From assembly GCA_030704615.1 (NCBI GenBank), contig CM060731.1:37448001-37512000 (forward strand): 64,000 bases of DNA, given 5' to 3'. The position numbers and the translations under genes were made by a program. The DNA comes from Takakia lepidozioides. Its lineage: Eukaryota > Plantae > Bryophyta. Position 1 is the stretch's first letter; each line of letters begins with the position of its first letter. The notes beneath the pieces are model-generated. The model did no database searches, was not told the DNA's origin, and worked only from the letters and a program-made list of their open reading frames with translations. This document shows, one piece after another, positions 1 to 64,000 of this stretch.

Positions 1-595
1 CTGGGGTTTGTGGGGTTGCTGCTATCTATGTTGATCTTCAGGCCAAAATGCAGGCGGCCTGGATGAAGATTCCATTGGGTGATTGTATTCAACTGGAGCA
101 TTAACCAACTCCTGCGAAAATGTATATAGTTTTTGGCCAAAGAAATTTCCCTCCCATGATTCATGGCAAGTGGTTGAACATATGCGGGTCCCCCACTGTG
201 CTGGGACCCTGACGCCTCTTGGGTTGTGACAACTGCAACAATATAGGCACAGTGGACTTCACTGTGGTAACTGCTGGGGTTGTTTTTGGCTGGTATGTCT
301 GTGTGAGGGTGCAGCTTTGGTGAAGTCATCCACAAGTGTCAGCCTACAGCTCTGGTTTGTCTGTCAATTCTTTGAGAAGGAATGTATCTGGCTGCTTGCA
401 TGGAGGACGGCAGCATCTTCTTATCTGCTGAAATTGGTCCAGCTCTTTCTTCATCTAATGGGATTGTTTGCCCTCCTCTTCCCCCACCTTACCCATGGAA
501 CTTGGTTCGAGGTGGGTGTTCCTTGAACTGAACCTTCTTCTGCATAAAGGCATGTACTTTCAGTTGTTGGGGAAGACCTGCTGTGACATAGCCAG

Positions 596-3545
596 CTAGT
601 TTTCAGGGAGTCCACCAACACTGAAGTGGTCAACAAGAATGTCTGCTTCCAGCATTTTCACCACAGTACCCATGGTGGGCCGTGAAGTGGCATCCTCTTG
701 GATGCATGAAAGCGAGATTTTAATGAGCTTCTGAGCCTGTTGGTTATCAAATTTTCCACCCAACTGCTCGTCCACAAGCTCCACCAAGTTAGCCTTCTGT
801 GCGAGCGAGGCCGCCCAAGCTGGGAGATAACATTTCGCAGGACTTAGACTCAAGTCAGTATTCTTTCTCCCACTGCATAGTTCTAGTAGCACCATTCCAT
901 AGCTATAGACGTCGCTCTTCTCAGTGATGGGTGCATTAAGTAGCCACTCAGGTGCAACATAACCTCGTGTACCCCTCATGTCGCTCATCACACAGCTCCG
1001 GTCTCTTTGCACTACCTTCGATAGTCCAAAATCCGACAGCTTTGCCGTAAGGTGCTCATCAAGAAGAATGTTTTCAGGCTTGATGTCACAATGGATGATT
1101 CGTCTGTTTGATCCCTCATGAAGATAGGCAATGCCTCTTGCAGTTGCCAGAGCTATGGAATAACGTGTTTTCCAGTCTAACAGTACAAAGGAGGCAGACT
1201 CGGGGTCATGTCCTGCTCCAAATAGGGATCTATCAAGTGAGCTCCTGGCCATATACTCATAGACCAATATCCGATGTTGCCCCTCCATACAGAAGCCGCG
1301 CAACTTGACTAGATTCACATGGTCGATGCTCCCAATGGTGGCCACCTCCGCTTGGAACTGCTTCTTCCCTTGCCCCTGACCTTGTTCTTTCACTTTTACG
1401 GCCACCCAAGATTTGTCGGGAAGAGTACCGTGGAATACTGAACCAAACCCACCAGCACCAAGTTTCTGACTAAAATTTTTGGTTGCAACTTGCAAATCCT
1501 TGTAATGGTACCTACGAGGTAAGCCTGGAAGGGTTTCCAAGAACTTCTCCTCTTCCCAGCCATGGAAATTCCGTTTCGATGATCTGTACCTGAACACAGC
1601 AAAGATGCCAACCAGCACTATAGCTGCTGCACCAATGCTTACACCGGCAGCAATCTTCCCTGATGAGTTCCTTTTGTCATTGGTTGGGATTGGTAGTGGA
1701 GCCCCTGTACCAGGGAACCCACCGGCTGAATCAGTCACTTTAAGAAAAATAAGCTGATTTGAGTCAGAGGTTTTCTGGATGCTCCTCACCTCTCCCTGAA
1801 TATGGAAGCAAAATGCCTTGTCAATATAGTAGAAGGTGGCGACACATGAGCAATTGTCCAAGCATACTTGCTTGCAATCTTCCAAGGACATATTGAGAGG
1901 GATTGAGTATTGATTGGAGACATAGTCATATCCAGATGACCCCATGTTCAGGAATCCCTGCGTGACTTTAACATAGTTGCTTTTGCACGTTACAGGTGGT
2001 GCTGGGGGAAGGCATCCTTGTGTAAGATCCGAAGAATTCACTGGTTGAAATGATGGCGGGCACCTGCAGTTATTGTCTGTGCTGCAAATGCCATAAGGGC
2101 CACAAAAGCTGGGATACATACAGTCTGTACTGAGGGCCACAAAGTTGGTTCTCCACTCCATTCCTTGATAGAGATAGGAAGTGCGGAGGTTGCTGTCAGA
2201 GGATAACATGATAGCAGTAGCAGACATAGCTGATGGAACTGGAGTCTGGTAGATGATGGACCCATCGCTTGCAAAAAGAGCGATGCCACCCATGTTGAGG
2301 CCTGCAAAACAGAAAGTCCCACAATTAGCCAACATCTTGACGTTTTTGTAGCTCATCGCCGAGATTGTGCAAAGAAAATGACTCAAGTCATGTCTTGCTG
2401 ATCCTCTTGAAGATCTGCCTCGAGCATACAGTACCACCTCCTTCAGCTCCTGAAGCGTATTGTTTCTAGGTAAGTTTCCTTGCAATATTGCCAGAAGTCA
2501 TTTTCTGAAGAGTGGGCTTTGCTTTTGCAATGTTCGCTTTTGCACTGAAGAGTTTTCCCTTGCACTATATAACACTGTCGTTCAGAACAAGCTGCTGAAG
2601 GGAGTTGCGCAATCGCGTGTACAGGACTGTACCTGCGTACGCCACCTTACTGAGGTCGCCTTGGGATATGCTCCAGTAGCACAAAGAATCGCTGCCATCT
2701 CCAAAGTTAAAATATAGACGCAGATCCCCATTTTCGAGCACCATGGAATAAATGTTTCCTGCGAAAGAACCCGTTGAATCTGGAGCTGTTATTTCCATGC
2801 CAGGCCTGGAAATGTACAAGCAGAGAGAGGAAGTCCTCGAGTTAGAGTTGGCCAGATTCGTCCAGTGCTCAGTGGACTCAAAAGCATTACAGATGCGATG
2901 GAATTTACACGAGGTAAGTGCAAGACATCAACCATACCTGAAGTGCTGTGTTGGCAAGAGGGCTAGGTTCGGATGATCGAAGCTTTGCCAGAGGGTGGTG
3001 TTCTGGGCATCAAGGAGCATTAAGTTGCCAGAAGTGGAAAGATTCATGCTTTGCACGCCCATCCCACCTGTGTTAGTATTCCATATCAATGTCGGATCTT
3101 GTTGCGTGCTCCAGACCAGTAGCTGGAGATCCCCGCTGTCCGAAAGCTTCAAAGTGTAGGTGCTGTTGGCATTGTTTATGGTGGCCATGAGCGATTTGTT
3201 GTAGTAATTGGCCACCCACAGCAGCTGCTGCTTCAGGGGCTGTTGCCTTAATGTGATTCTGCCGGGTCCACCTTCGAGTGACAAGATGAAGTCGCCTTGT
3301 TTTAGGACCTGTATTTGAGTCGCTGCGGCGGAGTCGGTGAGGTTGATGACAGCGCCCAGCCCAAGCCCCACATAGGATGGTAGTGCGCTCACGTTCACCG
3401 CTGTGCCGCAATCTACAAGGGTGCACAAGGTCATGACAAAGAACATGAGATTGCAGGGCCCTGGAATTCGACGAATCCGTCGCCGCACTGTTCTTGACCC
3501 ACAAAGTCTCGCCGAGAAGCATCTGCCTATATTCAAAAACTCCAT
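596..3545 (-). CDS. G-type (bulb) lectin S-domain receptor-like Ser/Thr kinase, SD2-like; exons 3545-2938, 2805-2633, 2301-596
   Basis: B-lectin motifs (LSDSGDLQL, SGNLMLLD..LWQSFDHP), EGF-like (C..PSFCGPYGIC), PAN (C...CL.NCSC), a TM helix, and a kinase domain with LGAGGFGSV, VAVK, HCDIKPEN, DFG, GTRGYVAPEW. Two GT-AG introns (2937-2806, 2632-2302) join the three ORF-track pieces in frame. The start could alternatively be a downstream ATG near 3446. Confidence 0.92.
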
Positions 3546-4559
3546 AGCTCAGACTGCGAACATTAGTTGAAAAACCGGATCTTATGGGACCTTACAGAGC
3601 AGCACTCCACCCCATGTCGACCGTTTAAAACTATGGAGGCTGTATCTGCGAGCGAGCCACGCAGATGACAGCAGCCCAATTAAGGTGCTGTGCATATGCT
3701 CCTCTCTTCTGTGTGTGAGAGAGAGAGAGAGAGAGAGCCAAGTCTGGATGAATCCCGAGGGACAATTGTTGAAGTGGAGGTGGATGCTAGAAAGAGGGAA
3801 GCGTGGAAAACTGTGGAGCGAGTCTTGGCACAGTAAAGCCCACAATGCAGGACGGCATCATCATCCGAGCCCACCAAAAGGTAGGTGCTCTGCATTTCAA
3901 AGGCTTGGGTCAGCTTACTCCATGCACGTCTAAAACCTGCAAGCTTGCACCAGCACCTCGATCAGATGATGTCCGTCGTCTCGTCAAAGAGCCTCCGCAT
4001 GCCATCCCCACTTGTAGCAAGAAGTCTCAGCCCACCTCACCGCCCACCTCACCGCCTTGGAGGGTTGACCTCTCTTTTAGCAAAAACTAGTCTCTACAAA
4101 TACTATAAATGGCGGCCGCTCTCACAAATCTACACTTCAACGTTCAAGAATTTATCACTGAAAAACCTCAAGTGCTTGTATCACTAGCTCCGGCCACACC
4201 TGGAGTTAACTCAATGTTAAAAGGAAGTTATAGAGATATATTTTCGCTCTGGATCCACACCTGCCGGTGGTAGCTAACATCAGAGACAAGTTGATGTTAC
4301 GAAAATGATAATTAACACTCAATGTTAAGTATTTATTTCATATACATTGAAATGACAGTGTTAAGCTATCACCACAGAAACAGGCCAAATAACATGGTAT
4401 GGAGGAGGTCGAAGGATGGCAGGATTGTACCATGTAGAGCCTGCGACTGTACCGTGTAGAGCATAGACAGAGTAGTAGAGCGAAGGTGATGCTATGCTAT
4501 CAAGCCTGTCTAGAGTCTAGAGCTTTGTTCATATAGGTACATCAAGAACCAACTCCACT

Positions 4560-4860
4560 TGACTGCTCTTGCTTAAGAACCCACTCAGCTACTTGCTTAC
4601 TGATCTCTCTATCTAGTAAGTACTTGGACCTTGACATGAAGGCTTGAATACAAGCTTTGGTCAGAAAGGGTTGCTTGAGAAGATCAAAATATGGTCAACT
4701 TGTAACTTTCAACCTAGACTCCACCCTACATACAGTTGGCATGCGGCAGTAGCTAACGGAACATGTAGAACATTCCAACCCCTCTTAAGTTAAGAGGCAT
4801 CTTTGAAAACATGTGTTGGTAGTTGAGGTCAACGAAGTGGTGAATATCGCAAAACCCATT
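4560..4860. mobile_element. Possible highly degraded Ty1/copia remnants in the intergenic region between the kinases
   Basis: Plus strand W..MKA*IQAL resembles the copia RT N-terminal W..AM..EI.AL; minus strand IFTTSL followed by a purine tract resembles the RNaseH end plus PPT. Very short and degenerate. Confidence 0.25.
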
Positions 4861-5501
4861 AGGGATAAAATTTATAAGTATACACAACTGTTGAAATATT
4901 TCAACATTTTCGATGAGGGCAAAAAAAAAAATAGATGAGGGATATGTACCAGGAACCTCAGATTCTCAAATATAAGAGGAATCTAAGTGGCAAGCGTCAC
5001 TGTGCGACACACTAAGCTTAACTTAGATAGATCTGGTCTGGCCCCGCCCATTTCGGTGGGCGCCCAAAGTATCCCACCTACTCTAAGCTCACTATGAGTC
5101 AATGCTCTAGGCTCTCCAGGAACATCAATTCCTCTTTAGTTTTGAGGGATGCAGTGTTCTGTACGCGTAGGAAATACACGCAGTCCACACAGAAGCAGAG
5201 ACTTATGAAACGCTGACTTAGATGCACTGCTGGGCCCCCTCCTGGTTGAGTTTACTCTTCGTTCGTGGACCCCCCAAAGCGAGAGATCTGCTACAAAACA
5301 GGATAGATCTCACTCCTGCTTGACTTCCATTGCTATGACAATTAGTTCGGGCTTTGCGGATTGAGAGAGAGAGAGGGAGAGAGTAGAGAGATCTCAGAGT
5401 GACTGGCTGTTGTAGGCAGACCCCGAGGCAGACAGTGATGGTCAGTGAGTACTATGACGCAAGGGGAATAATTACATACCTGGCTACTAGGCTTGGTAGC
5501 A

Positions 5502-8500
5502 ATGAACCCTGTTCTTTCTCCAGCTCTAAGTTTCATTATACATTTGAGCTTCTTGATATTTCTTGTTTGTGATTGTGCGATAGCTGCAGGCATATCGACG
5601 TCAAAAGATACCGCTGTACTAGGCGCGCGATGGAGCACTAGTGGTTCGGGGGAACAGAATGTGACCATTCTTCAATCTGCAAACGGCACATTTTCCTTGA
5701 ATCTTGTTCAGACTGAAGCTGAGACTGCTCCTGCAGGTTCCTCATCATGCGTAGTCACAGTGCAGCATGTTCCGTCGGGACTACAAGTGTGGGTGGCCAA
5801 TTTTTACAACACCAGTTATGCAGTCAGTACAGGCTCCACTCGGGTAAATTCTGCAATCTCGTTCAACAGACTCGAACTGCACGAGTTTCATGGCCCATTT
5901 AGTCTGGCATTGAACATGTGCTGATGAGTACTGAAGGTCTAGACAGCTCTTGAAAGTTATCTTGAGGTCTGCAAAGCCATGATCGAAATCAGTTGTATCT
6001 CGTTTTTCTGCTTCCACAGTGGGATGCCTTCATTTAGAAATGGGTTGGCCTGCTGCACCTTGCAAAATATGTATTTGACAGCAATTACTTTGAACTCATA
6101 GACGTTGATATGGGAGCTTTGATCAATCAGTAGTTCTAATAATTGGCGACTATATTGAACATTCCCATCTAATTTGGATTATCCACGAACAGAACTGCAC
6201 GCTCATGCTAGGAGAAGATGGCGATTTGGTGTTGATGGAGAGCCAGACGGTGATCTGGAGCAGCCACACAACAAGGTCCAAACTACTTGTGACAACCATG
6301 CACCTACAAGAGAGTGGGAACCTGGTTCTTCTCAACAATGGTAGCAAGAGCAATAACTCCATCTGGCAAAGCTTTGACTATCCAACAGACACGCTTATCA
6401 CGGGCCAGAAGCTGCAACTTCACAACCCAATGTACGCTGCGAAGAAAGACTGGCCCTACACTTCAGGTGGCATCTACTTCATGATGGTTACAAACTATTC
6501 AAATGATTTAGTGCTAATCGCAGACTTCAACAATCAGTCGAATTCAATTGGTGATTTGACGATGTTGGCAGAGTCACACTACAATCAATCGTCGGGTGCA
6601 GACCGCTACTGGACCATGATGACAGAGTTTGGGTCTATTGGAAATGCCTGGGTATGCTGCATAGCGAGCTATGCTGCGTTAAGCAATGGCCTCAGTGTAT
6701 ATGACCAGATTGACGAACAAACTGTTTCGGTCACGAGCAATAACCTCAACCCCAATCTCACATTTTTGGAGTATGCAAAGCTGAGCTCCGACGGCAACCT
6801 GGAAACATATGTGTTCCGAGGAGGCGGGTGGGAGCTCAACTTCCAAGCTCTTACGACATTGTGCGAGTATCCCGACAAGTGTGGTCCCTATGGCCTCTGT
6901 GGCGCAAGCTCTAGCTCCAGCAAGGCGGATCAGTGCAGCGGGTGTCCGCCAGGATTTCGCACTTTGAATGCTTCAGACTTGAGCCAGGGCTGTGAGGCCA
7001 TAGAGCCCTTGGCAGAGAGTTGCAGTGGTAGCGGCAGGGAGCTGGCAGCAGTGAAGCTCGTGAACTTGACAGAGTACACGTACTATTCCATACAAGAGTT
7101 CTACGGGTTTGGTACCTTGACGTTGATGTACCCCAGTGTGAATGTGGGCAGTGTGGATGAGTGCCAAGAGCTGTGCCGACAGAACTGCACCTGCGCTGCA
7201 GCGTTCTACACCAATGTCACATTCTATGGTCAGCTGTGTTTCAGTATGCCAAAAGGCCTTCGAACCATTCAGCAGGCGTCTTCTAATGCCACAGACGATC
7301 TGCTTTTCATCAAGGTCAAGAAAGGCTCTCCACTGGTGGCCCCTGCGCCTGCTCCAATTCCAATATCAAGTCCGGATCCAAGTCCCCAAGCGGGGCCCGG
7401 TCCAAGCCCAACATCTTCTCAACAAGCTCGTAGCACATCAAAATCTTCCAAAAGGATTATCATGATCGGCGCCATTGCTGGGGCTGCAGGGGCCTTTATC
7501 TGCGTACTGCTAGTTATGGTGGTGTGTTTTCTATACAGTGCGAAGAGACGCATTCGGGCTCAGACTGCGGAAGATGAGATGTTCCTTGATACCCTCCCAG
7601 GACTGCCCCCACGATTTTCTTATAAAGACCTGCTTCTTGCCACCAATAATTTCTCTAAGAAGCTCGGGGCTGGAGGGTTTGGCTCCGTCTACGAAGGTCT
7701 CCTTGCCCATCAAACCAAAGTTGCGGCGAAGCAATTGGAGGATATAGGACAAGGCACCAAGGAATTTCGTGCAGAGGTGGCCACAATTGGGAGCATCTCC
7801 CATGTGAATCTTGTCCCCCTCCGTGGTTTTTGCATGGAGGGGTATCATCGGCTTCTGGTTTATGAGTACATGCCCAATGGCTCCCTCGACAAGGCTCTCT
7901 TCAGTAGGGAAGTGGAGACTCCTCAGATGATGGACTGGAAAGTAAGAGCGGGAATAGCATTAGGTGCAGCCAGGGGTCTTGCATATCTGCATGAAGAATG
8001 CACTAGTCGTATCATTCACTGCGATGTCAAGCCAGAGAACATCCTCCTCGATCACCGCTTCGAGGCCAAAGTAGCAGATTTCGGTTTGGCAAAGCTCATG
8101 AGCAGAGACCAGAGCTATATGGTGACCAACATGCGAGGTACACGGGGATACATGGCTCCGGAGTGGCTTAAAGACACACCCATCACTGAGAAAGCTGACG
8201 TCTACAGTTTTGGGGTGGTACTTTTGGAGCTGGTAGGCGGCAGGCGGAACTTTGACATGGGCGCGGGAGATGAGAAATGCTTTCTTCCCACATGGGCATT
8301 CTTTCTGCTTGAGAAGGGAAAGAACATTCTGGAGATTGCTGATGCGCGGCTTTCTGGATTGACAGACGTTGAGCAGCTCTCATGCAGCAGAATGGTTTTG
8401 GTAGCACTCTGGTGCATCCAAGAGGATGTTTCTTTGAGGCCCACCATGGGGAAGGTGGTTCAAATGCTGGAGGGAGACGCTGTGATTCCAACCCCTCCTG

Positions 8501-8643
8501 TATCGCCCCACTTATTCAACGGAGTAATGGAGAAAGAGAATTCAGGGGCATCCATGAATTATGGCTTCGATTCTCGTCAAAAGACCGATTTTCTCATGTC
8601 ACAGGGGTCATGGGAGAGCTTAGCAATGATCTCAGGCAGGTGA
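5502..8643 (+). CDS. G-type lectin S-domain receptor-like kinase, SD2-like; exons 5502-5843, 6193-8643
   Basis: Signal peptide (MNPVLSPALSFIIHLSFLIFLVCDCA), B-lectin (GDLVL, SGNLVL, IWQSFDYPTDTL), EGF, PAN, Pro-rich linker, TM, and a kinase with HCDVKPEN, DFG, GTRGYMAPEW. Phase-0 intron 5844-6192 (GT...AG) joins the exons in frame. Confidence 0.94.
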
Positions 8644-9571
8644 TTCTCAGGCAGCAAAAATTAGGTCTACCTCTTTCTGCCTCTGCGCTTGCCAGTGCAA
8701 AAATGGCAACGTGTGTCCGGTAGCTTCCTGTATGTTATCTGGCCATTGTTGTGTCTCGTGACCAGCAGATCACGAACAATGTGCTCGTTATGTAGTCATT
8801 GCTCGTGACCTACAGTTGCTATACAGGAAGTCAAGCATGAAAGCATACCAGCCATAAGTAGTTTCTGTTGCCAATTCACATGCATGTGAGCAATACCGAG
8901 TCCGCCCCTAAAATCTCAAAACCTGCCTTCATTACTGAAACGATTTCTCACACAAACTGGTGGAATCAGAACTTGAATCCATGTAACTATGAAAGAGCCA
9001 ACCACGATGATAGAAATTCACGAAGAGAAGGGGACTGACGGAATATTGACGCGTTTTCAAAAAGTTAATCATTAAGAGAAGGTGCATCTATCTGTAGGTG
9101 GCAGAGTCACACTAAGAATCTGATATGGGCGGCTCCGATGTCCAGTTTTATCTTCTTCCCGGCTATGGAAACCTTGTTTCATACCAAGTATAAATAGCCC
9201 GCTCTCTAGAGACCATGTAATGACAAAACCAACGTGTTTGTTGCGAGAAGATGTCTATGAGGCACTCCAAGACAAAATAGGTGAGCCGGACAGGCTAATC
9301 TCCTCCCCTCGCCCACCCACGTGCTTTGCCTGTAATTTGTGCCCAACCGAGGCACTTCAGACCGCAAATTCTGAGCTGAAACGACATGAAGGGGATGGTG
9401 TGATGCAACTGTATGTAGTTGGAGCTGTCCCTGCACATGCTGGTCACTTTGGTCATTATGAATAAAGGTTCAAAGTCAAGGAAACTTCAAGGAAACTGTC
9501 CTCGAGAAGTCAAAAAACCCTCTCAGTTCACGAGATCAGTGTAGTACATGGTGCCCAACACAAGTTACAAA

Positions 9572-9880
9572 TGAGCTTGATCAAACGCCACTGCATGGCA
9601 TGGCACACGCCCGGGTGTCCATTGACCCATCGATTGATAGCCACGATGATCACCAGGTTAACAGATAATAGATTCCCTGTACCCAGAACAACATCACATC
9701 ACGGAAAGGAAAACATACTAAAGACAAAACTTCTGACCAGTGTAGTTGCTGATTCTTACAGATTTGTGCTCAAGACAGTAATTGAACAAGACAGACTCAG
9801 GGACTATAAAAAGGGGGGAACAAGGAAAACTCACCGCAAGCACAGTTAAGGGGCCAATGAGCTTGAGAGTGAGTCAGAAG
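9572..9880 (+). repeat. Dispersed repeat, copy 1 (copy 2 at 44199-44500)
   Basis: Shared blocks TGAGCTTGATCAAA, TTCCCTGTACCCAGAA, GGAAAACATACTAAA, GTTGCTGATTCTTACA. The middle block 9598-9656 is inverted relative to copy 2. Confidence 0.8.
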
Positions 9881-10706
9881 TGCAATCACTGCACACTGTA
9901 GCGTCCATGCTGGCCTCCAAGCAGTGTTCAGAATATCTAGGTGCCCAATAAAGTCTCTCTCCTGTCTGAACGGTAATCTTGATGGAAGGACGACTGAGTA
10001 ACTTAGTCTGCATGCATGCACTCGAAAAGCAATTTCGAGACGAACTTTTTCGATAACGGAAGGTCGTCAGTGGACAAACTGGTGCATGGACTGTGGACCC
10101 AAGCCCAAGCTGCTTCCTGGCATGCTCCCTTCCTGCCTCACAGACTTGGTCTAACTCCCACCTGTTTGGGCAGCCCAAAAAGTTTGCACATCGTTATCTG
10201 ATCTGATCTCATCTTGCCATTGCTATTGGCGGTTAGATTAAATTATGCCTCCCGCAGCTGTGCTGGACAACCTTGCTGACTGGGCAACAGTAATCCGCCA
10301 CCACAGAGGCATCCATCCACCTGGCCCACCCTACGGATGACAAATGGGCCACATGTGAAAGGGTTGCCAGTTTTGCAAAAGGGGGCGAAAATGGGAAGAC
10401 CGTTTTTGTAGCGGGCAGTATCCTGCTTGAGCACCGTTTTTTTTTTTTTTCTTCCCGACCTGACAAATGACTGAGCAACTTGTACAAAGGATTTAAAAAG
10501 AAAAAGGAATTATTGGGTGGTAAAATCCAAAAATTCGCGATAATGCGCCAGCGGTGGAATATCAGGTGCCTTATCGGGCAATCGTGGACTTGTTAAACGT
10601 GCCACGTGTCTCAGCATGCCTGTACTCTCGCTACACGGGCGAATACGCAGCTTCCCGCCAGCGACTTTTGAAAAATGAAGAAAAAACAATAAAACACTGC
10701 CGGCGA

Positions 10707-10769
10707 GGTAGCAGGATTTGAACTCAGAATCACCTGGGTGGCACTCAGCTCAAATCCAACTTAGCTACC
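10707..10769 (-). other. tRNA-derived Pol III promoter-like sequence (SINE head or tRNA pseudogene)
   Basis: Minus strand A box TAGCTAAGTTGG (10767-10756) and B box GAGTTCAAATCC (~10725-10714) at tRNA-like spacing, followed by T-rich tracts. No canonical cloverleaf or anticodon arm was resolved. Confidence 0.5.
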
Positions 10770-11937
10770 GACTGGTGGTGTATTTTTCGTTCATCATATA
10801 CTAACATCCAATATTCGTTGGTATGTATGGAAGAATGCTCCAGGTTCACATCCAACGACGTTCGTCGCCGTCGATGGCCGACAGTTTCTATCCTCGGGTG
10901 CAGGGGGGCGACCGGCCAAAGAGCCGGGCCCGGAGAGCGGAGCAGAGCAGGGCTGCCCGTTGGCCCGCAGCACTCTGCCCTTTCCACTCACGCCTCGGAC
11001 CCTTTCGCGCTGCACCCTTTCTCTCTCTCTCTCTTGTGTCCGCATGGCTGTCGTTGTGAAATTGCTGGTCCTACGTGTTTGCAAGTTGACGAGGCGCAAT
11101 CTGACTACTGCGCAAGCTGCCTAGCTACAATATCCGCCTGGAAAATTAGTTTGGACCTGAATACTTGTGTCGGTTGATTGTTCTGCGATCATCATTACAT
11201 TCGGTGTAGTTTGGCCTTTGGAGTCCTTTGGTTTCATCTGTCTGTCATATAATTCCTCAAGGAGTCTGCAAGGATTGACGTCCTACTAGCACATACCAGT
11301 CTTTCCTTTGCATTCCTGTTTCTATTTCAGACCGGTCTTTGTTTCTTTCTTTCTAGTGTTGGTTATGTGTCTGTATTTTCTGCTCCCGTTTTCTTTCGGT
11401 CCATTTATCTGTCTCCCAACTATTCAATACTTGCAATTTGTCGCTGGCCTCTCGGTTCTACACCTTCTTGTTGACTGTAAGCTACTCCTTGATCATTCTA
11501 TCAGTCTGTCTGCATTCCTTTGCTTCTTTCTTTCTATGTAATATTCCGCGTGAAGGGAATCCCAGTACTCTCGAGGGACGTGTTTTCTCATATTTTCACG
11601 GCCTCTCTTCTCTCCTGCTCTCTTTCTTCGTCTTTCGCGTTCCAGTCCGCTCCAGGCCTCTATCGTTGTGTGTCCAAGTCGTGTCCTGAAGTCAACAGTA
11701 TTCTATTACGTCTGCCATTTTGTGGTACTCTCTGCTGTCGTTCTTCTGTTCATCTCAATTGCATCTTGTGCCGCTTCAAACTCCTAATCCCATTTCACAC
11801 TAAAGATGTGATATTTCACTATGCTTTCTGTTGTGGAGACTATGACTAGTGACAGTGCGTTTCTGCTAGTACCAAACTCTTTCGGGCTCGGCTGCTGTAA
11901 TTAACGCAAGAAATCAAACAGTCTTACACCCGCATCA

Positions 11938-12818
11938 ATGTCAAATCTGCATTCAATGGCAGCTCTGGAATTGGGGCCTTTCCCTTGGAAGAGACGCACG
12001 AGTTCTCCGTGGAATGATCTTAGGGTTGACGCCCCAAGCATAGCAAGCTGCATGAAAAAGCTGAAGCGCATGCCGCATCTTTTTGCAAGGGTTTTGGAGC
12101 TCCCCTTTCGTGCCGACACGGCTGTTGAAGTGCAAGAGACGAGAGATTGCTTCATTTTTAAGGTTCGGCAGCCAGGATTGGTCTCCGAGGAAGTGAGGGC
12201 AGAGGTTATGGAAATTGTCCCCGGTGCGACCAAGGTTGTGATCGGGGGAGGTGAGCGGCTCGTTTCAGATCTGGAAGCCTTAGACGTGAGTAGTTTCTCT
12301 TTTGACTATCTTTCTCTCGTTTCTCCATTGTAAAAGGGTCCCTTTGTCTGTGGAGAGAGAGGGAGAGTGAGAGAGAGACTATGTTGCTGGAGGGGTTCAT
12401 GCGCGATTGCAAGCATTAATCGTGATGGTTTTGGGACCAGTGAACCGCCTCGCCGCGGACATTCACAAATCATCTTATGACATGGGTGCCTTACGTCATC
12501 GTGGTGGATTACTATGATTAGTGTGTTGAAATGGTTGAAAGTTTCAATGATACTGTACCGAATTATGCTAATTTCCCGAATTGGTGTGAACAGGTGGATT
12601 TGTGGCGCTTTCGGTTGCCCCCGTCAGCTCTTCCGGAAGGGTCAGTTGCGAGCTATGAGAATGAGGTGCTGAATGTTACGGTGCCCAAGCTTCCCGTGTC
12701 TTGTGGAGTCGAGGAGTCTATTCAGAAGACTGGAGGGGAGAGTGACGGGCTAAATACCGAAGGTGATGCAAGAGAAAGAGTTATTGAGGCCGCACATACA
12801 CAAGCAAAGATAATGTAG
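11938..12818 (+). CDS. HSP20-like (alpha-crystallin domain) protein of the plant KLKRxPHxFxRVLELPF family; exons 11938-12285, 12594-12818
   Basis: Motifs KKLKRMPHLFARVLELPFRADTAVEV, VMEIVPGATKVVI and DLWRFRLP...ASYENEVLNVTVPK. Phase-0 GT-AG intron 12286-12593. Confidence 0.85.
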
Positions 12819-13013
12819 AATGCGCTTAAGTAAGATCACACTTCATCATTGATAGAGAATGTAACAATCTGTCAATGGATTTAGCAGTTAAGCCCTGCCA
12901 TGCTTGATGGGTACAACGAAAAGCCACAGTCCTGTTTTCTGTCTTTTGGAGGCCTGAGGAACATTTAAGTTGATTGTTATGTCTACTGGTGGGTGGGTGT
13001 TTATTCCACCAGG

Positions 13014-14290
13014 GTCTTGCGGTCCTACTTGTAAAGGATGGGGAGCCAAAGGTGGAGTGGGACAAAGCCAGGTCGCTGCGCATGCTAGCAGTGGGGATGT
13101 TCATGTTGGGACCTTTGCTTCACCTGAGGTTCAATTCTCTGGCAAGGTAACGCGATTTATTGCGTACATTCAAGAAGCTGGTGCTTGGGCAGGCTATTTT
13201 TGGACCTGCCTTTTGTGCTGCTTTTTTCAGCATCAACTCCTACACCCAAGGTGATTGCAGAAGCAGCCATTGTTTCACAATATGTCTGAGCTTCTGTATG
13301 ATGTGCGGCCTGATTGTTTTCTTAACTTGTTCATCACTAAGCAGTCAGTGGGCTTCAACAGTATGACAGTATCGCCCATGCGTTGTCTTATCAGAATCAT
13401 AACAAGCATATCATAACCAGCATTGAAGATTTCAAGGTCCCATTCTGGAAAGACAGCATTTCATCTAGGAATCTGGACCCCACTGGAATTGCACAAAGAT
13501 TCATAATCCTGATAGCCAGCATTAGGGTCCCACAGTGTAGATGTGGAGTCCATGATTCCCATGGCTGCTGTTACTGCTGCCACACTGTTTTGGTAGCCTG
13601 TGACCTTATTGAAGGGTGGAGAGGAAGATGGAGGTATGTGTTTCCCCTCTGCAGTCTCTTATGAAGTGGCCGTAGCTACTCACAGCTGTTTTGGCAGGAG
13701 TCTAGCTGGTTCCCAACACAAGTGTGACAGCTAGGGATGACAATCTGGCTGTTTGTGTGAGAGAGATGGAATATAGGAAGGTGAGAGATTCTTAAGTTTC
13801 TGTTATCTCAGCATTATAAGATCGCTAAGAAAATGAACATTGTGTTGTGTCCAGGTGAAAGGGGGTCACAGACAACACACGGGCTGCAGTGTGACATAAT
13901 TCCCACATCTGAAAGTTGGACGCATGTACTGGCCTGTCTGTGAGTTTATCACATGTCGCTTTCTCCCTGTGCAGCTTCAGGTAAAGCCTACCCACGCGTT
14001 CTCTCGTCTCCTCTGCCCATCTGTGGTCCTTTTTCTTGCCTTTCCTCTTCCTCCATTCACTTGTGTCACGAGTCTCAATTTAATGCAGTAAGTGCAAGTA
14101 CAGAAATATGATGGCAACATCTGAGATTGTACGCCCTAGCTTCATAGATTTTTGGGCTGGTATATGGCAATGGCGAAAGTGTTTTTAGCTGGTGACACTT
14201 GGATATATATTTTTGGGGGATGTGCAGCCTTTCTTCAGTGATTGCTGCTCCTTCATTTTGACTATCTACCTTACAGACATGGCTGGCAAG
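13014..14290 (+). pseudogene. Mpv17/PMP22 (PXMP2/4-like) family pseudogene, 5'-truncated, introns retained
   Basis: Exon ~13014-13250: WDKARSLRMLAVG..LGPLLH.....*RDLLRTFKKLVLGQAIFGP, with in-frame TAA at 13148-13150. Exon 13855-13980: YWPVCEFITCRFLPVQLQ, with a frameshift near 13908. Exon from ~14228: FILTIYLTDMAG. Confidence 0.8.
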
Positions 14291-15184
14291 GCAAATTCTC
14301 AGTCGGTGGCGTCTGCCAAGGCTCAGATATCTTCATTCTGAGTTCCCTTCTATCCAGTGCACCCAGCATGGACTTCAAATTGGAGACAAACCTCCACATT
14401 ATTCTTTCTTTCATTGCAAACATCCTGTCGTGTGAAAAATGTAGATACAGAAAGCACGTTTGTAATGTTGATTATGCAGCCCTGGCCTCTGGCCAGCACA
14501 GAGCTCAGAATGGCCAGCCTGGAAAATTTTCCAGGCTGGTCCCAGTTTTGCACTTGCAGGATCTTCTCCTGTGTTACCCCTGCTAGCTAAAATATGCCTA
14601 TTTGACCTGGGGAGAAGAGTAGCCTTAAATCGCACTTTCCACTCGAGCTCAAAATTTGGTTGAGGAACCAAGAGCTGATTATGGGCCTATTTAGTCTTTA
14701 GTTATATCCAGCAAGCCATTCACCAGGTGTACAGCCTTGGGCTGTGTTGGTCCAAGGGCGATGTCATTTATACTGGATTATGTGCAGACAGCGACGTCCT
14801 TTCCAGAGGCCTCATCGGTGCCCTGCATTTCTCATTGTCCTTCCCACAGTTGCTACATGGATGGGACATAACAGTCGTTGTGATCGAAGAGCTGGCATGA
14901 GTTTTGAATACTTTTCTCTAGGTGTAAGTCTACAAGACTTACCCCTGCCTTTCCTGGTATCCTGGTCAGTATGCCTTCCCCAAAGGCATGATCACCATCT
15001 CCCAGAAATATTCAACTCTTTTTTACCGTTGGTGTGTGTGTACTGTGTGTTGACAGTCAAATCCTCTCGTGCAACTGATCCACAACATGTGATCACAAAG
15101 GAACAGGTCGAGGAGTGCCCCATTTTGGGCACCTACCTGGAGCCCTCTCTTAGCGGGTGTTGATCTTTGTAGTGTGGCCAAGAC

Positions 15185-16610
15185 CACTGTTGGGCAGGTA
15201 TTACTTTTTCTAATACCAGCCAGTCCTGGTATTGAAAAGAAATTAATGTTCAATACCAGCCGGTTCCATAGTATTGGAAGATACACTTAATTTTAATATC
15301 TGTCGGTTCACAATACTAGTCTGATTTTTCATTTGCGGAGCATGCTCATGCTAGCACAAGGGCATATTCCTCGAATTTCTGGGAAATTTTCGAGAAATTT
15401 TCACACCGAACTGAAATTGACAAAATTAACAATTATGCGGAACTAACATAGAGAACAAGTAGCCCCTATACCTGATGAACATGTACTGTATAGGCGTGGC
15501 TTTTTCTCCATAAGAGAGGTGATAGTGGGCGGTAGGGCTTCAAGTTCACCTCAACTTTAAGATACTTAAAAATAAATAAATAAATAAACACCCATTGATA
15601 ATTTCATTGCAAAATTCCGCCCGTGAAGCAATCACATTGTGGTTAATAGGTCACTTGTCAAGCCCCCATATGTAGGATTTTTGGTTGGTGGGATTTTTCA
15701 ATGCAAAACCCACCGTTTGCTTAATTTGCGCCCATATCACCAAGTATTTCTCTATGCGAAATTAAGTGTTGCCACTACAGGTTTAGGGTTTTTGGCTACA
15801 GTATTGAAGGTTTCGCCTCACTGAATTGGCACAGATGTACTGTACAAATGCACCAGTCCTTTATACCCGCTTTATGGTTTTATTCTGTTTTGGAAATATA
15901 AAATTTCCATGACCCAGGTTTAAAAACATAAAATTCCCATGACCTTCGGTTGTGCTCACCCTCCGTTCTTAGGATACCAACCCCCTTAGGTATTCCAATC
16001 TGACACCATACGGTTATCAACCCGGATATAAATAATTGAAATTAAATAATCCATTAGATCATTAATATGTTTTAAATTGAATTTAAAAGTATACTTGATT
16101 TTACAAAGAAATTAATTATTATGCTGCGAAATTTAGACTTTGCATTATATAATACCGTTACAGATTTTAGTAAAGAAAAGTGAAGCAAGCTTCCTTAAAA
16201 GAAGACTGATTGCAAGCCTCATCGTTAAATAAACTAGCATCTGCAATGAGGCCTGCAGATAAAGACACCCTTCATGTGCTAAAAAATGAATAATAGTGGC
16301 GGCCCTTGGGGTTGGACATGCCCTGACCCATGACATGTGCACCCGCTTACCCATGTCATGTGCACCCGGCTAATTTCATATCTATACCATGTGTATAGTC
16401 CTTGTTTTTGCCCATAGTACGGGTATTGGATGGGTATTGCCTTTGGCAATACCAGCCAGTTCCATTATTAACCCTAGTATTGGAATTTTGCCAATACCAG
16501 CCGGTTCGGTTATTCAAAACCATAGTATTACAATAGCCAATAACAGCCGGGTCAGTTATTCAATACCCTAGTTGATACCCAGCCAGACCCTATATACCAG
16601 TCCAACATTC
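15185..16610. mobile_element. Non-autonomous hAT-like DNA transposon (~1.43 kb)
   Basis: 8-bp direct repeat GCCAAGAC at 15177-15184 and 16611-16618. Imperfect TIRs CACTGTTGGGCAGGTATT / TATACCAGTCCAACATTC. Subterminal AATACCAGCC repeats at 15212, 15252, 16448 and 16493. AT-rich non-coding interior. Confidence 0.75.
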
Positions 16611-18631
16611 GCCAAGACCTCGGACCTTGGTTGCTGGAAATGTCCAGGCAAAACCTCATCATACCAGGTAACTGCTGCCTGGAAGTATTACAAGTTGCTT
16701 TTAATTGTCTATGGGAAGCTCAAGAAGATTGTGCAATGCTCCCTAAATTATAGTAAGATTGTTGCAAAAACAAGAAGTGCCACCTTTAACTGTTAAGTGT
16801 CCGGGCCCATTTTCACGACATGTGAGAAAAGGACCCCGGGCCACTAAAAAAATTTATCTCCCAGATTTCTAAGTCCTGTAAAAGTGGACATTGAATTTAC
16901 CCCAAACTATCACCTCAAAAAATTTCAGCCATATCCAACTGCCAGAGGAGAAGATTATAATATGCAGATGTGCCCCAAGAAGAATCCTTCCTAAAAATGA
17001 AGACCATAAAAAAACCAAGAACTTTACCAAATTTGGGCAATGTTTTCCTTGCATGATATGAGAGTCTTGGGAATTGTGTACCTCAATTGATGCCACACCT
17101 TCCCTGAAATTTTCGTTTTTTTCTGACTTGTTTCTGTGTGGGCTGCTTTGTACTCACAAATTGGGGGGTCAAAAAATCCATTTTGAAGCGGGCAAACCAA
17201 CATTTGAGCTTTGAAAATTACGTAGGACACATCTACCGTCCAATTCTCAATCGCTCTGGTCCATGTCATCATTGCATGCAAAGGTTGTTGTAGAAAAAAA
17301 TTCAATCCAATTGGGAAATGTTTTAGGCTATTTTTGGGCCCTACCCAGTAATTCCCTGCCCAACCTATATTTTGGCCTGCAGCCCTACTGTATTTCCTAC
17401 TCTAGCCCTTGTATCTAGTGGGTTTTGAGACCGTTTCACCACTCATGTGGGATGAAGTTAGCTTGTGGACCCCACCATTGGGGCGGGTCCCTTTTAGAAT
17501 CCCACGCCCAGATTTGGTGCCACCCCTCCTTCCACCAGCACATATCCTCTACCCACCCACCTTTAAACTATATTTGAATTTTTCTCACTTCTCTAGAATT
17601 GTCCTTTCTAAGTTGGATGGGATTTTAAATTTGATTTTGATTTTGATTTTAAATTAATAATTTATAACTATTAAATTACAATTTGAGGGGCTGGAATTGC
17701 GTAGGAAAAATCTGCAATCATAGATATTGTAAATGCAGGGGGTTGTGACCTCCAGGGGTCGCCTTGCGCCGGTATTGCGATGGTATTGTGATGCCCCAAC
17801 AGGTCTGCGATGGCGGGGAATCGCAATACTGCCTTTTCTGTGTCTTTGCAAAGGTCATAGCAGAAGCTGAATGGATCCATTGTTGCAAATCTTTTTAGTC
17901 CTCCTTCTGTGCTACAATATAATAGGTCTATCTTGCATGTGGGAGACCGTGATCAACCCGGGCGGCCTTATTGTTAAAGACAAAGGGCAAAGAAGAGGGG
18001 GTGGGGACACTAGGAAATGAAAAGGGAAGGGCCTTGGGATTAGAGGATTGAGGGTAGATTGCTTTGGCAATGGCTTTGGCAACATTGTTGTCTTTCACAC
18101 CAATTTCGAAGATTCTTTCTGTTGCATCGAGATCATGGTAACCAAATCGATTGAAGGGTTTCCAGGGATAAGTCTTGGTCAGCACTTGTAGAACAAGAAC
18201 CATGTCTTCCAACATTCTTGCCCTCGTACAAAAACTCAACAATCCTAGAGTTACTTTTCGAGTCACAACTTCATTAAAATCATTCTTAGATCGCCACACC
18301 TACAAAGGATTTTTTTCATGGATTTTTCATTAATCAATCATAGAAATAAGCTACATGCTTGTACATGTACAATCAATCGAAGGGATGGGTACAGTTATGT
18401 GCGAGAATTATTATGTAGCTTTGATTACGTGTCTAATCGACTTGAACATCATCATCCGGAGTTTCTTCGTCCTCATCAAGTTGCAAGTTTTCTTGCTCAT
18501 CAGAGTCATTGTCATAAACGGCCTGGTCACCAAAAGGCACATCTGAATCATTTTCCACCTCGGTTTCGTAATTCCTCTGGAGGTTACAGTGGGTCACAAT
18601 ACGGTACTCTATCTCTCTCTCGTGCTAGGTC

Positions 18632-20436
18632 ATGCCGCGTGTTTATCGACGTGTCACGCTTGAGGATTCGTTGTCGGCTGTGCCACAACCACCTGCCGAG
18701 GGCGAGACAACACGTTCGCCTCGTCTACGAGTTAGGCGGCATCGCCATGTCCGCACAGCTTTGCCCCCACGGCCACCACCCCGAGGTCGTAGGCCGCCAA
18801 GTCCAGAGGCACGAGCCCCGGGGAGACCCCGCCGGGACCGCCACCCCAAGATTGAGTGTTGGTGCAGTTGGTGTTGGGCACGACTACCGGTTGGGAGGAC
18901 CACACCGATGATGCGGCGACCCCATGTTGTGCAAAAACATTACGCCAAGTACGAGATTGCTGATGCAGCAAAGGTAAGTCGTCCATATATATTCTCACGT
19001 ACTCCTCAATTAAAAGTACTATATCTAATGAAACCTCGCGTTTGTGAATTGAGTATTGATACATTTCATATCATGCATCTTGCAGCCCCGTCTTGATGTC
19101 CAAGCTCGCAATTTTTTTGCTGAAGAGGCATACCGATGCGGGTTTCTTCCTTCTTACGAGCCCTACCCCGTTCCGGATGTGAACATTTTTTTCTCGCAAC
19201 ATGACGTAGATGCAGTTTGTGAGGTAGCGGGGTACGATGCGTGTTTTTTTATTTTTGGGCACCGGGCTAGGCGCTTGTCATCTACACACACACATTCGTC
19301 ATCCTCGACATCGGCACCCCCATCATCACCATCATCCGCATCGTCCGTTCCTTCTATTGTAGATGGTCTTTCCTCATCATCATTGCCATCCGAGGTCCCT
19401 CATACCGACCGGCTACGTGTCCCTTCCCCTCCATTGCCGAGACCACAGCCGCCACCGAGTCCGAGTTCGACATCCTCGACATCAGCACCCCCATCATCAC
19501 CATCATCCGCATCGTCCGTTCCTCCTATTGTACATGTTCTTTCATCATCACCATCACCATCCCGGCCAGTACTACCTCCACGCGAGATCCCTCATACCAA
19601 CCTACGTGTCCCTTCCCCTCCATTGCCGAGACCACAGCCGCCACCGAGTCCGTATCCGGGTCCTCCGGCAGAACCCGGATGGATCCCACCACCTTTGGGG
19701 ACTGTGTATGACTGGGACCGATGGATCACTAGGTTCCCACTCCGGGAGAAGGGCCCCCGAAGTGATGGACGGGCGCCACCCCCTAGGAGAGGTGGACCAA
19801 AGTTGTTTCGCACGATTGGTCCGCGCCTTCGTCGGCCTGATCATGACGGCACCATACGTCATCGTGGTGCTAGGGAGCTATTCACAATGGGAGTCCAACC
19901 CCATTTCTACCAATGTCTTGTGCCTTGTCCAGTTCCGATTCCCGAGGGTGAGCCTTTTCTTTTTTGGGGTCGCATGTATTGCGTGATGGAGGCAATGGAC
20001 CCTAGTTTGGGTCGCAGACTTTTTTTTTATGGAGGATGTAGTTTTGGGGGGAGAAGAGGATTCTGTGGATTTGTTCCCATATTTTGGGCCGAGGTATACC
20101 CACCGGGAGTGGCAATTATTGCAGACACACGGCCTTGGGTCCTTGATCCATCTTTACATCTTTGTTGTGAACGACAATGATGTAAGGGCGAAAAATTTGG
20201 GCCGCAAAGCCCATATTTATTGTGACGGAAACCCCGATGTGTACGGCAACGTGGCTGGGCTCATCAACAGTTCAGTTACCTTACCGCCGGGCCACACCGC
20301 CAACGGGTTTTGGGATGAGCGCCATGACGGGGATAGTAGATTGGACCCTAACATCACCACTGTTGTGATGACATATGCAAGGAGGACTATTAGGGCTGGA
20401 GAGGAGTTGTTTGTAGAGTATGACTTTAGGCGTTAG
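18632..20436 (+). CDS. Transposon-associated SET-domain protein (N-terminal CxCxxC...H Zn motif, Pro/Ser-rich linker, C-terminal SET domain); exons 18632-18973, 19086-20436, with one extra base in T9 run 20020-20028
   Basis: Removing one T joins the 19056 and 20029 ORFs into GRRLFFMEDV..PYFG...IYCDG..YGNVAGLINSS...ANG...TYARRTIRAGEELFVEY*. This follows the SET motif order GxGLF, YxG, D..GNxxRFINHS, AxRxIxxGEELxxDY. A 112-nt phase-0 GT-AG intron lies at 18974-19085. Confidence 0.75.
19299..19655 (+). repeat. Tandem duplication (~170-185 bp unit) encoding the Ser/Pro-rich linker
   Basis: SSTSAPPSSPSSASSVP...PHT..LRVPSPPLPRPQPPPSP occurs twice with near nucleotide identity. Confidence 0.85.
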
Positions 20437-20750
20437 CCGACTTTCATCATGTGTAGATGGACGTAGGAAGACATTTTGTACATTGAGGTGGCTTCCTCCA
20501 CCGTGTATATATATACATAGGCATTGATGTGTATTTGGATGCAGTTTTTCATGCTATATTCAAGGGAGTTTGGGTGGACGTTATATGTGAATTTGGGTAT
20601 TTTGAATTATATAGTGTCTCCTTCATGTGGTGAAGCAATGTATGTATTCCCCTCGTGTGTATAATGTGTACTTTGGGTTTTATCCTGTATGATATTGAAC
20701 AACGCCATGTATGGGAACTAATAATGACATGGTTGTTTTTGGCATCTTAG

Positions 20751-23700
20751 GATGCCGGCCACAACCCCACGACGTTAATTCATGAAGTTCATGATCTTGT
20801 CATGAACCGGGATTTTGTTCCTTCGGAGGGGGGTGTGTATCAAAGGGACCCGACCCCGTCTGAAATGGCGGTCTCCGATGATGAGGACAACAATGACAAT
20901 GGAATTATGCATGAGGATGTGGCAGCAATGGAGGACCTCTTAATGCATCAGATGGTAGATGAGGACACAGACTCTTTGAATGACATGGAAAAAGAAGCCA
21001 AAACTCCCTTATACGAAGGGGCCAAAGTGAGTAGACTTTCAACCATCTTGTTGTTGCTGAATTTGCAAATCCGGTTTGGCATAAGCAATGTGGGTATGTC
21101 CGCCATAATGCGGACTATTGCGGACTACATCATTGCCCCACATTTGAAGCCGAGAATGCCACAATCAAGAAAAGAGGCAAGAGCAGCCTTGGATGTTGTG
21201 GGGATGGGCTATAAGATTTTTCATGCATGTCCATGTGATAAAACCCTGTACTACAGAGAGGATGCGAAACTCACCAAGTGTCCAAAGTGCAACAAAGACC
21301 GATATCGGGATGATGTTCAAGGGAAGAAAGCCCCGCGCAAGGTATACCCGCGCCACAATACACTTGTATATTGCATTCTATCTTTTTGCAACCGCTACAA
21401 GACGTAAGGTTTTACTTAGAGATATGAATGACACTGATTATGATATGGGGCCGACATGGGGATGGTGCCCAAAAATGCATTACTTTCCAATCATCCCGCG
21501 ACTGCAGGCACACTACCGAAGCCCCTCATTGGCAGAATTGATGAGATGGCACGCCTCGCATCGGAGCCCCCCGGGAAAGATGTGCGGGCCACAAGATTCA
21601 CAAGCATGGAGGCATACTGAAGAGATGTGGCCTTTTCTCTTGGAGGACCCACGACATGTCCGCCTCGGCTTCTCCTCAGATGGGGTCAACCCATTCTCTG
21701 TCCAGTCATGTAGTCATTCCACTTGGCCGGTGACCATGGTGAATTACAACATCCATCCGTATCTTTCAATAAAAAAAAACCATATCATGCTAGCTGCCAT
21801 TGTACCGGGCGAGTGTTCTCATTTCATGCGTAGTAAGATGTGTAATTCATTATGAAGTATAATTAGCATGGTGGAGCATTGAAACAATTAATGGCGTGAA
21901 TGTCTCATAGGGAAAAAACAAGTGAAAGACATGGACACGTACTTGCGACCTCTAGTTGATGAACTGAAGGAGTTATGGAGGGGGGTCCCGGCATTGGATG
22001 CTTCACTTGACCCTATGGCCGGACAATCTTTTCAGATGAGAGGCATCTTGCTTTGGACAATGCATGATTATCCAGGTATATTATGTTCCCCATGAGAAAC
22101 CCGCGTACATTTACCTGTCAAGGGATATTGATGAGGATTGGGATTGATTGAAGTAGCGGCGACAGTCTTATGCACCGTAGTGGGGTAGATGCACATGGAA
22201 ACTTTTTGTCTTTCCTAATGTGGCGGAATGTCTACAGGACTTACTGTTTGCTTGGGGTTGAGCACTAAAGGGTACCACGCATGCCTGCATTGTGGTGATG
22301 AACTTAATGCACAAAGCTCCAGCAATCTTCGCAAGATGGTGTATCCCAACTACCGCAAGTTTCTTCCTATGAGCCATCATTGGAGAAGAAGAGACAAATA
22401 CTTGTTTGATGGCAAAGTGGAGTTACGTCCCCCACCTGTGACACCATCCGGTCACTTTTGGGAAGACCGATGGAATGAGGCCCATCCGGAGGGTTCCGGT
22501 GAAGTGGAGGTACCCGGCATGAAGCGACTTTCAATCTTCTACGAGTTGTCATATTGGGCGGTACATATTCCATAAAAACACCATCAATATTGCTATGCAT
22601 GCATGTGATATTGCATGTTTTGTATGATTTCCATTGTCACTTTCATGACAAAATAGACGTGTACGAATTAGTGGGTGGGGATATGTGTAGGACTTGAAGA
22701 TTCGTCATCTTCTAGATCCCATGCATATTGAGAAGAATGTTTGCTCGTCTTTTTTTCGTGTTCTTCATGGCACGCCGGCAAAGAAGGGAGTGGCTGCGAA
22801 AGGAGATTATCTCGGTGTAAGAAAGGAACTTGAGGAGCAGGGTCGCATGCCCCATCTATGGGCCGAAGAAAATGGTGTGGACCCAAAGGGTGTTGTACGG
22901 TGGAAGTATAGGCGTGCACCTTGGCAATGGACAAAGGAAGAATACAAGAAAGTGATAGCCACCATAGGAGCTGTCCAAACACCAACTGGTTATGGGTCAT
23001 CCCTCCGTATGAAGTTCAACGAAGACGGGGACCATGGTTTGAAGTCTCATGACTACCACAATCTATTGCAAGACATCTTGCCCATTGCAGTACGTGGGAC
23101 ATTGACTCCCGAGGTTCGCGAGATAGTCTATAGATTGGGAGCATTGTTCCGGTGGATTTGCTCCAAAGAGCTGGAGGAAGCGGACTTTCCACACATGAAG
23201 AAGGAGGCGGCGGTGGTCATGTGTATATTAGAGATGCACCTTCATCCCTTTTTCTTTGATATCTAAGTGCACTTGGTAGTGCACTTAGTGGAAGAGGCTT
23301 CAATTGTCGGCCCCGTTCATTCTCGGTGGATGTACTACCTTGAGCGATACATGAAAACTTTGAAAGCACATGTAAGACAAATGACACACCCGGAGGGTAG
23401 CATGGCGGAGGGGTATACATTGCAAGAGGCTATATTCTACTGCATGGAGTACTTGGCAAGGGTGGATAAGGAAGCCCCTCCGATGTGGAAGGAAGATGAG
23501 GATGTATGAACCAAGGACATCGTTTTGCCCAAAAATTCAAAGAGGGTAAAATTACCCATCATGGTGATTAACCAAGCGCATGAGTTCATACTGAAGAACA
23601 CCCCATCCATACATGAGTGGGAGGCAAGATACAATAACCTTGTTCAACAACGACAGGAGGAGACGGTTGCGTGGAGGCGGAACCATGCAAGGGTGACTAC

Positions 23701-24538
23701 ACGCGCTCCGCGAGCAAGGGGCCGACGTGGGAATGTGTCTTCACGATAATTGCCCATGGAATTGCAGCCTCTAAGTTCATTCCGCCATTGGCTTCGGACT
23801 GAAGTAGAGGATAGCATTGCAAAAGGTGAGGTGGTTTCAGATTTGGTGCAAGACATTGCAAGGGGCCCCTCTCAATTTGCGACCTCATACACGGCGGTTT
23901 GGGTTCATGGTCGTCATTTCCGCATTCGTGTTCTTGACATGAAGCGCAAACAACGTTTGATTCTGGTTTGTGTGCCTCATATTGGCAAGACTCCGTGTGG
24001 GGCAGGGAAGATACATGACCTACCATGAGCACACTCAACTACTTTGGAGAGCTTGAGAGCATACTCCAACTTCAGTATACAAGGCACCAGCCTCTTATCT
24101 TCAAGGCAAGTTGGTTCCAGCCACATCTTGTGGGGCCATCCGCAACAATAATGGAAGACGAGTGTGGTTTCATGCGCGTCAATACAGATAGGCTCGAGTC
24201 TACTCATCGTCCCTCCGATGAGCCTTTTTCATGGCCTTCAGACATGGAGCAAGTGTTCTTCTCCGGATCAGGAAATTGGAAAGTGGTTGTGCATGCTCAG
24301 CCAAGAGGAAGACGTATCTATCATGATCGGGGATCTATATGGGGCGAGGCAAATGCGGAGGAGGAAGAGACTGGTCATGATGACGCTGATGTTGGCCAAG
24401 GTTGGATAGAGGGGGTACAAGAGAATGATGACGGCCTGGACAATGCATCCCGAACCCTATACGATGAGGCTCCATCAGATGCGGATGTTGGAGAAATAGA
24501 TGTAGACACGGAAGACTGCGTGAGGCGCCCAACTGCAG
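20751..24538 (+). pseudogene. CACTA TnpD/Tnp2-like transposase pseudogene (Transposase_21, DUF4218 and DUF4216-like regions), multi-exon
   Basis: Motifs HACPCD..Y....CPKC...RY, YFPIIPRLQ, MRWH, DGVNPF...HSTWPV, YLRPLVDELKELW, WTMHDYPG, LDPMHIEKNV, LKSHDYH, HLVVHL..GPVHSRWMY..ERYMK..PEGSMAEGY, YFGELESI, DEPF..P..MEQVFF. GT-AG introns present. Premature stops at 23264, 23507 and 23747, plus frameshifts. Confidence 0.93.
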
Positions 24539-24578
24539 GTAAGCAGCCATGCATTTCTGATCTTCATAGTGAGATATT

Positions 24579-24680
24579 TCAGTGAGAGTTTGGGTTCCAC
24601 AGAGTAGACAGTGGAATCCCCACGGATCTCATAGTATATAGGACAATAGAAGAAGTGTTCTTCAGTTTCAATTTCATAGA
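24579..24680 (-). mobile_element. Short non-LTR retrotransposon (LINE) 3'-end fragment
   Basis: Minus strand EIETEEHFFYCPIYYEIRG resembles the ETxxH...CP..Y..IR part of the C-terminal CCHC region of LINE ORF2. Confidence 0.5.
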
Positions 24681-24704
24681 GAGAGAGGGAGAGAGAGAAG
24701 AGAG

Positions 24705-25432
24705 TGTCGCGGCCCTTTGCCTTGAGGGCAGGGGGGTCGGGACACATGAGGAGCTGCCCCTGTGGTGGGGGCAGCGGCAGCGATAGGTATGGGGGGGTTG
24801 AAGCACCCTTGAGTGCCCAAGGCACTCAAGGAGGCAGAGGCGCTCACTAGGTGGAGCCCCGCACACCGGGTTGCGGTGGGGGTGGCTCCACAAGGGGTGG
24901 TGGTAGCTTAGCGGAACTTAGTGGGGGTGGCATAGGACTCACCATGGGGGCGGAGACCTCGTGGTGGGAGTCGTGGGGAGTCTTGGGACTCATCACGGTC
25001 CATAAGGGCCGTGGTGAGTGGGCCAAGACTCACCGCGACTCATCACCGGGAGTCGAGGGTTTTCGTGGTGGTTCGCCATAAAATGGCATGGCTGGTTGTG
25101 AAACCCCCGCGGACAGCTACAGAAGTATATATAGGGAGTAGTAACCCCGAGAACGGTGCAAGCCCGTTGGTGACCAAAAACTAGTGAGTAAGCGAGCGAG
25201 CCGGAAAGCGACCAAAGAGTGGGGAGCTGTTCCGGATTGCCATCTACCAAAGGGAATTCTCCTAGTCCCAATTAGGTGGAGGGTTTAGAGGGAAGCGAAG
25301 TGGGGACCGTTATGTCCCGGTGAGCAGCCGAAGCTCCAAGTTGGTCGGGCGGCCAGGTTGGGAGTCAGGCGCGCGCATCAAAGCGAGTAACTATGACTTG
25401 AAGGGGAGCTTACCGAAGTGAGGTGCGCGACA
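24705..25432 (+). repeat. 5' LTR (728 bp)
   Basis: Near-identical to 30944-31663; TG...CA ends with a 7-bp inverted repeat; TATA-like element at ~25126. Confidence 0.95.
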
Positions 25433-25434
25433 CT

Positions 25435-25446
25435 TGGTATCAGAGC
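25435..25446 (+). promoter_or_regulatory. Primer-binding site complementary to initiator tRNA-Met
   Basis: TGGTATCAGAGC 2 nt downstream of the 5' LTR. Confidence 0.92.
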
Positions 25447-25487
25447 TTAGAGTTCAGTACGCAATCATCCTTGGGATTGGCCTCATC

Positions 25488-28400
25488 ATGGGGTCGGGCA
25501 AGCCGAAGCGAAAGCGGAACGGCCCAAAAGATGATGATCCCGGTGAGCCCGATGGGGGCGGCGTGTCACCGAGGCGGCCGTTTGAGGAAGCGATGCATGT
25601 TTCCTAAAACGAGGCCGCCCAAGAGCGGGAGGAATCCGAGGAGTCGGAGCCCGAGGAATCCTTGAGAGCTCCGACAAACCAAGAGATGCCTCCCATGCCG
25701 GCAGCCTTTGGGAAGGGTTGTTGGCGCAGTTTGGCGGGACGCTGAAAGATGTGTTGAAGGCGGCTAATGCCACCTCCGCTAAGGCAAAGTTTAAGGTGAA
25801 GCCTAAGGAACCCGGCACCTTCGAGGGCGTCCAAAATCGGAAGGCACTCAACACCTGGCTCTTGGAGCTAGAGCAGTACTTCCGGGCAGCCAAGTTGAGT
25901 GACGAGGATCGGGTGGAAGTGGCTCCCACCTATTTGAGGGGCTATGCTCAACAATGGTGGCAGAGAAACGCCTTCACGACCGAGGTCCAAGCCCGGAAAC
26001 CTTGAATTGGAGTGGGTTCAAGGAATTGATGAAGAGACAGTTTGTGCCCCTCAACACGTCCTGGCTTGCCCGGACAAGATGAGGAATTTGAAGCAAACAG
26101 ATGACATTTGGGGGTATGTCCAGGCTTTCAATGTGCTGTTGCTCGAAGTCGCGGACATGGCAGAACCAGAAATGGTCTTCAACTTTGTGGCGGGACTGGC
26201 CCCATGGGCCAGGCGGAAGTTGGAGGAGAAGCCACCCAAGACTTTGAACGAGGCTATTGAGAGGGCTGAATGTTTCTCAGATGTCCCTAGGGGTGAAAGA
26301 CAAGGCCGTACGGAGCTGAACCACAAGAAGATTCGGCGGGAAGGTGACTCCTTCCGACCGGAAAAGAAGTGGGATAGGCCACGCGGCAAAAATGGCACGT
26401 GGAAATCGAAGGGAGGGCCTTCACACGTCAAGGCGGCACCCGGTGCTTCGAAAGGAAAAGCGGGTGGAGCGGCTTATGGCGGACAGAAGGCGACCTTTGA
26501 TGGAGTGTGTTTCAATTGCGGGGAGCCCGGGCACATGGCCAAGAAGTGCACGAAGCCCCTGCAATTGAACATGACTCAGGCGACCACGGAGCTGTCGGAA
26601 GATACCATCAGTCGCTTGGGGAAGCGGTGGTCGCCAGGACTTGCAAGGTAGGCAAATTTTCTTGTGAGTTGTATCAGGAAACTGGCGCCTTACGAAAAGG
26701 GAGTCAGTTATTGTTCGTGGATGGGATAATATCCGGAACTAATGTGTCGTTGTTGGTGGACACAGGAGCGTCGCACTCCTTCATGACACCGGCAACGGCA
26801 CAAAAGCTGGGACTCCCGACAAGTGACGTGGGGGCCTCTATTGAGGTGCGTTCTGCCAAAGGAGAACCACAGTTGGCGACAAGGTTGGCGATTGATGTTC
26901 CTCTTCAACTGGGGAGTTAGGAGGGACGTGAGAACTTCACCATCTGCGAGATCGATGGAGTGGATCTCATTTTGGGGATGACCTTTTTGAGCAAATCCGG
27001 AGCGGTCATAGATGGCCGCAAGAGAGTAGTCACGCTGCCATGTGGAAATGGTGGCGAGGTTTTACGAGTGTCTGAAACGCCCAAATCCGTGGGAGGGCGA
27101 ATAAACCTTCTGTCAGCAAAGAAGTGGGCCGTGGAGGAGGCACACGAGCCCCAGTTTTTGCTTTACGTTAGAGAAGTGAAAGGAGAAGGCGATGGGGAGC
27201 CGAGCCCAGATTGGATCAAGGGGATTTTGGAGAAATACCAGGATGTGATGCCGGAGGATTTACCAAGCGGCTTGCCACCGCGAAGAGGAGTTGACCACAA
27301 GATTGAGGTGATACCGGGATCGGAACCGCCTGCCAAGGCGCCCTACCGGTTGAGCCACAGAGAGTTGGTCGAGCTGAAGACTCAGCTCAAGGATCTAATG
27401 TCAAAGGGGTACATCCGGCCGAGTAAGTCACCTTACGGAGCCCCGGTGCTATTTGCAGACAAGAAGGATGGGACGCTGCGGATGTGTGTCGATTACAGGG
27501 CTCTGAATAAGGTGACTATCAAAAACCGGTACCCTTTGCCAAGGATCGACGACCTCTTTGATCGGTTGGCAGGAGCGAAGTATTTCAGCCGGATCGACTT
27601 GCGCTCCGGCTATCACCAAATTCGGGTGGCGGAAGGAGATGAGGAGAAGACCGCGTGCAGGACAAGGTATGGTTCATATGAGTTCTTGGTGATGCCTTTT
27701 GGGCTCACCAATGCACCAGCGACATTTAGCACGTTGATGAACAGCCTTTTCCAGGAGTGGTTGGATGACTTTGTGATCGTGTACATCGACGACATCTTGG
27801 TGTACTCGAAAACGAAGGAGGAGCACCTGGAGCACCTCAGAAGGGTGTTCCAAAAATTGCGGGAAGGGAAGCTGTATGCCAAAGCTTCAAAGTGCGAATT
27901 CGGGGTCACAAAAGTGGAGTTCCTGGGGCATGTGATTACACAAGATGGGATCAAAATGGATGACAGAAAGGTGAGGGCGATCTTGGACTGGGAGCCTCCG
28001 ACTTCGGTCCCGGGAGTGCGATCCTTCCTAGGACTCGCCTCCTATTACCGGAAGTATGTGAGAAATTTCGCCAAGATCGCGGGGCCGCTGTCGGACCTTC
28101 TGTGTAAATCCAAAGTCTGGGTATGGAACACATTTTGTGGCCAAGCTTTTGCTGAATTGAAGCAGCGGATGACGGAAGCTCCAGTCTTGAAAATCCCGGA
28201 GTTCGATCGTCCGTTTGAGATTCATACAGATGCATCGGACTTCGCGATTGGGGTGTTACTTATGCAAGATGGACGTCCAGTGGCTTACGAAAGTAAGAAA
28301 CTGAATGAAGTGGAGCGACGGTGGCCGACGCACGAAAAAGAGATGAAGGCGGTGGTGCATTGCCTTGAGCTCTGGCGCCACTATGTTGGTTCCAACCCAG

Positions 28401-30050
28401 TGAAGGTGTTCACGGACAATGTCACGGTGAAGTATTTTGCCACGCAGCCCAAGTTGTCCCCAAAACAACTTAGGTGGCAAGATACTTTGGCAGTGTTCGA
28501 CGTGGATATCCAGTACAAATCGGGACGGGACAATGTGGTGGCCGATGCTTTAAGTAGAAAGCAGCAGCTCTTGTTGGTGTACAAGGGCGAGACGGCGCTC
28601 CAAAGGAAGATCCGGAAGGCTTGCCGGAAGGATGAGCTGGCGAAGTCCGTGATGCAGGACTTGAGGATGGGGGTTAAATCGCAGTTCCACTTGCAAAATG
28701 GACTGCTCCGGTATAAGCAAAAACGTCTCTACGTGCCGAAGGGAGGGATCAGAGATAGCTCTCTTGAGAGAATGCCATGATAGCCCGCTTGCGGGCCACG
28801 GCGGAGCCAAGCGCACTGCGGCACTCTTGAAGAAAGAGTATTTCTGGCCCAAACTGAGGGAGGAGGCAGGAGGAGGAGGCAAGTATGCATGCACACATGC
28901 CAACAAAACCGGAGCGAGTACAAAAAGCAAGCGGGGCTGTTACAACCCTTGCCGATTCCAGAGGGGACTTGGGAAAGCGTCTCGATGGATTTCATGACTG
29001 CTATGCCGCTGTCAAAAGGATTCGATGCAATCATGGTGGTGGTAGATAGGTTCAGTAAAATGGGCCATTTCATCCCCACCAAGGAGACGGCAACGGCGCA
29101 GGAGACAGGGCGACTTTACTTCGCCCACGTCTTAAAGCATCATGGAGTCCCGAAGGATATTGTCTCGGACCGCGATCCAAAGTTTACGAGTAAATTCTGG
29201 AGAGCACTTTGGAAGAAGATGGGGACGAGGCTGAAGATGAGCACCGCCTTCCGACCTACGACGGACGGCCAAACGGAGAGTGAATTCCGTAGTGAAGCAA
29301 TTCTTGCGGAATTACGTGTCGGCAGACCAATCAGACTGGATGGAACACTTAGACGCGGCAGAGTTCTGTTATAATAACACAGAACACTCCGCAACGGGAG
29401 TTTCCCCTTTCGTATTGGTCTATGGAAAAGCACCTCTGGTGCCGACAAGTTGGGCCGCCCAGGACGTTGAGGAACCGGCAGTAGCGGCGGTACTGGAAGA
29501 AACGCGAGCGTTTGTTGAAGCTCGCAAAGTACAATATTGCCAAAGCTAGGAAACGGTATGAAAGGCAGGCGAATCGGAAGCGGAGGAAGTGAAGTTTGAG
29601 GCAGGCACAGAGGTCTGGTTGAACATCAAGAATTTCCGACTACCTCCGGAAGTGAGTCCGAAGTTCGTACCTCCGTATGCGGGACCCTTTCGCATTCGGA
29701 AGGTTATGAATGAGGATGTGTATGAATTGGAGCTGCCGGCAAACAGCAAGGTGCACCCAGTATTCCATGTCTCCCTTTTGAAGCCTTACTTCAAAGATGA
29801 AGCGCGTCCGAATCGGCATCAAGTGTTGCGTCCGCCACCTATGCTGTTGGATCATGAAAATGAACCTGAGTACGTGGTAGAGGCAATACTTAAGTCGAGG
29901 AGGTTCAGGAACCGAGAAACGGAGTATCTCGTCAAATGGAAGGGCTATCATCATGTGGAGGCATCTTGGGTGCGTGCCTCAGAAATGGGAAACGCATCCG
30001 AGGCGGTTGCAGCTTTCGAAGGGCGACCTCAAAAGCGGAAGAAGCGTTGA
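25488..30050 (+). pseudogene. gag-pol polyprotein, disrupted (Gag with CCHC knuckle, aspartic protease, RT, RNase H, integrase, chromodomain)
   Basis: CFNCGEPGHMAKKC; LLVDTGASHSF; [33 protein letters not shown]; [10 protein letters not shown]; CHDS..AGH.G, SMDF, IVSDRDPKF, TDGQTE; GPF motif; YVVEAIL...YLVKWKGY...ASW. Split by several frameshifts and stops (e.g. TAG at 26918). Confidence 0.95.
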
Positions 30051-30943
30051 TGGGGACATCAACCTTGGAGCGTGGGGGAGGAAATGCATGCTTAGCCCGG
30101 TTTAGCTAGCTCAGGAATCCGATTGCAAAAACTTGTATTGTACAAAAATTTGTTATAAAGGAAATGGGTTCCAAATATTGTGCGTCCTATTGTTGATGCA
30201 TGGTGTGGTTGGCTAGTGTGTAGAATGCATGCTAGCTTACAAAAGTGGGAGAGGTAAATTGGGTTAATCGTGTGTTTGCGCAGTGCCGAAATCGGGTGAC
30301 TCCCATCCAAGAGGCAAGGAAAACTGTGCCTTCTTTGGGAGTTCACGTGCTAGTGCGCACCTGGCGCGTGCGCGTACTATAACTGCGCTACCGAGGGGGT
30401 TGCCTTGTAGTGCGGGCTAACGCGGAAGCTACGTGCTTCCGTTCACGTACTATAATCGTGTAGCCTCGGGACGAAGTCGTAGTGCGGCTTCGGCGTGTTC
30501 CCGTGCCTCAGGCCAGCATTCCAAGGCGGACCCAATTGTAGTGATTGGGGCGCACGGTTGGTTCAAGGTTATCTTCCTAGTCAAAGAGGGTTCCAGGTGA
30601 ACCCTTGCTCAAGGTGATGCCAAAAGCGGCATCATGAGCGATCGCAAGCAATGTTGTTGCAGTAAGGCGATTCGATCCTCGGGGAGGATCGTTCCTTGGC
30701 CTTGAAGTAGGCCAAGAAGAGTGCACTGGGAAGAGCTGGAGAGGCTCCACCCTTGGCCGGGACTTGGAGGAAGTCGGCCGAACTAGCTAGTGGAGAGTAG
30801 AGTCAAGTGTGGGGTTTGGTTCTTTACCATGGGACGCCATGGTGCGGAAACAAACTCCTTGATGTGGGACGCCACACTTGGATGTTCGTTTCTCAAAAAT
30901 GGACAAGTCGATAAGGACATCGACTCCTGTTGGTAGGGGTGTG

Positions 30944-31663
30944 TGTCGCGGCCCTTTGCCTTGAGGGCAGGGGGGTCGGGACACATGAGGAGCTGCCCCT
31001 GTGGTGGGGCAGCGGCAGCGATAGGTATGGGGGGCTGAAGCACCCTTGAGTGCCCAAGGCACTCAAGGAGGCGGAGGCGCTCACTAGGTGGAGCCCCGCA
31101 CACCGGGTTGGGGGGTGGCTCCACAAGGGGTGGTGGTAGCTTAGCGGAACTTAGTGGGGGTGGCATAGGACTCACCATGGGGGCGGAGACCTCGTGGTGG
31201 GAGTCGTGGGGAGTCTTGGGACTCATCACGGTCCATAAGGGCCGTGGTGAGTGGGCCAAGACTCACCGCGACTCATCACCGGGAGTCGAGGGTTTTCGTG
31301 GTGGTTCGCTATAAAATGGCATGGCTGGTTGTGAAACCCCCGCGGACAGCTACAGAAGTATATATAGAGAGTAGTAACCCCGAGAACGGTGCAAGCCCGT
31401 TGGTGACCAAAAACTAGTGAGTAAGCGAGCGAGCCGGAAAGCGACCAAAGAGTGGGGAGCTGTTCCGGACTGCCACTACCAAAGGGAATTCTCCTAGTCC
31501 CAATTAGGTGGAGGGTTAGAGGGAAGCAAAGGGGGACCGTTATGTCCCGGTGAGCAGCCGAAGCTCCAAGTTGGCCTGGGCGGCCAGGTTGGGAGTCAGG
31601 CGCGCGCATCAAAGCGAGTAACTATGACTTGAAGGGGAGCTTACCGAAGTGAGGTGCGCGACA
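30944..31663 (+). repeat. 3' LTR (720 bp)
   Basis: Direct repeat of the 5' LTR with only a handful of substitutions and indels; preceded by a weak purine-rich tract TGGTAGGGGTGTG. Confidence 0.95.
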
Positions 31664-32070
31664 GAGAGAGAGAGATTTCCCTTTTTTTTTGGGGACCTGC
31701 ACAAAGGAGAAGGAGAGAGAGGGAGAACGAGGGAGAGAGAGGGAGGGAGAGGGATAGAGGGGGGCCAAGAAAATAATAAAAGAAGTAGGGGGGGGGGTGA
31801 CTGAGCAGCAGCAGCTCAGCCCCTCTCTGTTTTTTTTTTTCTTTTGTGAGCAGCAGAGGGACAGGGACAGATGGAGGACAGAGACGGAGAAATGAGGGAA
31901 AAAAAAAAAAAAAAATGGTGGGGGGGGAGTGACTGAGCAGTTGCTGCTCAGATGCTAGTGCTACTCAGTCACTCCCCCCCCACCTTCTTTTTTAGTTTTT
32001 TTTTCCCTCCTCACTGCCTCTTTCTCCCTCTCTCCCTCTCTCTCCACATCTTCATGGGACAGAGGGAAAA
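31664..32070. repeat. Low-complexity array with G-run + AGTGACTGAGCAG motif (part 1)
   Basis: GGGGG(A)GTGACTGAGCAG and its inverse, GA tracts, and CTCTCCACATCTTCATGGGACAGAGGGA shared with 36533-36561. Confidence 0.75.
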
Positions 32071-35000
32071 TATTCATGTCATGTCAAGACATGGACAAGA
32101 CCCACTAGGGTCATTGTCAATTAAAGACATAAACAACCCAAAACAGGGCACCATCTAACATTTCCATTCTTATCATAGCTTCCCATGAATTGACATCACC
32201 CAATCAGTCATGATTTAACAAGGTGGGAGGGCGGGGTTTGTTCATGTAGGGGATGCAAGCATCTTGAACACCCGAGATCCGGCCATCTTGGCCAATGAAT
32301 CATGTGTTCATGTGGGGGACAAGATAAGATATTGCTGCCCCTGTGCAGTTTGCAAGGCCTCTTGGTTCAGCCTGCACACATACCTTACCAGTAGGTCATG
32401 TATTGAAGGAGCATAAAAATGTTGAGGTCATGCAAAGGGCAAGGTACCATGGTCCAGCTTGCCCTATTACCATTTCAAGACACGTTTTCACACATACATC
32501 TTGGATATGACCCACAGGTTGCAGCATCTACCTTTTCAGCCATTAATTATGGCAGGTCATGCATCAGCCAAGGCATAAGGACCAGCTTGCAATTTGTCAG
32601 AATCACAATATGCCACCAAGTAGTCCTACTTGGGCATGATGAAATAAATTCCATATCATTTGTATTCACCCCGAGACATGTGATCATACAAGGTGTCAAG
32701 GGAATGTGAACTCAGCCTGTCAAATTGCAGGTTCAAGACTTGTACATACAAGCAGCTTGAACAGCCGAGATCCAGCCTCTTTTGCATATAAAAAACCAGA
32801 TTGCAGGTCATAGGCCTGATGTCATGACAAAGCCAAAACTATAGGTAGGATCCCATTGCAGCTTACCATCCTCATCCTTCAAGAGTTCCATGCTAAAGCA
32901 TGCAAAGAACACCTCACTGTGATCCAGTACTCAACAGAAACAGGCCTGAAAAGGAGCAGGTCGGTGCCTTATCATGCTGCCGCCATAACCTTCAAGGCCA
33001 CCATGTCCATAGAGACCCAAAACCGCCAAAAACACACCACCTAAAACCAGATCCTCTTTGGCCAAAAGAACTTACAACCTAGCTCAATAATCCAAGGCCC
33101 TGCTGTCAAAGATCAAGAGATAGGGTATGGTTTGTATGCAAGCCTCAGGAGACAGGCCAGTCAGGCCGAGCTGCGCATCGATGACATAACGACAAAGGCC
33201 AAAAACTAGGCTGTAACATGCTACACCAGGAGTAGTCGGGTTGAAATCGGGGCTGTAGGCAGCAGCCACCTCACAGTGCAAAAACCCACAGGTCTTCTCA
33301 GCCCATATCCCAATCTACATGCTCAAGAAGCTTCAAAGTAGGTAAGGATCCTCACCTGGTCCCATCACAAGCCCCCACAAAAAACCAACAGGTTAGTGAG
33401 GATTTGTGGAACCCCAGGTGAATCACAGACCCTCACACTTGTCATCGATGTCAACTAAGAAACTCAAAAGCAAGAGAAAGAGATAAGAACATGAGAATCC
33501 CTAAACTCCAAAGGCACCTTAAGCGATTGGGGAAGAGGGTTATGCGCCATCACCACCCGCAACAAGCCGCCTCCACAAAGCACATAAGCAATGAAGCAAA
33601 GCAGGCACAATCGCAAGGCACTAGAAAGGAGGGAGAGAACTTCCCATCATAAGTATCCTTGCTAAGCACAGAAAAAGCCAGAGGAGGGAAGATGCCACTG
33701 CATTCAAAGCGGTGTTTCCCGCTGCAAGAGAGACAAGGCGCCGCCTTCGCGCCCCCCCAGGCGCTCGTCCAGCATGGGTACGATACCACAAACGGGGCAG
33801 CCACCGAAGCACGTTCGCCATAACACTCTCTTCGCGAGCTCAGAAGCACATCGTGTGCTTCTGATAGGGGGTAATCATAATTAGGAGTAGTAAAGATCAA
33901 TTCCAGGCCATAATCACATCATCCATAGACAGATCACTTGTGTCAGGATGAAAAAGTAGGGAATATCATCCGTGACAGCGCCTTACCTCCATCTAGGTAA
34001 TTCTATCATTCCTCACCAGACCATCCGGTATGGATAAAAAGAGTCAATAAAAGAGGAATGAAAAATTATCACCCTGGTAGTTTTTCATCCGGTACGGATG
34101 GAAAAACAGGATGCTGTTGGCAACCTCCATAGAGGTAATTCTTTTCTTCCATGGTGACTCATCCGGTATGGATGAGAGTCAATAAAGGAGGAATGAAAAG
34201 GCCAAAAGAACCATCCTAGAGGTAATTCAGTGTCCATCCTAGTGGCTCATCTAGTATGGATGAAAAAGCCTGATAGAGGATGAGAAAACAAGAAGTCAAC
34301 ACTGATAGCAAACTGCCAATTCCCAGTAGAGAGGGAAGATAATTTTTGTTATGTCAAGACAAAGACAAGACCCCTAGGGTCATTGTCATGAAAGAATAAT
34401 CAGACATATCAGCCACTTAACAGTGGCACCATCCATCAATCACCCAAGCTTAGAAAATCCAGAATTACATCTATGCACAGTAATGTGTTCATGTCAGTAT
34501 TATTCATAACCCAAAGAGTATGCCACTGATGCTGATGACACCAGTCATGATCATGATACACATTCAGAGGTCTGGGTGGGATGGCGGGTACTTGCCATAT
34601 TTTGGCCTTGATGTGGTGCAGGTCAAATAATCATACAGAATTACTGTCTGCAAGCTGTAATCCAAGCATACTTACTAAAACCCCATAGGTGTCATGGAGG
34701 GTTTTCTTAAAAAAGAAAGGAACACCTGGATATCACATATTTAAATACCTTGCCTTGCCAGTATTTGTTTAGACTGGTCTGCAGCACAGCATGCCCCCAC
34801 AGGGGAGGTGGATATCTCTGGTAAGTTTTCCAGAATACCCCTATACCTTTATTTCTTGCTATAGCTGAAAATCAAAGTTCATGACACAGCAAGGTAAATA
34901 TAAAGGACTGCACACACATCTTGGGACAGTATATGATACTGTCAGTACACCCTTCACATCATTCCACATTTGACCATGTCATTACACCATGTCCAGGGGG

Positions 35001-36100
35001 TATTTCCACTTCACCATCCTGGCTGCCTCAAAAACTAGTTACCATTTATATTACTACCATATTTCAGTGTCAGCCGAATAGCCGCAGGCAGCAACTTCAC
35101 CATACCCTGGCTTAAACATCTAGCTCACAAAGCCATCTGGGTTGGAACATAACAGGGGTCTTATACCAACATAGGTACCCGAGTAGCTGCAGCAAACAGT
35201 TCCTTGCAACATCTCAATTTGTTTCCAACTACCATAAGGTAAGCAAAGCAAACTAGGGCCTGGAAAACAGATGTGTGTCTCTCACACAAGCCATCATAAC
35301 CCAAGTTGTCACCACATAACAGAGGTTTTCCACTGGCTGGGCCGAAATAGCCCATCGTAGAAAGCATTACATTTGTTCTTGAAAAATCAAGGAGAAAAAG
35401 AGATAGGATCAAGAAAAACCGTTTTTCAGCATTTTAAGATGAGTCCCTGGCAAGCGATTCCTTCCCCTGCTCTGCAATCCCACTTGGCATCCAACAACAC
35501 CTAGACATCAGAATATTAAGTGGAAGCCCTCACTTGTGCCTGTCCCAAAAACAACCACAACGCGTTGTGAGTTAGTGAGGATGCACGAGGTGAGTAGCAG
35601 GCTTCCACACTTGCTATCGAGGTCAAATACACTTCAATCTAAAGCGCATAGAATGCCAAAGAAAGCAGGGAAGCAAATTAAACAGAAAAAGAACCTTTGT
35701 TAGTTTGGGGGAGAGTTGTAATCTCTCCACAAGCCTAACCGGGCAGGGAGGACTCCGCCAGCACCACAACACTGCTACCTTAACCAAAGCAAAGTCGTGC
35801 CACAAGAAAAAAGAGCTTGGTCTCAAAAGGTAGGGTTTATAAAGGGAGGGAGAGAGACTTCCTTGTTCTATCAAGACGCCGCCATTCATCAAAGATCTAG
35901 AGGAAGGCTCCTAGGGAAACGTCATAAGTATGCAGGTGGTACCTCCGCCATCACTGCTGCGGTTCCCTTGTGCAGCAAAAAAACAGACAACTGAGACAGT
36001 GAATCTTCCCTCATCTCTAAGCCACCGCCATCGCCTTAAAGAGCCCGCCTAGGCGGCGCTCACAGGAGCCATAAACACTCAAGGAAATTCCATGCAACCC
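32071..36100. repeat. Diverged tandem duplication of a ~2.2 kb unit
   Basis: Anchors repeated about 2.2-2.35 kb apart: ATGTCAAGACA..GACAAGACCC(A)CTAGGGTCATTGTCA (32081/34351), GGTGGGA.GGCGGG (32222/34576), GTTAGTGAGGA (33392/35570), CACACTTG..ATCGA.GTCAA (33433/35606). Confidence 0.6.
33980..34270. repeat. Short array of palindromic CATCCGGTATGGATG units
   Basis: Four copies at ~34022, 34086, 34160 and 34248, with recurring AGGTAATTC and GAGTCAATAAA.GAGGAATGAAAA blocks. Confidence 0.7.
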
Positions 36101-36164
36101 AATTTTTCAATTTTTTCAATTTTCTCAAAGATGGAAGTCGGGACGACAATTCATAAACCTAGTT

Positions 36165-37440
36165 TCCAGAGGGAGAGAGAGGGAGAGAGAGGGAAAGAGA
36201 AAAAAAAAAAAAAAAAAAAAAAAAGGAGGGGGGGGGGGGGGGGGGAGGGGAGGGGTTGACTGAGCAGCAGCAGCTCCCCCCCCCCCCCCCTCCACCTGTT
36301 TTTTTTTGTTTTTTCCGTCATCACTCCCTCTCTCCTCTCTCTCCACATCCTGATGGGACAGAGAGAGAGATGCAGGAAAAGAGGGAGAGAGAGGGAGAGA
36401 AGGAGAGAGGGACTGTTGAGGGGAAAAAAAAAAGAAAAACAAAAGGTGGGGCGGTGGGGGAGTGACTGAGAGTAGCTGCTCAGCACTCCCAACCCCCCAC
36501 CTCCCCCCCCCCCCCCCCCTAAACAGTCCATTTCTCTCCACATCTTCATGGGACAGAGGGAGAGATGGACAGAGGGACAGGGGAGAGATGAAAAAAGAAG
36601 AAGATGAAAAAACAAAAAAAAAATGGTGGGGGGGGGGGGTGGTGACAGAGTGAGAGTGCGGAGAGAGAGAGGGAGAGAGAGAGAGAGATGAGGGAAAAAA
36701 AAATAAAAATAAAATAAAATGTGGGGCGGGGGGGGAGTGACTGAGCAGTTGCTTCCTCTTTCTCCCTCTCTATCTCTCTCCACATCGTGATGGAACAGAG
36801 GGAGAGAGGCAGCGAGGGAGAGAGGGAGAGAGAGGGACTGTTGAGGGGGAAAAAATAAATAAAAAATGTGAGGGGGGGGGGGGGGGGCAGCTACTCCAAT
36901 CACTTCCCCACCCCCCACTGTTTTTTTTTTTTTTTCCCCTCAACAGTCCCTCTCTCTCCACATCCTGATGGGACAGAGGGACAGCGAGGGATAGATGAGG
37001 GAAAAGAGGAGAGAGGGAGAGAGTGGGAGAGATGAGGGAAAAATAAAAAAGAAGGTTGGGGGGGGGGAGTGACTCAGCAGCTGCTGCTGCTCAGTCACTT
37101 CCCCCCTCCACCTTTTCGTTTTTGTTTGTGGAATGGTGGGGGGTGCTGAAAGCAGCTTGCTGCTGCTGGTCTTAGCCCCCCCCCCCGACCTTCATTTTTT
37201 GGTTTTGGCAATGGTGGGGGCCACTGAGAGGGTGCCTGCTGCTACTCTCAGTCCCCCCCATTTTTATTTTTTTATTTTTTGGAATGGTGGGGGGCTGACA
37301 ACAGCAACAAGTGCTGGTGCTCTCAGCACCCCCCCCCCCCCCCCTCTTTTCATTTTTTGCTTATCAGCAGAGAGAGAAAGGGGGAGACAAAGATATAGAG
37401 ACATAAAGATAGAGGGAGAGGAAGAGAGAGGAAAGGGGAG
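36165..37440. repeat. Low-complexity array with G/C homopolymers and GTGACTGAGCAG motif (part 2)
   Basis: Multiple direct and inverted copies of the motif, CCACATC(C/T)T(G/T)ATGGGACAGAG, long G/C/A runs and GA microsatellites. Confidence 0.8.
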
Positions 37441-37515
37441 GGTCAGGCCTTGTTGGTTTTTGGCATGTGAAATCACACGGTAGTAGTGTTGTGGGCGCAA
37501 GGATAAGCTGGTAGT

Positions 37516-39731
37516 ATGGCGAAGGATAAGGAGAAGGGGCCGCCAAAGGACAAGGAGAAGGCGCCATCGAAGGACAAGGAGAAGGTGCCGCCGAAGGAGC
37601 AGAAATCGCCTGCCGCTAAGGTAGGGAAGCCTGACAACGCTCCCGTCATTGACGGCCGTGTGACACAGTCCACTTGGTCCAAACTCACCAGCCCTATAGG
37701 CGGCTATGTGAGAGGACCAAGCCGTCGAGGCCTCCACGCCCTCGAAGGTTGAGGCTGGGGATGAGCCTCCACTTGAGGGTGGTGCACCCAATGTTCAGGC
37801 TGGGACGCCACCCCACGAGCTGATGGAGGGCCCTGACTTTTACGCGGGGAAGCGCATTCTCAGATCTGCCGCCAGGTATGGGCAACTTAATCTTAGCCCC
37901 ACCGCCAATGCCTTTTCCCCTTCTTCTGCAGCCAAGAGGGCTTATAAGGGGGGGGGGCTCAGAAGGGGGTGGGTTCCTCCTCACCTTGGGAGAAGAGGGA
38001 GGCTTCAAAGGAGGCTGCAATGAGGTGGAAGGAGGAGGAAAGGTAGAGGGAGGAAGACAAGAAGAGGGAAGAGGGAAATAAGGGGGCACGGGAAAGGGAG
38101 GGGGAAGAGGAGAGGGTGACACTGGCTATGGAGGGCCCCTTGCGAAGTCCGTCGCCTGAACGGTCAATGAAGAAGACCCTAGACTTTGGGGCGCCGCCTG
38201 CGAGCCTATTGGGTGCATGGGATAGGCTTCCACCCTTATTCCGATAGGGCAACATTGAGGTCATGGACGCAAATGTGAGCCTCTTTCCTTCACCTTTTTT
38301 TTCTTTCCTTTGCCTTTCATTTTGTTTCTGGTTTGTTTCTAATTTTTTGGGTTTTGTGTTCAGGAGCTTGGCGCATTTGTGGCTAAGCTTGTGGCAAGCA
38401 GTGGGATTGCCACCGACAAAGCAGGGACAGTGGTGGTGCCTACCCATGGGGACGGTAAGAGGAAGAGGAAAAGACGTCGTGTCCTTGAGGTTCCCCTAAT
38501 CATCAAGGAGGGTAGGGAAGTAGTGGAGGGGAAGGGGAAAGGACAGGCCCAGGAGATGGAGCGTAAGAGAAAGAGGCGTAGAAGGAGAGAGGTGCAGCCG
38601 GGGAGGGCACTAGTGGGGGAACAAAAGACAAGGGGGAGCTAGTCCAGATGAGCATGCAGCCGGTGGAGGGCATTAGCGGGGCAACAAAAGACAAGGGAGA
38701 GGTAGTTCAGAAGAGCGTGGACGAGGTAAAGACCTTGGGTCCCCGCAACCTTGATTTGCCAAAGATGAAGGTGCCCCCCTTAGAGACCAATAAGGTCGGT
38801 GACCCCATTGGTGAGTATTGGGAGGCCATGAAAAAAGTAGCCTTCGACTTGGCAGCGAGGTGGTTCCCTTGGCATATTGATTGGCCACGCTAATCACATC
38901 GCCATAGGCGAGCATTCGTGCAAGCACTTGAGGGCACATTTCCGGGTGAGTGGAATGAGGGGAAGCTCTTGGAACTGGTGGGAAAGAACCTCAAGGATAA
39001 GAGGTACCGTGCGCGACAAACCATTCGTAAGGCACTCAAGGCGGGGGTCAAACCAATGACCATGCCACATGGAATAACCAAGGTAAGACGCACTTCACTT
39101 GTCATTGGTGTCTTTGAATGCATGTTCATTGCGGTATGGAGTTCATTAACATTTATAATGTCTTTGTTGGGGCTGGACATGAATCTTGGGAGGCTCTCAT
39201 CGCAGGGGAGAGGGAAGAGCTGAAGGCGGAGATCTTCGCAAGGGGACGTGCGGCAACTGCAGCCCGCCTCGAGAAGTGTGCAGAATCAACACACAAGTGG
39301 GGCCCCGGCGGAAGCAAGAGTTTTGTCACCCGATTCGTAAGTGTTTTTTCTCTTGTCATACCCATTCTTCTTTTTTAGCTTCTTCCTTCCATTATGAATT
39401 CTGACTTGTCATTGCATTTGTATGTCATGTGCAGAAAAAGAAGTTTGAGAGGCCTCCCTCCGCTATCGAGCACAACTTTTGCAAGACTCAGGGGTGGAAG
39501 GCCTTTGTAGCCTCAATGGCCAAGACGCCACAATTGACGGAGGATAGTGCATCTGTAGGGGTGGGGATGGGTAGTTCAGTGGCTCGGCCGGATGGGGGAG
39601 AGCCAGTAGTAGGGGGTGGTTCGAAGGATGATGTAATCTTGGACTCGGCCTCATCATCCTCCAAATTGGATGCCCAGCGTAGCTTGCATTCCTCGGACGA
39701 GTACACCTATGACTCAGGTGATGAGGAGTGA
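37516..39731 (+). pseudogene. CACTA TnpA-like (Ptta/En/Spm-type) accessory gene, disrupted, multi-exon
   Basis: Lies between TnpD and the right TIR on the same strand. KDKEK repeats, then W..MKK..F..W.P...W, LK..RYR..., P.G...SWEALI..., THKWGPGG...F, KKKFERPPS, typical of TnpA-like proteins. In-frame stops present. Confidence 0.7.
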
Positions 39732-39974
39732 GGGATGGTTCCCAGTTAGAGACATGTAAAGGTAGTACTCGCATTATGTATACATTTATTCAGTTACCAT
39801 TTCGATCCTCATTCTAGCCTTAATGGACATGTGGATTCTAATCTAACCTATAGATTAGAATGCATGCATTTCATGCAAGCACGAGGCACACCCCAACCCC
39901 CAAGAACCCCACCCCCCCAAAACGAAAAATAAACCCCAAAACCCCACCCCAAATACCAGCTGGCTACCCTCCCA

Positions 39975-40516
39975 CCCAGCGACGCCGGCGCGACTGCCGA
40001 GTGCGACCAGCGACGCTGTTGCAATTCACAGCCGTCGCAACAGAACCATGCCAACGTGGAGCTAGCAACGCCACGTGGAGCTAGCGAAGTCCGTGCGATT
40101 TCCGGGCGTCGCTACAGAACCTCCCTACCCATGGGGGTCTAGCGACGCCCACAAATGGCGGCGACGTCATGTCGATTCCCGGGCGTCGCCAGGCTGCGAC
40201 GTGCCGGCGACGCCAGCGCGTGGCTATTTCTGGGAAGTGGTGATGTCCTTGCGACTGCCCCATAACACAGGGGAAGGGATGGACCCCCCTCCATGCCCTT
40301 TGTTGCGACTCCTGGGAATCGCCATATTGCGACGCCCCGGAGGGGCAGCGTCTTTCCGCCATCGCTGGTCGTGGCTAGGTGGACCCGGGGGATTAGCGAT
40401 TCCCTTAGCAATTTGTCCCCGGCGCGCCTCGGGCGCTGTAGTGTATTTTCGTTGCTAGGCGCGGCGTTTGGAGGTTGCCGAGGCATCGCTAACCCCCCCC
40501 CCCAAACGTAGTAGTG
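39975..40516. repeat. CACTA right subterminal repeats and TIR
   Basis: Dense direct and inverted GCGACGCC / GGCGTCGC / TTGCGA motifs ending in GTAGTAGTG. Confidence 0.85.
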
Positions 40517-41127
40517 CACATACGAACTGATTTCGTCTGCAACCTCACAATGCATATTCATTGTCGCTAAACACAGATCTCGTCTGTCTACAGAATTGGA
40601 AGCCCCAGATTGCTCGACGAGAAGCATAGGTGTATCTGCTGTTGCTGGAATTACAGGAACTGGTGGGCGACCATGACACAAGCGCCGCATCCTGCAAGAA
40701 CTGAAATCAATACCGAGATCAGAAGTAGGTGTGCCACCACCATCATGAACTCAATAGCAGAAGAAGCACAAATCTTATTCAAAGAAGCTACTCTGTCCCT
40801 CTACCTAGTAGAAGTCATGGTGGCTTTCAAAGTATCCATTGCCACCAACCACAACTACAATTCCAGACTGAAATCAAGAAATGATGAATCACAAAGCAGA
40901 ATGGATTTTGCAAAATACATAAGAGGACTTGAAAACTAGGCATTCCAGTGTATAAATATCGTACGCTATTGATGCCTTAAGTTGCGTGCACGTAGCTCCC
41001 AGTTCACAACTCGAGCTTGGAGCTCGTTGTGCAATAGCGCCAGTGCCTAAAACTAAAATCTCAAAAACAAAAACTGCCCGGGTAGCAGGTACCGCTTGGC
41101 TTAAGATTGGACCAGTGCGCTACGCAC

Positions 41128-41254
41128 GGTAGCTACCCCACATGGGCGTTGTACTGGATGTAGCCGAGTTTCTACCTACCCTCGACCCCAGGGGTCTCGG
41201 GAGTAGGTAGAAACTCGGCTACATCCAGTAGCAGCGCCCCTGCGGGGCGCTACC
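41128..41254. repeat. Long hairpin with perfect 28-bp arms (MITE remnant or MIRNA-like fold-back)
   Basis: 41152-41179 is the exact reverse complement of 41203-41230. There is an additional inner GACCCC/GGGGTC stem and imperfect outer pairing. Confidence 0.8.
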
Positions 41255-41666
41255 TAGTACATAGTTGTTTGCTCAAGCGAAGGCACTGCTTCTTCCTCCT
41301 TTGATGTTTCCTCTTGTTCCATTTGCTCTTCAAGCACGTTATGAAGTAAGTATCAATTCATTGCTTGACGCATCATTTTCTAAAAGCTTGAAAACAGAGG
41401 CAGGACTCACACTTCACGTGGGCAGGATGTTAAGATGAGTGCAGAGGTGTCAAGTGGCGACTACTAGAATGTCCACCTGGATCTTACTTGGCTACATGTT
41501 TGCTGAGCTACTGTACAATATGACGAATTTTTCACAGCATGTATATATTGCAGGGGCGACACATCTGGAAATGGGGGCAGAAATAGGTGGCTCCATCGCC
41601 CATGCATCGTTGAAACTGGCGGTTGTGTGAACTCCGTTACCAACCTTAAGCTTGCAGCGACCTGCC

Positions 41667-42150
41667 TCATTGCAAACTTCTCAAGATTGCAATTTCACCC
41701 AACCTGCCAGCTGCAACATACATGTTCGATAACAACGCCTTCATTTTGCTACATGTAAAGATGATAGTATTCGACTTTAAATTTTCCTTTTGCATCCCGT
41801 CGAATAGGTACAGGGCATCCTTACGACAACCACGGTGCGCATACCTGCAATCGTTGCATTCCATGACACCTCAGTTCAATCACCCATCCGATCAAACACT
41901 CGTCTTGCATCCTCGATGCTCCAGCATTTGGCAAACATGTCCATTAGTGTATAGTTCAGAATGATATCTTGCACAATTTCAGCTTTCATAATGTCCAAAT
42001 GTACATCTTTTCCACTTTCAAGGGCTACCACGCTTGCCTAAAAAGAAAACGAATGTGACATAGTTGTAATAAGTCTTCGCCTCTTCTCCTCTTGCAATTA
42101 TCGCACTCCATAACTTCACATGTCGTTTAGCCATCGAACAATACCTGTCG
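41667..42150 (-). pseudogene. PLS-class pentatricopeptide repeat (PPR) pseudogene fragment
   Basis: Across frames: VWSAIIA..GEEA, ALESGKDVH, TLMDMFAKC.SIEDARRVFDRM, VSWNA.I, DALYLFDGMQKE, and E-domain-like LLSNMYVAAGR. Many stops and frameshifts. Confidence 0.75.
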
Positions 42151-42678
42151 TCGAGGTCTCGACTCTAATGGAAGGGAAATGCGAGCCTTAAAAAAATAAA
42201 AATAAAAATAAAATGCGAGCCTTAGTGACAACACGCTTGATGAGTTCTTTGATGCCAAAGCTGTGAAAGGACAGGTAGGCGTGGGAGGTGATAGGCTCCG
42301 GTGGTCTCATACTCTTCGAGTGCATTAAGAATGATAGAATTGTAGAGATGTTTTATTAGCTTCTCGACAATGAAGCCAGTATCGTTGCTGATATAGTCAG
42401 CATGCAGTGGTGACTTCTATGGTTGAGATCATGAAAAAAACCATGGACGCCCTACAACCTTCTTGGCCATGAATCTAATTCTCATAGCGAGAGGTTTTCT
42501 AAAGAATGGAGGGATACAGTAGAAAGAAACTGTTGCTATAGTCCAAGACAACCATGATGAACTAGAGTGTATTACATTTAAATGAAAAGATATGTACAAC
42601 ACACTGTACACAATGTTGAGCCTCCATACACAAGTGTCCAAGGTAACAGCTTTTACATTGCTAACAACTGTGGAGTGG

Positions 42679-42795
42679 CTCAGAATGATGTAGCATCAGT
42701 AGTCACAACGTTTTTCTCAAGCACTGGAACCAGCATGTTACAAACATGTGATTACTGAAAACATGTTGTGACTACTAAGGCTACATCATTCTGAG
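42679..42795. repeat. Short inverted-repeat element (MITE-like)
   Basis: CTCAGAATGATGTAGC / GCTACATCATTCTGAG (16 bp perfect) with inner AGTAGTCACAAC / GTTGTGACTACT. Confidence 0.65.
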
Positions 42796-42859
42796 ATTCC
42801 TTTTCACATGTTCTCAGTAGTCACATCTCCTTGATCAACTATGAGCTAAAAATGAATCT

Positions 42860-43690
42860 AACGTGGAGGTAGTACCGGCCGAGATGGCAGGGATGGCGAT
42901 AGTGATAAGGAAAGAACATGTACAACATGAGAAATGGAAGATGGGGATGATGGGGGTGGCGATGTCGAGGATGACGAATGTATGTGCGCAGGCAGCAAAC
43001 GCCTGGTCCGGTGCCCAAAAATAGAGAAACACGCATCATACCCTGCTACCTCACATACTGCATCTATGTCATGTTGCGAGAAAAAAATTGTTACATCCGG
43101 AGGGGATGGGCCTCGTAAGAAGGAAGAAACCCGCATCGATATGCCTCTTGAGTAAAAAGATTGCGAGCTTGGACATCAAGACGGGGCTGCAAGATGCATG
43201 ATATGAAATGCATCAATACTTAATTCACAAATGTGAGGTTTCGTTAGGTATAGTACTTTTAATTGAGGAATACATCAGAAAGTATGAGGATGACTTACCT
43301 TTGCTGCATCAACAATCTCGTACTTGCGGTAATGTTTTTGCACAACATGGGGTCGCCGCATCATTGATCTGGTGCTCCCAGGCGGTAGTCATGCCCAACA
43401 CCAATTGCACCAACACTCAATCTTGGGGAGGCGGTCTAGGCCGGGTCTCCCCGGGGCTCGTGGCTCTGGACTCGGTGGCCTACGACCTCGGGGTGGTGGC
43501 CGTGGGGGCAAAGGGTGGACGTCATGCTCATCCTCCCGGACCTGCCCTGGGTACCTACGACGCCGCCTAACTCGCGGACGAGGCGAATGTGTTGTCTCGC
43601 CCTCAACAGGTGGCTGTGGCACAGCCGGTACATACGGTGCCGGGAGCGAATCCTCAAGCGTGACACGTCGATAAACTCGTACCATGACCT
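42860..43690 (-). pseudogene. Second, inverted, truncated copy of the 5' part of the transposon SET/Zn-finger gene
   Basis: MVRVYRRVTLEDSL...KIECWCNWCWA matches 18632+. It has the same 112-nt intron (43298-43187) and an exon-2 start PRLDVQARN...FFSQHDIDAVCEVAGYDACF. It ends before the SET domain and contains a stop. Confidence 0.88.
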
Positions 43691-44198
43691 ATACATGTAT
43701 GAGTAGCAATTGACTTAGAAAAAATTACAAAATCAAAAACAAAAACAAATATTTGGACTAAAACATTCGAGCAGGAACCCAAGACTTCATGTAGTACATT
43801 CGACATACATATTTTGGGCTACACTTGCAGCTCTAAACACTTGTGGCGCCGTCGGTGGTTGATTGTGATGCACGTGGCAAGGTCCAGGGTTTCTTTCTTG
43901 ATTGGAGGCGGACGTTAGTTCAACGTCCAATTTCATTTGTCACTCTACAAGTGTAAGACTTACCCCCTGTGCATTACTATTTCCGGGTTACAATTGGTGC
44001 ACCTCAAAACACAGACCTAGCAATGCTGGGGGCCTAAAACTCCATAGGACGTACCCCTTCAGGACCAAGAACAACAGGTCTCCGCAAATCCGACAGATGC
44101 CATTTTCCCTGCAAGATAAATCACAAAACTGCTGCTACTTCTTTTGCTCAAATCTTCCATAGTTAAACATTCACCCAAGAGATGGGGCCTGGAGGAGT

Positions 44199-44500
44199 TG
44201 AGCTTGATCAAATAAGGTCTGGTGATCATCGAAGCTATCAATCGATGGCTCAATTTATGGCTGCGTGTGTACCATGCCTTTCAATGGGTAGTTTCCCTGT
44301 ACCCAGAATCAACATCACAACATGGAAAGGAAAACAACAAGGAAAACATACTAAAAGACAAACTTCTGGTGTGGTTGCTGATTCTTACACATTTGTAAGA
44401 CAATGAGGCAATGTCAGGGACTGTAAAAAGGAGGGAGGAGAAGGAGAACGCACCACAATCGTAGTCGAGGGGGCTATGAGCTTCACGGTAAGTCAGAGAA
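44199..44500 (+). repeat. Dispersed repeat, copy 2 (copy 1 at 9572-9880)
   Basis: See copy 1; 44219-44277 is the reverse complement of 9598-9656. Confidence 0.8.
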
Positions 44501-46262
44501 AACTTGCAGTAGGATGGAAAGATGTGTCAAGGGAGTAACCCATCGGGAAAACACATTATGAACTGGTTGGACACTCCTCACAATTCCCACGAATGGAGAT
44601 TTCCGCAATCTGTGTCTTTGTGGATAAGCTTAGAACTTGTACATGCAGGTGATCTCAGAGCCATCAATCTCACCATGAATCTTGGGTTGGAGCCTATGTT
44701 GGTACACAATATCATTCTCTTAGCTGTATTGGGCCGGCATTGCTTGCCAAAATGTGCATGTAGCACAAGAAGTCCATGCCAAAAGTAAAATGGACCATAA
44801 AACTTGCTTGCCTCTTGACAGAAGGCAATGGCTGTGGAACAACGAGGCAATTGCAATAGCTAGCATCATTCTTCTGGCGCTACATGCTGGACTCCAAGTA
44901 CTATGCTATTCAAAAGCAATACAATGTGGGTCTCGTGAGACAGAAGTTTTCATAAGTGGCTTAGTAAACGTCAAATACAGTAGCCTCATGTGGACAAGGT
45001 GCATCTCCGCATGCTCCTGGGGCAGACAGGATAGTGTGTACCCAAGACTTGGCCAGCACCAGGAACGAAAGATACAGACGAGCGCACAGTAAAGGTTATC
45101 TATCAAATCAAACGTAAGTCTGCACTTCAATGCACCCCAATGGCGTTGGAACTCGAAAGAGTACATACACAGTACTATTCGAAGCGCAACTAGAAACATA
45201 CGACTTGCGGGGGAACTAATGGATACTGCTCCGACACATTGATTGCCGATAGAAAATTCTTTCCTGCTATGGTGTATCCATTGGCCCCTGAGTTACATTA
45301 TGGCCACATGAGTGTATGCACATCTACCTTTCACCATTCTCCGCCACCGCTGACCTCCACCGTTCAGGAATAACAAAATGGCGCTACAGTAGTTCTCAAC
45401 AACATGTAAGCCGTAATGGTTCACATGAGCAGCTTTTTTTTTCTCTTGCTAGTAACTGGGTAATTGATGTGGGCCGTCCAGCGGTAGATGTTGGTCTCGT
45501 CACAGCTCATCTGAATGTCACCATCGCCCCCTTCGTCTCTCTGCATTTTCTTGTGTTCCTTGAACAGCCTTTCTCTTGCCTGCGACTATCCCCATGCACA
45601 AACCCCCTTTAGTCGCTTCCTCTTTTCAGTCCTAACGTGGGTTTCTCTCTCCATTGCTTATCTGGTAAAGCTGAAATGCACGGAACTGCAAGCACGTGGA
45701 CATGAACATCTCCCATCGAAGATTTGCATGTAATCATCGTTGTCTCGGTGTTCTACTTCTTTAGCAATCGTCAAACAATTATCTCAATTCTCTTTGAATG
45801 AGCGGATCGTAGACTTACCGCCAGCTCTGCAACAACTCACTGCTCCTCGATCTCTTGCCCTCTCCTTATCCCCCCCCCCCCCCCCGGGTCTCTCGATCTC
45901 TCTGCAATTGACCTCTTGCATAAGAAGAATGGGTCGTTAGGAGAATCCGACCCAACCGTGGCACATAGATTTCAAGACAACATTTGATGCAAACTTTAGT
46001 GTCCCGTGCAAGTGCTGCATATTTACCAACAAGCGAGTTGTTTTTCTTTGTATACAGTAGTGCCTAACCTATGCCCACTTATTTGTTTTAGGGTTCTTCC
46101 GTTCTTGTGTGCAAAACGTTTCTCATTTCCTTATGTGGGCAACACCCAGTGTGGGTTGATGTGAACTGCTCAGTGGAGGAAGGGAGGGGGAGAGAGAGAG
46201 AGAGAGAGAGAGAGATGTTGGGGAGGAGGAGATAGCAGAGGCAAACACGGACAGAATCAGCA

Positions 46263-47485
46263 ATGGCGGAAAGGATAGCCATGGGACGATTGCGAGCGTG
46301 TCTACCGAGGGGCTCGACTCTTGCTTTCTGGAATAATAGTATTGGCCTTCCTTTTACAGGCCTCTCTCCACAAGGAGATTCCCTAGCCCTAAGCCATGTG
46401 CCGCGAACGGACGTCCGATTTGCATCTGCTGGTGCCAAGAAGGATACTAAAACTAAAACTAAAGCTAGAGCTACCACTCCTGCCAGAGGTTTGAAGAAAG
46501 GAGGTCCTCCTGCAAAGAAGGCTGGGTCGGCCAAGGGAGTAGGAGCAGGAGGCTCTGACAAGCGAGATCGGTTTGTTTCCCTCATCGACTCCTGCCTTCA
46601 CGCCCCTGCTCCAGTGAGAGCTTTGAAAGAAAAGGACCGGTTAAGAGAGATTGAGAGGGAGAAATTAGGGATTGTTAGCAAGGAGAAGGAGAGACAGCTC
46701 GAAAGGGAAAGAGCCAAGGCGAAAGCAGCGGCAAAAGAATTGAAAGCGAAAGAGAAGAAAAAAGCAGGTATGCTAGATAAGTATGTCAATGAGGAAGCTT
46801 CCTTCGGTTCTATTCTTGTTAGTCCAGGGTGATCCTCTTCCTCATGCCGCCAAGTTCCAATCATTGTGAGGTCCTGTAACCTCCTTGCACTCTGCACGAA
46901 AATGCATTCGAGTTTGTATGGAGCAATCGGAAGTTTACAAGCGGTTTTTATTGGCAATGTAGGCATCCTGTTGTCATGTAGCTATGGCCAGATACAGAAG
47001 TTCTCTCTCTGGATCAGTAAGGTGTGCGTGTTGCCTAGATATTCTTGTCAACATCTTTTATTTTAGGCACAGGCAGCGGCCATTCATCATCTTCCTACCT
47101 GGTGTTTTCTTGACTCGGGTTTTGGAGCTTGCCAGATGCAGAGGGAGAAGAAACAGGAGACCCTCAGGTTGAGGGAGAGATTGATGGAGAAAGGATTGCA
47201 ATGGAGCTGACACTGGAAGAAGGCAATCGCCTTGCAAAAGAGTATAGCCGGTATCTTATGAAGGAAGCAAGACTGAAGGCTGCAGCTGAGAATGTAAGGC
47301 TTCAATTGAAGAAAGATGCAATTGCTGCACTTCCTCCCCACCTTAAACAAGCAGCCTTGTTGCCAGACCTTACCCATTTCCCACGCAATCGGATTCCAGC
47401 TGCCATATCCCCTCCTATTGGTGGTTACATGGAAGAGATGGCTCAGGCAACAGAACGAGCAGGAAAAATTCGGAAGTCAAGATAG
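46263..47485 (+). CDS. mL40: Mitochondrial ribosomal protein mL40 (MRP-L28 family); exons 46263-46767, 47136-47485
   Basis: Mitochondrial presequence-like N-terminus; APAPVRALKEKDRLREIEREKLGIVSK, LTLEEGNRLAKEYSR, LKKDAIAALP.HLK.AALLPDLT.FP.NR....SPPI.GY. Phase-1 GT-AG intron 46768-47135. Confidence 0.85.
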
Positions 47486-47599
47486 ACAAGGGAGATGGTT
47501 AAGCAGGGCTCGACAGGCTGTCATTTGATATCATATAGTTGAGTGGATTGAGAGGAATTGTTGGACGTTCAGTTCAATGGCATTGCAGAAGAGAAGGGA

Positions 47600-50500
47600 T
47601 TCAAATGTCATGATGCCCAAGTGCAAAGGGACTCATATTGGTTGGCTCCTTGGAGTGGGAATTCGAGGAGATGGGCCTGCATCAATCTGCAGATGCCCAT
47701 GCTAGCATGAAGGGTCAGCAATTTCTGCTCAACGTTTGAGTTCCAGCCTTCAGTTTCTTTGAATGTGATGGTGGGGGTTGAGAATCTCCTCAGGATCATC
47801 TGGGGTCATCAGGGTTCCGTTGCTTTACTTCCTATATCATGATCATAGCTCACAAACAGTGGGTTATCTTGGCTCCTCGGGGTTCCTGTGTGCCTGCTTC
47901 CCTGGTCTTGCCACTCTTTTTGGACATTGCTGCAAGAGGACATCACAAATTTCCCCCTCTCCGCAGCTTGCATACAAGAGAGTAAGTAGTGGGCTACAAA
48001 CTGACGACGTCATGGTACCAGGAATAGGCCACATTCAAGATCCGAATTTGACAACAAATGCATCCAGTGGCAGTAGTATTGATTCTTCAATCCAATTGGA
48101 GCCATGATTGAACCTTCAAGGGCTAGTTGTGGCACTCACTTAAGTGGTGCAGTTTTCAATGATGCCATCTGTCAAATCGATGTGATACTGATTTTATCCC
48201 CTTTGTCAAAATGATGTCAGTTCCAATAATGTTGTCCCATGTAGGCAACACAAAGGTAAGCCTCTAAGCAGTTTGACGGTTTAAGGTTTTCTCATGTGAA
48301 ATTTTGTTTAATTCCGGAATGGATCCCCAGTAGTAGCAGAGAAAATTTATTACCATGTTCTAGCAAATCTGAAATAAATCATCCTAAGGTTTATGTACCC
48401 AGATTCGTAACTTGACTCGGTCATCAATGCTCAGTTGTTGATTACACAGTCCACGGTGACAGATTACATGCCGTCCGTGTGTCCACATCAGAGTGTCCAC
48501 ATCAGATTCTGCTCTGTAAACAATGATCAATAGATGCCTACCCGACAGGGGGTAGTACCATCTGCCAGGGAAAGTGGCATTACACCCGCTGGCTTTTGGC
48601 TCTTTCTATCACACAAAGTTTTCCAAAGTGTGAGGCTCATGTGTTGGCGTCATTACTAAAGCTGGGTTTGTTAATCTGATTTTGCACGAAGAACCTCTTT
48701 ACACAGTTACTCCCTCAGTCAGTCCATTACCTACTTCAGAAGTTTTCTTAGAAAAGGAGTTCACTAAGCTGGCTTCTGTAGAGATCTGATCCATCCTTGC
48801 TGAGGAGAAAAGCACTATCCTCCACATCAGCATGAGGGCAATTCATTCGATGCCTGTGGACAACAAACTAAGGAAAGCTTAGAACTGAGCTCTGAAATCC
48901 ATTCAGAAAGTCCAAGACTTGTTGATCCAACTACCCACGGATTTTTACATATTTTTCCACAAAATAACATAAACTACAAAATAAAGTCATGGCAGGGTAA
49001 TGCGACTAAAGACGTTGATCAAAACAGCTTGCTGCGACATCACCATCTATTCATCTGCAACAATGGTATCTAATCTTGCAACCAAGATTGACATGGTTTT
49101 TAGGATCACTTGCCATTTCCCTACCAGAGACTCTTTTACTTTTCCATGAGTTCGAAACATGACAACAATGAGACTCCTGCCTCTTATAAAAACATAACAA
49201 GGAGACAAGTGCTCCAAGACATACATACCAATCGAAATGAGTGTCACAACAGACGGCATTGAAGATCCGCTTCAGACCAGCTCCTTTCCTGTCCAACCAA
49301 TATAATAACCTGAATGAATTTTGCTCTCCTAAAAGATGTCCAAATATCACCCACGAATTCAGGCTCAAACACCCCATCTAACATGTAAACTTTGCCTTGA
49401 TAGTTTCCAGGAATATCTGTATCGAATCTAGTTTGACCAAAACCCACATGAGAGAGACCTCAACTTTGAAGAGCAGGTTTACCAACGTTACACCACTGTA
49501 GCGATGAACAGCACCATTTAAATGATCTAATCTAGGCAGTCTAGTCATAACAGCAATCTTGTCATAACAAAGTACAATGGTCTGTTGGTAGAGAGGAAAT
49601 CTGGGAAAGGAGAGGTGAAAGATGGTTACCAAGTCGCATTGTACATGCTGTAGTACTTATCAAATGCTTTTGTCATACAGGAATTGCATGCAAACAGTTT
49701 CCTCATATCTACCACTGGGCAGGGCCCTTTGAAACATTTGACCTGCAGCAGATCATCTTTTAGTGAAGTGAGGGAACTCAAGAAAAGAGAAGGCAAAGAG
49801 AGACAGTCCTCTTGCATAAAACTACCCACCACACCTCTAGTAAGCATGAAAAGGAGAAAAAGGGCTCAAATGAAAGTAGTTACACAAGTGATGAACGTGC
49901 CCGTACCAAGCGATGAAGCTTAAAGGAATAAAGTTGGCGGTGAGAAGGGTTCTCCTGGAGATGAGTTGTCAAGTGTCCCAAACTGCCAATTTACCCATCA
50001 CAAGTTCAATTTCTCACTCTCTACTGCTCCCTATAACAGGGGGCTGGGTCTACCACCATAACGCTACAACAAGCAATTACTGAGAACAGACACATGCACA
50101 CTGTCTCTCTTTTGGCTCTTCAGACGCTGAACCTGTCTGGTGCATTCTGATGTGGGTTCTTGTTGTGCTACTTTGCCCATTATAAAAAAAAATTCTGTCT
50201 CCCTTTTTGTGTTCCATCCAAGTAAAGTTCGAGGTCACAAGACTACAGCAAGTATGGTCTAATGACCTTATCTTTCTCTCCACCACTCTCCCTTTTTGTG
50301 CTCCATCCAAGTAAAGTTCGAAGTCACAAGACTACAGCAAGTATGGTCTAATGACCTTATCTCTCTCTCCACCACCCACCTGTCACAAAAGATGGCACTA
50401 CAAACAAGGCACATGCACAAGTTGGAGCGAATCCCACACTTGCTACACTCGGAACTGCTGGCACTAGCCTCAATTTGCTTGCATCTACATATCATCACAT

Positions 50501-53500
50501 AATGTTAGGGTTCCATGATGATTAAAGTTTAAAGCAATGGGATGATAAGTGCAACGCAATACATAAGAGCATATGGAAGCTAATCAGAGCTCACGCAAGG
50601 ATCTCCTAGTGTCTTTCCATCAAGAACTCACACAAAAAGAAGAATAAGTACGACTACTTGTTAGGCTTTTCTATGAAATAGGACAACACTGAATCATCAA
50701 CAAATAACTGGTCACCCAAGACAAACCGCACGAGGTTGTGACATGACCATTCACAAAATGAACAACATTTACCAGCAAATACTTTCTGCAGTACTATATA
50801 GGCAAAACAAACCTCTGATATAGGGCACGAAGCTCTGGAGTTGGAGAAACTCCCTGATGATTGTGTTCGGCTGGAATCTACAGACCAACAAGATCAATAG
50901 AAACCTAGTTATACTTGGACATATATTACCTTGCAGTGTATCATTGTTGTCCATACGAATGAATGGCAAGAACATTTTGCATGTACAAATCCTGGATAGA
51001 AATCGAGATCATAATGACAAAAGTTACATTATCAAGCATCCTACTAATACTCAGCTGGTGAAATAAGTATTTGCATTGAAAGCAACCACATCCTCACCCG
51101 ATATAGTGTGGGATTTGCAGGTGTGGGTGCCGGAATTCCCGAGGTTGCCATGCAATTCTCATGGAGATGGCCAGGTCGCTTGCACTTCCAGCTGCAACAA
51201 CCAAGTATTCTTTTACAGCCCATATATCATACAACCAAACATTTCCCTCCCTCTCCTTGAGCTGTTGCATCCCTTCTTATGTTGTACAAATTATTGGTAG
51301 CTGCATCTAAATCTATTAGTTAATATGTGGCAAACGGCATGCAATCTTTCTCCAGGCCTATTTCTCAGCCCCTTGCATTGGTAAGGCCCAAGTCTACTCA
51401 CTGTACTTTCTGCTGGACTCTTTATCATGCTGCCAGACAGTAGTTTAAAAAAAAATTGCAAGCACGGGAATACTCTTCTTTTTTTGGGTGCATATCTGTG
51501 TGATAGAGGGGGGGGGGAGAGAGAGAGTAGTTCGATAGAAGAGGCTGAGGGGAGCTAAGGAGGGAGGTTTCCACACACCAGCGGTAGGTGGAGAGGCTAC
51601 TGTGGCGATAGGTCCAGCGATGTTTCTGGTAGTCCCAAATTTCTGGCTCCATTTCAGGAAGTTGCAAAGCTCCTGAAGGAGTAAAGGGAGCCACAAACGA
51701 GGTCCCTGCTGCAGCAGCTTCCTGCATCACCTCCGTGGAACTCAGCATGTACACTTTGTCAAAGGCAGGAAGATGTGGGAGAGAGAGGGTAAGAGCAGGA
51801 AGAAAGAAACAGACAAAATGACAACACAAGGGTGCAGCTAATATTTAAGTTTACTTAGACACGGCATACCTTGGCATGGGCTTCGGCTTGCAGTTGCAAT
51901 AACTCATGTTTGCATTCTAGGCTGCACACGTCCTCTTCTGTCTTCCGCACCCAACCCAATTGACTGATGAATCAGACCATGTTGGGGTTTCTGAATCACT
52001 CAAGTTTCATAAAAGAAACTTAGTCTTTTCTGCCATGCTCAGAATTAACGGGGTTACATCTTTAAACAAGTGAACTAGACACCACTTCCATTGTAAGAAG
52101 GAGTAGGCCTGCACACCTCATCACAGATGTATGCCCCATAACGTCCACACACTGCACACACAGGCTCTCCAGGTGCTGCAAATCGTTGATTTGATCTTCT
52201 TTTGATGACCTCTTCGCTCAAAGGCTGTAACCCCAACAGGCAAGAAGGCTTTTAAAGGAGATGAACAGCGTAAGAAAGTATGTGCAAATGGAAAAGCAAG
52301 AGACACAGAAAAAGTGACGATCAAATTGATCAGTCCAGCATAATGTATAACAGAAACCGTTAACAAGCAGCTGGAACCACAGACTTCAACCCACCGAAAA
52401 ACGCTAAGTAATACCTGCAATCCTAGTGGCTCATGCTCGCTGTCTGCACTTATTGATATTGCACTCATAACATTGGCCTCCCTGTACCCTGCAAGGAGAT
52501 TTTCTTGTCAGGCAGTATCTTAAAAGTCAAATGATAAGAAGCAAGGATGAGAGGAATTAAACCTTCACTTATAGAACTGAAAGAGCAGTAAGCAACAGAA
52601 AAGTGGCAATGAGAAAGACAGCAGGACTTGTGGGATGGACATTACAATGCGACACGATTATCATTCATTACAAAAGTCGATGATAGTATGTAATTTTGGA
52701 CTTGAAACAAACAAGTACTCAAGAGTCGCCAGCCCAAAAATTCACAGGAGGTGAGGGACCAACCTGTGAGCCAGACATATTGCAACTAAAATTGTTCGAT
52801 ACAAGATTCAGTCAGTGAATATCATGCATATAAGCCATCTGTTAAGAAGTGGTGACTTTTTTTATGACCAATTATAACGTGACCGATTCATACCCTAGAA
52901 CGTTATGAAGTTCTTCCGTCTTTATCCTTTCTTTCTTCAACCCTAACCAGTGTTAGAGCCTTAGATACCCAGATTGGTAACACCCTGCCTGTGGCTGGGT
53001 GGACCGCATACATAGCCTCCACACAGGCCAAGAGTAATGCAGTGGTTCCCTCCCTGTGTAAGACAACAACATTACTATGTGACCACCCACTGGGACATCT
53101 GTTTGAAGCTTCATCATATGCAAAATTAGTTTCTAAGACTGAACAGGTGGAGCAAAGGCTGCAAAGAACAATCTTAGGTAGAAGATAATCCTTTGGGGTG
53201 GATCCAAAATGATTCCTGACCGATTGGACGATCATAAAGCCTTCCTCACGCGATAGAAAAAGAAAAATTACACCAATCTGTTGAATGCCATGCTTTGCTT
53301 GCAAAAAGAAAGGGAGCTCACCAGCATTTTGTTCAGATTCTTTGGGAGTATTGCATTCTTCATCACTTGAGCTATCTTGTGGCGAATCAAAGCCCAAAAT
53401 GGAGGCTACCACCATGTTTTGGGCCCGTGAATCCACCCTCTGGACTTTTGAAGGTCTTTCTTCATCTGGCAATCAATCATCGAAGTAAGAAGTAATCTTG

Positions 53501-55450
53501 GTTTTGTGCTCAAGATATTTTGCAGTCGGATTGCACTTGGGAAGCCACTCTATTGGCTTGTCAGCCCCTGACAGAGGTAGGTTCTGTCCCTTTTGTTTCC
53601 GCTCAAACTGGGCGCGGGGTCAATGGCCACAAGGCTACGTCAAACAACGTCTTGAGTACAATCTATTGGCTTGTCAAGTCTGGTGTATGTCCAGAGATAT
53701 CAAGCCTAACCCAGGCTGAACTAATGGCGTCCTTCGCTCGAAGAAAGATACACAGAAATCTAGATAATTACAGGAACACTACCCTCATTACAGAGGATCA
53801 CTAGCTGCTATCAGCATTAAACTCAAGCTCACACAATTTTCAAATTTAAGTGGAAGACTTCTTGGCATAGAAAGGAGTAAGAAAGAAAGAACCTTATAAT
53901 GCCCCACAGGGGGCCCTGATGGTCCGAGATAGGTTTTCTAAATCTCCACATTGATTTCAAAAGAATCATGACTAGAACAAATGGGACAAAACATAACAAC
54001 AGAAACAACTTCGGAAAAATCAACTTCAGCAGCATGCAGGTAGCCTGCCATGCATAGAGTGTTGTAAGAAGGAAGCCCTGGTGAAAGAGTGACTAGTGAT
54101 TACCAGAGTTCTTGTCATATGGTTCAAACCCCATGACAGATGCTGCCTGCCATGTCGAAAATGTTCAGAATAAACTGGTCAAGTTTTGCTAGAGCATATG
54201 TTAGAACCAAATCAAAAGACTAGCTCATTCAGCACCTATCTGACTTGAAATAGCCGCTGCCCTAGCAGCCTCTTTCCATCTCTTCCTGCAGATGTAACAA
54301 ACATTCTCTCTCTCTCTCTAAGTTCTTAGGGAGTCTGTCAACATTATAAGGTTCCAATTTTCTTCATCTTCTCTTATATTGCCTGACAACCCCATTCCCA
54401 TATCTCTGTAGAGAATCATGCTGCGTTTTTTGGTAGTTCCCATCTGTTCGTTTATGAACACCTACCCGTCCTTGGGCCCCTGATGAATGGGCAAATATAG
54501 TTGGCTGATGCCCCAAGCTTCCAAGCTGCGGTGTGGCCTCTCTGAACCACACACACAAATGAATGTTAAGATAAAGGTCTAGATTGCTAGGTATGATGTT
54601 CCAGTTCACCTATATTGATTACTAGTTGTGGCCTTCAACGTTAAAGGCTTCATGGCACGCATACACACTCTCTCTTGCTGTCTTTTACCCCACAAATCCC
54701 GGAAAATGTTTGTCTGTCGGCCAATCTTCCTTCCTCCCTGCCTCTTTGAAATGACTGTCCTCGGGATATTCTTAAGAAAGCTCCTTACCGTGCATGTGAG
54801 CGTCCAAACAAATCAGTATCTTCCACAGAACTTGCCTTCGTCTGGAACCTCCTGTAGGGCCGATTGCGCTTGAAATCTCGCCGGCCTGACCATATTGTTA
54901 GTAAGAGTGTCATTATAGTAAGGAAATCACTGCCTGCCACTAAAATCTGTCTGAGTGGGTCAAATGTGCTTCACAGCACCATAGTTGTGTTACTTCAGGA
55001 GAAAATTGAATGGAGTGTAGCTAACATGGAATAGCTAACATAGACAATTGAGCACTTTCACCATTGTCAAAGTAAATATGGGGCCCCGTCGATACATTCA
55101 GCACAACCCTTTTCCTTTCTAGTTCATTTATCTGAGGGGAACAGGTGGGGTGGTGAGAGAGAGAGTGTGCATGTGTGAGTGTGCCTGGGGTTTACCATGA
55201 GAGGAACGCTGGTGTTGGTCAGTGTTGTTGGAATGTGCTCCCTCTGAATTAACCTTGTCCAAATCACTTTCAGACGGGCCATCTCCCAGTGCCGGTGTGC
55301 CACCAGTTGCCAGCCTGTAGGCTGCACAGAGATGTAAAGTATGTTTAAATCGAATAGGATTCAAGAAAAAATTCCCTTACGCTCCTCAATTTCTTCACCC
55401 AAATCATTTGAACTTGCTCGTCTCATGCAGGAACCTTAAACCCTCAACAC
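47600..55450 (-). pseudogene. Degenerate multi-exon coding remnants of uncertain identity
   Basis: Scattered protein-like segments bounded by splice-like sites: CSKCGIRSNLCMCLVCSAIFCDR (ZnF-UBP-like start, 50380-50445), YAVHPATGRVLPIWV (52965-53010), and an acidic segment at 53320-53470. Frequent stops; no coherent gene model could be built. Confidence 0.3.
50199..50376. repeat. Tandem duplication of ~89 bp
   Basis: CTCCCTTTTTGTG(T/C)TCCATCCAAGTAAAGTTCGA...CTCTCCACCAC occurs twice. Confidence 0.9.
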
Positions 55451-56291
55451 TAGATACCTCCAATATGGTACTTAATTTTCCCGTGAGCCTCCACTGTGGC
55501 ACACAGTGACAGGGGAAGGAGAACGGGATCGAAAAATACCGTGCAAATTATCGAGGACGGATGCTAGATCAAATTCCCGGGCGTAAGCATATGCAGAATT
55601 CTTGTAGAAATTGGTGGGTGTACCCATCTTGGATTGCCTGTCTCTCACAGCGACAGGCCTCCTCCCCTCCCGAACTTAACCACTCATGTACCCTCCTTTG
55701 GCACCGTAACCCAACTCTCTTTCCTACTTAACACTGAAAAGACAAACAATGCTCAGGTTAGGCTGCGTACTAAGATTCAGAACACATGCATTATTACATC
55801 ACATCAGTCTGTCCGTCTCTCTTCTCTTTCCTTTGTGAATCCACCCACAGGGTGTTCAAACCGGTTGCAGGGAGATGGTCACAGCATCCTCTCCTCAAGG
55901 CTTTGCGCTTAAACTAGAAAGCACAGGGAGTGCATTAGTTGCTTGCCTACACATACCTTCCCTATTGCAATCTTCATGTTTTTGGTAATACTTTTGTAAA
56001 CCTCTATCACTCTGGAATCCTTCTGCAAATCCCCTCCCTGATTGATGCCCTTATCCCTTGTTCGGACTTCGGAACTACTCTAACAGTCTTGTTGCTTTTA
56101 CAACTCCAGGAATCCAGAGTGGACTGGGCATTCATAAAGACACGACAGCAAGTCTGGATAACAGACTCGGTGTGCGGTGATAGGGCCTCGGTTGGGACGC
56201 GGTAATAGGGATCCACTGGGATATCCACATCCGGGAGTGCTCACACTGGGTGGCTGTCTCGCTGTGCCGCCATAGCTGCACAGCTCCAGCT

Positions 56292-56807
56292 ATGGCGACT
56301 CTGTGCTTCTCTCCCTTGCCGTCCGTGTGTCCTTGCGCATCGTTAGAGAGATGTAAACCGTCTGTGTACTCCAGCTCTGGGAAAGGGTCCAGAAACTTCA
56401 ATTCCTTCTCATGTCCCCTGGTGGGAGGAGCAGCCCACAGTACGCGATGGAGTAGGCCTCCTGTGAGAGCTCTGGAGCTGGACCAAGACACATTGGTGGC
56501 CATCAGTGTGGGGGTAGCGGGCTTGGCTGTGGGAATTGGTATACCCATCTTCTACGAGAGCCAGGTCAAGGGGGCCGAGGTCAGGGAGAATGATCAGCCT
56601 TGCTTTCCGTGCAGGGGGACTGGGTCTCAAACGTGCAGGTTCTGTTCAGGAGCAGGCAACATATCGGTGGAGCTTGGCGGGGGGGACAGAGAGGTGTCAA
56701 AATGCATTAATTGCGAGTCCTCGGGTTCTCTTACGTGCACTACTTGCCAAGGCTCTGGCGTTCAGCCTCGGTACTTGGATCGCAGGGAGTACAAGGACGA
56801 TGATTAA
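56292..56807 (+). CDS. LQY1: Thylakoid DnaJ-like Zn-finger protein disulfide isomerase LQY1, intronless
   Basis: Transit peptide, ELDQDTLVAISVG..GIGIPIFYE TM segment, four CxxCxxxG repeats, and C-terminus QPRYLDRREYKDDD characteristic of LQY1. Confidence 0.93.
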   Translation: MATLCFSPLPSVCPCASLERCKPSVYSSSGKGSRNFNSFSCPLVGGAAHSTRWSRPPVRALELDQDTLVAISVGVAGLAVGIGIPIFYESQVKGAEVRENDQPCFPCRGTGSQTCRFCSGAGNISVELGGGDREVSKCINCESSGSLTCTTCQGSGVQPRYLDRREYKDDD

Positions 56808-58867
56808 GTTCTATGCACGACACTGTATACGCCATTGTATTGAGAATTAGGTGCCGGCAGAGTTTTTTTCCGCATTGTTTGCGGCATTGGGCGGCCTCCC
56901 CATGAGGACATTGTGCCAGTTCGAGGCTTTCATGTGAAGGTATCTGATCAATTTGGAAATGTGGGTTGACAATGTAGGTGATGAGGGAAGGAGAGTGTGA
57001 GAAAGAATAATTAGCCTTATCCGCCCTCAATCATGTTTTCCACATTCTTGTGGCCATAGATTTAGCCGACAGTTAGACAGGGAGAATGAGGTCTTGTGGA
57101 GGAGCTCGCGAGGTCTTCTCTCAAATGTGTTTGGTAGCTTGAAGGAACATCTTTGGGTCGGTTTTTCGTGTATCATGAGACCCAATGAAGCCATGCAGAT
57201 GGAGCTTTGTTACCAGACAATTCAGCGAGCTCATTCAATCACGAAATGGAATTTTAGCGTTTACGTTTGTGGAAATTAGTACACCTGCACTCACACCTGG
57301 AGAGACAACGTCCTGATAAGTGCCCTGCATGTTGTGCAAGCGGAGGTACTAATGCTCATATGCTTTTCACTGTTCGAATTGCTTAGAACGACAAGGAAGG
57401 TCCATCCCTCCGCTTGTGGTGTCGCACAGGAGGACTCAAAGTGTTAGACATAAACATATATCTGTTGCTGATCAATTGCAAGTTTCAACAGAGAGACTAC
57501 AGTTCAGCAGCGCCTCCTGTCTGGCACTCTGCTTGCTAAACTTAAGTAGCAATCTCTATGGCAGCAACAATCCAAGTGTTCTCCGTCTAGTTGTCGTCTA
57601 GCCCCTACCATGGACACACCAATGCTCGTGGAAGTTGCAATTTGCACACGTCAAAGTATCCTATCTCTCTGGGTGCTTCTGCAGCTTGATGTGAGATTTA
57701 TGTTTCCTGATTGGATGCATAGATGATTGTGTCCTTGATATTGAATGATGTAGAAAATCAGAATTTTCAACAAAACGCAGAACTTCCTTCCACTTCAATC
57801 CAAACAAGAACGTCTTCCTGGGCCAAGTTTGGACAAAGTCTTCTGGGCAGAGCTGTCTGCTCTCTAAATTTCTGGATGGTAACCGTCCTTTTATATTCTT
57901 TCCTGTCTTCATTCCCTATACTAGAGGCCTAGGCAACGACATGTTACAAGCCTGGCTTTTAACGCCGACAGGAGGGAAGTGAGGGGAATCAATGCGAGTG
58001 CAAAAAATCTCTAACTGCCTGTCTTGAACGCATACTACATTGTAAGAGTTCTGCTCTTTCCTCAAGACTGCGGCGGCCTTGATGCCTTGGATGTACTTGG
58101 CAGAACTGCAAAAGGTGAAGAGGGTTTGGGTGGAGTACTATAAATTCTGCTTCCATAGCAGGGTGAAGAGTTTGGCATGGCAAGCATGATCTGTAGGTGG
58201 TCTTTGTCTTGCGCACTCCCTGCAATGTTTTGGGACTCATGACCAGGAAGGTCCTCTACAGTTTGTTGTTGCTAAACAAGTAGAGTATTTTCGACCAGTC
58301 ACCAATAGAATGGGACTATTGCTAATAGACTGTAACTCCGGCATAAGCACTATAAAAATAGAGGTGGTTACATTTGTTTGGAACCGCTGCAAACATGACA
58401 TGAGGTCAAGAAATCACACCTACCGAGTAAACAAAGGACTTTCAGTAGTGCATGTTTTGGGATAAGCATACTATGTAGAGATACCAAAACAAGCACTCTT
58501 AGGTTTGTCTTTTCGCACACCAAAGGAAAAGATGAAATGGAAATTAGACTTTTGCCACGGCGATGTCATCTGACTATTACATAGTATACAATTGATTACA
58601 CAATAACCATCCCAAGTGCCATCTCTCAAGAAAGCTGCCTTCCCTTTTTATCTCTTCCCTGAGACCTTCCTCCTTCCACTTACTAACACACTGTGGAGTC
58701 TAATTCACTGAAAGACAAAGCCACACAGCAGCAAATCACCCCATATGGGGCAAGGGATGAAGCCCTTTTTATCTACCTAGAAAATCCGCCTGTACAGTAT
58801 TTCCAAGCTCATAGCCCACTAACAGTGTCTTTTTCATTGGCACACACAATATGAAAGGCCCTCAAGT

Positions 58868-61800
58868 TTAGAGAGATCGCAAAAGAGGGTAGTCCCGGAG
58901 GAGCTCACGCTCACTCAAGGTGTCGCTCTCATCTTGGGGAGTCCAAAGCACCTCCACAGCCTGCCAGCACCCCACAATTGGTTACTATTCATGTCAGTGT
59001 GACTCTCTCCCTCTCTTTCTACAACATTTGCAGAGCCTGAAGTACTTAGCAGCTAACCTGCATGAGGCACTGAGTGTGCGCATGTTAGTGGTGCCAACCT
59101 ACAAAGCACTGTATGATAAGCTGCTCTTAACAAGTCTATAGTCTACATATACTCCTTTCCACAGCAATCCTGTGCTCATTGGACAGAAAGAGGAGGAATA
59201 TACCTGAATTGAGTCCACAGGTATTGAGCCCAACTTCTGCAGAGCATCCCTCAAATCTGCATTACTGTTGATCAATGGTAGCTTATACTCTCCCTCAGCA
59301 GCCACCAGAATAGTTACCTGACACCCACACATAGTTATTCATGTGCTCACTCTCTCGTAGTGAAGAACATTCCTTCTTCCATTGTCCTTTCTACTATGAG
59401 ATCCGTGGAAGATTCAATCGTCTATTCTGTGATACCCAAACTCTCACGTAGGTCTTTCACTGCGAGGATCAGAAATGGTTGGCAGCTTATATGAGGCTTT
59501 GACTCTTAGACAATCCCTTGAGCAATAGTTGCTTTTGGGCTGCTTCTGGAGGGCCCCTCTCTCTTTCTTGTTTCATCCATTCTTTTGCCACAGGCTCTTT
59601 GATATTTCCGTGGTCATTATAGATATTTCATTTCATTTCCATAACATGGTCAATACACTGGACAAGGGTATTCAGACTGCAAGTGAACAACTGGCAGATG
59701 GCTAGGCTGAAGCAGCATCCATAATATCATCAGCCACCACTACCATTGACAGAAAGAGAGACATACAGTATCAGTATCAGTAACAAGGGTTTAGAAGTGC
59801 ATTGAACAGTTATAGAGGTATACACAAACTCCAAAAAAAAGCATGTCACCCATACGGTAGAGTTCTGAGAAGTATACCACAATGTACTCATTGTTGAATC
59901 TATCAGCCTTGGGTGCCGCCATCATGCGCCTTCGCAAGTTGTTCACATTCACTAAAGTTTCTTCATCAAACTTCCCTCTTTCTTCCAACGATAGCTGATT
60001 GAATCGTTCCTCTCCATTGTTTATGGAACGCTTAATATCAGACTACAATCCATCCAAAGATACCCAGTTACCAAAGTGACAAGACAGAAACTATCAGTTA
60101 CAGAAAATATTAGTTGTTATCTTCATTATTCGACACAGATCAGAGCACAAAGAGCTGACCATATGCTGGCACAGGCACAGGAAAATTGTTGGGTAGAAAC
60201 ATGATCTTGATCACAGCTAACCATCCTTGAATCAAAGGATAAAAGGCACCATAAACCATAATATCAAGATTCAAACGAGCAAGCTGACAATCAACTCTAC
60301 AAGAAATTATAAGAATGTAGGAGAATCTGACAGCATTTAACTCCAGCCCTAGGCACACATGCACTCAATCAGAAGCAAGGTCGGCTTACATACCGAGGAC
60401 ACCCCAGAAATGCAGTAATCTGGATGGCGCAACATTGCTAAACACGTCTCTGCAACCACCCATAATACTTGTTAAGCCACCGACCTCTATCCACTGTTAA
60501 AGACACAAGATTTAGGCTCCAGTAGACTCTGGACTTTCCTGAAATTAACAGTGATCCCACTGACACAGAGTTATTGTAATACACAATACATAAACACAAT
60601 GGAGGATGAAGGACACACCGGTGAGGACATAATGAAGGCCTTGTTCTGTTGTTGTGTCTGCACGCTCTGCAATGCGATCTAAGTCACGCTGAAGTGTGCG
60701 GGCCATTCCCAGCAAACCCACCTGCATAGCACTCACAATTAGACCACTTCTTCACAAACATACAACAATGACCCCCAGCTCCAGAGGTCAACAGGCAAGA
60801 CAAGGACATTTTAGAGGTCACATTTCAGCAAAGCTAACAAATTTGAACAGGCAAGCTGAGAATTTAATGCTAGTTGTGGATTTTTACCCACCAGAATATG
60901 AGAGTACACGGACACCCACTGAGTGTTAAACTCAACTACTAGGTGTGCCGTCAGACTATTACACATGATAATTACAGCAGTGCTATACCCTGACATCTTA
61001 TAAGTACTAGAGATCTGACATAGGAAGCTGTGTTTGTGCAGTAACTACAGTCAACTGAGGTAAGAGAGAGAGTATGTCTGTAAAAAGTTATAACATGTCC
61101 AGAAAGCTTACATCCTACCAACTCAAGTGAAAATGAGAAACACCTCTCTGTTCCTCTGCCTTCATGTCCCCTGCCTTATGCGAGAATCTGAACCCACAGA
61201 AACAACTCACAACCAAGGCACATTTGCTTACCTGCAATTTCACCACACTGTACTTTTGAGTGCCTGATAATAACGATCCGCCCTCGGACCGCTCGGATAG
61301 AAATCCATAAATGGCTTGCAGGACAATAAATCCGAGTATGATAAAAAAGAAGATGCTGCCACCTCCAAAGCCAATTCCATACGCTGGACCCACATAGAGC
61401 CCGCCCCCAAAGAATGGAGATGGGGCTGCATACGGTACCGCGTACGAAAATCCTGGATTCGGGGCAGAGTAAGACCGGGGAATTGAATAGCCCGATGACG
61501 GGGCGGAGTATGATTTTGACGAAGAAAATGAGCTCCCGCCGCCTACTCGGCCCCCAACTCGGCCGCCACCCGCTGCAAAGGCCATCTCTGGATTATGTGT
61601 CAACAACAATCCAAGCAACAGCGCTACCATTGCAGGCTTCTGCAGTGCTTTACCAGCTTCTGCAACATAATGTGTTAGATTTTTTGAAAGACTCATCCAG
61701 ACCCCTTCATCCTCTTGTCCTGCGGGTGTCACCTCAACTACCGCCCTTCTCACTAAGAACCTCGTTGTTGGCTTGTCATCCCTGCTGCTGGCCCTCCAAG

Positions 61801-62020
61801 AAGCTTCCAGTCGATCGGAATTCTTCACAGCTTGACGACAAGCTAAAAGCACACCACTGCATGACAAGGACGACCCCAGAAATTGGCTGCGGCTCCCGCC
61901 GATAAGATTTCCAGCGAGCGGATTCCAGACTGGACTGCGAGGGACTTGCGCTGATGCAAGCCCGCCTGCTACTGGAGGCAGGCTTACCAATGCATGCCCA
62001 CACACTACCACTGGCACCAT
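58868..62020 (-). CDS. FLAP1: FLUCTUATING-LIGHT ACCLIMATION PROTEIN 1 (DUF1517); exons 62020-61232, 60721-60619, 60449-60394, 60042-59878, 59317-59204, 58960-58868
   Basis: AFAAGGGRVGG..GGSSF, SVVKLQVGLLGMARTLQRDL, LRHPDYCIS, RFNQLSLEERGKFDEETLVNVN, EYIVVTILVAAEG, AVEVLWTPQDESDTLSERELLRDYPLL*. All five introns are GT-AG and in frame. The start codon is uncertain. Confidence 0.93.
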
Positions 62021-62211
62021 ATCCGTAACACCCACAGAACCTTGCTGTAATCTTCACTCTTTCACACCGTGCAATCCCCACAATTCGACCACCCAACAGC
62101 CAATGCGATTACCTTTCGCTCCCAGCACAATGTACTTCGCCAAGTATCCTCCACACAAGCTCTGCTACCACCTCCTGATCGTTCACGCCAACCCTTGCTT
62201 TGTAAACTCCC

Positions 62212-62250
<39 letters not shown>

Positions 62251-64000
62251 TCTCGCACAATCCTGCAGCACAGCTCTTGCTGATCTCCTCGCATTCCATA
62301 TCCACAAGCCCAAAAAATCCGGAACAGGCTCGGCACTGAGGCTGCGGAGAGCCACGCAGCCACAAAGAGCAAAAATATCGGCTAAGCCTTAGCCTCGTTC
62401 TTGGCTCGGCAATGCTCTAATAGCCACTATTCTGGCTCAGAATACAGGTTCGGGGCAATCTTAGACTGCCCACCCTTCCGAACCTACCGCCGAACCGAGA
62501 TTTGAGGATTTGCTTTCTGGCTGTTTTGAGATTTCACAAAGCTTCTGACAGGTAAGAGCTTTCCATAATCTTGGCCATAGTCAGAAAGAGAAGTTCATAT
62601 TGGAGATGATTCAGGCAATCAGCCGCATCACTGGTCCAGTTTGATCACAATGTCTTGCTGCTGAGATGCTTGGGGGAGAAAATCCTGAGGGTGATCCAAC
62701 ACATCTCTCAGGACACAACAAAATGCTTCTTGTCCTGCACCCAAGATTTTCCAGGATCTCTACTCTGGAAGCTCGAACAACTCCGAGGACTCTGCGCTGT
62801 GTTACGCACTAGGTGAGCATCATAGTTGGCATGGTGCATTTGAAGTTTCAAGTACATTACTGCAGGCTGCAAATGTTGATACCAAATATGGTAAAGAAAG
62901 AGAGAGTGGAATTGTTGCATTCATATCATACTGAGTAGAGACTAGAGACGCCCGGCCAGCTGGGCCTATATTGCCCTGTCACGCTTGAATCCACTTCAGG
63001 AAAGTTGCCATGATGTTTCTGCTTCTCATGACCTGACGCATTGTGGTACTGGAACTTTGACTGAAGATCCACTTATCATATTAGATATATTAGTGCTCCC
63101 ACACCACTGATAGTCCCACAAGTTTACCTGAAAATCCCAGATAGGGAAATGGCATACTCAGGTTTACATGCACTCCCACATATCATCCTTGGCTTAAACA
63201 CAGAATGTTGTGGAATCTGCATGACTTTTGCCCATTGAAAGATTTAGACCAACTTTGTGAGATTACATGCCCAATACTCGCACAACAACAGCTCCATGCC
63301 TGTAATCTCAGAGTGTTGAAGTAAGCTCTGTTTTGTGCCTTCTCAACTTCCATCTTCTGGGTCATTGTGGACACCGTCCCAAGGCAACTCATTCATCCTA
63401 CCACGGAGGCCTAGTAGCTTTCCTGTAACTACTGTTCAGCAGACTCCTCACACTTCACCATGCTTTTGACTCTTTCTGCATGGTTGACCTGTTCCTCTTT
63501 CCAGAAAGCAGATACTGGGTAGGAGAAGAAATGGGCTTTATATGAGAGTGAGTTAGAAACAGAGAAAGAGAAAGAACATATAAGAATGCTAAGATACTTT
63601 TCTCTCATGATGGTTGTGCTGCAGGCTTGTCACCCTCAGCCTCCTCAGCTTCTTTTCCTTGTGGCTCAGGAGCACCCGCAGGTTCATCATCCTCAGGGAG
63701 TTGAGGGGGCGGGGGCAGTGTCCCTTCGACCATGCCCAAAAATTGATCTACAAGTGAGCCTGACAGCCGCTCATCACAGTCTTCCACTATCTGTCACTCA
63801 TGGCAACATGATCTTCTGTAAGCTCTTTGGGGTTTCTGTGGATGTTATCCAGTTTCTTTCTTTCTTTTGTCCCCCCATCTGCTCCGTGCAAACTGGCAAC
63901 TAGGTCTATGAATACAAAGGTGCAACAATAAAAATCTCATGAACGCCTGAGAATCATTCTCACCCCCTTTCTCTTGCCCCGGCTCTGCCCAAATTGAAAT

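Follow-up and report, generated by a model that had tools for sequence, protein, structure and literature searches.

Does a CACTA DNA transposon of Takakia lepidozioides carry its own SET-domain (lysine methyltransferase-fold) protein? The question is raised by a locus within the 64,000-nucleotide stretch of DNA analysed here (the window, to which all coordinates refer), where a sequence-only reading had recognized a SET gene directly upstream of a TnpD transposase. The best overall explanation, to which we give a probability of roughly 0.7, is that the window contains a copy of a SET-bearing CACTA element whose transcript would be spliced in two ways and whose minimal SET methyltransferase would serve the element.

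Gene organization of the locus

The features of the locus and its neighbors are collected in Table 1.

Table 1. Coordinates of the SET locus, the transposase gene and adjacent elements in the window.
Feature	Position	Strand	Details
Tail of leader intron	18568..18628	+	Polypyrimidine tract; acceptor AG at 18627-28
First coding exon	18629..18973	+	ATG 18632, 114 codons; donor AAG/GTAAGT, phase 0
Intron between first coding exon and SET exon	18974..19085	+	112 nt, GT..AG
SET exon	19086..20436	+	Ser/Pro-rich linker, SET N-flank and SET domain; stop 20434-36
Non-coding spacer after SET exon	20437..20750	+	Ends in pyrimidine tract and AG 20749-50
Transposase exon T1	20751..21341	+	Phase-0 start directly after AG; donor AAG/GTATAC
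Transposase exon T2	21472-21808	+	T2 to T4 encode Transposase_21
Transposase exon T3	21911-22075	+
Transposase exon T4	22238-22560	+
Rest of transposase (DUF4218, DUF4216, acidic tail)	22691..24585	+	Stops and frame change
LTR retrotransposon directly 3' of transposase	24704..31410	+	Outside the element; LTR pairs 94-99% identical
C-terminal acidic tail, with stop codon, from a further transposase copy	18436..18567	-	Abuts truncation point 18568
Truncated second copy (first coding exon, intron, start of SET exon)	42856..43691	-	82-91% identical

The transposase does lie where it had been placed, on the same strand and 3' of the SET gene, and is characterized by matches to Transposase_21 (PF02992; 85.6 and 47.6 bits) and DUF4218 (79.8 bits), with a weak match to DUF4216. 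That all of its frame changes are frameshifts was considered and rejected, since three are introns: the spliced joints 21341>21472, 21807>21910 and 22072>22235 match the exon model and are present in a read run, analysed like the others as assembled contigs, the RNA nature of which is guessed from such joints. Exon T1 has its first ATG only at 20802, is preceded immediately by a stop codon, and encodes an acidic region and a C..C...C..C motif.

The first coding exon translates into an Arg/Pro-rich sequence with a zinc-type motif, C-x-C-x2-C...H-x4-H, which is also located N-terminal to SET in four relatives (P0015 from Riccia, P0024, L003 and L009). No Pfam family matched this exon at E values up to 10, and the zinc-motif region of P0015 and P0024 was likewise unrecognized at E up to 1. 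The exon may resemble the Transposase-associated domain (PF13963), a C-x-C-x2-C...H arrangement at the N-terminus of TnpD proteins; the exon gave no match to the PF13963 profile. The intron that follows terminates in ...cttgcag at 19085, so that the SET exon begins in phase 0, and it is retained in the truncated second copy. Within the SET exon the linker contains an internal duplication (19295-19391 and 19466-19562, spacing 171 bp), and the SET N-flank and domain begin at about 19860. The frame is open for 314 codons up to a run of nine T residues (20020-20028), after which the remainder of the SET domain continues as a +1-frame ORF (20029-20436). The spacer downstream represents either the 3' UTR of a SET isoform or the remainder of a transposase intron.

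Upstream of the first coding exon, similarity to other copies of the family begins only at 18568, which indicates that the 5' end of the element is missing here. DNA contigs of the family reach this position, and in one RNA-type contig the match stops at 18627, with 154 unrelated letters lying upstream. Neither this RNA leader nor the upstream DNA consensus derived from the reads was found in the 64-kb window. Of the ~560-residue, two-exon gene proposed earlier, both exons are present, but the supposed first exon is itself preceded by a splice acceptor and a leader exon. A self-standing SET gene of two exons is thus improbable: the first coding exon looks to be the one that the transposase uses, and the SET exon probably sits inside what would be an intron of the transposase gene.

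The ORFs of the retrotransposon 3' of the transposase encode gag, RT, integrase and a chromodomain. In one metagenome contig, 24495 is linked to 18567 on the reverse strand, suggesting an inversion of 18568-24495. This was rejected because the left flank is the tail of another transposase copy, which is closer to the metagenome contig than is the diverged tail of the window's own transposase.

Identity of the SET domain

The 135 residues encoded past the T run (20029-20433), taken alone, match the Pfam SET profile (PF00856) with 23.8 bits (E 6e-5) against a cut-off of 22.4, and tblastn using intact relatives as queries yields E 1e-14 on 20020-20433. In the family alignment, the 61 residues preceding the run constitute the N-terminal block (IP..EPF..WGR.W.V..S.LG..GLGLFA), and the 135 residues beyond it resume at the very next block (EDI.V...LFPY.GP.Y); since the blocks are consecutive, the frame break lies in the T run. 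Six relatives were compared with the same profile: P0003, P0012 and P0004 score 25-28 bits, above the cut-off, and P0015, P0024 and P0040, among them the Riccia and Calypogeia proteins, score 18-22 bits, slightly under it. The Pfam scores for SET only barely exceed the cut-off.

The fold was examined with an AlphaFold model (mean pLDDT 86.6) of an intact relative, P0004, to which the window pieces align throughout. Foldseek returned a SET match (E 1.6e-6), and comparison with SET8, Set1, MLL, EZH2, SET7/9 and LegAS4 gave Z scores of 11.3-12.6 with rmsd values of 2.4-3.1 across 120-135 residues. An attempt to assign the SET subfamily by structure was abandoned, as all SET families tie at Z 11-12.6. 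The family profile matches LegAS4 over the whole domain (E 2e-6), some 700-fold better than any eukaryotic SET.

Given the profile score, the fold of the relative and the consecutive alignment blocks, the SET domain in the window is almost certainly genuine. All of the SET motifs quoted at the outset are present, and, as was also stated, the window protein possesses no Cys-rich pre-SET or post-SET clusters. No other Pfam domain was detected in the window pieces or the tested relatives, nor is there a fusion to an N6-adenine DNA methylase in them. The nearly invariant columns of the family alignment are the GxG, Y-x-G, N-S and E-L-x-x-x-Y positions; the window copy ends in E-E-L-F-V-E-Y, and the Tyr at the catalytic position is nearly invariant in the family. 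From two departures from the canonical motifs it had been concluded that this copy may be decayed or catalytically divergent. In the cofactor motif the departure is damage of this copy, since the family has a nearly invariant G-L-G and the window copy G-R-R. Decay does not account for motif III: the Asn is present, Ser takes the place of the His throughout the family (N171 and S172 are nearly invariant), LegAS4 has N-F-S where MLL1 has N-H-S, and NSS is therefore a family trait.

Membership in a CACTA family

Relatives of the SET gene lie directly upstream of Transposase_21/DUF4218 genes, and share their strand, in each of the six independent loci covered (the window, Riccia sorocarpa, a metagenome scaffold, Logan contigs, Calypogeia fissa and a second metagenome contig). 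Identity between SET proteins tracks that between the transposases (r = 0.68 for 15 non-independent pairs from the window and five loci). Within the organism itself, 5191 contigs of a DNA run match the stretch, its SET region among the parts covered, with identities of at least 90%. The second copy in the window, about 24 kb from the SET gene, has a premature stop and no SET domain.

Open SET ORFs of 146-501 residues with catalytic-type motifs occur beside transposases that share ~40-70% identity with one another; they come from at least two liverworts, the window plant and several uncultured sources. No relative from the same organism was found in the protein collection with the 135-residue piece, the 374-residue ORF at 19056-20177 or an exact-sequence search.

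A search of the window for CACT(A/G)-seeded terminal inverted repeats produced no pair with at least 15/20 matches, and relaxed searches in the window and Riccia, together with self-BLAST in Calypogeia and Riccia, gave nothing convincing. One 35-nt inverted repeat in Riccia was discarded as a terminus because it extends beyond the CACT motif. Nor was a target-site duplication (3 bp in CACTA elements) found in the window, which contains no ends of the element. As the copy is truncated, the placement of the SET gene inside the element follows from conserved linkage and repetition, not from boundaries.

It could be argued that the SET gene is an independent host gene or pseudogene, a chance neighbor of the transposase; no terminal repeats bracket the pair in the window, and in Riccia the homologue carries the annotation of a normal protein-coding gene. 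Against this stand the same neighborhood and orientation in all six contexts, the multi-copy state of the SET stretch in the organism, and the second fragment nearby. Recurrent linkage already contradicts this explanation, which can hardly be correct. With a profile and a fold match, Tnp2 neighbors in each context and a repeated module, the initial attribution of the SET gene to a CACTA-type element, rather than to a neighboring host gene, stands. The segment 18568-24585 is what remains, after decay and loss of the 5' end, of one copy of a CACTA (Tnp2/TnpD-type) DNA transposon family present in high copy number, and the SET exon is very probably an integral, inherited part of that family.

The T run and decay of the window copy

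The +1 frameshift resides in the nine-T run, as had been noted from a single extra T. In the DNA run of the same organism T9 accounts for 2087 of 2167 units of contig depth, which is a poor count of copies; one contig of this run has T8, as does the sole contig of a plant-metagenome run (1599 nt, ~98% identical). These data indicate that T9 is not an assembly slip and that an in-frame version exists elsewhere. Relatives in other species lack a break at this position.

The transposase frame is disrupted as well: stops fall in frame at 23264-66, 23507-09 and 23747-49, and the frame changes near 23860-24025. Where the window has T at 23507, almost every other copy has C, and other copies carry indels at 23862 and 23947. 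At 47 T>C and 43 A>G places the window reads T or A against C or G in other copies, a pattern expected from C-to-T decay. The window copy is dead: it is 5'-truncated at 18568, its SET gene is frameshifted and its transposase has at least three stops as well as indels. Without promoter and leader, and with G-R-R in its cofactor motif, it cannot work. The T9 subfamily may have been propagated with its SET exon already dead, and this would argue that the enzyme is not required in cis.

The prevalence of T9 beyond the window copy, and the fact that nine U residues permit perfect re-pairing after a +1 slip, raise the idea of a controlled slip site, at which transcriptional slippage or a +1 ribosomal shift would yield a little full-length SET protein, most product stopping 51 codons past the run. 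The intact frames of relatives in other species and the additional inactivating changes of the window copy (G-R-R and the transposase stops) speak against it; the spread of one frameshifted master copy is a simpler account of the contig depth, and a slip site is very improbable.

The same frameshift, in most of the contig depth, and the dead state of the window copy would also suit a SET exon carried passively, as a piece of a host or foreign gene that the CACTA element captured once and that is of no use to it. Plant CACTA elements do capture gene fragments. Against this stand the open SET ORFs that persist beside such divergent transposases, and the conservation of exon position and splice phases: neutral cargo would not outlast such divergence. 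We consider cargo improbable. The SET exon is instead an old and constant part of the family's transposase transcription unit.

A proposed shared first exon and alternative splicing

In the proposed scheme, a leader exon would be spliced to the first coding exon with its Arg-rich zinc-type motif. From donor 18973, splicing to acceptor 19086 would give a protein of ~560 residues in which a linker connects an N-terminal zinc module to a SET domain at the C-terminus; splicing of the same donor to the phase-0 acceptor at 20751 would skip the SET exon and give the transposase. One transcript would thus generate several products, which is the strategy of En/Spm. In maize, En/Spm produces TnpA and TnpD from one transcript by alternative splicing. 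The family described here would be comparable in its leader exon, its one transcription unit and a second protein obtained by what we infer to be alternative splicing. It differs in that TnpA is a DNA-binding protein without SET, and in that the transposase ORFs of En/Spm lie within an intron of tnpA, whereas here the SET exon would lie within an intron of the transposase gene.

Among the contigs of the RNA-type runs, breaks occur at the acceptor at 18627, and one contig ends at 18971, 2 nt from the donor at 18973, whereas DNA contigs continue through. No junction of 18973 to 19086 or to 20751 was seen among the assembled contigs of the read runs. In relatives, a phase-0 acceptor precedes the conserved G-x-x-H-x-P start of T1 in L002 and L003, a phase-0 acceptor is found in L007, and a phase-0 GT donor lies past the zinc motif in L003 and L007. 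In Riccia the zinc motif and SET share one ORF, a GT donor is missing from the matching site and T1 has its acceptor in a different phase, which means that a shared-exon scheme is not universal. On the strength of such splice signals, a shared first coding exon with alternative splicing seems the somewhat better bet for the window family.

The splice phases conserved in relatives fit a choice between SET exon and transposase.

Proposed function of the SET protein

By sequence the SET protein comes closest to the Legionella LegAS4 type, and it would be a lysine methyltransferase of minimal SET form that has no Cys clusters. In serving the element it would methylate a chromatin protein or the transposition machinery, to which the N-terminal module common with the transposase would bring it. 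That intact copies encode an active methyltransferase we would put at even odds. Countering of silencing would be the most plausible benefit, and an anti-silencing role is suggested tentatively. In En/Spm, TnpA counteracts methylation of the element.

An enzymatically inert protein must also be weighed. In this alternative the SET protein would be a catalytically dead adaptor or decoy, whose fold serves to bind the cofactor or a lysine substrate, be it a histone tail or some other, and so blocks a host silencing enzyme or its substrate, to the benefit of the element. The Ser in place of the NHS His in nearly all family members is consistent with this, as are the marginal Pfam scores and the want of a close relative with assayed activity. 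Yet family members are only 25-60% identical and nevertheless keep GxG, the Asn and the C-terminal Tyr nearly invariant, and LegAS4, the closest solved relative, likewise lacks the His. LegAS4 is an active histone methyltransferase. We therefore regard the decoy as unlikely.

Returning to an active methyltransferase, a more specific and rather doubtful version is that of a self-targeted chromatin writer, in which alternative splicing would place one zinc module on the transposase in some products and on a LegAS4-like SET enzyme in others. Both kinds of product would then reach the element's own ends, where a lysine mark written by the SET isoform would keep the element transcribed or competent for excision. 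The nearest relatives of known structure are bacterial effectors, which rewrite the chromatin of their hosts.

Comparison with known systems

SET genes are already known from transposons. The nearest case is the SET gene PAG2 of red-algal Plavaka elements (bioRxiv 10.1101/2025.02.11.637652), which belong to the same EnSpm/CACTA superfamily, carry their own SET-domain gene, and in which PAG2 is thought to modulate chromatin at the element. By comparison, PAG2 is an N6-adenine DNA methylase domain fused to SET and is a separate accessory gene in the three-gene cassette of giant elements of 17-19 kb; in the window family SET stands alone, following a zinc-motif exon, between the first coding exons of a plant-type TnpD (DUF4218, DUF4216), and the host is a land plant of bryophyte type. 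SET genes are further described for HarbingerS and MuDR families of Phytophthora (Kojima and Jurka 2014, as cited in PMC12730594) and for Helitrons (as cited in the Bostrychia preprint). As far as these secondary accounts go, they are likewise DNA transposons that encode a SET protein beside the transposase, in other superfamilies and hosts and with no shared-exon arrangement described, a separation drawn from descriptions. The mention in the sequence-only reading of SET ORFs in some non-plant Harbinger-type elements accordingly agrees with published work, to the extent that these accounts relate it, but such genes are not confined to that group, occurring also in MuDR, Helitrons and Plavaka.

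No SET gene in a land-plant CACTA element, or nested in a transposase gene, was found in the searchable literature.

LegAS4/RomA-type effectors (PDB 5czy, 8sr6, 8swi) are the best solved profile match, with 24% identity in the structural alignment. They share with the window family a minimal SET without Cys clusters and a motif III without His (Y-I-N-F-S in LegAS4, Y-I-N-S-S in the window family), followed by N-A-E-F/W-V-E. LegAS4 differs as a secreted bacterial effector with ankyrin repeats, without transposon context or N-terminal zinc module. SETMAR, the primate SET-mariner fusion, also joins SET and transposase via splicing in one gene. There, however, a host SET gene captured a transposase and became a single-copy host gene whose products are fused, whereas here the SET exon is carried by a transposon, with SET protein and transposase as putative alternatives. 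With VANC of the VANDAL (Mutator) elements the likeness is functional only, that of an element-encoded protein thought to shield its own element from silencing; VANC has no relation in sequence or fold, and acts through sequence-specific binding that leads to loss of DNA methylation, not as a methyltransferase.

Biological significance

The window copy is inert, and its value is that of a dated, decayed specimen. Transposons with their own chromatin enzymes are rare and testify directly to an epigenetic arms race between transposon and host. Should intact copies prove active, they would be a simple model in which to learn what lysine mark a transposon seeks for the chromatin it occupies, with the assets of a small SET domain free of accessory Cys clusters and of transformable bryophytes. 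The affinity to Legionella LegAS4-type effectors bears on the origin of the "eukaryote-like" SET enzymes of bacteria. If the self-targeted writer were true, a plant transposon module and pathogen effectors would be linked to one SET lineage.

Gene structure and the T run

The two-exon gene proposed in the sequence-only reading was confirmed in its start codon, phase-0 donor, intron and long second exon, the coordinates of which are listed in the table. Exons and frame pieces were searched separately and unjoined, with the break not read through; the piece 3′ of the T run alone scores as a SET domain in Pfam (23.8 bits; cut-off 22.4). In the family alignment the 61 residues 5′ of the run align with the N-terminal conserved block, and the 135 residues 3′ of it start at the next block with no residues lost between. 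This places a one-base frameshift inside the T run, as had been claimed.

Features of the CACTA copy and its neighbors
Feature	Position	Strand	Remarks
First coding exon, 114 codons	18632 (ATG)-18973	+	phase-0 end before GTAAGT
Intron, 112 nt	18974-19085	+	ends ...cttgcag
Second exon	from 19086	+	314 open codons up to nine-T run
Nine-T run	20020-20028	+	frame break
Rest of SET gene, +1-frame ORF	20029-20436	+	135-aa piece
Complete-looking LTR retrotransposon, Ty3/gypsy-type	24704-31410		just 3′ of transposase; LTRs 24704-25177 and 30943-31410
Truncated second copy	43691-42856	-	first coding exon, intron, start of SET exon (linker)

The suggested check of the run in reads gave nine T for 2087/2167 of the depth in contigs of a DNA run from the same organism. 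Eight T were found in one contig of that run and in the sole contig (1599 nt, ~98% identical) of a plant-metagenome run. The nine-T form is thus real, and an in-frame version of the gene exists. Nine T is probably common to many copies; contig depth is a poor proxy for copy count, and hence no copy number is given.

The SET domain

The structure of P0004, an intact relative, was predicted from a 40-sequence alignment (pLDDT 86.6; >94 over residues 50-220), and Foldseek matched it to SET structures (E 1.6e-6). Since the model matches SET8, Set1, MLL, EZH2, SET7/9, ASH1L and LegAS4 all at Z 11.3-12.6, it confirms the SET fold, and a choice of subfamily is not possible from structure. An affinity to the Legionella effector LegAS4 was observed at the sequence level: the family profile matches it over the whole domain (E 2e-6), the best eukaryotic SET domain, MLL1, reaching only 1.4e-3. 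Both possess Y-I-N-(F/S)-S and, after it, N-A-E-(F/W)-V-E, and in both the His of the canonical N-H-S motif is missing, a loss which is family-wide. A language-model search ranks a bacterial "type III effector" protein cluster level with a plant cluster.

Family members hardly vary at the G-L-G, Asn-Ser and C-terminal Tyr positions. NSS, which had been considered a possible sign of decay, is therefore a family trait. The suspicion of damage held for GRR, which is private to the main copy or its subfamily, the family having G-L-G.

Association with the transposase

Among 1.84 billion representative proteins searched, only 29 relatives emerged (best identity 47%); they are short and have their SET domain at the C-terminus. 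A Tnp2 transposase lies directly downstream on the same strand for every relative with readable surroundings: in Riccia sorocarpa (KAL3682317; L001), a metagenome scaffold (L002), contigs from four runs of one study (L003-L006) and Calypogeia fissa (L008). A more distant SET member is likewise placed in another metagenome contig (L009), and contig L007 ends in an acidic exon resembling the first transposase exon. SET and transposase-core identities are correlated (r = 0.68; 15 non-independent pairs from the window and five loci), consistent with a single ancient acquisition and subsequent co-inheritance.

The Tnp2/TnpD transposase reported on the same strand downstream of the SET gene was recovered as Transposase_21 (85.6 and 47.6 bits), DUF4218 (79.8 bits) and a weak DUF4216 match. 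The same organism yielded 5191 contigs on this stretch at at least 90% identity, SET region included. With the linkage recurring, the stretch multi-copy and the fold matching, none of the contrary outcomes foreseen earlier (no SET profile or structural match, homologues only as single-copy host genes, family copies consistently lacking the module) was encountered. The SET module is most likely integral to the transposon family, and the structural part of the sequence-only interpretation is supported.

Decay of the main copy

An RNA-type run contains spliced joints 21341>21472, 21807>21910 and 22072>22235, with the reading frame kept across all three. Once allowed offsets are applied the latter two are GC..AG and GT..AG introns, respectively; the first is non-canonical in the main copy (GT..CA). 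The view that all frame changes in the transposase are frameshifts was rejected in part, because the spliced joints mark some as introns. In-frame stops occur at 23264, within the conserved F-F-D-I-x-V-H-L motif, at 23507, where nearly all other copies in reads have C, and at 23747; indels near 23862 and 23947 further set this copy apart from those in reads. Its transposase is dead. Most of the differences are T for the others' C (47 places) or A for their G (43), a signature of C-to-T decay, and the main copy is an inert relic. The same organism's DNA run also contains a deletion derivative of the family, a contig in which 19637 is followed, after six additional letters, by 21220; the SET domain is missing from it, along with the bulk of the first transposase exon.

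Probable expression

The match of one RNA-type contig stops at 18627, where a polypyrimidine-AG acceptor lies five bases 5′ of the ATG, and the contig carries 154 upstream letters absent from the window; DNA contigs continue to 18568. From this we infer an upstream leader exon, lost from the main copy; a leader upstream of the coding exons is also a feature of En/Spm. Another RNA-type contig departs from the genome two bases from donor 18973, its continuation not lying on the stretch.

The first transposase exon (20751-21341) starts in phase 0 right after an AG, with a stop codon just before and its first ATG at 20802. In L002 and L003 the same kind of phase-0 acceptor precedes a conserved G-x-x-H-x-P start, and L007 also has a phase-0 acceptor. 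The Zn motif (C-x-C-x2-C...H) lies ahead of the SET domain in the window, L003, L007 and L009, and is followed by a phase-0 GT donor in L003 and L007; Riccia has only H-C-x2-C...H. The simplest reading would be a shared first coding exon, spliced to the SET exon or, alternatively, to the transposase with the SET exon skipped. Counting against this scheme, Riccia lacks a donor at the equivalent place and has another acceptor phase, and no Pfam domain was recognized in the first coding exon. Also against it, no junction from 18973 to the SET exon or the transposase acceptor was seen in the assembled contigs.

Upstream of the Zn exon, short units are clustered in L003 (700-960; ACGTAA/TTACGT) and L007 (230-360; GGGAAGGGAAAGAGAAAGTT); these look like CACTA subterminal repeats.

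Boundaries and surroundings

Compared with other copies in reads, family similarity begins only at 18568 and falls off at 24495; no CACTA terminal repeats were found within reach of the main copy. To the left, on the minus strand, another transposase copy is represented by its acidic tail and stop codon (18300-18567), and downstream of that tail is a 123-aa ORF (17928-18299) with no Pfam match. The retrotransposon encodes gag with a zinc knuckle, protease, RT, RNase H, integrase and a C-terminal chromodomain between LTRs 94-99% identical; given its site of insertion, it postdates the decayed CACTA copy. Similarity of the truncated second copy to the main copy starts at most 3 bases from the acceptor at 18627-28.

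The 125 nt after the transposase tail (24540-24664) recur inverted 35 kb off at 59361-59489 (~80% identity), a site that showed no coding similarity to transposase or SET. At 31700-32060 and 36160-37440 there are arrays of GA-rich, poly-G and poly-C units with AGTGACTGAGCAGC, placed as direct and inverted repeats ~4.3-5 kb apart; they may be a satellite or the termini of a further mobile element. A pentatricopeptide-repeat-like gene fragment with broken frame (V-S-W-N-A-x-I-A-G...L-F-D-G-M) lies at ~41760-42000 on the minus strand, and an 89-bp unit is present twice in tandem at 50198-50375 (97% identical).

Relation to known SET-bearing transposons

SET genes have been published for HarbingerS and MuDR of Phytophthora (as cited in PMC12730594) and in Helitrons (as cited in the Bostrychia preprint). 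PAG2 of red-algal Plavaka, of the EnSpm/CACTA superfamily, is a fusion of N6-adenine DNA methylase and SET (bioRxiv 10.1101/2025.02.11.637652). In a full-text literature search, no account of a land-plant CACTA element with a SET exon was found, nor of a SET exon lying inside a transposase gene. The observation of a SET gene in a CACTA copy is confirmed; such genes are already known from other transposon groups, and this one is a variant of them. That its product is a putative chromatin writer, or a decoy, against silencing is plausible.
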